Shown here in pieces: positions 1 to 64,000 of a stretch of 64,000 nt of DNA. Below the pieces are notes generated by a model, which saw only the letters and a program-made list of their open reading frames with translations, did not search any database and had not been told where the DNA came from. The stretch covers positions 103,811,179 to 103,875,178 of the forward strand of contig NC_057717.1 of NCBI RefSeq assembly GCF_004010195.1, given 5' to 3'. Numbering within the stretch: the first letter of the stretch is position 1; every line of letters starts with the position of its first letter. The translations under genes and the position numbers were made by a program. Source of the DNA: Chiloscyllium plagiosum (taxonomy: Eukaryota).

Positions 1-925
1 TTTTTCTTCTGCGTATTTCCTTCTTAGTAATCCTCTGTTGCTCTTTAAAAGCTTCCCAATCCTCAGTTTTCCCACTTATCTTTGCTATGTTTTTCTCTTT
101 TAACTTTATATGTTTCTTTACTTCCCTCATCAGCCACAGCCGCCCATGCCTCCTCCTGGGCTCTTTCTTCCTTTTTGGAATGAACTGATCCTGCAACTTC
201 TGCATTATACACAGAAATATCCGCCATTGTTCCTCCACGGTCATCCCTGCTAAGGTATTGCACCATTGAACTTTGGCCAGCTCCTCCCTCATAGCTCCAT
301 AGTTCCCTTTATTCAACAGAAGTACTGTCACTTCCGACTGTACCCTCTCCCTCTCAAATTGCAGATTGAAGCTTATTGTATTATGGTCACTACTTCCCAA
401 TGGCTCCTTCACTTTGAGGTCCCTGACCAATTCTGGTTCATTGCACAATACCAGATCCAGAATTGTCTTCTCCCTGGTCGGCTCCAGCACCAGCTGTTCT
501 AAGAATCCATCTTGGAGGCACTACACAAAGTCTCTTTCTTGAGGTCCAATACCATCCTGATTCTCCCAGTCTATCTGCATGTTGAAATCCCCCTTAACAA
601 TTGTAGTAACACTTTTGCAACAGGCCAATTTCAGCTCCTGATTTAACTTACATCCGACTTCCAGACTACTGTTTAGAGGCCTTTAGATAACTCACAAGAG
701 GGTCTTTTTACCCTTAGTATTTCTCAGCTCTATCCACACTGACTCTACATCCCCTGATTCTAGGGTCTGAATATCATCCCTTACCAACATGGCCACCCCA
801 CCCCCCTCTGCCCGTCAGTCTGTCCTTACGATAGCACGTGTAGCCTTGAAAATTCATTTCCCAGGCCCTGTCCACTTGAGGCCACGTCTCAGTTATCCCC
901 ACAGTATCATATCTGCCAATTTCAA
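1..925 (-). mobile_element. Degraded CR1-type LINE ORF2 fragment (AP-endonuclease region)
   Basis: The minus strand encodes a GDFN-type motif near 580-605 and CR1-like tether sequence; many stops. Confidence 0.7.
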
Positions 926-1046
926 AAAGAGCCTCAATACTGTACCAACCCTTTCACTTAGTCTCCTTCTTCAGCCCTTTCCCCAAGGGATGAGTAGTTG
1001 AGATATTGGTTAGGCTAAGAATAGATATAAAGGTGATGCTAGTCAC

Positions 1047-1790
1047 ATGGGTGGCATGGTGACTCAGTGGTTAGCACTGAGTTCGATTCCACCCTTGGGT
1101 CACTGTCTGTGTGGAGTTTGCACATTCTCCTCCCACAGTCCAAAGACGTGGATGCTCTGGAGAGGGTTCAGAGGAGGTTTACCAGGATGCTACCTGGACT
1201 GGAGGGCTTATCTTATGAAGAAAGGTTGACTGAGCTCGGACTTTTTTCATTGGAGAAAAGGAGGAGGAGAGGGAACCTAATTGAGATATACAAGTTAATG
1301 AGAGGCATAGATAGAGTCGATAGTCAGAGACTATTTCCCAGGGCAGAAATGACTAACACGAGGGATCATAGTTTTAAGCTGGTTGGAGGAAAGTATAGAG
1401 GGGATGTCAGAGGCGGGTTCTTTACACAGAGAGTTGTGAGAGCACAGAATGCGTTGCCAGCAGCAGTTGTGGAAGCAAGGTCATTGGGGACATTTAAGAG
1501 ACTGCTGGACATGCATATGGTCACAGAAATTTGAGGGTGCATACATGAGGATCAGTGGTCGGCACAACATCGTGGGCTGAAGGGCCTGTTCTGTGCTGTA
1601 CTGTTCTATGTTCTATGTGCATAATAGGGTGGATTGGCCATGCTAAATTGCCCATAGTGTCCAGGGATTGCAAGTTACGTGGATTATTCTTGGGAATGCA
1701 GGGTTATAGGAAGGGAGGGAAGCTCTTCAGAAGGTCAGTGTGGATTCGATGGGCTGAATGGCCTGCTTCCACACTGTAGGGACTCTATGA
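1047..1790 (+). mobile_element. HE1/V-SINE interrupted by a CR1 3' fragment (~1146-1620)
   Basis: tRNA-like head GGTGGCATGGTGACTCAGTGGTTAGCACTG, then the CR1 C-terminal peptide (ALERVQRRFTRMLPGLEGLSYEERL...) with TTCTATG tail; the SINE body resumes at GGATTGGCCATGCTAAATTG. Confidence 0.85.
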
Positions 1791-3379
1791 CATTAGCAGA
1801 AAGAGGCATGCACAGGGTAGATTCAGTGTAATGGAGTAAGTGTAGACTTTGTAAGAAATAAAATGGAGGAATAGCAGAATCTAAATGTTGAGGAGGAGTC
1901 TCCGGTCGACATTGTCAAAGGTGAAGTGACCAGGGAGCTAAGATGGCTTGTAGAATCATATAGCACAGAAACAGACCCTTCGGTCCAACTCATCCATGCT
2001 AGCTAAGTTTCCCAAACTAAACTCGTCCCACTTACCTGCATTTGGCCCATATCCCTCCTAAACCTTTCCCAAGTGCCCTTTAAATGTTGTAACTGTACCT
2101 GCATCTACCACTTCCTCTGGCAGTTCATTCCACACACAAACCACCCTCGGGGTGAAAAAGTTACCTCCCAGGTCCCTTTTAAGTCTTTCTCCTCTCACCT
2201 TAAAAATAAGCCCCCTCAGTTTTGAACGTATCCACCCTAGAGAAAAGAGTTTTGCTATTCACCTTACCCATGCCCCTCACGATTTTATAAGCCTCTGTAA
2301 GGTCACCCCTCAAACTCCTACACTCCAGTGAAACAATCCCAGCCTCTCCCTATAACTCAAACCCTCCATTCCGGGCAACATCCAGGTAGATCTTTTCTGA
2401 ACCCTCTCCAATTTAATAACATTCTTCCTGTAGCAGGGTGACCTCTGTAGTCCAAGCTGTAGACGCCTGGGATCAGGTAAATCTCCTTAAGAGGTGTAGG
2501 GGCATTCCTAAAAAGGTCATCAGGAGGTTTAGATTAGATTACCTACAGTGTGGAAACAGGCCCTTCGGCCCAACCAGCCCTCTGAAGAGTAACCCACCCA
2601 GACCCATTTCCCTAACACTATGAGTAATTTAGCATGGCCAATTCACCTGGTCTGCACATCTTTGGACTGTGGGAGGAAACCGGAGCACCCAGAGGAAACT
2701 TAGCTAGCGTGGATGAGTTGGACTGAAGGGTCTGTTTCTGTGCTATATGATACTACAAGCCATCTTAGCTCCCTGGTCACTTCACCTTTGACAATGTCGA
2801 CCGGAGACTCCTCCTCAACATTTAGATTCTGCTATTCCTCCATTTTATTTCTTATAAAGTCTACACTTACTCCATTACACTGAATCTACCCTGTGCATGC
2901 CTCTTTCTGCTAATGTCATAGAGTCTCTACATTGTGAAAGCAGGCCATTCAGCCCATTGAATCTACACTGACCTTCTGAAGAGCTTCCCTCCCTTCCTAT
3001 AACCCTGCATTCCCAAGAATAATCCACATAACTTGCAATCCCTGGACACCATGGGCAATTTAGCATGGCCAATCCACCCTATTACACACATAGAACATAG
3101 AACATAGAACAGTACAGCACGGAACAGGCCCTTCAGCCCACGATGTTGTGCGGACCACTGATCCTCATGTATGCACCCTCAAATGTCTGTGACCATATGT
3201 ATGTCCAGTCGTCTCTTAAATGTCCCCAATGACCCTGCCTCCACAACTGCTGCTGGCAACGCATTCCATGCTCTCACAACTCTCTGTGTAAAGAACCCGC
3301 CTCTGACATCCCCTCTATACTTTCCTCCAACCAGCTTAAAACTATGACCCCTCGTGTTAGTCATTTCTGCCCTGGGAAA
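1334..3379. repeat. Long inverted repeat: arms 1334-2012 and 2694-3379
   Basis: The right arm is a near-identical reverse complement of the left arm, including the non-SINE segment 1790-1950. The 7-nt length difference equals one extra AACATAG unit. Confidence 0.95.
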
Positions 3380-4221
3380 CCCACGCAGACACTGGGAGAA
3401 TGCGCAAACTCCACACAGATAGTTGCCCGAGGCGGGAATTGAACCGGGGACCATGGTGCGGTGAGGTAGCAGTGCTAACCACTGAGCCACTGTGAAATAA
3501 CTATGGCAGATAAGGTTAAACACAATCCAAAGAGATTCTATAAATACATTAAGAGCTAAAGATAATCCAGGGAGAGAATAGGGCCTCTTAAAGATCAACG
3601 AGATAGTTTATGTGTGGAACAACAGGAGATAGGAGAGATATGAAATGGTTATGTGCATGAGGGGGGAGTGCATTTAGGAATAGGGACACTCAGAGGGGAG
3701 TGCATTTAGGAATAGGGACACTGAGAAAGAAAAACAAGCGACTAAGAAGATTGTCAAGACACTGGAGAGGGGACGGAGAGGGTTCAGCAGCCCAGGGATG
3801 TAGGAATTTGGATATGTGGAGAGATTGGGAAAAATGTGATGGTTCTCCTAGGAGCAGAGGGGGTTAAGGGGAAATCTAACAGAGGTGATCGGGAGGGGAC
3901 TGATAAAGTGGGGGGGGGGTGATAAACTGGTTCCTTTGATAACCAGAGGTCACCAGTTGTAATGGATTAGTTAAAAACCTAAAGGGGGAGCAAGGAGGAA
4001 TGGTTTCAGACAGGGGAGGAGCGATGGAGATGTGGAGGTCACCTGAAAGCTCCATGGAACGAGGTCCTAGTGGAACCTTCCAGAAAGCAGTGGGACCTGT
4101 ACTTCAAGAGGAATGGTTAGCAGGGCTATGCCGGAGTTTGGGATTACATTAAAGCACGACAAAAAGGCGGGCGATGAGACTGATCGAGCTGACAAACAGC
4201 AGCTTGGCAGGTAATACTCAC

Positions 4222-4306
4222 CAAAGACTCAACCTTCTGCTGGTTCTGGGCAGCAACCTCGAACCATTCAATGTCCTTCTTCCTCTCCTCTTCAACTGCT
4301 TCCAGT
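4222..4306 (-). CDS. RASAL3: RASAL3-like exon, coiled coil (last exon visible; no stop codon, so the gene continues)
   Basis: TTCCAG|A...TTG|GTGAGT, 85 bp: LEAVEEERKKDIEWFEVAAQNQQKVESL, similar to DAB2IP 'LMSVEEELKKD...KQKIIDAQ'. Confidence 0.88.
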
Positions 4307-4825
4307 CTGGAACGTTTGGAGAACATTTCACATCAGGGTCAGGTCAGGATAATGATAACACATGTAATGGCAGGTGAATGGAAATAGGAGAGAAAGGTTG
4401 AGAGTGAGAATGAAAATAAAGGCGGGAGAGTAATCTGAGGAACAGAACGCAGAGTTTGGCAGTACAGTTTGCCCAGCTATAACGCACATATCCTCAATGG
4501 AAATTCACTGTAGTGAGATTGATGCATTGGGGTCGCTGTTTCTAAAGCGGAAATTTTTAAAATGTGTGCTGGCTGTAACACAATTACAGCGTCAACACTT
4601 TAAGCGCTGTTTCTCAACCGTGATTTTTCTATAACTCGGGGATACACAAGAACGCAACCATCACATTCTAGAACTGACTGTTTTTAAAGCAGGAGAAAGT
4701 GAGGGCTACAGACGCTGGAGATCAGAGTCGAGAGAGTGGTACTGGAAAAGCACAGCAGGTCAGGCAGCGTACGAGGAGCAGGAGAGTTGACGTTTCAGGC
4801 ATTAGCTCTTCATCAGGAATGCTCA

Positions 4826-5200
4826 TTCCCCACACAAACCACTCTCTGTGTAAAAATAATTGCTTGGCATGTCCTTTTTAAATCTCTCTCCTCTCACCTT
4901 GAAAACGATGCCCTCTAGTCTTGAACTCCCCCACCCTAGGGAAAAGACACCTGCCTTTCACCGTATCTAAACCTGTCATGATTTTATGAACTTCTACAAG
5001 GTCACCTGTCAGCCTCCGACGCTCCAGGGAAAAAGGTCCCAGCCTGACCAGTCTGTCCTAATAACTCAAACCCTCCATACCCGCCAACATCCTGGTAAAT
5101 CTCTTCTGAACCCTCTTCAGCTCGATAATATCCTTCCTGTAACAGGGCGACCAGAACTGGGCACAGTACTCCAGAGGAGGCCTCACTAACATCCTGGACA
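4826..5200 (-). mobile_element. CR1 LINE 3' fragment
   Basis: Minus strand carries the RP.LEYCAQFWSP...KD...LKRVQKRFTRML motif. Confidence 0.8.
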
Positions 5201-5250
5201 ATGTCAACTGAGTTGGACAATGAGCTTTTTAAGTACTAACCCGCCCTTAC

Positions 5251-5423
5251 CTGGTGCTCAGATCCTTAATTTGTTTGTCCTTTTCTTCCAGTTGGGTTTT
5301 CTGCCTCTCCTCGTTCTCCTGGAGGACTCTCTGAACGTGCTCATCAATGCGGCTCTGAAACTGCTTCAGTTCCTCGTTGATGGTCTGCACGTTTTCCTGG
5401 AGGTGTGAAATGTCTTGCTCATG
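5251..5423 (-). CDS. RASAL3: RASAL3-like exon, coiled coil
   Basis: CCCCAG|CAT...AG|GTAAGG, 173 bp: HEQDISHLQENV...LQENEERQKTQLEEKDKQIKDLST(R), similar to SynGAP/DAB2IP 'EKD.Q.K.II.R'. Confidence 0.9.
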
Positions 5424-6132
5424 CTGGGGTAGGGGATGGGAGGGAGGGAACAAGGGGAGATTTATTAGCTTCTCGACAGGGATTTGAACATTTAGCATTT
5501 CTAGGCCAGCTGGGAATTCTGGGAGAGAGAGATAGAGAGACATCAAACCTGGACGTGGAAGGATTTAACCAAAGCAGACTAGTGCCAACTCTAATGCCAC
5601 TGCCCAATTCCTCCCCTATCCATGGGAATGCTAACCACACGGTATTAGAGCCAGCATGGGACAGGTCTACAGCACAGTGTCCCTACCTCTGAGCCAGAAG
5701 CTGCGGATCCCTCGATGTGGACACAGAAGGTGAGTGTGTCTAACACGGCCAAAATTGGGAGAGATCCCAGGCCAAACTATGGAACAGTGAGAAGGTCAGC
5801 ACGCCTCTGCTCTCACACCCCTCAGCTCCAGACTACTCTCCACTGATCCCCAGCCTCAGGTGAACAAAGCATAGAAATCAGCTGGATGTCTGAAAGAACT
5901 GCAGATCCCTGCATGGCAGGACGGACACTTGATGGAGCTAGCTGGAGGGTAGCACAGGACCCAGTGCATTCTGGCGAGGAACTCTTGAATTGATATAGTG
6001 CCTTTCACAACCTCAGGAATCCCCAAAGTGCTTGACTTTGATCAGCCCTGAAACCAGCCCAATGGTAAAGGTAGGTGCCAATCAGGGGTAGGTAGCTCAT
6101 CAAAAGCAAATGTCGGTTTCCAGCCTGATTAC

Positions 6133-6264
6133 CTTCTCAAACGGTTTGAAGTCTTGTCTTTCTCCCTCTATCTGACAGGACCACTCCTCGTGTCCAGAGA
6201 TGCGCTCCCATGGGACTTGGGATTTTCTGAATGAGTCAACGGGCATCAGGCGCGGGTTATGACC
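6133..6264 (-). CDS. RASAL3: RASAL3-like exon (not in ORF track)
   Basis: GACAG|GGT...AAG|GTAATC, 132 bp: GHNPRLMPVDSFRKSQVPWERISGHEEWSCQIEGERQDFKPFEK. 'RKSQVPWER' matches the recalled RASAL3-specific 'RKPSVPWQR'. Confidence 0.85.
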
Positions 6265-7511
6265 CTGTCACAGACACAGCAGAGTTGGCTATTCAGACAC
6301 ATGCATTAACAATCCTCACGATCTGCTCAAAACCAAACCCAGGAGTGAGGTTGGAGGGGGTGGGCGTGGGGGAGGCGCAGGCAATGGGTGGGCAAGAGAG
6401 TACACAGCATGAGGTCAATTCGGCCAATGAAGGCTGAAAATTTGCACCAACCAATAGGAAGGTATGTTTAGCCTCAGACATTGGTATGTTAGACTTGACT
6501 CTAGCCAATGGACAAAGAGTTAGCCAATGGCTCCATTCTGAATTGACACATGGAGGCGTTCCATTGGTTGCTATTAATCGTAGATTTAGAAGGCCGCAGT
6601 TTTGTTCTCTCCCAAATGCCTCATGGCTATAAAGACCACTATCAACCCATTCCTCCTCACCGTCCCGTTCGGTCTTTCCCGACCGTCACAGCCTCTCTGT
6701 TGTGCCTTTGTCCCACCATCTGATGTTGAGTATTGTTTGAAGCCTCCAGACTCGTGGTACGACCTGGGAGATCAGGGCAGTGCATGATGCTGCAGCTCCG
6801 CCAGGGAGATTCATTGGAGCACAGCCCGGCCTGGAGCGACTCAGCGATGGAGAGAGACCAGGTAGGGTCAGGGCTGGTTTCCCTACAGTGGAGGGAGTGG
6901 GGCGGGGGGATGGGTGGAGGGGGAACCTGATTGAGGTGTCCACAGTTCTGAGGGTCACAGGCAGAGTAGATAGGGTGACTCCTCTTCCCTTTCGAGGGTT
7001 CAATGACCGGGAATTGTGGTCTTAAGGGCAGGGGCAGGACGTTTTGGGGAGAGGTTGAGGAAAAAATTTTTCACTCAGAGGGTGGTGGGGAGCTGGAACT
7101 CACCACATTAAAAGCAACGTCAGGAACCCTCAAGACATTTGGGACTTCTTGAAACGGGCACATTGGGAGTCCTGGAGACAGGCCAAATGCTGGCAGATGG
7201 GATTAGGATTGATAGCCACTTGATGGCCAGTATAGAATCAATGGGCCGAAGGGCCTTTTACCACATTGTTAAACTCTAACCATGGTCCTGTGCAAGTTTA
7301 ATACTGCACCCTTGGTTAGCAAATGTACTTCACTAGAAATATACCCCCTCCTTCCACCCCATCTGGGGTTATAGTGCTCCCGCGTCCCTCTTTACAGGAG
7401 TTTGAGGATCTGTTACATCTTCCCAGTGCTTCCTGTTTCAGCATAAACTCAATGGCATCAACGTGAACAGGGTAACATTCAGAGATAGCCTCTGAGGAAC
7501 AAGACCATTAC

Positions 7512-7884
7512 CTGTATCCTGAGGCGTGGGTTGCTTTGTGGGCAGGTGTGCGATGACTTTAAGGACTGGGTAACAGAGAGGGGAGTCTTGGTCAGGGTAG
7601 CGTAAGATCTGTCCGGCAGGTTTGTGAGTATGTCTTCCTTGGCATGCCCTTGCACGTTGGATACCGTTTCCAGCGTTGAGTGTTGCCGGGAGATGTTGGG
7701 TCGTTTGCGAGCTGGTGCACTCTGGGTCCGTTTCACCACAGACATTCCCTTGGCTTGTTTGCCATTGCTCTTCACATGCTGCTGCTCCTCCTGTGCACAC
7801 TTATTCAGGCTTAGTAATGATGCACTCACTGTTTGGACATTTTTGGGGGCTACATAGACCGGCTTGTCGTCCCGGCAATACTCA
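7512..7884 (-). CDS. RASAL3: RASAL3-like exon, low-complexity C-terminal linker
   Basis: CCTTTCCTTCCAG|T...CAG|GTAATG, 373 bp, open and phase-consistent. Contains KRTQSAPARKRP, similar to the recalled RASAL3 'RTQSVP.RRP'. Confidence 0.85.
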
Positions 7885-7998
7885 CTGGAAGGAAAGGCAG
7901 CGTGTGTAAGGACTGTGCAGCATACTGGGTCCACGGCAACATCTTCATCTGGGATCCACCCTGAACCCTCCCACAGGGAAAAGGATCGATATGGTGGA

Positions 7999-9035
7999 GA
8001 CACACAGACACACACAGACACACACTCACAGACACACACACACACACACAGACACACACACAGACACACACACACAGACACANNNNNNNNNNNNNNNNNN
8101 NNNNNNNNNNNNNNNNNNNNNNNNNNNNNNNNNNNNNNNNNNNNNNNNNNNNNNNNNNNNNNNNNNNNNNNNNNNNNNNNNNNNNNNNNNNNNNNNNNNN
8201 NNNNNNNNNNNNNNNNNNNNNNNNNNNNNNNNNNNNNNNNNNNNNNNNNNNNNNNNNNNNNNNNNNNNNNNNNNNNNNNNNNNNNNNNNNNNNNNNNNNN
8301 NNNNNNNNNNNNNNNNNNNNNNNNNNNNNNNNNNNNNNNNNNNNNNNNNNNNNNNNNNNNNNNNNNNNNNNNNNNNNNNNNNNNNNNNNNNNNNNNNNNN
8401 NNNNNNNNNNNNNNNNNNNNNNNNNNNNNNNNNNNNNNNNNNNNNNNNNNNNNNNNNNNNNNNNNNNNNNNNNNNNNNNNNNNNNNNNNNNNNNNNNNNN
8501 NNNNNNNNNNNNNNNNNNNNNNNNNNNNNNNNNNNNNNNNNNNNNNNNNNNNNNNNNNNNNNNNNNNNNNNNNNNNNNNNNNNNNNNNNNNNNNNCACAC
8601 ACAGACACACACGCACCCACACACATACGCACACACGCACATACATGCACACACATGCACACACACACGCACATGCACCAACGTGCACACAGACACACAC
8701 AAGCACGCAGAGACACACAAGTGCACGTGCACACAGACACACAAAAACAAACACACAGTCACACACACAGACACACATGTATGTACATCCAAGCACACAC
8801 GCACACATACACAGACACAAGCGTACGCACACAGACACAAGACACACAAACACACACAGTCACATACACATGTACATGCATGTGCGCACGCACACAGACA
8901 CACGCACACATACAGACACATGCAGACACACACACACACAGACACGCGCACACATGCACTTGTACACAGACACACACACAGACACATACACACACAGACA
9001 TACACAGACACACACACACAGACACATACACATGA
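7999..9035. repeat. Degenerate (CA)n/(CAGA) microsatellite spanning assembly gap 8083-8595
   Basis: Directly visible. Confidence 0.95.
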
Positions 9036-10368
9036 CAGAAAAAAACACACACCTTTGGTCCTTTTCCAAACCACACAGTAGCCAGCTAGATACTCAGTCC
9101 CCTATCCTGATATTGAAACATCCTACTGGGCAACATTCTTCAGTGAACCCCTTGACCCAATAATCCAATGGAAATATGCCACTAATCCCCTTACATCACC
9201 TTCAGAGCACACTTCCTGACCCTGCATTCGATTTTGTTTGACTTCTCAATTTTACTCATGACCGGTTATAGATCAGACATAGGGGAGACAATGTGCTCGT
9301 GGTATTATCGCTGGACTATTAATTCTGAAACTCAGCTAATGTTCTGGAGACCCAGGTTCCAATCCTGCCATGGTAGCCAGTCGAATTGGAATTCAATTAA
9401 AAAATCCAAAATTAAGGGTCTAATGATGACCATAAAGCCATTGTCAATCTTTGGAAAAACCCATCTGGTACACTAAAGTCCTTGAGGGATGGAAATTGCC
9501 ATCCTTACTCGGTTTAGCCGACATGTGACTCCAGACCAACAACAATGTGGCTGACTCTGAACTGCCGTCTGGAATGGACAATAAATGCTGGGCTGGCTAG
9601 AGATACCCACACCCCACTTAAAATAGAGAACATTGATCTTGATTTTACATCCTGATCCACGTGGTTCATGAGGATAGGGAATGGGACTCCGAGAGAATAC
9701 AGTTACACTCCTTGGAAGGCTGATTTAGTTGGAATGTGCAAGATATGAAGGGGAGGAGATAAGACAGAAACTATTCCCAATGGTCAGGCAGTTTTGAACA
9801 GCAAGGTGGGAATCTACAATGAAAGCCAGAGTTTTCAGGAGGGAATTTAAGAAACACCTCTATACACAAGGGGCAAAAGAACATTAAAACCTACTTTTGC
9901 ACACAGCAATGGACATTGGTTACATGGAAAGCTGGTGATATATAGAATCTTATCAACAAAACATGCTAAAGGGAGCTGGGACAAAAGGTGTTACTTGCTA
10001 AGCTGTGGATCAGCGACAGAAAGCTGTCGAGACCCAGCCACTGAGAGTCTCTGAGACCGAGATAGCGAGGTTTTTGATTAGTACGTGGATCAGGAGGGTG
10101 GGAGAATGGGACTGAGACAAACATCAGACATGACTGAAAGGCAGAGCTGACCCAGTGAGCCATGTGGCTTTATGCGGCTCCCATATCTTGTCTTATCAAT
10201 CGAAATTGAAGGTTGGAACCTGTTTGAGTGGCTGAATGGTCTGTTCCTGCTATTTATCCCTGTACTTGAGAAGCTTGTTGGAATTGCTCTTCTGAAATCA
10301 CTCCCAATTCCGGGAATCCTAATCCATTGCCTACCCCACCTCTGTTAGTAAGGGTTATTCGGACTTAC

Positions 10369-10469
10369 CCAAAGTCTTGGTAATGTATCAGCGGTATGTT
10401 TGGGTTTTTCAGAGAGTGGGTGATTCCATTGAGAATGTCGGGGAGAGGTCTCAGTCTGCCCAGTTCTCG
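10369..10469 (-). CDS. RASAL3: RASAL3-like exon following the GAP domain (not in ORF track)
   Basis: ATAG|CGA...GG|GTAAGT, 101 bp: RELGRLRPLPDILNGITHSLKNPNIPLIHYQDF(G), resembling the family motif 'L.KLGPLPRIL.DI..AL.NP'. The acceptor is atypical but is forced by in-frame stops just upstream. Confidence 0.85.
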
Positions 10470-11354
10470 CTATCATTTGTAGGCGATGGCAACGACAGGG
10501 TGCAGTAAGAATAGACATGAAAAGGGAAAAAAATTAGACAGGCAGCAACACGAGTTGTAAGCTTCGTCATTTTAAAAAGACATTTATTAGTCATCATGTT
10601 TAAGAATGTCAAAGGAGTTCGGCTGCAGCTTTTTCTGATGCATTGCCAACTCCACTTACCTCCCCCTTTCTTATCCTCCCCCCGTCCTCGGAAATATTTC
10701 TCCAACCCTACATCTTTCGAGCCCAGCTTTCGTTCGCCTACCCTGGTCTCTCCTTGACAGAAAAACAGAAGTTGCTGGAAAAGCTCAGCTGTTCTGAGGA
10801 AGGGTCACCAGACCAGAAACGTTAACTCTGATTCCTCTCCACGGATGCTGCCAGACTTGCTGAGCTTTTCCAGCAATGTCTGTTCTCGTTTCTGATTTAC
10901 AGCATGCACAGATCTTTCAGTTTTTAATCTTCTTGATCGGTTCAGAGACAAAACTTTGCAAGATTCTTACTAGGATAACACAACTGTAAAGGACCTTGGT
11001 ACACCACATGATGTCTAAAAGGTGCTGGTTACAAAATAAATCCACATTGCACTTCAATGTCATTACCTCAAAGTCCATTAAAGGGAAAATTCTCTATACA
11101 ATGCCAACCACCAAATAGAAATAAAGTGGCATCCCCATTTGAATATTTATTCTGACAACACCAACTCAGTGGCTGTGAATCAGCAAAGCACTCCTAGTGA
11201 GGGCTGACCAGGCTAAAGCTAGTCAAACCCATTTCTTGTTGGACTAGGAAGAGATGTCCAAGAGTCATTCTAACAGCCTTTCTCAACATGAGAGTGTTGG
11301 TTCAGGGCCATTGAGTAAACCAGGTTCAAAGTCAACAGCTCAGACAGAGTGGAG

Positions 11355-11683
11355 AATCATAGAACCCCTACAGTCTGGAAACAGGCCCTTCGGCCCAACA
11401 AGTCCACACCGACCCTCCACAGAATAACCCACCCAGACCCATTCCTCTTCACTTACCCCTGACTAATAGACCTAACCTACATATCTCTGGACAATTTAGC
11501 ATGGCCAATTCACTCTAACCTGCACATCTTTGGACTGTGGGAGGAAACCGGAGCACTCGGAGGAAACGCACACATACACGAGGAGAATGTGCAAACTCCA
11601 CGCAGTCGCCTGAGGCTGGAATCAAACTCTGGTCCCTAATGCTGTAAGGCAGCAGTGCTAACCACTGAGCCACAGTGCCACCT
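11355..11683 (-). mobile_element. HE1/V-SINE. Further copies at about 15167-15483(-), 17445-17755(-), 21676-21960(+), 27978-28310(-), 28870-29207(-), 30421-30730(+), 31916-32215(+), 46026-46345(+), 46528-46720(-), 49676-49960(+), 53345-53630(-), 56296-56642(-), 56976-57230(+), 59508-59828(-), 61932-62110(-)
   Basis: Shared tRNA-derived head (A box TGGCTCAGTGG, B box GGTTCGATTCC), V-domain CTGTGTGGAGTTTGCACATTCTCCCCGTG and a LINE-derived tail GGGCCGAAGGGCCTGTTTCC...(TAATC)n. Confidence 0.9.
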
Positions 11684-11721
11684 GAAAAATAACAGCCAGC
11701 TCAACCTGTCACAACCATTAC

Positions 11722-11923
11722 CTGCTCCAGGCGAGACATGGTGTCACAGAGAAGTAAGTGCAAGATGGACAGACCCAAACCCAGGTCAATACAGCCTTCA
11801 AACTCTGAGCTGTTGATGCTGGGCTCTGGACTGGAAATGTTTGTCAGGAAGATTTTCATGTTGTCCCAGTTTGATTCCAGGAAATTGTCCATGAAGGTCA
11901 TGTAGCCCTCTTTGTCTTCAAAC
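11722..11923 (-). CDS. RASAL3: RASAL3-like exon, end of RasGAP domain
   Basis: CTACAG|G...CAG|GTAATG, 202 bp: FEDKEGYMTFMDNFLESNWDNMKIFLTNISSP...FEGCIDLGLGLSILHLLLCDTMSRLEQ. Confidence 0.95.
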
Positions 11924-12234
11924 CTGTAGGGTGAGCAAAGACCAAACTGGGTACCTCTATGTAAAGCCTCAACTGGTGCAGAAACAAGACAGATACCGTG
12001 TCTCTGGGGAGAGACTGCGCACAGGTAAGGAGCAAGTCAGGCTTCGATAATTGTGGAACGTACTGTGAAATCACGCCGTCCCTGACTCTGATTTTACCAA
12101 CCCAGCCAATATCATAAATAGCGCAGCTCCCACTAGATACTTGCCAAAGGTGCATCACTCTGAAAGCTTATGATTTCAAATAAACCTGTTGGACTATAAC
12201 CTGGTGTCGTGTGATTCCTGACTTCACCTTTTTA

Positions 12235-12510
12235 ATGAGACCTTAAATTAAGGTGCCACCTCCCCTCTGCAGTGTAAATAATCATATGGCACTATTCCAA
12301 AGGGCAGCAGGGAAGCACTCTCTGATGCTCTGGTCAGTGCTTATCCCTCAATGACATTACAAAGTCAGATCATTGCTGTTTGTCGGACCTGTATGTGCGC
12401 AAATTGGTTCCTGTGCATCCTACATTACAGCAACGATTTGACTCTAAGAACAACTCTTTGACAGCAAAGCACTTTCCAATACCCCAATACAGGCGCTAAA
12501 CAAATCTTCT
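12235..12510 (+). mobile_element. Ancient DeuSINE-like (SacSINE1/AmnSINE1-type) fragment
   Basis: Deu-domain-like run ATGGCACTATTC...TTATCCCTCAA...CATTGCTGTTTGT...GTGCGCAAATTGG...CCTACATTACA. Confidence 0.65.
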
Positions 12511-12568
12511 TCTCCCACAGATTTGTGTCCGAGCTCAGCAGCTGAGATCAGACTGATGGTGTACATAC

Positions 12569-12805
12569 GTGGTAAAGTTGGCCAGGTTCTGAATGACTTT
12601 GGCGATGAGTGTGAGAGTCCGCGCGGTGCTGTCGTTGGGGTATTCCTGGGTCAGACTGAATAGGCTGGGCGACATTATCGCGGGGCAGAGGAAACGCAGA
12701 AACAATGAGGCACAGATCATCCGCATCCCGAGCTCCGCCTTTCCCCGACTGAGACATTGCTGCTGCCAAGTTGCGAATATCTCCCTCAGCTCATCGGGAA
12801 AGATG
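12569..12805 (-). CDS. RASAL3: RASAL3-like exon, RasGAP signature ([12 protein letters not shown]...KVIQNLAN)
   Basis: TTTCACAG|C...AC|GTATGT, 237 bp; the canonical RasGAP FLR motif is intact. Confidence 0.97.
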
Positions 12806-12899
12806 CTGTGAAAGGAAAGGAGGAAGAAAAGTCGGAGACACCTCCATTTGTACAAATTCAGGGCAAATCCTGACACACCGGGGATGTGCAAATTGGTGA

Positions 12900-13545
12900 T
12901 TTGATTTTATTTATCGTCACATGTACCGAGGTACAGTGAAAAGTTTTGTTTTGCAAGCAGTACAGGCAGATCATACCATACAATGTGCGTCAGGGTGATG
13001 GAACAGCGTGAGGAATACAATGTTACAGCTGCAGCAAAGGGGAACAAGGAGCAGGATCAATATTCAATTTAAAATTTGAGAAGTCCGTTCAGAAGCAGGG
13101 ACGGTGCAATTCTTAAATGTGTTGGTGCATGTATTCAAACTTTTATATCTTCCTAGTAGGGTAACAAAACGTCTGGAAATGAACCTTCCAGCTCAGCGAG
13201 CAAACCTACATCCAAAACCTCAACCTCAGCTACAAATCTTCTCAAATTCCGCTTCTATATCTTCTGCCCAAAGGAGATGATAACCGGGGTGGGAGGGGTC
13301 CATGATGATGTCGGCTGCCTTCCTGAGGCAGTGGGGAGTGTAGGTGGAGTCAATGGATGGGAGGCTGGTTTGTGTGATGGACTGGGCTGTGTCCACCGCT
13401 CTCTATAGTGTCTCAGTCCTGGGCGGAGCAGTTGCCGTACCAAGCCGTGATACACCCGGATAGGACCTTTCTGTGATGCATCTATAATAATTGGCAAGAG
13501 TCTTTATGGCCGTGCTGAATATCCTTAGCCTCCTGATGAAGTAGA
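12900..13545 (-). mobile_element. Rex1/Babar-like LINE 3' fragment, interrupted by a Penelope terminal fragment (13152-13250)
   Basis: Minus-strand 'LYFIRRLR...TLANYYRCITE' resembles Rex1 'LTNFYRCTIESIL'. Confidence 0.6.
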
Positions 13546-14533
13546 GGGTTAACATCACCCATTCTCGCACATCCCAGAAAAAACCTTTGGGATTTTGTTT
13601 TTTTTTAATCATGGGGTGTGAACATTGATTGCTTCATGCTTAATGGAAGCAAGACAGAGAGAATGCTGAGAGTCGTTATATTAGGGGATCATATTCACAA
13701 GACACGGGGTTGGCCCATTTCAGAGAGGATCAATCTCTCGGAAATAAGGGTCTGTCATCTCTGGAATCATCCATCCCAGAGGACTGGATGTATATAAATG
13801 AGTTCAGCTGATTCTTGGACATTAAAGCAGTCTAGGGGTCAAGCGTGGCTTGATCAGAGGGTCAGTCCTGATCCAATATGTTGGGGAACATAAGCTAAAG
13901 GGAGCTTCCATCCTCCTGCTATCCTCTGATCCCTCCTCACATTCCTTTCCAGGATGTCAGCGTTGCTGGTCAGGCCAACATTTATCCCACGTTAAATCAT
14001 CCTTGTGCGGTTGGCTTTGAGGTGGAGGGAGACCTACCGCGCGGTTATAGGGGGATTTTGTCCCAGTACTCTGAAGGAACGGCGATATATTGCCAAGTCA
14101 GGATGGCGAGTGGCTCGGAAGGGAACTTACAGATGGTTCCCTGGCATCTGCTGCCCTTGTCCACCTCGGGGACAGAGCTCACAGGTTTGGAAGGTGCTGG
14201 CAGAAGGTGGGTACTGCAATGCAATGTGTGGATAGTACACACTGCTGCTACTGTGCATAGGTATTGAAGGGATTGAACGTTGAAAATAGTGGATGTGGTG
14301 CCAATCAAACGGGGGTTGCTTTGTCCCAGACGGTATTGAGCTCCTTGAGTGTTGCTGGAGCTGCCCCCATCCAGGCCAATGGGGAGTATTCCATCACCCT
14401 CCTGACTTGTAGATGCTGGACAGGCTTCGGGGAGTTGGGAGGTGTGTTACTCGCTAAAGGATTCCCCTGACCTGCTCTCGTAGCCACTGCGTTCAGATGG
14501 CTGGTCCAGTTGCAATTTTTTTAATGTACTCAC

Positions 14534-14678
14534 CAACACGAATCTGTGATTTGCCGAAACGCCTCCTCACAGACGGCCTTCATATTGGCTTGGTTCTCTG
14601 ACACGTCATTGGCTGAACATTTGTTGGGATCGACTTCATAATTTTCCTCTGGATTGTAAAGCCTGGTCACAAAGTCTC
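14534..14678 (-). CDS. RASAL3: RASAL3-like exon, RasGAP domain (not in ORF track)
   Basis: CCGCAG|GA...TG|GTGAGT, 145 bp, phase 1 in and 2 out: DFVTRLYNPEENYEVDPNKCSANDVSENQANMKAVCEEAFRQITDSC. Matches the family motif 'EENCEVDP.KC...L...QANL..CE'. Confidence 0.95.
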
Positions 14679-17600
14679 CTGCGGATGACACCGAGGGAGA
14701 TTACAGCCCTCCTTAACACAGCGCCAGAATCCTCCAGCCTGGATGGATTGCTGATCGAGCTGGGGGACCTCGAGGAGACTGACTACTCTCAGAACCCCTC
14801 TCCCCTGCTTCGAAATGCCAATCCCCCTGTTATTCAAGTTCCGAAAAACGAGGGTCGCGACCTCACCTGGGACAGCAGAGCCAGCAGGGGGAGTTGTAAG
14901 AGCTTCCTGGTCAGACAGGGGTGGCACTAATGCCAAGGTCCAGGCAGTGCCAGGGTGTCTGCTTGTTCCGCTCTTCCCCCACCCCCCCGGCCCTGTCTTT
15001 GCAGCGAGCTGTTAGGAGGGATTGGCCTTTATAGCAAGATGGCTCAAGTATAATCGAGTCTTGCTGCAGCTGTTCGGGGCCTTGATGAGGCCATACCTGG
15101 AGTACTGCGTTCTATTTTGGTCACTATGCCAGGGATAAGGTACACTTATCATAGGGGGAGTGTTTAGATTAGATTAGATTACTTACAGTGTGGAAACAGG
15201 CCCTTCGGCCCAACAAGTCCACACTGACCCGCTGAAGCGTAACCCACCCATACCCCTACATTTTACCCCTTTACCTAACACTACGGGCAATTTAGCACGG
15301 CCAATTCACCTGACCTGCACATCTTTGGACTGTGGGAGGAAACCGGAGCACCCGGAGGAAACCCATGCAGACACAGGGAGAATGTGCAAACTCCACACGG
15401 TCAGTCGCCTGAGTCGGGAATTGAACCTGGGTCTCTGGCGCTGTGAGGCAGCAGTGCTAACCACTGTGCCACCGTGCCGCCCACTAATGCTGGTGGGTGT
15501 TTTGAAGACCCACCAGCTTGAATCCTGGGAAATATGAGGAGAAACTGGGTCCGTATTCTCTGGAGTTTCAAAGAACGAGAGGGGTCCAGAACTAGGGGTC
15601 ATTCAAGGCTTCAATGGACTAATTCAGAATGAGATAAGGAGATGTGCTTCAGTCAGAGTTTGGGTGATCCTGTGGGATTCCCAACAAATGAGACCATGGA
15701 GGCAAAATTAAGAAGGAAGAGGTAGATCTCTAGAGGCTAATGGTGTCAAGGGTAGAGGGGAGAGATTGGAAGTGCAGTAGTGAGATAGGGGGATCAGCCA
15801 TGGTCCCACTGAATGCCAAGGGAAGACTCAATGGGCCGAATGGTCCACTCTCGCTCCGATCTTTTGTTTGTATGTGTGTGTGTGTGTGTGTGCGTGGGCC
15901 ATGGGCACCTGTCCACAATGACTTCACAACATCTCAAAGCCTAGTCCTGACGATGTCCCCAGTGAGCATCCCTTGGCCAAGTTGAGGCCTGAACCCAACC
16001 TGCTGAGGATTGAAGAATGCCCCTGGATCTCCACAGCAGTCACTTCAAGATAGTCAAGATGCCCATAGATCAATAGGCCCATGCTTGGGAGCAGCTCCGA
16101 CAACGTAAAGGGTCTGGTGAGTCCACGATAGAATAATATTTTTTACAAAACACTTTGAAAACCCAAAGTTTTCATATTTACACAATATTATATAGATAAC
16201 ACAACAGAGTTGTGAATGCATGGAATGTGTTGCCAGCGGTGGTGGTGGAAGCAGAGTCATTAGGGACATTTCAGCAACTGCTGGACAGGCACTTGGAGAG
16301 CAGTGAGTTGAGGGGTGCGTAGGTTAGGTTATTTTCGTTTAGATTAGGAATAATCCTCGACACAACATTGTGGGCCAAAGGGCCTGTTCTGTGCTGTACT
16401 TTTCTATGTTCTAGGTTCTAACACAACAACTGTGATAAAGATATGCTAAATGTTACCACGTTGATTTAATGTGTGGCTTTTGTTGAGGCCCAGGGTTATT
16501 GTTAATTTTCAAGCATTAAAATGGGCTGCTTTGGGGTAATAATTCAGCAAGACAGAAGAATCACAGATGTGAAGTGAGGAGGGACTGTATAAATGGAGAG
16601 AAAATTCAGCCAAGATAGGAAGAGAGATGTTCCATGGGGCAGGAAGAAGCAGAAGCAATGGGCCTCCCTGGGCATTCCTGCTTGTGGATTTTGGGAATAA
16701 GATAGCAGGTTGTATGGGGCTGGGGGTACTTTGAACCTGGAGACTGGGGCTGTTTTCCCTGGAGTGTCGGAGGCTGAGGGGTGACCTAATAGAGGTTTAC
16801 AAAATTATGAGGGGCATGGATAGGATAAATAGGCAAAGTCTCTTCCCTGGGGTGGGGTAGTCCAGAACTAGAGGGCATAGGTTTAAGGTGAGAGGGGAAA
16901 GATATAAAAGAGATCAAAGGGGCAACTTTTTCACACAGAGGGTGGTGTGTGTATGGAATGAGCTCCCAGAGGAAGTGGTGGAGGCTGGTACAGTTACAAC
17001 ATTTAAAAGGCATGAATAGGAAGGATTTGGAGGAACATGGGCCAAGTGCTGGCAAATGGGGAGAGATTAATTTAAGGTATCTGGTCGGCATGGATGAGTT
17101 GGACCGAAGGGCCTGTTCCTGTGCTGGACATCTCTCTGACTCTATGTGTTGTTCCAGTGAGAACATGGGCAAACCTCTCTTGTTATGATGTGAGGAGCCA
17201 CTAGATGGCAGGAGTCTCATGCCCAAACTTGCTCTATTGGGTCCATCCATTCGTGACCAATCAGAGACTCTGAGTCAGGGGGATTGGCATGAAACCAGGT
17301 AGTCCTGCTCACACAAAGAGTGATGCCAATCTACAACCTTCCCTTCCAAAAGGGCTGTGAATGAGTGCAGTTAACTGAAATCCTCAAAGAATGAGATGGC
17401 TAGGTACTTGCTGGTGAATGGCATTAGGGGGCAGAGACTAAACAGATTAAATTAGATTCCCTGGAAACAGACCCTTCGGCCCAACCAGTCCACACTGACC
17501 CTCCAAAGAGTAACCCACCCAGACCCATTTCCCTCTGTCTAATGCACCTAACACTACGGGCAATTTAGCATGGCCAATTCACCTGACCTGCACATCTCTT

Positions 17601-19072
17601 TGGACTATGGGAGGAAACCAGAGCACCCGCAGGAAACCCACGCAGACACGGGGAGAATGTGCAAACTCCACACAGACAGTCACTCAGGGCTGGGATCGAA
17701 CCTGGGTCCCTGGCGCTGTGAGGCAGCAGAGCTAACCAGAGCCACCGTGCCACCTGGGGCTGTCATTTCCAAACCGGTCACTGAAGATCTCAATGGGCTT
17801 GAGGAGCAGAATGGTCTCCTCCTGTTCCTTCACTTTCTGCAGCATTCAATCAGAGTTTTGCGAGAGCAGTCGCTCAGTCCGTTTGTGTTTTAAGCGACAT
17901 GAAGTGACCCCTTCGCCCATCTCCTCTCACCCCATCTTTTAGGTTTTAAAAAATTCTTGAAGTGGTTGTGGCTATGGGTGGCAAGGCCAGCATTTGACCC
18001 TCACCCCTTAGTGCTCTATGAACTGAGCCAACATACTGAGCCATTTCGGAGGTAGGAGTGGAGCGGAGTTAGGACTCAAACACACTGCTTTTGGATTGGA
18101 GTCACGTGTAGTCCAGACCGGGTAATGACATTGGATTTCCTTCCCTAAGAACATGAGTGAACTGGACGGGATTGGACAGCAGTTGCCAATGGTTGCCTTG
18201 GCTACCAACTCGAGGACCGGATCCAGATCGATTATAAATCCCACTGGCCGATCTGACTGAACTCTGGCCCCTTCAGCGTTAGCCTGAATGCCCTATCCAG
18301 TGACATGAGCGCTGTGCCACCATTTTGGATATGGCCAGACCAGCACCAAGATGGGCAAGTGGCTGGGGACATTCGGTAACTTTGGAGAGCTCACAACCTA
18401 AGATGCCAAACTCCCACACACTATTATATTGGAGATTCCAGGAGGTAAAGATTCCACCATCACCTGCAAATTCCCCTCCAAGCCGCTCACCATCCTAACT
18501 TGGAAATACCCAAGGTTGCTGGGTTGAAATCCTGGAATTCCCTTGCTAATGGCATTATGAATCTACCTACACCCCTAGGACTCCAGTGATTCAAGAAGTT
18601 TACTTGTCACCAGCTTCTCAAGGGGTAACTAGGGACGGGTAATAAATGCTGGGCCCAGCCAGCGATGCCCATATCCCATGCACGAAGGTAGAAAAATTAT
18701 TAAGAGCAACTAAATAAAATTGTGAGCTGCTTCCCCCCAGCTTTCCTTGAACGCTCGAATTTACTGGATGAAAAAGTGTCAGAGATGATGGTTGTTTGAC
18801 CCTTAAATCCAGTTTGGTAACGAAAGAGCCATTCATTTTCCAACTGGCTATAGAGAGGCAGAGCGCCCAGAGGATGGACCAATGGGGTGAAGGATGGATG
18901 GTTTGGGTTGGTGGTCAGTTGATGAAGCCTCCAGGATTTGGCGACTCCAATCCCAGCCTCCACGAGGTGAAGGTCGTTTCCCGCTCCATCACCCACCCCC
19001 CCCACCCCCTCCACCCACCCAGCTCTCCCCACTGCACCGCTCCATCCCACACCACGACCCCATCGATCTTAC

Positions 19073-19217
19073 CCAGGGTTTCGATCAGGTACTTCTGTCC
19101 AACCAGCTTCATGTATTCATCGATGGCTTTGGTAGCCAAGGTGTTCTCCCGGAAAAGCACGGAATGTTTCTCCTCACAGCGGTCAACCTCCACTATCCCC
19201 AACTCAATCAGGAAATC
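19073..19217 (-). CDS. RASAL3: RASAL3-like exon, RasGAP domain with arginine finger ([10 protein letters not shown])
   Basis: TAG|GAT...CTG G|GTAAG, 145 bp: [48 protein letters not shown](G). Confidence 0.97.
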
Positions 19218-20261
19218 CTACATGGCAGGGACAGAAGAGTTACGTCCATGAGCCCATCAGATAGGAGTCCAATTCCATTTAAATAAGACTAAGAGATCAG
19301 GGTCCTAGGGTGAGTAGATGCTGGAGCAGCATTGATGTTCCGTAGACCCTAATTCCGTTCTCCTCCCCATCCGGCACCTTTTCAGGAAGAATACAAAATG
19401 CACACTTCCTTTTCCTGGGCATTTCCTGGTCACATGTCCTCAAATACCCAGCTCAGGCGTGACCCCATGTGCAGCTGTATTGACTGCTCAGCCTCCCAGT
19501 CCCACCAGAGTAGGGTGCAGGTTCTGCCCATCGCCTCTGTGTCGGCACGCTGAATGAGCAACACCTTTTGGATTGATTCAGAGGCTGCGCCCACACGTTA
19601 CTCAGTACGTCGGGCACAGCAACAAAATGGACAACAATTTGCATATCGCCCTTTTACCGGGAAAGGCTTGGACATATGATTGGTGCTCAGTCTAACATTC
19701 AGTGTCTCTGAGCCAATTGCTTCCTATCCAATTCCCCAAACCGTGAGTGTAAATCTCAAACACAAACCCACAATCAGGATCTCTGTGATTCAGACAGAAT
19801 TTGAATCCAAAGTTCCAACCAGCTCCCAGAATGAGGACAAAGCAAATTACTGTAGATGCTGGAATCTGTTCTGAGAATAACAAATGCTAGAGATCTCAAC
19901 GGGTCTGGCAGCATTCCTGGAGAGAGAGAGCGAGCTAACATTTCGAGTCAAGATGCAGAGTCATCTAGCCCCAGAATGAGGTCAGTGGGAGGGAGGAACC
20001 TGGTGATCCAGCAAGTCAGGAAGCTCTCACCCCATCACTCGGCCCAGGGGTCAAACTGAGCTCAGATTCTTTCTGCAGGGGCATGAAACTGGTTTGGCTA
20101 GAATCTAGGCAACTCTGTGAAAATAAAATTGAACAATTTTCCTCACCAATCAAGCCTCATTTGTAGAGTGCAGACTGTGTGGGAAATGGGTCTCATGTGA
20201 TTATAGAACAGTACAGCACAAAAGAAGGCCATTTGGCCTATTGTTTATAAACTAGCCCTCC

Positions 20262-21035
20262 AAATGAAACAAATCAGGGCAAGACTTATACACTTAATGG
20301 TACGGTTCTGGGGAGTGTTGCTGAACAAAGAGACCTTGGAGTGCAGGTTCATAGCTCCTTGAAAGTGGAGTCGCAGGTAGATAGGATAGTGAAGAAGGCG
20401 TTTGGTACGCTTTCCTTTATTGGTCAGAGTATTGAGTACAGGAGTTGGGAGGTCATGTTGAGGCTGCACAGGACATTGGTTAGGCCACTGTTGGAATATT
20501 GCATGTAATTCTGGTCTCCTTCCTATCGGAAAGATGTTGTGAAACTTGAAAGGGTTTAGAAAAGATTTACATGGATGTTGCCAGGGTTGGAAGATTTGAG
20601 CTGTAGGGAGAGGCTGAACAGGCTGGGGCTGTTTTCCCTGGAGCGTCGGAGACTGAGGGGTGGCCTTATTGAAGTTTATAAAATTATGAGGGGCATGGAT
20701 AGGATAAATAGATAAGGCCTTTTCTCTGGAGTGGGGGAGTCCAGAACTAAAGGGCATAGGTTTAGGATGAGAGGGGAAAGATATAAAAGGGGCCTAAGGA
20801 GCAATGTTTTCATTCAGAGGGTGGTACGTGTATGGAATGAGCTGTCAGAGGAAGTGGTGGAGGCTGGTACAATGACAACATTTAAGAGGCATCTGGATGG
20901 GTATATAAATAGGAAGGGTTTGGTGGGATATGGGCCGGGTGCTGGCAAATGGGACTAGATTAGGTTAGGATATCTGGTTGGCATGGACGGGTTGAACTGA
21001 GGGGTCTGTCTCCGTGCTGTACATCTCTATGAGTC
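20262..21035 (+). mobile_element. CR1/HER1 LINE 3' portion. Related fragments at ~1952-2440(-), 16733-17145(+), 30250-31110(+), 39740-40240(-), 40390-40820(-), 41455-42490(-), 44850-45075(-), 58070-58520(+)
   Basis: RT C-terminal motifs (RDLGVQVH..LKV..QVD, VRPLLEYC..FWSP) and the characteristic 3' UTR. Confidence 0.85.
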
Positions 21036-21967
21036 TGTGAAGTCTCCCTCTGTTGCCACTCCCCTGCTCTTCCCCCACAAACCAAGGCCCTCCAAATTTC
21101 CTTCCTTTCAGGAGTTTATACCGATTCCCTTCTGAAAATGAGTGTGGGATTTACTGCCACTGGCCTTCCAGCACGTTTCAGGTGACAGCAACTCAAATAA
21201 AACCCCACCCTCCCCTTGCGATTCTGAATGTAGCCTCCCTGAGTAAACTGGGCCATTCCGAGGACGTGCTTAACACAGAGGGAGAGAGAAATGGTCAACG
21301 AGTCCTTCCTCAGCACCCTGACCTGGGGATTAATTAACCACCATACCCTTCGGCAAGGTTAGGAAGTGATAGACCCAGAGGGTCTCAATGTTGCTCTCAA
21401 GAGATAGAGAGAGAGAGGACTGGCAATGGGTTAAGCACATCTCAGGCAAGGGGTGCAGTGCCCTCAGTGAGCACATGGATTGAGCCGGTGCTGTTGGCAT
21501 CAGTCCACTGTACGAACCAAACCATGGAGCTGCCTGAGCGAACAAGCAGCCCATGGAGGGGGGCAGGTCTTCCGATGGTGCAGTTACATCGAGATATTCC
21601 AGCTAGCATTCCAGTCCACTCTGCCCAAGGCCCGGCAGGATCCTAGGCAGAGTTGTGGAAGGTTACCAAATTGTTGTGGGCAGCTCAGTGGTTAGCACTG
21701 CTACCTCACAGCGCCAGGGACCTGGATTTGATCCCAACCTCGGGCGACAGTCTGTGTGGGGTTTGCACATTCTCCCCGTGCCTGCGTGGGTGTGCTCTAG
21801 TTTCCTCCCGCAGTCACAAAGAGACGTGAGTTAGGGTGGATTGGCCCACAGTGTGCCCAGGGATGGGTAAATGCGGGAATATGGGAGGTCTGGGTTAGAT
21901 GCTGTTTGGAGGGTCAGCGTGGATACGATGGACCGAATGGCCTCCGTTGGGACCCTACGACTCGTAC

Positions 21968-22516
21968 CTTGGCTTTCCCGACGCTCTGTAGGACGTGAAC
22001 CAGGGCAGAGGCTACCTCCTCCTTATCCTTCACTTTGAGAGCCGGCTCGAGCACGGAGCACAGGGTGGTGTAGTTACAGATGAGGTACTCGGCAAACTCC
22101 TTGTAGTGTATCATCGGCAACACCTTGATGTTCTGGTACCGCAGGTTAATCCGAATGGTGGGCACATTGAGCTTGCCCTTGTTCAGGGGGGGCGCGTTGA
22201 TGTTGTACCATTTCTCCACGTGTTGGCGCCCTGTCACCTCGCTCAGGGGGATGGTGACGGAGCCAAGGGCACTCATCTCCTTCCTCTTCTTGTCGTCATC
22301 CCGGAAGAGGTGCAAGGTGACCTCCTTTGTCGGGGGCAGGCTGCCGAACTCAAAGTGCTCGCCCCAGAAGAGCGCCTCCTGGCTGAGCTTGCTGGTAGTG
22401 CGGGCGTACAGCGAGCCGTCGAGATGCAGCTCACAGAAATACCTCTTCTTGGGGGTCAGGTCCTTGGCTTCATTCACCCAGAGGCTCAGCATGTTCTCCA
22501 CCCTCTCGCAGTTATC
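21968..22516 (-). CDS. RASAL3: RASAL3-like exon, C2 domain and start of RasGAP extension
   Basis: CAG|GAT...AAG|GTACG, 549 bp: [20 protein letters not shown]...YARTTSK...FWGEHFEF...YKEFAEY...[12 protein letters not shown]. Confidence 0.97.
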
Positions 22517-23539
22517 CTGCAACAGCAAGGCAACAGGTTACAACCCAGAGAGACAGAGAGAGAGAGACTGCATTTAGGTAGCACCCTTCCCAACCGCGGG
22601 GCATCCAGTAGCACCTCAGAGCCAATGGTCATCATCCGGTGACAGTCTATTCATGGAATCACATAGATGGTTCAGGCCATTCAGCCTGTCCAGATCATGC
22701 TGGACCTACTGACTCACAGGAAGCCTCCTCACCCCATCTCACTGCACCAACAAATCCATCAATCCATTCTCCCTGGGGCTTAGCCACGTTCTTATTTACA
22801 CAGGGGGTGGTTCACGTGTGGAATGACCTTCCTGAGGAAGTGGTGGATGTGGGTACAGTTACAACATTTAAAAGACATTTGGATAAGTTCATGAATAGGA
22901 AAGGTTTGGAGGGTTACAGGCCAGGAGCAGGCAGGTGGGACTAGTTTAGTTGGGATTGTCGATTAGAGTGGTGCTGGAAAAGCACAGCAGGTCAGGAAGC
23001 ATCCGAGGAGCAGGAAAATCGATGTTTCGGGCATAAGCCTTACATCAGGAATCAGGGTTTTTGCCTGAAACATCTATTCTCCTGCTCCTCGGATGCTGCC
23101 TGACCTGCTGCGCTTTTCCAGCACCACTCTAATCTTGACTCTAATCTCCAGCATCTGCAGTCCCCACTTTCGCCAAGTTTGGGATTATGTTCAGCATGAC
23201 ACTAGTTGGACCGAAGGGTCTGCTTCCATGCTGTATGACTCTATGGCTGACCCTTCAACCTCAAACTGTGGGAGCACAATGCACATTCTCACTGCTCTCT
23301 GGGTTAAAACCTTTCTCCTGAATTCTCCATTGGGCTATTTCTATTGACCGACTGTAATTTCTGACTCCCCTGTACTAGGTGGTGTCTCATTGCAGCAACG
23401 CACTTAATAAATATCTAACAAACTTGGATATTGGTTCATTACATTTTATATTTCCCAAAGGTTCAGGGAATCAGAAAGCAATTAAATAAAGGGGTTCTGC
23501 TCAGACCATCCGAGTCACAATGATTGATGGATGACAGAG

Positions 23540-24440
23540 TGGTTACAAGAGCAGGTCAGAGGCTAGGAATCCTGCAGCGAGTAACTCCCTCCTGACTCCC
23601 CAAAGCCTGTCCACCATCTACAAGGTACAAGTCAGGAGGGTGATGGAATACTCCCTACTTGTCTGGATGGGGGCAGCTCCAGCATCACTCAAGAAGCTCA
23701 ACACCATCCAGGACAAAGCAGCCGCTTGATTGGCACCACATCCACAAACATCCACTCTCTCCCCCACCGATGTTCAGTAGCAGCATCTACAAGATGCACT
23801 GCAGAAACTCACCAAGACTCCTTAGTCAGCACCTTCCAAACTCATGACCATTTTCATCTAGAAGGACAAGGGCACCAGATACATGGGATTACCACCTGCT
23901 GAAGGTTCCCCTCCAAGCCCCTCACCATCCTTACTTAGAAACATATCCCTGTTCCTTCAGTGTCACTGGGTCAATGTCCTGGAACTCCCACCCTAAGGGC
24001 ATTGTGGGTCATGTTAAAAAGAATCATCCATGGGATGAGGCTGTCACTGGCTGGGCCAGTATTTATCGCCCATCCCTAATTGCCCAGAGTGCAGTTAAGA
24101 ATCAACCACACTGCTGTGGGTCTGGAGTGACGTGTAGGCCAGACCGGGTATGGATGGCTGTTTCCTTCCCTAAAGGACGTAGTAAACCGGATGGGTTTTT
24201 CCCCAGCAGTTGGTCATCATTAGATTCTTAATTTCAGATTTTTTTATTGACTTTAGATTCCACCATCTGCCGAGGGGGCATTGAAACCCAGCTCCACGGA
24301 ACATGACCACGATAATACCACTAGGACATCAACTGCAGCGGTTCAAGAAGGCAGCTCACCACCCCACCCTCTCCAGGGGCAACTAGGGATGGGTAATAAA
24401 TGCTGGGCCCAGCCAGGGATGCCCACATCCCATGAAATAA
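23540..24440 (+). mobile_element. Second non-LTR retrotransposon family (clade uncertain, L2/CR1-related). Copies also at ~13960-14510(-), 18450-18690(+), 34100-34425(+), 50220-50910(-)
   Basis: RT C-terminal peptide LTPQSLSTIYK.QVRRVMEYS.L.WMGAAP..LKKLNTIQDKAA and a shared 3' tail GGGCAACTAGGGATGGGTAATAAATGCTGGGCCCAGCCAG. Confidence 0.7.
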
Positions 24441-25021
24441 AATAAAAAGCAAAATCTGGACAATTGAGAACATGGAAGGCTCAAGATTGGTGACCATTCA
24501 AACCAAGGAGCAGGACGCTGCCTGAACTGCTGTGCTTTTCCAGCACCTCTCTAATCCAGAATCTAGTTTCCAGCATCTGCAGTCATTGTTTTTACCTAGA
24601 CCATTCAAACCAATCAAAACCACTCTTTCGGTCAGAGGGGCGTGTGGTGTTGGTGCGCTCTGCTACAGAGTGTGTTTAAGGCTGAGGAGACAAGCTCTGG
24701 TTTGGTTGGGGGGATTTGAAGGCTATTCGGGGGTGGGGGGGGCGGGGGGGGAGCATGTTGGGAATGTGGAATTTGGAACACAAACAGGTCAGCCATGTTC
24801 TTATTGCATGGTGGAGCAGTCTCAAAGGGCTGAATGGCCTCCAGGTGCTCCTAACCCACATGCACATATATTTGTATTTCTTCCAGCCAATGCCCGGGGA
24901 AAGTAGCTCTGAGCTGAGTTGTACTGGAGTAGCACAGACAGGGTTTCAGTCCTGGTGCTTGTAACTGAGCCCATTGCCCCCACACCCTCCCACCTGCCCA
25001 GAGCAGGCCGCTGTCTCCTAC

Positions 25022-25120
25022 CTTGTTGGGCTGGACCGTTCGAAGAAGATTCTCTATCCATTTGTCTCTCTCAGCAGCAGATGTGCAGCCAAAACAGCGA
25101 CTCCCTCTGGAATTAATCAC
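25022..25120 (-). CDS. RASAL3: RASAL3-like exon, C-terminal part of the PH domain
   Basis: TTTCAG|...AAG|GTAGG, 99 bp. [33 protein letters not shown] matches the family motif [16 protein letters not shown]...PNK. Confidence 0.95.
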
Positions 25121-25237
25121 CTGAAACGCCGAGAGTTTGAGTGTCAGACTGGTCAATGGCACATGGGACCTTGCTGGGAATAAATGCCTCCTGAGAAATC
25201 AACCTTCAGTCCCAAGAACAGGCAAGCAACTCGACTC

Positions 25238-25455
25238 CACACACACACATACACACAGACACAGACACATACACACAGACAGACACAAACACACACACAG
25301 ACACACAGACAGACACAAACACACACACAGACAAACATACACAGACACAAACACACACACAGATACACAGACACAGACACAGACACATACACACAGACAG
25401 ACACAAACACACACACAGACAAACATACACAGACACACACAACAGACAAACATAC
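25238..25455. repeat. Degenerate CA/CAGA microsatellite next to gap 25493-25952
   Basis: Directly visible. Confidence 0.95.
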
Positions 25456-26384
25456 CCATGGGAATGTACTCAACCGGGACCTTGGGTGCATGNNNNNNNN
25501 NNNNNNNNNNNNNNNNNNNNNNNNNNNNNNNNNNNNNNNNNNNNNNNNNNNNNNNNNNNNNNNNNNNNNNNNNNNNNNNNNNNNNNNNNNNNNNNNNNNN
25601 NNNNNNNNNNNNNNNNNNNNNNNNNNNNNNNNNNNNNNNNNNNNNNNNNNNNNNNNNNNNNNNNNNNNNNNNNNNNNNNNNNNNNNNNNNNNNNNNNNNN
25701 NNNNNNNNNNNNNNNNNNNNNNNNNNNNNNNNNNNNNNNNNNNNNNNNNNNNNNNNNNNNNNNNNNNNNNNNNNNNNNNNNNNNNNNNNNNNNNNNNNNN
25801 NNNNNNNNNNNNNNNNNNNNNNNNNNNNNNNNNNNNNNNNNNNNNNNNNNNNNNNNNNNNNNNNNNNNNNNNNNNNNNNNNNNNNNNNNNNNNNNNNNNN
25901 NNNNNNNNNNNNNNNNNNNNNNNNNNNNNNNNNNNNNNNNNNNNNNNNNNNNTGCCAGACCTGCTGATTATGTGCTGTTTCTTTGGTGGACCTGTCTAAC
26001 GAGGAACATAAAAACTAGGGAGCAGTAGGCCATTCAGCCCCTCAAGCCTGTTTCGCCATTTAATACAATCATGGCTGGCCTCTATGAGACCTCAACTCCA
26101 CCCTCCTGACCTCTGCCCATAACGCCTCAACTCATTGCTAATTAAAAATCTGTCTATCTCCTCCTTAGGTTTACTCACTGTCCCAGCATCCACCACACTC
26201 CAGGGAAGTGAATTCTGCATAGACCATCCTTTGAGAGGAGTAGTTTCTCCTCATCTCTGTTTTTAAATCTATTGCCCCTTATCCTGAAGTTATGACCTCT
26301 CGTTCTAGATTGTCCCACAAGGGGAAACATCCTCCCTCTGTCGGCTTTGTAAATCCCCGATAGCATCTCACGCACGCAGAAAGC

Positions 26385-26600
26385 GAGGGCTGCAGATGCT
26401 GGAGATCAGAGTCGAGAGGGTGGTGCTGGAAAAGCACAGCAGGTCAGGCAGCATCTGAGGAGCAGGAGAATCGACGTGTCGGGCATGAGCCCTCATCAGG
26501 AAAGGGTTCCTGATTAAGGCCTTATGCCAAAACGTCGATTCTCCTGCTCCTTGGATGCTGCCTGGTCTGCTGTGCTTTTCCAGCATCACACTCTCGATCC
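26385..26600. mobile_element. Palindromic (head-to-head) copy of the short Penelope-derived repeat; similar copies at 22962-23173, 45534-45725, ~29390-29560, ~51953-52085
   Basis: The left arm GTGCTGGAAAAGCACAGCAGGTCAGGCAGCATC...TCGACGTGTCGGGCATGAGCCCTCATCAGGAA is the near reverse complement of the right arm. Confidence 0.8.
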
Positions 26601-27552
26601 TCAGCATCATACGCACCTAAATTACATCTCTCGTTCTCCTAATCTCCAGAGAGTTTCAGCCAAAACTGCTCGATCTCTCTTCATAAGCCAAACTCCAGTT
26701 AGCCCCTGCTTGTTCCTCATATCCATAGCTTCACACATATCTCAGTATGTCACCTATTTCTCCACTTCCCTTTTGGAAGACACAATTGAATCTCTTTCCA
26801 ACTCTGACGCACCACATTCCAAACCAGAACCATTGAATGGAAATGCTCCACATCATCCCCTTTTGATTCCTTGACCAGCCACCTTCAATATTGTCACCTC
26901 ATTACCAACCCTTTTACCACAAGAAGCAGTCCCTCCCTATCAACTCTATCAGTCTGAGCCTCTCTTTTACATCTCCTCTCCCCTCTCCCTACCCCACTCC
27001 AAAAACAATAATATCAGCCTCTCTTGTCTTTTTCATGTCAGTAGGAACAGGCCATTTAGCCCATCGGTAAGATCCTACTGATCTGATTGCAGCCTTTGTA
27101 TTACCTTCTTCACTGTCCCTCATAATCATGGGCTCTGTTGTCCATCAGAACCCAGTTTAGATTTTTCAACATTTTCAATGACTCCAGTTTCCGCTACTCT
27201 CTGGGCAAGAGATTCCCAAACACTGATGGAAGAAATCTCAGCTCACTGAGGAGTGAGGTAACTACAGGCTTCGAAATTTAATCGAAACCAGGAATCCTTG
27301 GCATCTCATGAGGTATCCGCAGCGCAAATGGTTCTAGAAAGTTCCATTCAGGGAGAGGGTGATGCCAATGGAGAAAAAAAGTGGTGTAGTGCCTCGAGTA
27401 GGCCAGGTCGGTGCCTGTGTGAAATGTTGAAAGACTCTCAAAAAAAATGGTAGTCATTCGTTTCGATGTGTGTGCCTTTAAGGAATGTAATCACGCCATA
27501 TTTTGTTAATAAGTGTGTTTATAAACACTTCTTTTCCCTATAAAACTTTTAG

Positions 27553-27766
27553 ATGGACATTTTCCAGAGAATTTCTCCATCCTAATGACACTGAAGGCCA
27601 AGAAAATGTCTCAGTTTTTCCTGCTGTCCATTTACAATGACCAAGGAATACAACAGCTCGGGGTAGAGATTGGGCGATCTCCTGTCTTCCTTTATGAGGA
27701 TCAAACAGGCAAACCAACCCCTGAGGAATATCCCATCTTCAAAAAAATTAACCTGGCTGATGGCAA
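27553..27766 (+). CDS. Clade-B fibrillar collagen (COL5A3/COL5A1/COL11A-type) N-terminal TSPN/laminin-G domain exon
   Basis: TTTTAG|AT...AA|GTAAGT, 214 bp: (D)[70 protein letters not shown](K). 'GHFPENFS' favours COL5A3. Confidence 0.93.
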
Positions 27767-29926
27767 GTAAGTACAGCACACTTTCACCCTTCCTCCTACT
27801 GTTCAGTCACTCGTCAATGTTTACCTCAGATGCATCTTTGCATGAACCACTGGCGGAGTCAGTTAATGTCTCCAGTTTACTATCTGCGTTCCAAAGGTAG
27901 TGTATTCCATTGCGTCCAGTTATGCAGCATGTTTAAGAAGGGAGATGTCCCCAAGGCACATTATAGCAGGGTTATACTCAGAATCCCTACAGTGTGGAAA
28001 CAAGTCCTTCGGCCCAACAAGTCCACACCGACCCTCCGAATAATAACCCATCCAGACCCATTCCCCGACCTTAATTATTCTATATTTACCCCTGATTAAT
28101 GCACCTAACCTACACTTCCCTGGACACAATGGGCAACTTCCCATAGCCAATCCACCCTAACTTGCACATCTTTGGATTGTGGGAGGAAACCCACGCAGAC
28201 ACTGGGAGAACGTGCAAACTCCACACCGACAGTCAACCAAGGTTGGAATCGAACCCGGGTCCCCGGCGCTGTGAGGCAGCAGTGCTAACCACTGAGCCAC
28301 CGTGCCGCCCCAATGACCAACATATGTCAAGAAAGGTCCTGTGACGTGGTGGTAGTGTCCGTATCTCTCGGCCAGAAGGTCCCACGTCAGGACGCGACGA
28401 AGACGTGCCGATAAAAATGTCCGAGCAGATAGCTTCATGTTATAAAGAAAACCAAAACCTGATTGTGAGATAGGAGGAGAGGTGTCCAAGAGGTTCCGGA
28501 ACAGAGGTTGGGTTTACGGGACTCTGTAAACAAAGAGAGCTGGAGAGCTCCTTCCAAGGTACCACAGTTTAAAGCAACAAGCAGCAAGGAGCAAAGGTCC
28601 TAAGGTCATTCTAGTTTCCCCAAAGCGGGTGTGACATCTAATTGTTTGATGCACTTTGTTGGCAGGGTCCTGTTGTCAATATACCTTCTACCAGTGGTGC
28701 TATCAATGGGATTGTGGTGAAGCATCATGACAGAATGTTCTAATTACTTCCACATGGTCTGGACAATATCCAGAATATTTGTAGGAACCAGCTCATCCAG
28801 AATAAGGGCGTTGGATATGAGCCAAGACTCGGTCATGAAAGGAGTGTTCTCTGATGATAGCCGCAGTGGGAATCACAGATTGCCTACAGTGTGTGAGCAG
28901 GCCATTCGACCCATCCAGACCACACCAATCACCTGAAGAGCTTCCCACCCAGTCACTGTAACCCTGCATTTCCCCATGGCTAACCTACCTGGCTTGCAAA
29001 TCCCTGGACACAATGGGCAATTTAGCATGGCCAATCCACCCTAACCTGCAGAAACTTTGGAAGAAAACCAGAGCACCCAGAGGAAACCCACCCAGACACA
29101 GGGAGAATGTGCAAACTGCACACAGACAGTCACCTGAGAGTGGAATTGAATCTGGGTCCCCATTGCTGTAAGGCAGCAGTGCTAACCACTGAGCCACCAT
29201 GCCTGCCCAATGATTAGAATTTTTCAGAATATTTGTCTTAATCGTTGGCTGTCTTGTCCGTCAGAATACTGTTTAGATTATTGAACATGTTCACTGCTCT
29301 CTACTTCACTACTAATGACCCTCTGAAGGAAGAAATCTGACCTCCTTGAAGAGTGGCACACACCAGCCCCCTCCTCACTCTCTCAATGAAAGCAAATGCT
29401 GGAGATTGAGACAAATGCAAAAAAAAACTGCTGGAGGAACTCAGCAGGGTCAGTGAAGAGAGAAAGAGAGACAGAGTTAACATTTTGAGTCCGTTATGAT
29501 CCTTGTTCAGGACTGGAGACCCAGAGAGCTGCCAGACCTGCTGAGTTTCTCCAACACTTTCTGCGCTGGCCCCTCCTCCACCTCGTCCTTTCGATGCACC
29601 CCCTTATGCCGAACACTCTGGCGAACCTTGGGATCACGTGGCCGAGTGCTCCCCCCATCGGGTATGATCGAAACCGTTCTGTGCAAGGCCGCTCCCCACG
29701 CCCGTGAAGTGCGTTGGGATGATGTTGAAGGCGCTATGTAAATGCAGGCTATCGGGGTGTGGGGTGGGCAGACTGAGTGCACAATTGTTGCTGGATGGGA
29801 GTGTTCGGTTGTCGCTTGAGCGAGTGCTGTTTCTTCCGGTGAGTAACCCTCGCGCCCAGCAGTGCGTCAGGCTCAGGTCTGTTCACGCCCTCGTCTCTGA
29901 CGGTACCCGCTGGTTGTGTTTTGCAG

Positions 29927-30089
29927 GTGGCACCGCCTGGCGATCAGCGTTGAAGGGAAGAATGTCACGCTGATCATTGACTGCAGCCAGCAGATATCTG
30001 AGCATCTAGCTCGAAGTGACAATCCAGAGATCAGCACCAATGGAATCACCGTGTTCGGTACCAGGATATTGGATGAGGAAGTGTTTGAG
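29927..30089 (+). CDS. Next exon of the same clade-B collagen TSPN domain
   Basis: TTTTGCAG|G...GAG|GTTAGT, 163 bp, phase-compatible with the previous exon: [19 protein letters not shown]...[19 protein letters not shown]. Confidence 0.93.
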
Positions 30090-32553
30090 GTTAGTGTGAT
30101 GGTTTGTCAGCCAATAGAGTCTGGCATGCCTTTGTTTTATTCTGTGGGCTCCCCTTATGTGTCTTTTGGGTCCCCCCCTCCATCAACCAGTAGCTAATCT
30201 CACCGATTCAGACAGAGTGGAAACAAGCCCTCTTACTCGGGGCATGGAGTTGGCAAACCATGTTGCAGCTGTAGAAAGCCCTTGTTAGGCCGCACTTGGA
30301 GTATTGTCTGCAGTTTTGATTGCCACACTACCAGAAGGACGTTGGAAGCTTTGGAGAGAGTGCAGAGAAGGTTCACCAGGATGTTGCCTGGTCTCGAGGG
30401 CGTGGCTGTGGGGAAAGGTTGGGTGGCACGGTGGCTCAGTGGTTAGCACTGCTACCTCACAATGCCAGGGACCCGAGTTCAATTCCAGCCTCGGGCGACT
30501 GTCTGTGTGGAGTTTGTACATTCTCCCCGTGTCTGTGTGGGTTTCCTCCGGGTGCGCCGATTTCCTCTCACAATCCAAGGATGTGCAGGTCAGGTGAATT
30601 GGCCATGCTAAATTGCCCCATAGTGCTAGGTGCATTAGTCAGGGGTAAAGATCGGGACTGTGCACTCTTCAGCAGGTCAGTGTGGACTTGATGGGCCAAA
30701 GGGTCTGTTTCCATACTGTAGGGAATCTATAAAAGAAAGACCAGGATTGTTTTCACTGGAAAGACAGCGGCTGGGCAGAGACCTGATAGAGGGCTACACA
30801 ATGATGACAGGATGGATAGTTTCCCAGGGTTAAAGTTTCAATTACAAGAGGGTATAGGTTCAAGGTGAGAGCGGGAACATTTAAGGGGAGATGTGCGAGG
30901 GAAGGTTTTCACACGGAGAGTGTTAGGAGCCTGGAACGCACTGTCAGAAGAGGGGGGGGAAATCAGGCATATTGGAGACATTTAAGAGGCATCTGGATGG
31001 TTACATGAATAGGGAGGGAATAGGGGGATATTTACAGAATAAGGACAGTTTTTTAGTTTAGTTGGGGCATAATGATTTGCCCAGGCTTAGAGGGCCGAAG
31101 GGCCTCTTTTGTTCTTATGTTTTTGTTAGGAATTTGTAAAATGCCATTTTGACTGACCGTGACTACAAATTGTGTGTCTTTTGAACAAAATACAATGTAT
31201 GTTCTTTTGAGGTTATTCAACTCCAGACCTTTATTTCTGTCATGGGTTTAGCGCAAAATCGATGTTCAAGTGTAGCAATTCTTGGAGAGGGTCAGGGAGA
31301 GCTCCATTTTCACCAGGCTCCAGGCTGAGTGGCGCAAACCATTGAGCAACTCGAGATCACTCACACCTGGGCAGGAGCCTCACTGTTTACTGGGGGATTC
31401 ATAGAGGCAAGCTTCCTTTCAAGCAGCTGCTAAAATCCAGGCCAGTTACCCAGACGGTTCTGCCGATTAACTATATCGCCACAACGTGCTGTGGCGCCCG
31501 GTCACACTGTCAAATGCTCATTACCCCTGGCCAGTGTAGGGAAGTCAACAAATTATCTCCAACTGAGAGAGTGTTTCAAACCGTGTCCGTCACAAAAGTA
31601 TGTCCCCCACTACCAGGGGGATTCCAGAACGTGGGGACCACTGCTGAAAATTCTCGGTGGGGCGAAGGAGAAATTCCTTCCCTCAGAGGTCAGACTATAG
31701 AATTCCGTCCCATAGTGGGTCTTATCAAATATATCCAACACCAATTTAGACAGACGTTTGATTGACGAGGGTGTCAAAGGTTACTGTTGTTGGGGTGGGG
31801 GGGGGACATCTGATGGGAATGAGGAGTGAAGACCACAGTAAGATCAGCCATGATCTTATCAAGTGGCAGAACAGGCTAGAGGGGCCAAATGGCCTACTTT
31901 TCCTCTGATCCCTAACGGGCGGCACAGTGGTTCAGTGGTTAGCACTGCTGCCTCACAGCACCAAGGTCCTGAGTTCGATTCTAGCCTCGGGCGACTCTCT
32001 GTGTGGAGTTTGTTCATTCTCCCCGTGTCTCCGGGTGCTCCGGTTTCCTCCCACAGTCCAAAGATGTCTAGGTTAGGGTGGATTGGCCATGCTAAGATGC
32101 CCATAGTGTTAGGTGCATTAGTCTGAGGGAAATGGGCCTGGGTGGGTTCCTCTTCGGAGGGTCGGTGTGGACTTGGTGGGCCGAAGGGCCTGTTTCCACA
32201 CTGTAGGGATTCTAAAAATCTCATAAAGGGGAATAAATGTGGCATTACAGAACGGTATAGTAAGGGCTGAAGGAAAATCTCAGGGGAAGAGTTTAACTCC
32301 CAATGCCGGGTGTTACATTCCACCTATATATAGGTAGATGACAACTCTGCTCAGAGAAAGTTTAAGGAAGTCACATTTATTGGATTGCAAAGTGTGGTTC
32401 CCAAATTAGACCGGGTTTCCGTGTTTGAAAGGGAGGCGTCTCCATCTCCAACCCATCCTGAACCTGATTTTGGAGTGTTCATCAATGATATTAAGTCGCT
32501 ATAAGGTCCCTTCACCCTACCTGTCACCCTTCACCCTTCACCCTTCACCCTAC

Positions 32554-32624
32554 CTGTCATTTGGAAACTGTGGTGTTTCTGGTTGATTTTGATTCTTCCT
32601 TCGCAATCTTCGAATGATCAGATT
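32554..32624 (-). CDS. RASAL3: Probable RASAL3-like exon NLIIRRLRRKNQNQPETPQFPND(R)
   Basis: Pyrimidine-rich acceptor CTCTTCACTCCTGTTCCAG| and donor AG|GTAGGG; 71 bp. The basic motif parallels 'GLLKRLKEKK' (RASAL3) and 'GFLSRRLKGSIKR' (SynGAP/DAB2IP) at the same exon position. Confidence 0.6.
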
Positions 32625-33139
32625 CTGGAACAGGAGTGAAGAGCGTTAATTCCGCGAGGGCTGGGCCGAGTACACACCCCTCCGAGAGCAACAGACAGCC
32701 TTCAGTCTTTCACACACTGCGGTGATGAATGGAACAGGGTGGGGCAGCGAGGTAATGCCTACTCAGAGAGCAGGGACCTTCCGGAACCCTCTGAGGGCGA
32801 GAGGGGGAAAAGAGAAAGGAGGAGAGACAGAAGGAGAAAGAGGAAGAAAAAAGGGTGAAAGAGGAGAAAGAAAGAAAGTGAGAGAGCGAGAGAGAAAAAG
32901 TCTGGTAGTGTTTTCTGGCACCTGGGGAGTGCATCAATTTTTTTATGTTGGGATGTGTTGATGTCTGTAAGGTGGCCAAGGGGAGGCAGTGTTCGTCCTC
33001 CTGACTTAAAGAGCCGTTCATCCTTCAGGAGAAGATTATGATTTCTTCTAACATTGGTGAACCCCCTGGATTAATCACCAGCATTTTTATTTTTACCTCC
33101 TTAAATGTGGCCTATTTGTGGGAAGTGGGGAGGGGGGTG

Positions 33140-33368
33140 GTGGGGAGAGTTAGCTTCAATGGTTGATTTGCGATGTAGACTGACGCCAACAGTGAGGGGT
33201 CAATTCCAACACCGGCCAAGGTTACTATGAAGGATTCTCCTTCTCAATCTCTCCCCTCGCCTGAGAGGTGGTGACCCTCGGGTTAAACTAACACCAGCCA
33301 TCTCTCCCTCTCTCTCTAATGAAACAGCAGCCCCAGGGTCCTCTGGGACTATGGCGACTTCACTTACT
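33140..33368 (+). mobile_element. Second tRNA-derived SINE-like element
   Basis: Head with A-box-like TAGCTTCAATGG and B-box-like GGTCAATTCC; the body is unrelated to HE1. Confidence 0.45.
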
Positions 33369-33716
33369 AACTATAATCGTTGTGACACACTTGCACACAC
33401 CTGGATTTATTTGGAGCAGCTGGTGAACAGTGAGGTGGGCACAGCGGGTTGGTATTAGGTTTAAGGACCCCCTTTGCACTCTTACAAGTCTGTTCATCAT
33501 TACTGAGGGCTGGAGTCAAATTGTGTACTTTCCACCAAAATCAATTAATCGACAATAAAACAGGAAGTGGCTTCGTGTACTTCGTGTAACTTAACTAAAA
33601 ACAACTTTATAACCCACAGAAATCTGTACTGCCTTGCTGTAATAACTACGAACAGCAGTGAGAACACCAGAGTGATGATTTTAGTACTTCTGATAAGATA
33701 TCACTAAAGAATGCAA

Positions 33717-34045
33717 GTGTGCGTGTGAGAGTGTGTGTGTGTATGTGTGTGTATGCATGCGTGTGTCTGTATGTGTGTGTGTATGTGCAAGTCTGTGTGT
33801 ATATTTGTGTACGTGAGTGTATGTATGTGTGTGTGAGAATGTGTGTATGTGCACGTGAGTGTGTGTATAAGAGTGTGAGTGTGTGTGTGTAAGTGTGTGT
33901 TTGAGAGTGTGTGTGAGAGTCTGTGAATGAGAGAGTGTGTGTGTGTGTGTCTGTATGTCTGGGTGAGTGTGTGTGCGTGTGTGTGTGTGAGTAAGTGTGA
34001 GTGAGTGAGTGAATAAGTGAGCGAGTGAGTGAGTGAGTGAGTGTA
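33717..34045. repeat. Degenerate (TG)n/(GTGA)n microsatellite
   Basis: Directly visible. Confidence 0.95.
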
Positions 34046-34961
34046 GATAAGATCAACTTAAGAGACTATATTTCCCCAAGGCCATGTTAATGGGAGTTAT
34101 GTCAGACCAGGGGATCTGGAATGTGGGCCCAGTACATTCCAAACCCTCAGCCACTACCACCAACAGGACAACAGCAGCAGAGACATGAATACACCAGACC
34201 CTTTATTGTTCCCTCCAAACCACATACCATTCGGATTTGGGAATAGCTTGTTCTTCCCTCACCGTCTCTGGGTCAAAATCCTGGAACTTGCTCCCTAATA
34301 GCACTCTGTGTTTTGTTCCTACATCCCAGGAGGGCAGTGGTTCAAGAAGGCAGCTCACTGCCATTTTCTCAGGGGGCAGCTAGGAAGGAGTGACTAACTC
34401 CAGCCTTGTCAGTGACACCCACAGCTTGTGGAAGCATTTATTTCCAAAGAAAAATCAGAAACCCTGAGCTTGTACATGGAACATAGAACATTCCAGCGCA
34501 GTACAGGCCCTTCGGCCCTCGATGTTGCACCGACCTGTGGAACCAATCTGAAGCCCATCGAACCTACACTATTCCATTCTCATCCATATGCCTATCCAAT
34601 GGCCATTTAAATGCCCTGTAAAGTTGGCGAGTCTACTACTGTTGCGGGCTGAGTGTTCCACACCCCTACTAATCTCTGAGTAAAGAGTCAAAGAGGTTGT
34701 GGTTTCTTCCTATGTTTGAGACATTGAGTCTGACGTTTAGTTGTGGGCAGGAACTCTTGATACATTCTTAAAGGAAAAGCCAAATGCGAGATGAGGAACT
34801 TCAGTTTCAGGCAGACAGAAAGGAGAAGCTGAGGGTGGTGTCCTGAGAACTGGGAGGGTGCAGAGGAAATTGAAAAGGGATGGTCAAAACTAGCACAGGC
34901 TTCCGTTCGAGAGAATCGAGGGAAATTATCTGGAGGGTTCACAACTGGAGGATTCAATCAG

Positions 34962-35595
34962 TAGAATCCCTACAATGTAAAAACAGGCCCTTCGGCCCAA
35001 CAAGTCCACGGGCAGCATGGTGCCTCAGTGGTTAGCACTGCTGCCTCACAGCACCAGGGACCCGGGTTCGATTCCAACCTCAGGCGACTCTCTGTGTGGA
35101 GTTTGCACATTCTCATCGTGTCTGCGTGGGTTCCCTCCGGGTGCTCCGGTTTCCTCCCACAGTCCAAAAATGTGCAGGGCAGGATGGATTGGCCATGCTA
35201 AATTGCCCGTAGTGGTAGGTACATTAGTTAGAGGGAAATAGGTCTGGGTGGGGTTACTCTTTGGAGGGTCAGTGTGGACCAGTTGGGCTGAAGGGTCTGT
35301 TTCCACACTGTCGGGAATCAAAAAGCCCTCCAAAGAGTAACCCACCCAGACCCATTCCCCTACATCCACCCCTGACTAATGCACCTAACTGACACATCCC
35401 TGAACACTATAGGGCAATTTAGCACAGCAAACTCACCCTAACCTGCACATCTTTGGATCTTGGGAGGAAACGAAAGCACCCAGAGGAAACTCACACCGAC
35501 ACAGGGAGAACATACAGGCACCACATAGATAGTCCCCGAGGCTGGAATCGAACCCAGGACCAGTGAGGCAGCAGCGCTAACCACTGTGCCACCCC
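34962..35595. mobile_element. Minus-strand HE1 SINE with a plus-strand HE1 SINE (~35009-35320) inserted into it
   Basis: The host SINE tail breaks at CAAGTCCAC and resumes at CCCTCCAAAGAGTAACCC after the inserted copy. Confidence 0.8.
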
Positions 35596-35919
35596 AAATC
35601 ACTGGCTAAAAGAACAGGAGGAGAGATGACCAGCAGATTCTGGATGTTCAGAGGGTTGTTAGGGTCTGAAACCGACTGCCTGAAGGGGCAGGGGAATGGT
35701 TATTGTCAAAAGGGAATTGGATACAGGTTTTGCAAGGGGGAGGGTTTACAGGAGACGGGGCAGAGGACTGGGGATAACGCTAACAGAGAGCTGGTTTAAA
35801 CGCAATCAGTCTCCATAACAACCAGAAACGAGTGATTCAAATCAACACAAAACAAACACAGAAGAAAGAAGGTGTTACTCGCGATGGCACCCAGTGTGGA
35901 ATAGCTCGAAGCAACTTAC

Positions 35920-36097
35920 CTTCACGTTGTTCACTGGGCGCTCGCCAGTGCCTCCTGCCCGTTCCAATTTCCTCACAGAAGCTGGGCTCCTTTTGCCAGG
36001 TACAGAGTCTAAGGGAAGAGACAGACTAGGGTCAAGAGGAACCTGGTTGAGGTTAACTTTGATCAGCTCTTCCTGTGGCATGGACCCCTCCAAAGCC
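35920..36097 (-). CDS. RASAL3: Probable upstream coding exon of the RASAL3-like RasGAP (region N-terminal to the PH core)
   Basis: Acceptor ...CTGCTTCAG| and donor AAG|GTAAGT. The 178-bp exon reads (x)ALEGSMPQEEL...GTGERPVNNVK, whose end resembles RASAL3 '..QVHNVR|GLLKRL' as recalled. Its phase-0 exit fits the next exon. Confidence 0.6.
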
Positions 36098-36624
36098 CTG
36101 AAGCAGCAGGGAGAATCTGCAAATCCCCGTCCACCCCGATTCACCCACAATCCCCGTGCCCACTGACTCGCACGGCATTTTCCCTCCAGTTGTGCCTCAG
36201 TTTAAAAAACATCCACCTCCCCACCCCCCCCCGACCACGTCCAACCGGACAATCTACACAGACATCAACACACCTCCATCTCCAGCACACCCCTGACCTC
36301 CACGGCCCCACTCACAGAGTGCTCAGAGCGGGGGCTTTCAAGGTGGAGAGGGAGGGATGGCAGCTGGGGAACCAGTCAGCCGAGGACGGAGTAGATTGAC
36401 ATGGGACATGCAGAGGATTGCCAGCCTGGAGGAGGGCAGAGGGGTGGTGATGGAGGAGGTGACAGCGATATGGAGGGGGTGTAGGGGATGGAGAAGATGA
36501 CAGCGATAGGGAGGGGGTGTAGGGGCTGGAGGAGGTTATAGAGATAGGGAGGGTGTGTAGGGGATGGAGAGGATGACAGCGATAGGGAGGGATGTAGGGG
36601 CGGGAGGAGGTTACAGAGGTGGGG

Positions 36625-37588
36625 ATGTCCCTCAGTTAGACCCACACTGGGAGCACTGTGCACAGTTCCGGTCTCTATGTCCCTCAGTTAGACCCACACT
36701 GGGAGCACTGTGCACAGTTCCGGTCTCTATGTCCCTCAGTTAGACCCACACTGGGAGCACTGTGCACAGTTCCGGTCTCTATATCCCTCAGTTAGACCCA
36801 CACTGGGAGCACTGTGCACAGTTCCGGTCTCTATGTCCCTCAGTTAGACCCACACTGGGAGCACTGTGCACAGTTCCGGTCTCTATATCCCTCAGTTAGA
36901 CCCACACTGGGAGCACTGTGCACAGTTCCGGTCTCTATATCCCTCAGTTAGACCCACACTGGGAGCACTGTGCACAGTTCCGGTCTCTATATCCCTCAGT
37001 TAGACCCACACTGGGAGCACTGTGCACAGTTCCGGTCTCTATATCCCTCAGTTAGACCCACACTGGGAGCACTGTGCACAGTTCCGGTCTCTATGTCCCT
37101 CAGTTAGACCCACACTGGGAGCACTGTGCACAGTTCCGGTCTCTATATCCCTCAGTTAGACCCACACTGGGAGCACTGTGCACAGTTCCGGTCTCTATAT
37201 CCCTCAGTTAGACCCACACTGGGAGCACTGTGCACAGTTCCGGTCTCTATATCCCTCAGTTAGACCCACACTGGGAGCACTGTGCACAGTTCCGGTCTCT
37301 ATATCCCTCAGTTAGACCCACACTGGGAGCACTGTGCACAGTTCCGGTCTCTATATCCCTCAGTTAGACCCACACTGGGAGCACTGTGCACAGTTCCGGT
37401 CTCTATGTCCCTCAGTTAGACCCACACTGGGAGCACTGTGCACAGTTCCGGTCTCTATATCCCTCAGTTAGACCCACACTGGGAGCACTGTGCACAGTTC
37501 CAGTCTCTATATCCCTCAGTTAGACCCACACTGGGAGCACTGTGCACAGTTCCAGTCTCTATATCCCTCAGTTAGACCCACACTGGGA
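36625..37588. repeat. 52-bp minisatellite, ~18.5 near-identical copies
   Basis: Unit (A/G)TCCCTCAGTTAGACCCACACTGGGAGCACTGTGCACAGTTCC(G/A)GTCTCTAT; period measured 36627->36679. Confidence 0.97.
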
Positions 37589-40286
37589 ACATTGAGGGTT
37601 GGAATCAGAGTGAGAAAGGGCTGTAAACATTTACATAACAAGAAAAATTCACAAATGCCCTGAGTATCTTTGAGTCTGTCCCATAGGGAGGGGGTGCAGT
37701 GGCTGGAGGAGTGGACAGAGATAGGGAGGGGGTGCAGGGGCTGGAGGAGATTTCAGAGATAGGGAGGGGTGTAGGGGCTGGAGGAGATTACAGAGATAGA
37801 GATCAGGGTAGGGACTAGGAGGGTATAGCGAGTGATGGAAGGCAGCTATTTCCATTCTGGGACATGGGCTATTGTCATGTAACTGTCCTTAAGGCACACT
37901 GTCTGATTGCTCCTGAATCTCCTGGAATGGCCAAGGTCAGTGAAGATGTCACAGAGAAGCATGGCGAACAGTGCCTGTGTTTCACTCCTCACCCCCACCC
38001 TGCGGACTGCAGGCAGCCTGTGGTAGGGATACACTCGCGATATGTGGTCAGTGCTTCCTGTTTACACTCTCCTGCTGGTCTAGGTCAGTGGAAGACAGCC
38101 AAAGTGGTTTCTCAATGATTACAGAGCGTCAACAACCTGCATTTCCATAGCACCTCTGATGCAACACGATGTCCTGACTCACTTCCTTCCAATAAAATTT
38201 GGAGGTAAGACTACAATTTGGGCGGGTGACCAAATTCTTGGTCGGCGAGGTGGGTTCTTGAAGCATCTCAGATGGGGAGAGTGAGGATTCAGGAGGGAGT
38301 CACGTCAGGGCTGCTGGGGAAGGCCAGGATGAGGGGAACGGTGTGAGCTCAGAGGGACTGGGAGACCTCCAGAGAGAAGGAGGGATAAGGACATGGTGGG
38401 ACCTGAAACAGAGGTGATCATCTGAAAAATCCAGAACTGTTTGACCAACATTAAAGTATTGGACAGTGAGCAGAGGGGAGATAGAGGGACCAGAGAGTGC
38501 CCAAGTCTGGGCACAGGCAGTGGGATACTGAACAAGAAATGGGTTTGGAGAGAGTGGGAGTTGGAAAATGGAGTGTCATAGAGCAGCCAGGGCTAATGGT
38601 AACAAAGATACAGCTGATGGGGTCAGCAGGAGATGAGCTGACTCAGGGGGCAGAACACCGGCTTTGCTTTCAAAATTAATATTGACATTTTAACAGGACT
38701 TTTAGATAAGTGCATGAATATGCAAGGAATGGAAGGGGTACATACCAAGGGCAGACAGAAGGGGTTAGTTTAATTTGGCATCACATTGGGCACAGCACTG
38801 TGGGCTGAATGACCCGTTCCTGTGTTGTACAGTTCTATGTTCTCCCAACATTCCCATTCCTCCAAACTGCAGCCTGCGCACAGGACCAATAGAGGTTTCT
38901 GATCTCATGGATGGGTTAACATGCTGCCTTCTGGGAGATGGGTTAATGGGTATCTAACGTATAGATCCTGCACGGTCCTCAAAATCGATAGCAAGGTGGA
39001 GGGTGAGTGCACCCGGAAATTCCCCAGCTCTCGATCCATCCCCCATACCTCTCTGCCCCACTCCCAACTCCCCTTTCGGCTGAAGCCACGAGCGGGTTAC
39101 GGAATGGGAACAGAATATACGGGAACATTTCCAGGATGGGATTGGTTCAGCCCCTCCCTGTGGGGAGGTAGCCAGTGCTCAGAAAGTCAGGCGGGTCACA
39201 TCAATGGCCAATTGAGCTGAGGCTTTATTATCACATGAATACAATGTAAAGTTCACACATCACTACTTAAGGCGCCATCTTAGGTACAAGGTACCTAGGT
39301 ACAGATCCTTCAGGGCGAGTTCTTCAGAAAGATAAAATAGAAGAGTAAAGAAATAAAAAGTCCAGCCCCATGGGAATAAATTAGAGAATAGAGAAATCTA
39401 AAATTCAGAAAGACAGTCCTTCCAACACAGTCCACAAAAGCAATCAGTCCCACTTTTCAACCAAGTGGTGATTGGCCAGACAGGATTTTCACCAGTGAGC
39501 AGCAAGAGGCTTATCTGCATGAATGTCTCATTATCCGGTCTCACTGAGACAGCAGTTACCCATCCTCCCATTGTGCCTGTTCCATCTCTTTGACAGAGCA
39601 AGCTAACACGCCCCCACAAATGACCCCTTTTCGATCTACGCTTTTAAAAATCACTCACAGACCTCATTCCAAGCATACTGCAATATATAGGAGCAGAATT
39701 GGGCCATTCAACCCATCAGGTCTGTTCCGTCATTCAGAGAGTCATAGAGTCATACAGCACGGAAACAGACTCTTCGGTCCATCTCACCCATGCTGACCAA
39801 GTTTCCCAAACTAAACTCGTGCCATTTGCCTGTGTTTTGCCCATACCCTTGTTAACCCTTCCTATTCATGTCCCTATCCAAATGTCTTTCAAACGTTATA
39901 ACTGTATCTGCATCTACCACTTCCTCTGGCAGCTCATTCCACACACAAACCACCCTCTGGGTGAAAAAGCTGCCCCTTAGGTCCCTTTTAAATCTTGCCC
40001 CTCTCACCTTAAACCTATGCCCTCTTCCCCCACCCTAGAGAAAAGACCTTTGCTAGTCATTTTATCCATGCCCCTCATGGTTTTCTAAACCTCTATAACA
40101 TCACTCTTCAACCTCCTGCACTCCAGTGAAAAAAACTCCCAGCCTCTCCTGATAACTCAAACCCTCCATTCCAGACAACATCCTGGTAAAACGTTTCTTA
40201 ACCCTCTCCAATTTAATAATACCCTTCGCAAAGCAGGGTGTACAGAGTATCTGGCCTCAGCAACGTTCAATTCTGGCTGACATGTT

Positions 40287-40378
40287 TCCTGAAGAAGGGC
40301 TTATGCCCGAAACGTCGATTCTCCTGTTCCCTGGATGCTGCCTGACCTGCTGCGCTTTTCCAGCCACACATTTTCAGC
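40287..40378 (+). ncRNA. Short Penelope-derived repeat with a hammerhead-like core (same core at 61587-61620; variants at ~4787-4820(-), 10791-10828, 46383-46418, 50629-50660)
   Basis: CTGAAGA-A-GGGC(TTAT)GCCC-GAAA-CGTC at 40289-40316. Confidence 0.55.
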
Positions 40379-42949
40379 GCTGACATGTTTCTCAACCCCA
40401 TTCTCCTGCCTTCTCACAGTAATCCTTGATCCCCTTATTAATCAGGAACCTATCTGTCTCTGTCTTATACACACTCAATGACTTGGCCTCCACAGCTCTC
40501 TGTGGCAATGAGTTCCCGAGATTCCCCACCCTCTGGCTGAGGAAATTCCCCCTCCTCTCAGTTCTAAAGGGTCATCCCTTCACCCTGAGGCTGTGCCCCC
40601 GGCTCCTGGTCTCTGCTACTGGTGGAAGCATCTTTTCCACTATCCTCTCAGTATTGTGTAAGTTACAATCAGATTCCTGCCCACCCTTCTAAAATCCATC
40701 AAGTACAGATCCAGAGTCCTCAACTGCTCCCCATACGACAAGCCCTTCATCCCGGGGATCACTCTTGTAAACCTCCTCTGGACCCCCCCTCCAAGGCCAG
40801 CACACCCTTCCTTCGATATAGAGGTTTCCCAAAAACAGCAAAGCAGTCCCAAGTTGATGGATCATTGGTTGGTTCAGAGGCAGAGAGAAGACATTTAATA
40901 AGCTCTCACTACAATGCATGACCTGATTATTATCAAGCTGGGGATGTTGTGTTTCACCAGGATGAGATGAAGTTGAGTGGGTGAAGGTTTACGAGGAGCA
41001 CCAACATTGAATTAGATGAGCTGAACGGCCTGTTTCCGAGCTGTAGACTCAGTATGATTCTGGGTGGTGGGGTTGGTAATCTGAGTTGTGCCCACTGTGA
41101 GGAGCCCGGGCACTCTATCCCATTCCAAAACCAGGTGACAGCAGAGTAGTCCATCAGAAAAAAAAACACATCAGTGTTTTTTAGCAGATGCTGCTGCAAA
41201 TGAATTTCGCTGAGGTGAAGCAAATTATGTCTTGTAGATACAATCTCAAAGAGGTTACCACGTGTCCTGATAGATACTGTGGGGAGGAAATGGTGAGTGA
41301 TTAAATCAACTGACTGAGCTTCCAGTTAATCTCAAAATGCAGGGAAACACCAGCCTCAGTAACAATCAAGCATTCAGCATTTGCAAGCCCTTGCACCATT
41401 CATATTGCCTCAAATGATTGGTTAGACAACCTTCAGCTCATTAGAGACCAGAACGCCATACGATATAGGAGCAGATTTAGGTCATTCACCATGTTGAGTC
41501 TGCCTGCTATTTGATCATGGCCGAAATACTTTTCAATCCCGTTCTCCTGCCATCTCCCCATAACCCTTGATCCCCTTACTGATCAAGAACCTGTCTGTCC
41601 CTGTCTTAAACACACTCAGTGACTTGGCCTCCACAGCTCTCTGGGGCAATGAGTTCCCAAGATTCCCCCCACTCTAGCTGAAGAAATTCCTCCTCATCTC
41701 AGTTCACCCTGAGGCTGTGCCCCCGGGTCCTGGTCTCTCCCACTGGTGGGAATATCTTCTCCATGTCCTCTCTATCCAGGCCTCTCAGTATTCTATAAGT
41801 ATCAATCAGATCTCCCTCATCCTTCTAAACAGACCCAGAGTCCTGAACCTCTCCTTATATTGCAAGCCCTTCATACCCAGAATAATTCTTGCAAACTTCC
41901 TCTGGACTCTCCCCAATGCCAGCTCATCCTTTCTTAGATACAGGGTACAAAACTGTTCACAATATTCCAAATGCGGTCTGACCAGAGCCTTATACAGCCT
42001 CAGCAGTACATCCCTGTTCTTGTATTCTAACTCTCTTGAAATGATTGCTAACAATGCATTGGCATTGGCCTTCTTAAAAGTCCACTGAACCTACATGTCC
42101 ACCTTAAGAAAATCCTAAACTATAACTCCTCAGTCCGTGTGTGCTTCAGATTTCTGAAGCCTTTCCCCATTTAGAAAATAGTCTACGCCTCTATTCTTCT
42201 TACCACACTGTACTCCATCTGCCACTTCTTTGCCCACTCTCCCAGCTTGTCCAAGTCCATCTGCAGCCTCCCCCATTTCCTCAACGCTATCTGTCCCTCC
42301 ATATATCTTGTGTCATCTGCAAACTCAGTAACAATGCCCTCAGTTCCTTTGTCCAGATCGTTTAGTGTGGGAACATGAATAGTTGTGGTCCCACACAGAC
42401 CCCACTGGGTGTCCATCAGTCACCAGCTGCCAACCTGAAAAAGATTCCCTTATCCCCACTCTATGCCTTCTGCCAGTCAGCCAATCCTCTATCCACATCA
42501 GTGATGCCTCCAGTCGGGATCTTCATCCCTCAGAAGGGCACAGGTCCCACATGAAGCTCATATTCCAGGCTGGCATTCTCGGTGCAGTACCGAGGGACTG
42601 CTGCACTGCCGTGGGTGCTGTCCTCCTAATGAGATGCTAAAGCACAGCTCTGTCTGTTCTCAGGTGGGTGTGAAGCAGACTTCGCAAAACGTTGTCCCAC
42701 AGTGACACAATGGTGAGAATTGAAGTGTGTGACTTACTGTAAGTGAGGTAGAGGTCAGAGGGGGATGTTAAAGAAAATTGGGAGAGTGGTGGGGAAGAAG
42801 TCAGGATGGACTCTGTGGAAGTACGGGGCTTGTCTTTTGGAGCAGGTGCCCCGTTGTTCTAACTCCACCTGGGGGCACGACCCCCATTTTGGGACTCCCC
42901 GGATGTACAAGATTGAATGTCACTATTTGCTGTTAAATTCTTCCAACGT

Positions 42950-44450
42950 AGTGGGTTTTGAGAAGATTTGTAGCTCACGTTGAGGTTCTGGATGTAGGTT
43001 TGCTCACTGAGCTGGAAGGTTCATTTCCAGACATTTCATCACCATACTAGGTAACATCTTCAGTGGGCCTCAGGCGAAGTAATGCTGATGGTTCCTGCCC
43101 TCTATTTACATGTTTGGGTTTCTTTGGGTTGATGATGTCATTTCCTGTGATGATGCCATTTCCTGTTCTTTTCCTCAGGGGGTGGTAGATGGGGTCCAAG
43201 TCAATATGTTTGTTGGTAGAGGTCCAGTTGGAATGCCATGCTTCTAGGAATTCTCGTGCGTGTCTCTGTTTGGCTTGTCCTAGGATGGATGTGTTGTCCC
43301 AGTCGAAGTGGTGTCCTTCCTCATCCGTATGTAAGGATACTAGCAAGAGAGGGTCATGTCGTTTTGTGGCTAGTTGGTGTCCATGTATCCTGGTGGCCAG
43401 TTTTCTGCCTGTTTTTCCGATGTAATGTTTGTTACAGTTCTTGCACAGTATTTTGTAAGTGACATTCGTTTTGCTTTTGTCTGTGTAGGGTCTTCCAAGT
43501 TCATTAGCTGTTGTTGGTGGGTTTGAGTAGTCTGGCAGTCATTTCTGAGTTGTCTTTGATGTATGGGAGAGTAGTTAGGGTTTCTGGATGTGTTTTGTCT
43601 GCTCGTTTGGGTTTGTTGCTGAGAAATCGGTGGACTGTGTTCACTGGGTACCCATTCTTTTTGAATACACTGTATAGGTGATTTTTCTCTGCTCTGCGTA
43701 GTTCCTCTGTGCTGCAGTGTGTGTTGACTCGTTGAAATAATGTTCTGATGCAGCTCCGTTTGTGGATGTTGGGATGATGGCTTCTTAGTTCAGGATTTGG
43801 TCCGTATATATGGTTTTCCTGTAGACACTGGTTTGAAGTTCCCCATTGGCTGTCCGCTCGACTGTGACATCTAGGAATGGTAGTTTGTTGTTGTTTTCCT
43901 CCTCTTTAGTGAATTTTATGCCAGTAAGGATATTATTGATGGTCTTGAAGGTTTCCTCTAATTTGTTTTGTTTAGTGATGACAACGGTGTCATCCACATA
44001 GTGAACCCAGAGTTTGGGTTGGATGGTTGCCAGAGCTATTTGTTTGAGTCTCTGCATTACTGCCTCTGCTAAGAACCCTGATATCGGAGATCCCATGGAT
44101 GATCCGTTGGTTTGTCTGTAGGTCTTGTTATTGAAGGTGAAGTGGGTGATAAGGCATAGGTCCACTAGCTTGATGATATTGTCCTTGCTGATGAGGTTGG
44201 TGGTGTTTGGTATATGTGTCTTTGGTTCTTCTAATAGTGTAGTCAGTGTTTCCTTGGCTAGGTTGATGTTGATGGATATGAACAGGGCTGTTACATCAAA
44301 GGAGACCATTATTTCATCCTCTTCTATCTTGGTGTCTTTGATTGTCTTCAGGAATTCTTGGGTGGAGTGGATGGAGTGGCGTGAGCCTTCTACTAAGTGT
44401 TTCAGTCTTTGGTGTAGCTCCTTGGCCAGTCTGTAAGTTGGTGTTCCAGT
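42950..44450 (-). mobile_element. Penelope-like element (RT + GIY-YIG remnant, 5' truncated) with terminal repeat
   Basis: MVSFDVTALF...YRQTNGSSMGSPISGFLAE...YVDDT...LPFLDV...VYRK, plus C-terminal HHFDWDNTSIL...REFLEAWHS. Confidence 0.92.
43027..43066 (-). ncRNA. Putative minimal type-I hammerhead ribozyme in the Penelope terminal repeat
   Basis: Minus strand reads CCA-CUGAAGA-U-GUUACC(UAGUAU)GGUGAU-GAAA-UGUC-UGG: both catalytic boxes, stem II, a 3-bp stem I (CCA/UGG) and a GUC triplet. Confidence 0.6.
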
Positions 44451-47400
44451 ACCATGATGAAATGTCAGTTTAGTTAGCTGTGCTCAATCCGACAGACCGA
44501 TTTGAAACCACACCTTCAAAGATAACAGAGTTCTCAGTTGTGCTGTCAAAGGGTGGTGGGTATCAACTAAAGTTTTGATTGTGCCCCTAAAATAGACACG
44601 GGCTGAAACTGTGGTCAGTGGGTGAGGAGGCATATGCGTGTCATGTGTGATTCTGTAAATAAATATTTATAAAGGTGCGTAAAAATTATACCTAGCTCAC
44701 CAACTGGCTCTTGGGAGTTTACAAAGTGCTACACCTTGAGAGCAGACCAGACAATTCTCCTCTCAGTCATTAATAGAGTCTGCACTGCTATTTGGGCCTG
44801 AGATTGTGTAAGGTAGCTATCCTCCATTTAGGGCATTTTACTGGAGAAATAAAGTCATAGAGTCATGGAAACGTACCCATCGGTCCAACCAGTCCGTGCC
44901 GATCATAATCCCAAAGTAAACTAGTTCCCACCTGCCTGCTCCTGGCTCATATCCCTCCAAACCTTTCCTGTTCATGGACTTATCCAAATGGCTTTTAAAC
45001 GTTGTAACTGTCCCCATATCCACCACTTCCTCAGGAAGGTCATTCCACACACAAACTGCTCTCTGTGTAAAATAAATTGCCCCTCACGCCATACGGCACT
45101 GAAGAGACCCATTAAGTCAGCACCAACCTATCTCCACTCATCCCACTTCCCAGTACTTGGCTTTAATTTGCAAACCTTACCACAGTTTATACAGAATCCA
45201 GTTAGAGTTATAAGTTATAATTACGGCACAGAAGGAGGCCATGCAGCCCTTCAAGTCGATGAAAGCCCTTTGTTGAGCAATCCAGCTTAGTCTAGTCCCA
45301 TGCTCTACCCCTGCACGTCTATTTCCTTTTAGAAAGATTGATCGCCTCTGATCCCACCATCCTTGTAGACATGGTCATTGTTACTCATGATATTAACAAG
45401 ATGTCTTCATATCACACACACCCACCCCATATTACTCACCATGAAATCCGGGTTTCCTGGTCAGCACATGGGGACACCTTTCCTTTGTCTACCTCACGTA
45501 AGCCTGGCACACTCTTATGCACAGATCAACTAGGCAGAAGGGAGGACTGCAGATGCTGGAGATTAGACTCAAGATTAGAGTGTTGCTGGAAAAGCACAGC
45601 AGGTCAGGCAGCATCCGAGGAGCAGGGAATTCAACGTTTCAAGCAAGCCTGAAACATCAATTTTCCTGCTCCTCGGATGCTGCCTGACCTGCTGTGCTTT
45701 TCCAGCACCACTCTAATCTACACTCTAGTGCACCTCAGTGTAACAGAGTCACAGAGCTGTACAGCATGGAAACAGAGCCTTCAGTGCCAACCAAATATCT
45801 GAAATTAATCTTGTCCCACTTGTCAGCAGCTGGCTCATATCCCTCTAAACCCTTCCTGTACCCATCCAATTTTATGTCAAACTCCTTTGCTCTGAGCAGG
45901 ACAACTGCAGCTTCTCCAGCCAGACCATGTGGACCTCCCATCCCTGAAGACATTCGGGGAAAAGACGCCTGCTTCCTGTTTGCAGTGAAATGGTCTTGGT
46001 TTGCTAGGAGGCCCTTTATAATTAAGGGCAGCGCGGTGCCTCAGTAGTTAGCCCTGTTGCCTCACAGCGCCAGGGACACGAGTTCGATTCCGGCCTCGGG
46101 CGACTGGCTGTGTGGAGTTTGCACATTCTCCCTGTGTCTGTGTGGATTTCCTCCGGGTGCTCCAGTTTCCTCCCACAATCCAAAGATGTGCAGGTCAGGT
46201 GAATTGGCCATGCTAAATTGCCCATAGTGTTAGGTGGATTAGTCAGAGGGAAATGGGTCTGGGTGGGTTACATATTGGAGGATCGGTGTGGACCTGTTGG
46301 GCCGAAGGGCCTGTTTCCACACTGTATGGAATCTAATCTAATAATGGAGGGGTCTCACCACCACCTCGGCTCATAGCCTCATTCCTGATGAAGGGCTTTT
46401 GCCCGAAATGTTGATTCTAAGATTTACATGGATATTGCCAGGGTTGGAGGATCTGAGCTACAGGGAGAGTCTGAACAGCTGGGGCTGTTTTCCCTGGAGC
46501 TTCGGAGGCTGAGGGGTGACCTTTTTTTTAGATTACATTACAGTGTGGAAACAGGCCCATTGGCCCAACAAGTCCACACCGACCCGCCGAAGCGCAACCC
46601 ACCCATACCCCTACATTTACCCCTTACCTAACACCGCGGGCAATTTAGCATGGCCAATTCACCTGACCTGCACATCTTTGGACTGTGGGAGGAAACCAGA
46701 GCACCCGGAGAAAACCCACGNNNNNNNNNNNNNNNNNNNNNNNNNNNNNNNNNNNNNNNNNNNNNNNNNNNNNNNNNNNNNNNNNNNNNGATGGGTATAT
46801 GAATAGGAAGGGTTTGGAGGGATATGGGCCGTGTGCTGGCAGGTGGCATTAGATTGGGTTGGGATATCTGGTCGGCATGGACGGGTTGGACCGAAGGGTC
46901 TGTTTCCGTGCTGTACATCTCTCTGACTCTCTGACTCTCTGACTCTATGCTGCCTGACCTGCTGTGCTTTTCCAGCACCACCCTCTCAACTCTGACCTGC
47001 TGTGCTTTTCCAGCACCACCCTCTCAACTCTGAACTCCAGCATCTGCAGCCCTCACGTTCCCCTCCGATGGAAACACTGCCACCAGTTTGCAGGCTGAAG
47101 CGGCACTTCCTCCAGGTACACGAGCAAGTGCAACAACCTTTTACCTCAGAAAGACGCCCTCCCCCTCAGTCTCACACGTTTCTTTCTCAGACGTTGCTGT
47201 GTGCACTAATAACACACAACATGCCTGCAGAGCCAATCTCACAGCAGACGAGACAAGCAACTTGAGTAACACATTACTCATGAGTGATGTTACAACAGCT
47301 TAGCTAATGCGAGAGAGGACAACCAGTCAGATCCCAAATTCCCGCAGCAAGAGGTTTTGGCAAAAAGATAAACAGGTGTTAAATTTATCACGCTCATCAG

Positions 47401-49074
47401 CCGAATCAAATTGGGTCTCAATCCAGGATGTCTCTGAGTGCTCACTGACTATTCAGTGGCTGGAGCCCACACGTCCTTATAGAGACTTCCCCCTGAAACT
47501 ACTCCAGGACTTACCAAGTTCAGGGAAATACAAAACTTATCAAAGGCAGAGCTGACAAAGCAAGATCACAAAGGAGGAACTGGTGACTTTCACAAGCTGA
47601 GGCTGACTGGAGTGACTTCCAGGAAATGATGTCGTTTCAAAGTGCTGCCACTGTTGTCGAGAAGTCTGATAGCCACAACAAGATCTCCACCCAAACAGCT
47701 GTGTGCTCATGCACCAGATCATCTTTACCCGTTCGGCTGCTCCTGGGATGATGGGGAGAACTCCTGTCACTTGGGAGAAATCATTGCCAAACAAGGTTGC
47801 GGGGGGTTGGGGTGGACTCATGGTGGGAGGAGAGAAACACAGTGGCAATTGTGGAGTTCACAACAAATATGGTGATGGGGAGGGGGTTGTGGAGTCTCAA
47901 GGCATTTTGGGAGTATGCAGAACAGCATGGGGGAGGGGGGGGTTATTGACCGCGACCCCACACACTGGTCTCCACCGCAGGAGCACGGAGGACCAGGGTG
48001 GGGGTTATTTAGGTGTAATGCTGGGGTTCAGGGGCAGGGAGGACAGCTATTGGTGTTGTTCGATGTGATGGGTCTCCACATCAGGGGTGGTGGGATGGGG
48101 ATGGATGGAAATGAGCTGCTGGGGTAGTACAAGGTAGAAGGGCTGAACAGTCACTGGACTCGAAAAGTTGTCTCGGTTTTCTCTCTCCACAGACAATACC
48201 AGACCCTCCAATAATTTCTGTTTTTGACTAAATTGGTTCCTGGCCTGTGTGTGATGTTCGTCTACTGGATTATGACAACCTGCTGGTCTCCAGTGGGCAT
48301 TGGATGAGGCGCAGGGTGTTGGTGATCTAGGGATGGCATGTAGACTGTATGCCCTGGTGATTAAACAGTGGGTGTATGAGACAGGGAGTGGGATGGGCGC
48401 TGTGGCTTTGTGGCTGCTATGTTCTACTGCGTTGCCAACGAGATGGGTCGCCAACACTTAGCTGGGTTCACAGTGGCCTTTTTAAAGAAGACGCAGAGTT
48501 TTAGCAGCAATGCGGTGAGTGCTGAGTTGTTTCAGCACTGACAAGTGGCAGAATGGGGCTGGGATCAGGACAGGGGGGGGTCACCATAAGTGGTCGGGTA
48601 GTTACTGAGGTACGTTCGTTAAGGCACGTCAAGAAAACACATGGGGCTCCACAGCAAGAACACCCCACCCCCCGGGAAAAAACATTGATGATACTGACAC
48701 TTAGCTAAAAATAAAACGTGAGATTCCTCCTCATACTTCTCAGTTTGTATCTCTGGTCCTGGTAAACAATGAATACAGGCGCCTCACAAACCCACTTCTT
48801 CTCACAGATTGTTTTGTTTCGTTAATAATATCACACTAGGGTACTTGTTCACCATGTTCTGATGCAACAGCACAAACATAAAAATTAGCAAAGCTCATGC
48901 TAAAAGACTTACCATCTCTCAATCAGGAATCAAACTGGCTTCCACAACCTCAGTTAGAAGTCAACTGCAGTAATTATTTCATGAAAAACTTCTGCCATAG
49001 GTCTGTTCCATTGCCCTCACTATCTCCATTTAGCTTAATAATTAGTTCTGTGGTAAATTAAGAAAGGTGATGGT

Positions 49075-49375
49075 TTGCACGCCTATAGTGCCTACACCTC
49101 ATCTTCTGCCTGGGCAGCCTACAACCTGGAGGACTCAACATTGAGTTCTTCAATTCCAAATAACCTCCCTCCTCATCCCCCGACTCCCTTCCCAGCCCCT
49201 CCCCCTCCCTTCCACTGCTCCCTGCCACCAACCGGATTCATTCCTCCCACTGCCAGTTCCGAAGAAGGGTTATACCCGAAATGTTGACCTCTCCACCTCC
49301 TGATGCTGCCTGGCTTGCTGTGTTCTTCCAGTCTCCTGCCTGGATATCTTTGGATTCCAGCATCTGCAGTTTTTT
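49075..49375 (+). mobile_element. 3' end of a Neptune-type Penelope-like element with a degenerate hammerhead core
   Basis: LGSLQPGGLNIEF (GIY-YIG C-terminal motif) then a stop, followed by GTT-CCGAAGA-A-GGGT(TAT)ACCC-GAAA-TGTT-GAC and the CAGCATCTGCAG tail. Confidence 0.7.
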
Positions 49376-52300
49376 TTTAAACTCTCACCCTCAGAATGCA
49401 CTTCTGAGGTATTGTAATGTGGGAGGTTCAGCAGTCAATGTGCAGGCAGTAAACGCCAATACGATAATGACAAAATATTCTCAGGGTTTTAAATGAGATA
49501 AAAATTGACCAGGACACCAGTGAGAAATCGATTGTTGTCTTTAAATTTTGCTACGGGATTATTTAAAGTCCATTTTCTTAGCCAGATGGTGCCTAGTTTA
49601 TGTTTCTCATTCAAACAGCAGTACCCTGCAGTGTGCCACACTCCCTAGGTACTGCAGTGAGATCAGGAGCTGAGATATGAGTGGCTCAGTGATAAGCACT
49701 ACTGCCTCACAGTACCAGGGACTCAGGTTCAATTCCTGCCTCGGGTGACTGTCTGTGTAGAGTTTTTACATTCTCCCCGTGTCTGCGTGGGTTTCCTCCC
49801 ACAGTCAACAGATGTGCAGGTCAGGTGAATTGCCCATAGTGTTAGGTGTATTAGTCAGGAGTAAATGGAGGGCAATGGGTCTGGGTGGGTTACTCTTTGC
49901 AGGGTTGGTGTGGACTTGTTGGGCCAAAGGGCCTGTTTCCATACTGTAGGGAACCTAATCATATTGCCTGTCCTCATCCTCTAGAGCAGTGGTTTAACCC
50001 AGCACCTTCTGACTCACAACTGAAAGCAACATGTACAGAGTCATGGCTGAATGAAACCAAGAAAGGATATGCAACCATCTCTGTCTTCTCTTAGACTGTC
50101 TATTGTAATTGTTTCTTTAACCTCTTGTTTGACTACTTTTGAAGTTAAATGGACATTTTGTTATTTAGTCCCTCTCCACACAGTTCCATTCTCGAACACT
50201 CGGAATCTCTTCCCATTTATTCATGTTGCTGGCTGGGTCAACATTAATCGCCTGTTCCTACTTGCTCTGGAGTGCTGGTGGGGAGCTCCACCCTACAATT
50301 ATGATGGTCCAGGCAGCGTAGGAACACTGGGATTGTAATAAGAGTGCAACACTGCAGTACATCTTGTGCATGAGTGCACGAGTGGTGAATGCTGAATGTG
50401 GTGGATAGGGTGTTAATCAAGCTGTTTGCTTTGCCCTGAATGATGTCAAACCTCTTGAGTGTTGTTGGATCTGCATCCATCCAGGCCAGTGGGGAGTATT
50501 CCATCACCCTCCTGACTTGCTCCTTATAGATGGTGAACAGGCTTTGGGGAGTCAGGAAGTGAGTCATTCGTTGCAAGATTCCTAGCTTCTAACCCACTCT
50601 TGTCGCTGTTGTGTTTATGTGGCTTCATTCCTGATGAAGGGCTTTGGCACAAAACATCAATTTTCCTGCTCCTGAGATGCTGCCTGACCTACAGTGCTTT
50701 TCCAGCACTACGCTCTCAACTCTAATCTCCAGCATCTGCAGTCCTCACCTTCGCCTATTTAGGTGGCTAGTCCAGTTGAGTTTCTGGTCAATAGTAACCC
50801 CCTGCATGTTGATGTTAGGAGATTCAGTGATGGTAACACCATTGAATGTCAAGGGGTGATGGTTAGTTTCTCTCTGATTGGAGAGGGTCATTGGCTGGCA
50901 TATGTCTGGTATCAGTAATGCTTGTTTTTGTGGTGTACCCCCAATTGATCTTCAAGATTTCCCTCGCACATTAGCCATCGCTAAGCTTCTACCTTAGCCC
51001 TTACCTCAGCCTCAGTCGTCCCCTTGACCCAATATCGTTTTCCTTACTTGTTTGATGATCTTCAAATACTCACCTAGCGTTGCAACCGATTCCTGTTATC
51101 TAACTATTTCACTGCTCTCATACTCTCAACCACGCAAGTTCAACTTTTTTACACAGAGGGCGGTTTGTATGTGAAATAATCTGCCAGAGGAAGTGGTAGA
51201 TGTAGGTATAGTTACAGCATTTAAAAGATATTTGGACAGAAACATGAACAGGAAAGAGTTAGAGAGATATAGGCCAAATGCAAAGGCAAATGGGACTAGT
51301 TTAGTTTTGGAAACCTGGTCAGCATGGGCAAGGTTGCACCAAAGGGTCTGTTTCCATGCTGCATGATTCTATGACTTACTGGATTCCATTCCAGAGGTTG
51401 TCGTGAGAAGATGATCTCTGGGTTGCATCCAGGGCTTATATTGCAGTTGCACTGACTGTCACCCGAAGGCTCCAGTGAATTTAGCTTGGGAAGTCAGCTT
51501 CTTACGCACAACCTAATTTCTGATCTGGCTGAAAAGTTGCTGATGAGAGAATGAATGTGCCAGGGCGGGGAAGTCCCACTCTCGATCACGTCAGGGTAAT
51601 ACCAGACGGAAGACCAATCGGCCCATTGAACCTGGGCTAGTACTGGAATAGAGCTGATGAACTCATCCTTCTCCCCCATTCTTTCCCCATTGCAGTTTGT
51701 TTTTTAATCAAATATTGACCTAAGTCCGTTTTTCGCATTGAAACTACAATTGGCAGGATTCTTTCAGGTAGCACTTCTGAGACCATAACCCACTGAACAA
51801 GCCAATCATCTCCCTTGCTGCTTCTTCCACAGTAAATCTGTGCACCCGACCCTCTCACCGCCAAGGGCAAACATTTTCTTTGCATTTACTCAATCGAAAC
51901 CACTCATAATCCTGGACGTCATTATCAAATGTCCTCAGTCTGCTCTCTTCTAAGGAGAAAGTGAGGACTGTGGAGCTGGAGATCAGTCGAAACAAGTAGC
52001 GCTGGAAAAGCACAGCAGGTCAGGCAGCATCTGATGGAACCTGACCTGCTGTGCCTATCCAGTGCCACACTTTCTGACTCTATTCTAAGGAGACCAACAT
52101 TAGATGCTCCAGTATCTCTACATCATTCAGCTTCTTCATCCCTGGTACTCAAGGTTAGAGTGGGAGTAGGCAATTCAGCCCATTGAGTCTGCTCCACCAC
52201 GCAATGAGATCCTGACTGATCTGATCATCCTCAACTCCACTTTGTTGCTGGTTCCCCCCATTACTCTCAAATCCCTCACTGACTAAAACATCTCAGCCGT

Positions 52301-54164
52301 GATGCCGTTTAATGACCCAGCCTCGACAGCCCTCTGCGGTAAAGTATTCCACAGATCCACCACCCTTCCCTCCTCATCTTTGTCTTAAATGTGTCTTATC
52401 CTGAAATTCTCCCCTTTGCTCCTAGCTTCTCCCACATGGGGAAACACCTCTCCATGTCTCCCCTGTCAAACCCCCTAAGAATCTGGTATGTTTCATTAAG
52501 ATCTCCTGTCATCCTTCTAAAGTCCAAACTATGCAAAATAGGGTCCCTCAGGGATCAGCTGAATGAACCTTGTCTGGACTGTCTCCAACGCCAGTACATC
52601 TTCCTATTTCTATCCTCAGGGTTCCAATGGTAGTGGTCCAATCCGTTTCTGAGGCACTCTACCCAATGACATGACATCTATTCACAACAATCCTCCAGCA
52701 GTGTAAGCTCTCATTGTGTACTGGTAATATCTCTGAGACCCTCCATTGATTAGCCTCAACGGGGAAGAAACTCTGTGAGGAGTTCATCTCCTCCTCCAGT
52801 GACCCTGATGAGAAGGGTTGGCATGCATGGAGCTAATGCCAACAACCTACAATGTGCCAGCTTCCCCTTTTCATTCTTTCATGACCTGTGGGTACCAATG
52901 GCAAGACCACATGAGGGGCATAGACAGGGAGAAACCTTTCCCGGCTGATGAAGGTATCAGTGACCGGGGGCATAGATTGAAGGTAAGGGGCAGGAGGTTT
53001 CGAGGGGATGTGAGGAAATAGTTGCTTGCCGCACCAGAGTGGTGGGGAATCGGGAACGCACCGCCTGGGAGGGGAGGAGAGTCAGGAACCCTCATCACAA
53101 TTAAAGGAGAATTTAGATGCCAAGGTACCCAAGGCTATAGGTGAAGTGCTGGAAAATGAGATGAGAATAGTCAGGTGGTTGGTTTTGACTGACGCAGACT
53201 TGATGGACCTTTCTCTGTGCTGTACATCTCTATGACTCCACAGACATTACTCAATATGTGTTGTCCACTAATTTATAATATCCTGTGGGATAGCTACCAC
53301 TGGATTAAAGAGCTATTCCCCATTGGAAATTCAGTTATATAATCACTACGGTGTGGAAACACGCCATTTGGCCCAACCTGACCCTCCGAAAACTAACCCA
53401 CCCAGACCCATTCTCCTGAATGATGCACCTAATCTGCACATCCCTGAAACCATTTCCAATTTACCATGGCCAATTCACCCTAACCAGCACATCTTTGGAG
53501 TGTGGGAGGAAACCCATGCAGACACGGGGAGAATGTGCAAACTCCACACAGACAGTCACCCGCGGCTGGAATCGAACCCAGGAACCTGGTATTGTGAGGC
53601 AGTAGTGCTAACCGTTGGGCCACCATGCAGCCCTAGAAATCATGGAATCCCTACAATGTGAAAGCATGCCATTTGGCCCATCGAGACCACACCAACCCTC
53701 CAAAGTGCATCCCAAACCCTTTACCCTATCTCTGTCACCTTGCATTGCCTCTGGTCGATCCACCTAACCTACACAATTTAATCTCACCGAATACAGAAAT
53801 AATTTAATTTTCATCGAAGGGATGTGGGTGTCATTGGTTGGGTCAGCATTTCTTACCCATCCCTAATCGCCCCTTGAATGGAGAGGCTGGCTAGGGCATG
53901 TCAGAGGGCTGTGGGTCTGGAGCCACATGCAGGGCAGGATGCCACGGTGACATCAGTGACTCAGACGGGTTGACATGATGGTCAATAATATCTTCATGCT
54001 CACCATCACTGAGGCCAGCTTTCTATTCCAGATTTCTGAGTGGAACTAAAACCCCAGCAGCTGCCATGCTGGGAAGTCAACCCTGGTCACCGTGGACATT
54101 AGCCTCTGGGTTACTTTACCACCGTGTCACCACCTCCACTGTTCCTGTCCTAGAGCAAGCTGAG

Positions 54165-54665
54165 GACCAGCTGGTGCCTCTGAGGCAGAAGGTTCACATC
54201 CCATTTTAGAAACAAGGGAATGGCACTATTTCCAGCATGGGCATTGATGGGTCAAATGACCTCCTTGTGCTGTTCCCTTCTATGGTTCAGCATAAACCCC
54301 ATGTTGAACCTGAAAAGCAGTGTGAAGGGGGTGCCACAAGCACTTTCTTTCACATGAGACATAAAAGCCAGACACATCGTAAGGAGAATGCAACAGGTCC
54401 CAGGGCACCATTTGGGGAAGAGCAGATGATTTCTCCCCGTTGCCTTGCCCAATATTCATCCCTTCCCCAACATCAAACCATGAAACCGATAAATTGGTCA
54501 TTTACCACATTGCTCTTTGGGATAGCTTGCTGTGCACAAGTAGACTCCTTCCAAAACAACAGGGACAGCACTTGGAAAAAAGAAAGCATTTCAATGGTTG
54601 TAGAGTTCTTTGGGACATTCTGAGATCATGGGAGGTGCTATATAAATGCAAGCCTTTTTCTTCCT
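54165..54665 (+). mobile_element. Ancient DeuSINE-like element, near full length (other fragments at ~42510-42680 +, ~49390-49660 -)
   Basis: Deu-domain motifs and a tail CTTTGGGACATTCTGAG...GCTATATAAATGCAAG. Confidence 0.65.
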
Positions 54666-54874
54666 TTAACCTATCAGGAACATGTATACATTCATGGAAA
54701 ATGTTGGCTATCCCAGATAAACAAAACTAAATTTTCTGTCTTTCTTGAAACCTAAAAGTTCAATCTTCACAAAATATCCATTAACGCCATTGGACAAGAT
54801 GGACCCATTTTAGTTCCAAACCTGTTGGTTGGAATCTAGAGAGAGGTAAATAAACAGCGCCCGTTCATTAGATG

Positions 54875-55400
54875 CAGACTCCCTACAGAATGGAAGCAGA
54901 CTATTCGGCCCATCAAGTCCACACTGACCCTCCGAAGACCATCCCACCCAGACCCACCCCAACCCATGGCATGGTGGCTCAGTGGTTAGCACTGCTGCCT
55001 CACAGCACCAGGGTCCCAGGTTGGATTCCAGCCTCGGGCGACTGTCTGTGTGGGGTTTGCACATTCTCATCGTGTCCGTGTGGGTTTCCTCCCACAGTCC
55101 AAAGATGTGCAGGTCAGGTGCATTGGCCATGCTAAATTGCCCGTAGTGTTGGGTGCTTTAGTCAGAGGGAAATAGGTCTGGGTGAGTTACTCTTCAGATG
55201 TCGGTATGAACTGGTTGGGCCGAAGGGCCTGTTTCCACACTGTAGGGAATCTAATCTAAGCCCACATATGCCATGGTTAACCCACCTAGCCTGCACACCC
55301 CTGGACACTATGGGGTAATTTAGCATGGCCAATCCACCCTGACCTGCACATCTTTGGACTATGGGAGGAAACCGGAGCACCCGGAGGAAATCCAGGGAGA
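54875..55400. mobile_element. Minus-strand HE1 SINE with a nested plus-strand HE1 SINE (~54966-55260)
   Basis: Host tail at 54875-54965, the inserted full SINE, then the host body resumes at about 55261-55400. Confidence 0.75.
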
Positions 55401-55773
55401 CATTGCAATTAGGCAAATTCTATTGATAATTGATCCGTTGCTTGGCAAATTCCTCTGCTGGAGTAAAACCTTGTGACTTATTAATGTAGGTTCCTCTCAG
55501 ATTTTCTCCAGACATCCAAAGTAATTTATGAATAAAAGGGAATTTTTTTTTTTGAACTGTGGTGGGTGGTTGGAACAATTTCCAACTTGTATAGTTTACT
55601 CAGCTAAACAATGCTACAGCTTGGAGCGAGTTTTTAAAAAAAAACGTTGTTTCTCTCTTAAGTTAAGCTTCCCTGTGCAAAAGCACCACAGCCAAAGGGG
55701 AGGAGAGATTTCTCGCCTCTGCTGAACGATGAATGCTGAGGGTTGGGTCAGCGAGCACAGAATTGTCACTCAC

Positions 55774-55834
55774 CTTGCTGTGCCCCACAGACAAGGCATC
55801 GCTTCAAGCCCATCTTGCTCTGCCGTTGTTGCAT
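55774..55834 (-). CDS. Candidate first coding exon (MQQRQSKMGLKRCLVCGAQQ-G), possibly of the RASAL3-like gene
   Basis: Strong donor AAG|GTGAGT in a non-repetitive, relatively CpG-rich segment, with two in-frame ATGs (55834, 55813). Lies just downstream of a motif cluster. No homology support. Confidence 0.35.
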
Positions 55835-55859
55835 CTCAGTTTTGTTGCTCCCAGGGTCG

Positions 55860-55997
55860 GGTGTCACACTCGGTGCGCTCAGAGCCCCCGGAGTGTGAGC
55901 GTCTCTCCCACGACCACCGTTGGTGCTGCCCCCGAAACCGTTCCTGCCTTTGCAAAGCACCGGCCTCTCCCTGTCTGCCCCGAAACCCGGGTGGTGT

Positions 55998-56032
<35 letters not shown>

Positions 56033-56200
56033 CCACAACGCTCTGATCTTTTGCGACGCAGACTAGCGAGTATCAGCTTCAGTGTAACTGACAGCCAACC
56101 AACTTCACCGGTCACATGACCACGTCAGTCTGATTCAAAGAAAGCATTCCGACCTGAACATTGTCATCTACCTTCTTAACTTCCTGTTTGCAAAAAATCA
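55860..56200 (-). promoter_or_regulatory. Candidate promoter/5' region
   Basis: CpG enrichment, (CT)n tract at 56001-56029, E-box-containing GGTCACATGACC (56110-56121), overlapping CCACGTCA (TGACGTGG on minus, 56120-56127) and ETS-type ACTTCCTG (56179-56186). Confidence 0.35.
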
Positions 56201-59200
56201 AATTTCCCCTGTTTCACACCAAGATTGTATGTGCTTCTTAGATTGGTAATAAGCCATGCAATTGTCAGCTTGCCAGCTAAGTCCGGCAGGGACTATAGAA
56301 CGGTACAGAACTGAAGGAAGACATTCGGCTCATCAGCCTCTGCTAACTCTTTGAAGAAATTCTCCAATGAGTCCCATTCAAAGCAGCAGTCCCAGCACCC
56401 CGCTATTTCCACATCAGCCTGCAAACCCGTTCTTCACCAGGGCCCACCCCCTCTACTCTATCCCTGCAACCCTGCATTCCCCCCTTAAGCTGCACATTTT
56501 TCAACAGTGGGAGGAAACCAGAGGAAACCCACGCAGGTACGGAGAGAAAGTGCACACTCCCCACAGACAGTCGCCTGGGGGTGGAATTGAACAGCTGTCC
56601 CCGACGCTGTGAGGCAGCAGTGCTAACCACTGAGCTGCCCATTCGGGGATAGCAGGGGCTTTAATGAGTTCTTCTGGGTTTATGCTTCAAATTCAGGTGG
56701 CCTGTACAACTCACAGCGCATGAAAAAAAAAATCACCTTCCACTCTGGTTACTGTGTGACTTATATAAACCTTCTATAATGCTCATTCTCAGAGCCAGTA
56801 CAGGCAGTGACAGGACAAATGGCCTCCTTCAGTATTGTAACCATTCTGTGGTTTTGTGTTTTCCAGCTGTCCTGCCTGTGAGAAACGAAGCTCACTCACT
56901 TTAATAATTTCAGTCCGAGACAAGAGCTGAAGCAGCAATTATATATTTCCTTAAGACCATAAGATCATAAGACCAGTCGCCCGCCTCAGGCGACTGACTG
57001 TGTGGAGTTTGCACATTCTCCCCGTGTCTGCGTGGGTTTCCTCCGGGTGCCCCAGTTTCCTCCCACAGTCCAAAGATGTGCAGGGCCAGGTGAATTGGCC
57101 GTGCTAAATTGCCCGTAGTGTTAGATAAGGGGTAAATGTATGGGTATGGGTGGTTTGTGCTTCGGCGGGTCGGTGTGGACTTGTTGGGCCAAAGGGCCTG
57201 TTTCCACACTATAAAGTAATCTAATCTAATAACATAGGAGTGGAAGTAAGGCCATTCGGCCCATCGAGTCCACTCCGCCATTCAATCATGGCTGACTCCA
57301 CTTACCCGCATTCTCCCCGTAGCCCTTAATTCCTTGTGACATCAAGAATTTATCAATCCTTCACATAGTTTTCATTCTTGTTAACTCAGCTCTTGGCTGA
57401 AATAATTATACACTGGTGTGAGTTCATTTACCTTGTATCAGTAATTATGATTGCAGAAGTAACACTGCTTTACCTATATCCCACATGCCATTTTATACAG
57501 TTCCCCCTTAATGACTCTCTTGGAGCCATCCTCAATGTTGAACGTTCCTGTTTTGCATCCCCTTAACATGCCATGCTCTGAAGAGAATTCTCTCAGCTCC
57601 TCCAGTCTCTCAGCAGGGAAGGAACCTGGCTGATTTCACCTCGCACTCCTGCAGATATCCTGAGGTCAACTGTAGAGCCCCAGATGTCACCTCTGAATGT
57701 TACTAATCGGGTGTACCACAACCCAGTCTGGATCCTGGGTCATATAACCAGAACAAACAGCAACAGGAGCACAGGGACAGGTGACGTTGTCACGGACAAT
57801 GTTAAAGTTCATTATTACATGGCTGCCCCAGACCCTGCAATACTGTGGCAAGCATCTTAATGAACTTCCACATCCAGTGCTTCCCGAAGTGGGAGTTGGG
57901 ACCCCCACTCCCCAACACCGTGGCATCACGAGCTGAGACCTTGGGATCCCAATCTCTGAGGTCCAATTGGTCATTGTGGGAGCAGGTCTCCCTCATTTCC
58001 CGACTCAACCAGTCCCCTTCACCCCCTTGCCCTGTCTCTCACAGGCATTCCTTCCCATCACCCCCTGCAAAATGATCCCGGGGACGAAGGGCTTGTCATA
58101 TGAGGAGCGGTTGAGGACTCTGGGTCTGGACTCGATGGAGTTTAGAAGGGTGAGGGGGGAATCTGACTGAAACTTACACAAGGCTGAGGGGCCTGGAGAG
58201 AGTGGACGTGGAGAAGATGTTTCCTCTAGACTGGGACACGACGGCACAGCCTCAGGGTGAAGGGACGAACGTTTAGAAGGGAGATGAGGAGGAATTTCTT
58301 CAGCCGGAGGGTGGGGAATCTCGGAAACTCATTGCCACAGAGAGCTGTGGAGGCCAAGTCACTGAGTGTCTTTAAGGTGGAGATAGACAGGTACTTGATT
58401 GGTGAGGGGATCAAGGGAAGACAGGAAAATGGGGTTGAGAAACAAATCCATCATGATCAAAAGGCAGAGCTGACTCAATGGGCCGAATGGTCTGATTTTC
58501 CCTATCTTATGGTTTAATCTTTATGGCCTCTGCCACAACCACTACCTCCACTTACACCACCTCACACCTTCTCACTGAGGGGTTGTAACCATTGGTTTAA
58601 AACCAGGAACACAGTGGGGGAAAGTGCATTGCCTCAATCCTCTGGGGAGGTAGGCCTGCACTTCAGCTTAAGAAAGTGACAGAACAGCAGAAGGATCTCG
58701 TCACCAGGAATCTTGCCAGACGTTCCTTTGAGCGTGCCCAGGACTGGGGCACGTTGTTGGCCGACTTGAAAAGTCTCCCTTCCTCTTGTGATGTTATGTT
58801 CTTAAGGAGCGTTAGTCATTTCCTGCCCACCAATCGACAGTTCGGAAATAGAGCAACTGTCTTAACCACACCAGCCCGAACTAAACAGAAGCCAAAAACC
58901 CCCCCCGATGGTACCAATCCCAGACACAGCATCTTTACACAGTGCAGTCAGTAACCATTTCCAACAGTTAGAGGCTACTGTCAACAAGTGAAGGGTGTTC
59001 ATTAACAGTAAGTAATCTAATCTAATCTAATCTAAACATGACAATGATCTACAACACAGGAACAGGCCATTTGGCCCAACTGTTCCATGTTGGTCTACTT
59101 CACCCCACCAGCTGCATCCTTGCCCCCACTTCACGTCAAGCTATCAACATATCCTGCCATTCCTTTTGACCCCGATGTGCTTATCCAGCATCACCCTGGA

Positions 59201-61011
59201 ACGTACCCAACATATTCACCTCTGTGTGGTGGTGAGTTTCACACTCACACTACTCTCTGGGCAAAGAGAGTTTCTCCTGATTGAATGGAAGTATTGTCCA
59301 CCACATTGGTTATCAAATAGGTTGACAGAGACCTGGTGGTATTCTGTAGCAATTCCCAACATTGCCCACAAAATAATTTCTCCACCAAAGAGAGAGAAGG
59401 CTAGAATTGGCTGACCACCCACTTTGGATAAATTACCAAGAGTTAATGCCACCCACTCAGGGGGCTGACTAGATACCTTCTCGACCCAGTAATGGATGTC
59501 TGTTTCCACAGAATCCCTACGGTGTGGAAAGAAGCCATTCAGCCTGTCAGTTCTGTACTGACCCTCCGAAGAGGATCCCGACCAGACACACACCCCCACC
59601 CCATAACCCTGGATCTCCCATGGCTAACCCACCCAGCCTGTACACCCCTTTTGGGACAATTTAGCATGGCCAATCCACCCTAATCTGCACATCTTGTGAG
59701 TGTGGGAGGAAACCCACGCAGACATGGGGAGAATGTTGAAACTCCACGCAGACAGTCACATGAGGGTGGAATCAAACCCAGGTCCCTGGCGCTGTGAGGC
59801 AGCAGTGCTAACCACTGAGCCACCGTGCATGCATTGAGTCACCCAGTTACTTTGTTGGGGGGGGTGATGTGAGGGTCGGAAATGCTCTAATTTTGTGATG
59901 GGGGGAGGGGTTTGGCACATTCAATCAACATGGAAGCCTTGGAATCCATTACAGCCCATAAAGTGGCCCTTCGGCCCATTGAATTTAGGCTCTGTGACTG
60001 TCATTACGATGCTGCTTGGCCAGTTGGGGTATTTCTAACACTTCCCATTTATATTAATCGCTTGGTTGAGTTGATAACGTGGGAAAGGTCAGTGTGCCTT
60101 ACATAAGCCTTCTAGCTGTCATGTACACTCTGGGAACGTTTACGTAACAGAGAAGCTGCCATCAGTGCACACAGAATATTCCGGAGAAAGTCATTTTCAT
60201 GTGATTGCCCCGACATTAGAAACAGAGGGGAGAAAGTTTATTTCTTCATTGGTATTTTTCTTTGAGGAATGAAATTGTCAGCGTGTTAGTGAACTTGCTC
60301 ATCTGACCAATAACTCTTTGTGTTGAATGTGGAACATCGGAAGGGGAGGAGCCTATTCTGCCCCTGTTTGGGTGTATTTTCAATTTCCACAGCACGAGGG
60401 CATCTTTGGCTGGGCCAGCATTTATTACCCATCCCTAATTGCCCCTGGATAAGAGGCAGTTAAGCCTCGCTTCTGGATCTATTGCAATGGGCTCCAGGGA
60501 GGGAGTTCCAGGATTTTGGCCCAGCGGCACTGAAGGAACAGCGATATATTTCCAAGTCAGGATTGGAGGGAAGCTTGCAGGGGGTGGTGTTCCCACATCA
60601 AAAACAGTTCAGGTTGTACACACCCCAACATTAGTCGAGTGCCACGTCAGCTTTATCCTTGACTTCCTGGGTCTAACCTGTCTAACTCAAGCTGCTGCAA
60701 TGAGGAGTTACCTGTTTCTTCAAGGCATTTATTGTAAAGTTCTTCACATGTACCTCCATTTAAATACTCTTCTTTTGTTCTCCCTTTCCAAATGAACAGT
60801 GGTATTGTTGGGTTCCATCAGTTTGTGAGATCATTACTACTGACATACTTGAAAAGGGAATCTCCAACCAAAGTCGTTTTGAGAACTGCAGATCTGTCCC
60901 TCTCACACAATGTCAGTGACCAGATAATGTGGGCTCATTCCTCCTTCTTCCCTAATCGTTCCCCATTAAATACTTGTAAACGTCTTTAAATGAATTACTT
61001 ATACCTTATTA

Positions 61012-63795
61012 CAGAGTCATCGAGTCATCCAGCACGGAAACAGACCCTTCGGTCCAACCAGTCCATACTGACCCTAACCCCAAACTAAACTAGTCCCACC
61101 TGCCTCCTCCTGGCCCATATCCCTCCTATTCCTGTCCTTATCCAAATGTCTTTTAAACGTTGTAACTGTCCCCACATCCACCACTTCCTCAGGAAGGTCA
61201 TTCCACACACAAACCACCCACTGAGTAAAACATTTGCCCCTCACGTCTTTATTTAAATCTCTCTCCTCTCATCTTAAAAATGTGCCCCCTAGTCTTCGAA
61301 TTCCCCAGTTACTTTCTTCACAAGACATACCCTCCAGTCCAGGCAGCATCCTGGTAAATCTCCTCTGCACCCTCTCTAAAGCTTCCACATCCTTCCTGTA
61401 ATGAGGCGACCAGAACTGAAGACAATATTCCAAGTGGGGGTTGAACCAGGGCTTTATAGAGCTGCAGCATAACCTCGTGGCTCTTAAAATCAATCTCCCC
61501 CCCCCGCCCGGCTAATGAAAGCCAACACACCATACACCTTCTTAACACCTTTTTTATCTTAGCCTGCTGGACAAACTTTCCTCATTCCTGAAGAAGGGCT
61601 TATGCCCGAAACGTCGATTCTCCTGTTCCCTGGATGCTGCCTGACATGCTGCGCTTTTCCAGCAACACATTTTCAGCTCTGATCTCCAGCATCTGCAGAC
61701 CTCACTTTCTCCACCTTCTTAACAACCCTATCAACTTGGGTAGCAACTTTGAGGGATCTATGCATGTGGACCCCAAGATCCCACTGTGCCTCCACACTGC
61801 AGAGAATCCTGACTTTAACCTTATATACTGCATTCAAATTTGACCTTCCAAAATGAATCACTTCACACTTTTCCAGGTTGAACTCCATCTGCCACTCTCA
61901 GCCCAGCTCTGCTTCCTGTCAATGTCATGTTGCACCTGACCCTGCACATCTTTGGACTGTGGGAGGAAACCGGAGCACCCGGAGGAAACCCACGCAGACA
62001 CGGGGAGAACGTGCAAACTCCACACAGTCAGTCGCCTGAGGCGGGAATTGAACCTGGGTCTCTGGCGCTGTGAGGCAGCAGTGCTAACCACTGTGCCACC
62101 CTGCCGCCCAGTAATGAGCCTATCATGGGGAGCCTGATCAAACACCCTGCTAAAATCCACATACACCACATCTACTGCTCTACCTTCATCAATGTGTTTT
62201 ATCACATCCTCAAAGACTTCAATAAGGCTTGTGAGGCATAACCCGCCCCTCACAAAGCCATGATGATTATCTCTAATCAAACTATGCTTTTCCGAATTAT
62301 CATAAATCCTGTCTCTCAGAATCCTCTCCGATAATTTGCCCACCATAAGACTGACTGATCTGTAATTCCCAGGACCTCCCCTACCTCCCCCGACTCCAGG
62401 CGCAAGTTCCCTCCACTCTCCCTGATTGGCCCCACCCTCACTCTGGCCATCCTCTTGTTCCACACATAAGAGTAGAATGCCTTGGGATTTTCCTTAATCC
62501 TACTCGCTAAAGCTTTTTCATGCCCCCTTCTAGCTCTAGGTCCATTCTTCAGTTCCTTCCTGGCTATTTTGTAACCCTCTAGAGCCCGGTCTGATCCTTG
62601 CCTCCTCAACCTTAAGTAAGCTTCCTTCTTCCTCTTGACTGGATGTTCCACATCTATTGTCACCCAAAGTTCCTTCACCCTCCCATCCCTTCCTTGCCTC
62701 AGCAGGATAAACCTGTCCAGCTCTATCAGCAAGTGCTCCTTCAACAACCTTCACATTTCTGTCATGCATTTCCCTGAGAAAATCTGTTCCCAATTTATGC
62801 TCCACAGTTCCTGCCTAATAGCATTGCAATTCACGCTCCCCCAATTAAATACTTTCCCAACCATCTGCACCTAACCCTTTTCACAAGTGTAGTAAAGGTC
62901 AGGGAGTTGTGATCACTATCACTGAAATGCTCTCCCACCAAGAGACCTGACACCTGATCTGGATCATTACCAAGCAACATATCCAATATGGCCTCCCCTC
63001 TCGTTGGCTTATCGACAAATTGAGTCAGGAATCCTTCCTAGACACACCTGACACAAACTGCTCCATCCAAACTATTTGCATTAAGGAGATTCCAATCAAT
63101 ATTAGGGAAGTTAAAGTCACCCATGACAACAGCCCTGCACCTTTCCAAAATCTGCCTCCCAAACTGTTTCTCTGTGTCTCTGTTGCTAATGGGGGGGTCA
63201 ATAGAAAACTCCTAGTAATGTGACTGCTCCTTTCCTGTTTCTGACTTCCACCCATACTGGCTCAGTAGGCAAACCCTCCTCAACGCCCTCCCTTTCTGCA
63301 GCTGTGATACTATCCCTGATTAGCAATGCCCGTCCCCCACCTCTTTACCTCCCTCGTATTCCTTTTGAAACATCTAAATCCTGGAACATCCAACAACTGA
63401 TCCTGCCCCTATCATGTCCAAGTCTCCGTAATGGCCAAAACATTATAGTTCCAAATACTGATCTATGGTCTGAGTTTGAAACACTAACTGCAACTTTGCC
63501 CTATCAACTGTCTATCCTTCCCCACAGACTCTCTGCATGCTGTATCTGCCCATTGACCAGTTACCCCATCCTCTGATCCATGGCTCAGGTTCTCTCTCCC
63601 CCCACCATCCAGTTTAAACCCTCCTGAAGACCCTCCTCCAGCAAACCTCCCGCCCAGGATACTGATGCCCCTCCAGGTCAGGTGCAACCCGTCCCTCTGG
63701 TACAGGTCCCACCTTCCCCAGAAGGTGCCCTAATGATCCACATACCTGAAACCATCCCTCCTACACCAGCCCTGCAGCCACGTGTTCATCGGCAC
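61012..63795 (-). mobile_element. Long degraded CR1 LINE (ORF1 esterase remnant, AP endonuclease, RT, 3' UTR) with internal deletions and insertions of a SINE and a Penelope-derived repeat
   Basis: ORF1-like LHLTWRGISILGGRF; RT PGNYRSVSL..GKL.E...HGFVRG..CLT.LIE.FE.V...VDVVYVDFSR.FD..PH; 3' motif PHLEYCLQFWSPHYRKDVEALERVQRRFTRM. Confidence 0.9.
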
Positions 63796-64000
63796 TCACT
63801 CTCTGTTCCGAGCCTCACTCTCTGTTCCTAGCCTCACTCTCTGTTCTGAGCCTCACTGTCTGTTCCTAGCCTCACTCTCTGTTCCGAGCCTCACTCTCTA
63901 TTCCGAGCCTCACTGTCTGTTCCTAGCCTCACTCTCTGTTCCTAGCCTCACTCTCTGTTCCGAGCCTCACTGTCTGTTCGTAGCCTCACTCTCTGTTCCT
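63796..64000. repeat. 19-bp minisatellite (AGCCTCACTCTCTGTTCC[T/G]), >10 copies, runs off the window end
   Basis: Period measured 63811->63830. Confidence 0.95.

Follow-up and report, generated by a model that had tools for sequence, protein, structure and literature searches.

Two COL5A3 exons antisense within RASAL3 of the shark Chiloscyllium plagiosum: a probable local misassembly

We use a combination of similarity searches, orthologue mapping and phylogenetic trees to study a locus of Chiloscyllium plagiosum at which collagen exons lie inside a gene read from the opposite strand. Throughout, the window is the whole stretch of DNA analysed, 64,000 nt long. When 12 orthologues are mapped to the window, the host gene appears on the minus strand as a series of 14 coding exons that runs in order from 55834 down to 4216, and the collagen exons therefore fall within the span of one gene. 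These 14 are the first coding exon of the short isoform (55774-55834; 18 of 20 residues identical to isoform X2 of C. punctatum), an 89-nt exon at 35920-36008 (97% identical to C. punctatum residues 21-50), a 71-nt exon at 32554-32624 (phase 0 to 2; C. punctatum residues 50-73), a 99-nt exon of the PH region at 25022-25120 (phase 0 to 0; C. punctatum residues 121-155) and ten more between 4216 and 22516, all open, which cover the C2 and GAP domains and the coiled coil; the final exon falls outside the window. The exon at 21968-22516 matches elasmobranch RasGAPs at 78-99% identity, and in a tree of 28 rows, none of them SYNGAP1, the host gene groups with amphibian RASAL3 (100/100) and separates from DAB2IP and RASAL2. 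An earlier note on this DNA had assigned the exons on either side of the collagen piece, 25022-25120 and 32554-32624, to one minus-strand RasGAP, and they are indeed 97% and 96% identical to C. punctatum RASAL3; the orthologue mapping confirms that the 32.5- and 35.9-kb exons belong to this gene.

Some features of the host gene are recorded here in their own right. RefSeq labels the elasmobranch RASAL3 orthologues nGAP-like, SynGAP-like or DAB2IP-like, despite their grouping with amphibian RASAL3. The long isoform XP_072420455.1 begins with 222 residues that nothing in the window matches, and they would lie beyond position 64000, in a small gap at 46721-46789, or be likewise absent from the assembly. 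A 7-nt tandem repeat (6.6 copies, 32508-32551) starts right at the donor of the 71-nt exon. On the minus strand at 43050-44483, open frames look like a reverse transcriptase with a GIY-YIG-like endonuclease after it, a pair that we take to resemble a Penelope-like element.

On the plus strand lie two exons of a TSPN/laminin-G domain, one of 214 nt at 27553-27766 (acceptor ...TTTTAG, donor GTAAGT) and one of 163 nt at 29927-30089 (acceptor ...TTGCAG, donor GTTAGT), which we take to correspond in size and numbering to exons 3 and 4 of human COL5A1. The earlier note had described them as intact, and at these positions both are stop-free, with compatible phases and canonical splice sites; joined, they give 125 codons in frame, and all 125 residues are identical to residues 85-209 of C. 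punctatum GCC29266.1. With the first exon as query, 422 of 429 candidate proteins match at E<=0.001 (best E 4e-38 at 100% identity), which excludes a chance resemblance; the homology is to the N-terminal TSPN/laminin-G domain, and the best match carries PF02210. In a 32-row tree the domain groups with teleost col5a3a, apart from col5a1 and col11a1 (100/99), and in a 77-row tree the shark sequence stays in the col5a3a clade (99), which includes a felid cluster named collagen alpha-3(V); neither tree had a row named COL11A2. Judged by their sequence, then, the two exons are those of COL5A3, a clade B fibrillar collagen, and the collagen and RasGAP trees together bear out the earlier identification of the two genes. 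Clade B is described as four genes in an excerpt of PMC8887668. The 77-row tree also contains a separate TSPN clade of 17 mostly short rows from shark, teleost, lizard and bird, named collagen XI-like, V-like or uncharacterized and including C. punctatum XP_072406392.1 (530 aa); this clade may be COL11A2 or a further paralogue.

The two exons stand by themselves in the 64-kb window, in keeping with the earlier note: tblastn with the collected proteins (P0001-P0386) matches these two places and no other collagen exon, and exons for the signal peptide, variable region, Gly-X-Y repeat and C-propeptide are all absent from the window. A six-frame scan of the window for Gly-X-Y returns two short runs of five triplets, neither in nor near the collagen exons.

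We also considered, and rejected, the MHC pair COL11A2 and SYNGAP1 as the identities of the two genes. This assignment runs against the trees, in which neither gene is a named row, and against chromosome sizes: the RASAL3 orthologue of white shark lies on a 37.2-Mb contig, whereas the white shark MHC chromosome reaches or exceeds 85 Mb according to part of the supplement to PMC10751288. As a separate observation, the C. plagiosum RASAL3 models lie on a 107.6-Mb contig and those of C. punctatum on one of 64.5 Mb, with orthologue contigs of 19-45 Mb in ten other elasmobranchs and 86-376 Mb in three more; a fusion may lie behind this contrast in size, or a misjoin at the level of the chromosome.

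Close inspection of RASAL3 reveals a detail that the earlier reader overlooked: the exon for residues 74-121 is absent. In relatives, the interval that here spans 25121-32553 (minus strand, 7433 nt) consists of two introns and a 145-nt exon encoding residues 74-121 of XP_072420456.1. This exon (phase 2 to 0) has its place between 32554 and 25120, in the very interval that holds the assembly gap and the collagen exons. A sensitive tblastn with five orthologue segments for these residues gives chance matches only in the window (best E 0.12), and the run of RASAL3 exons from 55.8 kb to the GAP domain is thus incomplete. The segment is present in 32 of the 34 records taken as RASAL3 orthologues (14 of them in the RASAL3 tree, several being isoforms, and 21 named species besides the window's own); the two records that lack it are the model from the window's locus and an older draft model of S. 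torazame.

Does RASAL3 work without this exon? Splicing 32554 directly to 25120 gives an immediate stop. Dropping the 71-nt and 145-nt exons together, however, removes 216 nt and preserves the frame, with 35920 spliced to 25120, which limits the argument from the frame. The rest of the gene is intact: from the 99-nt exon on, 802 of 823 residues agree with C. punctatum (21 differences), and against H. ocellatum there are 24 differences; no stop interrupts the 11 exons from 25120 downwards, and the RASAL3 branch (0.0083) is as short as those of its relatives (0.0081 and 0.010). By these comparisons RASAL3 looks alive.

These observations bear on the idea of a real exchange, in which a recent repeat-mediated ectopic recombination would have swapped the RASAL3 segment with the 145-nt PH-region exon for exons 3-4 of COL5A3, both genes belonging to one ancient paralogous chromosome; RASAL3 would then be made by the in-frame double exon skip, with the loss of part of the PH region, or the allele would be damaged. 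Like a misassembly, such an exchange needs a single event to account for both the insert and the lost exon, and the required splice is both in frame and found in one S. torazame draft model. Yet the 71-nt exon that would be skipped is intact with canonical sites, and the segment that would be lost is conserved, being 75-100% identical among the elasmobranch records that have it and retained as far as amphibians. Furthermore, the newer S. torazame models keep both exons, and for this reason the skipped form looks like a draft artefact. We consider a real exchange very unlikely.

Now we consider how the interval itself is laid out. To the left of the collagen piece come, in order, a CA-rich repeat, an assembly gap of 460 N at 25493-25952, which forms the left border of the collagen-bearing contig, and LINE and SINE pieces up to about 26.6 kb. 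To the right, about 160 nt separate the 29927-30089 exon from a LINE 3' fragment on the plus strand (30246-31109, presumably CR1-like) that matches other copies in the window at 62-79% and contains a SINE at 30420-30734. There follow a stretch without matches elsewhere in the window and, at 31789-32229 on the plus strand, a LINE tail and then a SINE (31915-32229), after which the RASAL3 exon is next. The two repeat blocks are candidates for a right-hand join. The earlier note had proposed joins at 30250-31110 and 31916-32215, and repeats do lie there, but the SINE at 30420-30734 is weakened as a join and by itself is unlikely to be one, because the LINE runs roughly in register, or collinear, on both its sides. 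A gap or a repeat is found at both borders of the collagen piece; repeats cover 32% of the window by self-comparison, however, and such borders therefore carry little weight.

The earlier note was also right that no gap separates the second collagen exon from the 32.5-kb exon, since the sole gap in the flanking interval is that at 25493-25952, left of the collagen. This continuity, from 30089 to 32554, favours a real and recent segmental insertion, in which repair or recombination at shared LINE or SINE copies, to name one route, would have left a copy of 2.5-6 kb of COL5A3 in an intron of RASAL3, be it in the species or in this individual. The antisense collagen exons would then be silent passengers, and the RASAL3 exon would be intact and hidden in the 460-N gap. 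This gap is a possible hiding place: the 145-nt exon fits into it, and the intron downstream of the exon would then measure about 400-690 nt, close to the shortest RASAL3 introns (642 and 706 nt). The length of the interval is no guide here, as the 11 ordinary RASAL3 introns range from 642 to 4394 nt and 7433 nt consequently fits replacement and insertion alike. What tells against an insertion is that two unrelated accidents would have had to meet in this interval, the arrival of foreign DNA and the loss of a unique coding exon to a small gap, that no second copy of the collagen exons occurs in the sister species among the proteins returned, and that the source is a gap-filled short-read draft. 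We regard a real insertion as unlikely.

The age of the collagen piece constrains these readings to some extent. The exons show no decay, with every residue the same as in C. punctatum and all four splice sites canonical. For a dead copy dating back to the species split, we expect about 3.5 amino-acid changes over 293 replacement sites, assuming a rough divergence of 2.4% taken from word shares of sequencing runs, and observe none (P 0.03, itself rough). As a rough guide, this result would exclude only old dead copies (divergence above about 1%) and not young ones; a young insertion would show no decay either. As for the sequencing runs themselves, 20 of the 24 among the matches listed hold 25953-32790 wholly or partly, 6 of them at at least half of the words, and no RNA run is among the matches listed for this segment; such word shares read the same for a misjoin and for a real junction.

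Comparison with other genomes speaks to a further possibility, namely that the two genes are interleaved: a very long COL5A3 would have exons 3-4 in a RASAL3 intron, and the two halves of RASAL3 would sit in collagen introns 2 and 4. Perfect collagen exons are what one would expect of such a pair. In the independent draft of the sister species C. punctatum, however, protein records put a complete RASAL3 model (938 residues) on a scaffold of 137.5 kb and, on another of 2.96 Mb, the collagen model, which has exons before and after these two, so that by these gene-model records, as distinct from DNA, the interleaved arrangement is not kept in the close relative. We take WIZ, AKAP8, BRD4 and NOTCH3 to be the neighbours of RASAL3 in human. 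In lungfish, COL5A3 and this WIZ-AKAP8-BRD4-NOTCH3 block share a chromosome, by an extract of PMC10751288, which lends some support to a real insertion, with the RASAL3 neighbourhood taken from human; they lie about 320 gene rows and 335 Mb apart, which goes against interleaving. Clade B collagen genes of cartilaginous fish are long, to judge from part of the supplement of the same paper (COL11A2 measures 234-340 kb in three cartilaginous fishes), and the neighbouring exons could accordingly be outside the window, but interleaving leaves the missing RASAL3 exon unexplained. We find it hardly credible.

The locus has already been annotated. The C. plagiosum models of RefSeq match it letter for letter, intronic read-ins included, and it follows that the collagen fragment is already covered: XP_043551064.1, named 'collagen alpha-1(V)-like', is a gene model on it, while the matching RASAL3 model is termed 'partial' and starts just before the gap. 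The third piece of XP_043551064.1 (32334-32504, plus strand) might be offered as proof of a real junction; we reject it as such, given a weak donor (GTTTGT), a weak acceptor and no homologue, and it is probably a prediction artefact. We also looked for the main COL5A3 model of C. plagiosum. A 111-residue query from the following exons returned 2 of 481 candidates, neither from this species, and the model is absent among the best 150 matches of a HMMER search of 1.84 billion representatives; full-length shark collagens are missing from both searches, so this failure is no evidence. The literature searched (COL5A3 or RASAL3 in sharks, bamboo shark misassembly, MHC paralogs, interleaved genes) yielded no paper on this locus.

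As to the presumed source, the available part of PMC7677710 describes the published C. plagiosum draft as short-read and gap-filled, built with Platanus, KGF and GapCloser, with a contig N50 of 35,451-37,247. An excerpt of bioRxiv 2025.02.26.637739 counts 101,925 unplaced scaffolds in it, and a HiFi assembly of the species comes to 4.74-5.04 Gb against 3.56 Gb for the draft, at least 33% larger, in the portion of PMC11406177 consulted.

Taken together, comparative evidence leads us to favour, with a probability of roughly 80%, a local misassembly in which a COL5A3 contig was scaffolded into a gap of RASAL3. Scaffolding would have set a piece of the true COL5A3, a contig a few kb long with the two exons and flanking introns, into a RASAL3 gap; the contig's left end would have remained an open gap, its right end would have been closed through a LINE or SINE somewhere in 30.1-32.5 kb, and the true RASAL3 sequence with the 145-nt exon would have been displaced or left in the gap. 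Here we infer both the scaffolding error itself and the position of the right-hand join. In the animal, both RASAL3 and COL5A3 are probably ordinary and whole.

We prefer a misassembly because it is the single simplest event that yields a flawless foreign piece, a host exon missing at the same spot and a one-sided gap: an exon held by nearly all orthologue records is missing exactly in the interval that bears the collagen, while RASAL3 looks alive and the direct 32554-to-25120 join gives a stop. It is favoured too because the collagen exons show no decay, because the RASAL3 and collagen models of C. punctatum lie on separate scaffolds, because the piece has a gap to its left and repeats to its right, because the RASAL3 model of RefSeq is 'partial' and starts just before this gap, and because the draft was gap-filled by Platanus, KGF and GapCloser and is so much smaller than the HiFi assembly. 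Against it count the unbroken sequence from 30089 to 32554, with no join pinpointed and the LINE roughly collinear across the SINE at 30420-30734, and the fit of the 145-nt exon into the 460-N gap, which would explain its absence without displacement. The preserved frame of the double skip, an interval size that suits insertion too and a decay argument limited to old copies weigh in the same direction. Of the three readings that the earlier note had offered, the chimeric join is thus the favoured one and the interleaved pair is contradicted by the sister species. A real partial duplication could still apply, but the absence of the RASAL3 exon would then call for an explanation of its own.

If the locus is misassembled, its importance is that of a curation note: XP_043551064.1 would be spurious, the 'partial' RASAL3 would be explained, and the COL5A3 of this draft should be short of two exons. 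If it is real, we would be looking at an exchange between two single-copy genes caught in the act in a slowly evolving genome, and possibly at a RASAL3 variant of natural origin in a shark that serves immunology research.

It is instructive to set the locus beside known systems. GCC29266.1, the 419-aa 5' model of C. punctatum COL5A3, shares the 125 residues and the clade with col5a3a, but there the exons are flanked by those for the signal peptide, variable region and minor helix, whereas in the window the two stand alone. RASAL3 of C. punctatum (XP_072420456.1 and GCC21760.1, named 'nGAP-like') has the same exon order as the window but also the 48-residue segment that the window is without. 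In the RefSeq annotation the collagen fragment has the status of a gene, one that starts internally and ends in an exon lacking homology, and the missing RASAL3 exon goes unmentioned. Short-read drafts are subject to contig misplacement and to gap closing mediated by repeats. The locus has the same features as such a misplaced contig: a gap borders the foreign piece, its closed end lies among repeats, the host lacks an exon and the donor piece is free of decay.

Follow-up and report, generated by a model that had tools for sequence, protein, structure and literature searches.

The stretch of DNA analysed here (the window: 64,000 nt of Chiloscyllium plagiosum, contig NC_057717.1, positions 103,811,179 to 103,875,178) holds a gene for a RasGAP of the nGAP/SynGAP family, read on the minus strand, together with a family of short dispersed repeats that carry a minimal hammerhead ribozyme core. 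The exons of the gene were mapped from 55834 down to 4216 (residues 74-120 unmapped), and its C2 exon is 99% identical to that of an nGAP-like RasGAP of Chiloscyllium punctatum. The copies of the repeat family, two pieces of Penelope-like elements (PLEs) and the host gene are placed as follows (a pseudo-LTR is abbreviated as pLTR; head-to-head pairs have no single strand):

4216..55834, minus strand: host gene, an nGAP/SynGAP-family RasGAP, of which 14 exon pieces were placed by means of a Chiloscyllium protein
4688..4821, minus strand: solo tailed copy with damaged stem II; a target-site duplication was looked for and none was found
10764..10917, no single strand: older-subfamily copy whose stem II is GGUC/GACC and whose inverted 5' arm is short
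19840..19969, minus strand: old decayed 5'-truncated copy with a 12-bp exact duplication
22958..23174, no single strand: head-to-head inverted pair, tail on the right arm only, 8-bp duplication
24507..24598, plus strand: 5'-truncated tailed copy without hammerhead, 15-bp duplication
26376..26602, no single strand: head-to-head inverted pair, both arms beginning 3 nt ahead of the core, tail on the left arm only, flanking repeat of 14 bp with 2 mismatches
29377..29565, no single strand: old decayed head-to-head pair with a 9-bp flanking repeat
40276..40288, plus strand: left target-site duplication of the 40.3-kb copy, 13 bp
40289..40378, plus strand: the 40.3-kb copy flagged by an earlier, sequence-only reading; a solo, tail-less pLTR-end insertion, antisense within host intron 1
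40289..40316, plus strand: perfect minimal hammerhead core of that copy (CUGAAGA, bulged A, 4-bp stem II, GAAA, palindromic ACGU)
40379..40391, plus strand: right target-site duplication of the 40.3-kb copy, 13 bp
42950..44483, minus strand: separate, unrelated, decayed 5'-truncated PLE, its reverse transcriptase (RT) and GIY-YIG domains broken by stops and frameshifts
45534..45727, no single strand: head-to-head inverted pair, truncated within stem II and without the CUGANGA box, tail on the left arm only
46377..46420, plus strand: hammerhead-only fragment, CpG-decayed, GAAAUGUU
46946..47064, plus strand: piece of the body without hammerhead, containing an internal tandem duplication of 38 bp
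49089..49163, plus strand: last 24 codons and stop codon of an ORF from a Neptune-type PLE, corresponding to the end of its GIY-YIG domain
49164..49375, plus strand: older-subfamily copy (the 49.3-kb copy) with a C-rich 3' UTR of 95 nt, after which come a decayed hammerhead (starting at 49259), the body and the tail
50625..50756, plus strand: solo tailed copy with damaged core, 11-bp duplication with 1 mismatch
51959..52077, no single strand: head-to-head inverted pair without hammerhead, of which the left arm alone is tailed, flanked by a 16-bp repeat that has 1 mismatch and an exact stretch of 11 bp
61535..61547 and 61712..61724: 13-bp duplications of the 61.6-kb copy
61548..61711, plus strand: longest main-subfamily copy (the 61.6-kb copy), with 40 nt of upstream UTR, a perfect core (61588-61615), body and a 35-nt tail (61677-61711)

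A family profile built from six window copies returned 25 matches at E<=1 across the 64-kb window, of which 22 are family segments (at 15 loci, all with E<=0.0012) and the remaining three are noise (E>=0.4; the best E in five shuffled windows was 0.035). The sequence-only reading had described a repeat recurring more than 10 times, which this count bears out, and all eight intervals that it named belong to the family; several of them, given there as single copies, are really head-to-head inverted pairs. The full motif that it ascribed to the best copies is present at 40289 and 61588, but only these two of the 12 heads listed are perfect, and the named example at 45534-45725 is without the CUGANGA box. 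The pairing-compatible variants of stem II are likewise present, as GGGT/ACCC (49267-70/49274-77) and GGTC/GACC (10803-06/10811-14), but in copies that are otherwise damaged (a CCGAAGA box and a G-A mismatch closing stem II). The 61.6-kb and 40.3-kb copies share 96.9% identity across 98 nt. By extrapolation, 15 loci per 64 kb would probably amount to hundreds of thousands of insertions genome-wide. Other repeats of the window comprise a 52-bp tandem array at 36628-37588 (18.5 copies, 99% identical, with 38-bp G-rich tandem repeats on either side) that looks very young, a large recent inverted duplication (1334-2012 and 2694-3379) whose arms measure 411 and 285 nt and show 96-97% complementarity, and another abundant dispersed repeat, ~300-400 nt long and tRNA-like at one end (e.g. 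15169-15489, 46026-46338 and 61941-62116), which we presume to resemble the shark HE1 SINE.

With respect to the host gene, 14 of the 15 loci lie between mapped coding exons, in agreement with the intronic setting proposed earlier, and the exception is the 61.6-kb copy, which is located upstream of the first mapped coding exon. This placement, along with the occurrence of family sequences in RNA reads of both strands, could be taken to favour a co-opted intronic ribozyme that cuts the RasGAP pre-mRNA, but the strands speak against such a role: the perfect cores at 40289 and 61588 and the near-intact one at 46385 all have antisense orientation relative to the gene (plus strand), all four heads in sense orientation (4816, 23048, 26499 and 29510) are damaged, and the nearest same-strand cores are 6 kb apart. 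We therefore regard co-option as scarcely credible.

The 40.3-kb copy had been delimited as 40287-40378, an interval that does hold a family copy, although the insertion proper extends from 40289 to 40378, its 5' end being the first C of the CUGAAGA box. The motif CTGAAGA-A-GGGC-TTAT-GCCC-GAAA-CGTC was located exactly at 40289-40316 and at 61588-61615 (0 occurrences in 100 shuffles), the core at 40289 scores E 1.4e-10 with a covariance model, and the predicted cut falls after 40316, the very GUC position that had been put forward. The caveat that stem I is weak in this copy was well placed: it has just 2 bp, and because the insertion occupies 40289-40378 between the 13-bp duplications, no more than 3 nt of its 5' strand match the element. 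We take the 40.3-kb copy to be a recent passenger without a tail, in all likelihood inert.

The anatomy of the insertions is that of separately integrated copies. Exact target-site duplications of at least 11 bp flank 5 of the 15 loci (compared to 4 of 294 random sites, p=1.5e-5), repeats of 8-11 bp were found at three further loci and the 14-bp repeat with 2 mismatches at one, while at 6 of the 15 loci no duplication of at least 7 bp was detected near the ends, and at one more only an internal 7-mer. Moreover, the empty site of the 61.6-kb insertion is present in public contigs (joint 61534>61712). Head-to-head inversions with variable junctions make up 6 of the 15 loci, the other nine being single-armed. 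The 35-nt tail is optional (carried by the 61.6-kb copy and missing from the 40.3-kb one), there being two alternative 3' ends that are 35 nt apart, and all four main-family head-to-head pairs carry it on one arm only. As the six palindromic loci fold as long hairpins, a MITE or fold-back DNA transposon, within which the hammerhead would be incidental, might be envisaged; we deem this very improbable, considering that the arms are unequal and their junctions variable, that nine loci have a single arm, that the duplications measure 8-15 bp, and that one copy is preceded by the end of a PLE ORF. Matches to miRNA families in Rfam were rejected as spurious, for they arise from the hairpins of the inverted pairs and fall below the gathering scores.

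The sequence-only reading had called the family retrozyme-like. A head-to-tail hammerhead tandem occurs at none of the 15 loci and in none of the 33 tandem-repeat rows of the 64-kb window, where the sole tandem within the family is the 38-bp body duplication without hammerhead, and the defining layout of retrozymes is therefore absent from the window. Descent from a non-LTR retrozyme, the tandem monomers of which would be cleaved by dimeric hammerheads before circularisation and reinsertion, would account for the type I hammerhead, the small size and the lack of coding capacity, and a preprint (bioRxiv 10.64898/2026.07.22.740005) describes retrozymes of one chondrichthyan, with solo monomers as their offspring. 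Against it stand the missing tandems, a minimal motif without stem III that is situated at the head of the unit, the finding that no window copy starts at the cut site, and the ORF link, optional tail and inversions, so that we judge such an origin to be very unlikely. The retrozyme label thus does not suit copies that are solo or head-to-head, flanked by duplications, optionally tailed and, in one subfamily copy, attached to a PLE ORF end; the broader proposal of a high-copy retrotransposed hammerhead family is sustained by the 15 loci, the target-site duplications and the Penelope-type minimal type I hammerhead.

A strict minimal-hammerhead descriptor found four matches in the window (40289, 46385 and 61588, and 43063 on the minus strand), compared to 0.03 expected from 100 dinucleotide shuffles, and a covariance model made from 62 non-shark motifs gave its best scores in the window to ten family heads (E between 1.8e-11 and 0.24), its match to the core being partly by construction. 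Both perfect copies have the palindromic ACGU without helix III and would need a dimer to fold, as had been recognised. An Rfam scan, of the kind proposed as a check, gave 19 matches at E<=5, none of them to a hammerhead family, and the folding energies are ordinary (0 of 9 pieces beat their shuffles, z from -1.3 to +0.7); we infer that both results follow from the lack of helix III. In the main subfamily, stem I consists of C-G, U-A, U.U and A-U (i.e. 2 bp, a mismatch and 1 bp), in the older subfamilies of 3-4 bp, and the hammerhead shape has an energy of -5.8 kcal/mol as compared to -9.7 for the minimum-energy fold.

Within the 62 non-shark motifs, stem I (which lay outside the search pattern) covaries at all four pairs, with a score of 0.434 versus 0.132 in shuffles that leave relatedness in and at most 0.077 when slid. 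Non-CpG mismatches in the window copies amount to 4/102 in the core versus 98/1064 downstream (p=0.096, a difference short of significance, in a comparison biased by local-alignment ends), CpG positions of the core are decayed at 11/48, and the best-supported contig variants among those listed affect N7, loop II and CpGs, the other core bases being spared. Since opposite-strand pairs provide one hammerhead per strand, they cannot provide a dimer within a single RNA. By analogy with published motifs, the shark hammerhead would cleave only as a dimer or with the help of a protein. No pile of RNA ends was seen at the cut site in one fragmented single-cell poly(A) run (a weak test). In that run (X21), 3332 reads aligned on both strands and 95% of them continue into unlike sequence, which fits passengers inside longer transcripts (poly(A) libraries miss circles); downstream (3') of about 61620, one of its read directions gains about a factor of two over the DNA profile, a rise that we do not count as evidence because either cleavage or 3' library bias could cause it. 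Run X22 yielded 0 aligned reads, and runs X18-X20 were set aside for their small word share.

The association with a PLE comes from the 49.3-kb copy, where the stop codon of the ORF remnant precedes the hammerhead core at 49259 by 95 nt. The remnant at 49089-49163, initially picked out by a motif, ranked first among 3029 six-frame segments when these were compared to a profile of PLE ORF ends (E 2.7e-7, the next at 0.55), a profile that is partly circular because its peptides were chosen with the motif first tried on the window, and the whole proteins of relatives match it by tblastn (E 0.001 and 0.009). On its own, the 24-codon piece has no Pfam match. A looser core pattern, applied to metagenome contigs that appear to be animal host DNA, gave at least 122 loci and at least 127 matches, and in 30 of the 127 matches listed the same ORF end is found 92-164 nt upstream, as compared to 8 of 748 control positions (at least 200 nt of upstream sequence were available in 109 of the 127). 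The shark body was matched by none of the at least 122 loci listed, and the exact shark core pattern had 0 matches in viral and prokaryote contigs. Furthermore, 3 of 7 metagenome ORF pieces match the Pfam GIY-YIG domain, and full-length relatives of these ORFs combine RT and GIY-YIG. A CxxC (zinc-finger-like) linker before the endonuclease, given as a mark of the Neptune and Nematis clades (PMC8557442), is present in the relatives P0001-P0007 and is shown by the two longest ORF pieces; the shark remnant is too short to span it.

On sequence grounds, the join to an ORF (to its end only) holds for the 49.3-kb subfamily, to which the main subfamily would be tied indirectly, via 77% identity across 79 nt. 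For the main subfamily, the upstream extension in contigs reached no ORF, and the upstream UTR motif derived from those contigs has no match within the window. A frame running from an ATG at 61634 through the tail was considered as the start of a PLE ORF and rejected as unsupported, two protein searches having yielded no homologue; the frame (61634-61711, plus strand) is open across body and tail in several main-family copies, one of which has a 3-nt insertion. In five metagenome contigs (L032, L038, L072, L092 and L101) each strand has one such core, the two forming a head-to-head pair or standing on either side of inverted PLE ORF ends; with such pairs in animal-derived contigs, the architecture is therefore not confined to sharks but extends well past them. 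The unrelated PLE at 42950-44483 has its own near-intact minimal hammerhead at its 3' end (43024-43069, of a different family, with a 6-bp stem II), in sense orientation relative to the host intron, and we would assign the element to the Penelope/Poseidon type because no zinc-finger linker was seen.

Taken together, the separate duplicated insertions, the variable 5' truncation, the inversions, the two 3' ends, the hammerhead at the head and the ORF join make it very probable that the repeats are 3' end pieces (pLTR and optional tail) of Neptune-type PLEs, copied by the RT/GIY-YIG protein of the element. According to this model, the protein would make staggered cuts in the target, reverse transcription would begin at one of two internal RNA sites (by analogy with the behaviour in vitro of PAc, a PLE of the anole) and would usually halt or switch strand after 90-170 nt. 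The hammerhead would be kept up in the source elements, and the inserted copies would be decaying passengers whose CpGs, those of the core included, go fastest.

The distribution of 5' ends is a counterpoint to this model, as it is sharper than random truncation predicts: among the main-family arms that keep the first box, 7 of 8 begin 3-8 nt upstream of the core. The pile could be due to a short RNA starting from stem I, to an RT stop or to a favoured strand switch. A refinement compatible with an origin from PLE ends would be that most copies derive from a short RNA beginning at stem I of the hammerhead, i.e. from a SINE-like, non-autonomous unit made of the pLTR only and mobilised by the PLE protein, instead of from random truncation of full-length RNA. 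In line with it, contig depth drops upstream of the core (~15M at the core itself, 2.9M at 61572-80, 1.0M at 61554-62), unrelated flanks precede 61584 in 371 contigs, and the 5' ends of non-shark families are spread more broadly (at most 15 nt in 22/84, beyond 60 nt in 35/84, by a crude, ungapped tally in which indels shorten and palindromes lengthen the measured distance). However, the 61.6-kb copy and at least 114 contigs reach further upstream (public DNA contigs continue past 61552 with a single C-rich consensus, agreement 0.8 in 114 contigs, and show a sharp element end at 61712), six other arms begin downstream of the box, an RT pause at a structure or a preferred strand switch would give an equal pile, and one fragmented poly(A) run (a weak test) had no pile of RNA starts. 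We put the refinement forward as a tentative idea, less likely than not. In run X2, joints from 61615/61618 (at or beside the predicted cut site) to 61584-61585 (the start of the unit) were the top listed joints with inserted letters; they may reflect rare copies having an end or a start at the cleavage site.

A further-reaching version, about which we are slightly more doubtful, is that the shark pLTR has become a very high-copy SINE-like non-autonomous element, the RNA of which begins at stem I and serves the Neptune protein as a template without being cut. If true, the hammerhead would mark or define the 5' boundary of the RNA (as a promoter element or as an RT stop signal), with a weakened stem I that needs no cleavage, and a pLTR would have given rise to a non-autonomous element by a linear route that involves no tandems, unlike the circular one of retrozymes.

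As it stands, the family adds sharks to the hosts of a described motif, the minimal hammerhead in the pseudo-LTRs of Penelope elements. Among papers, judged from titles and the openings of abstracts, none was found on a hammerhead-Penelope family of sharks or other elasmobranchs; one review came up, in which 'shark' denotes the shape of a ribozyme, and a whale shark paper counts Penelope among its repeats. The insertions constitute a record of the start points of reverse transcription, with two ends 35 nt apart, and of its stopping points, which lie a little upstream of the hammerhead and do not coincide with the cut site; this record bears on the role of the hammerhead in the PLE cycle because, as described for PAc (PMC11167929), cleavage is dispensable for insertion in vitro.

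Minimal hammerheads are known from the pLTRs of metazoan PLEs, with Neptune, Poseidon and Xena among the reported carriers (Cervera and De la Pena 2014, PMC4209133), where they are mostly single and attributed to truncated PLEs, some forming pairs on opposite strands, and where cleavage is described as poor even as dimers. The shark motif resembles them in being of type I without helix III, in the bulged base after A9, in the G10.1-C11.1 pair and in the palindromic ACGU, and its CUGANGA and GAAA-N-N-UH boxes, stem II and bulged base are perfect at 40289 and 61588. It differs in its stem II of 4 bp (as compared to 7-8 in the Schistosoma families) and in the weak, mismatched stem I of the main subfamily, helix I of this class having 4-5 bp; no mention of shark was found in the portions of the text and supplement of that study that were searched.

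Animal retrozymes, for their part, are presented as units repeated head-to-tail, each with a hammerhead of the canonical kind (Cervera and De la Pena 2020, PMC7229834; Li et al., bioRxiv 10.64898/2026.07.22.740005), the preprint also admitting minimal motifs if in tandem, and reporting retrozymes from the one chondrichthyan that it sampled, with solo monomers counted as offspring. In common with non-LTR retrozymes, the shark family is short and non-coding, has a type I hammerhead, and shares the proposed origin from a pLTR and the dependence on a PLE protein; unlike retrozymes, which are described as mostly having canonical hammerheads and being expressed as circular RNA, it has a minimal motif and no tandems in the window.

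There is also a close likeness to the endonuclease-bearing PLEs, for which 5' truncation, an adjoining inverted copy and an optional tail of 30-40 bp have been described (PMC8557442; PMC3846280; PMC8969392). In PAc, the tail is reported to be the stretch between two internal start sites of reverse transcription (Frangieh et al. 2024, PMC11167929), and the motif to cleave only in the presence of the protein, insertion in vitro being independent of cleavage. As in the Neptune clade (Craig et al. 2021, PMC8557442; Arkhipova et al. 2013, PMC3846280), the accounts of which match the shark copies in these respects, we find heavy 5' truncation, head-to-head inverted truncated copies, an optional tail at one end, target-site duplications (8-15 bp here, as compared to 8-10 in the rotifer examples given) and the end of a GIY-YIG ORF upstream of the pLTR. 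What sets the shark family apart from the Neptune elements so described is that nearly all of its copies are the pLTR alone, and that their 5' ends pile up just upstream of the hammerhead.
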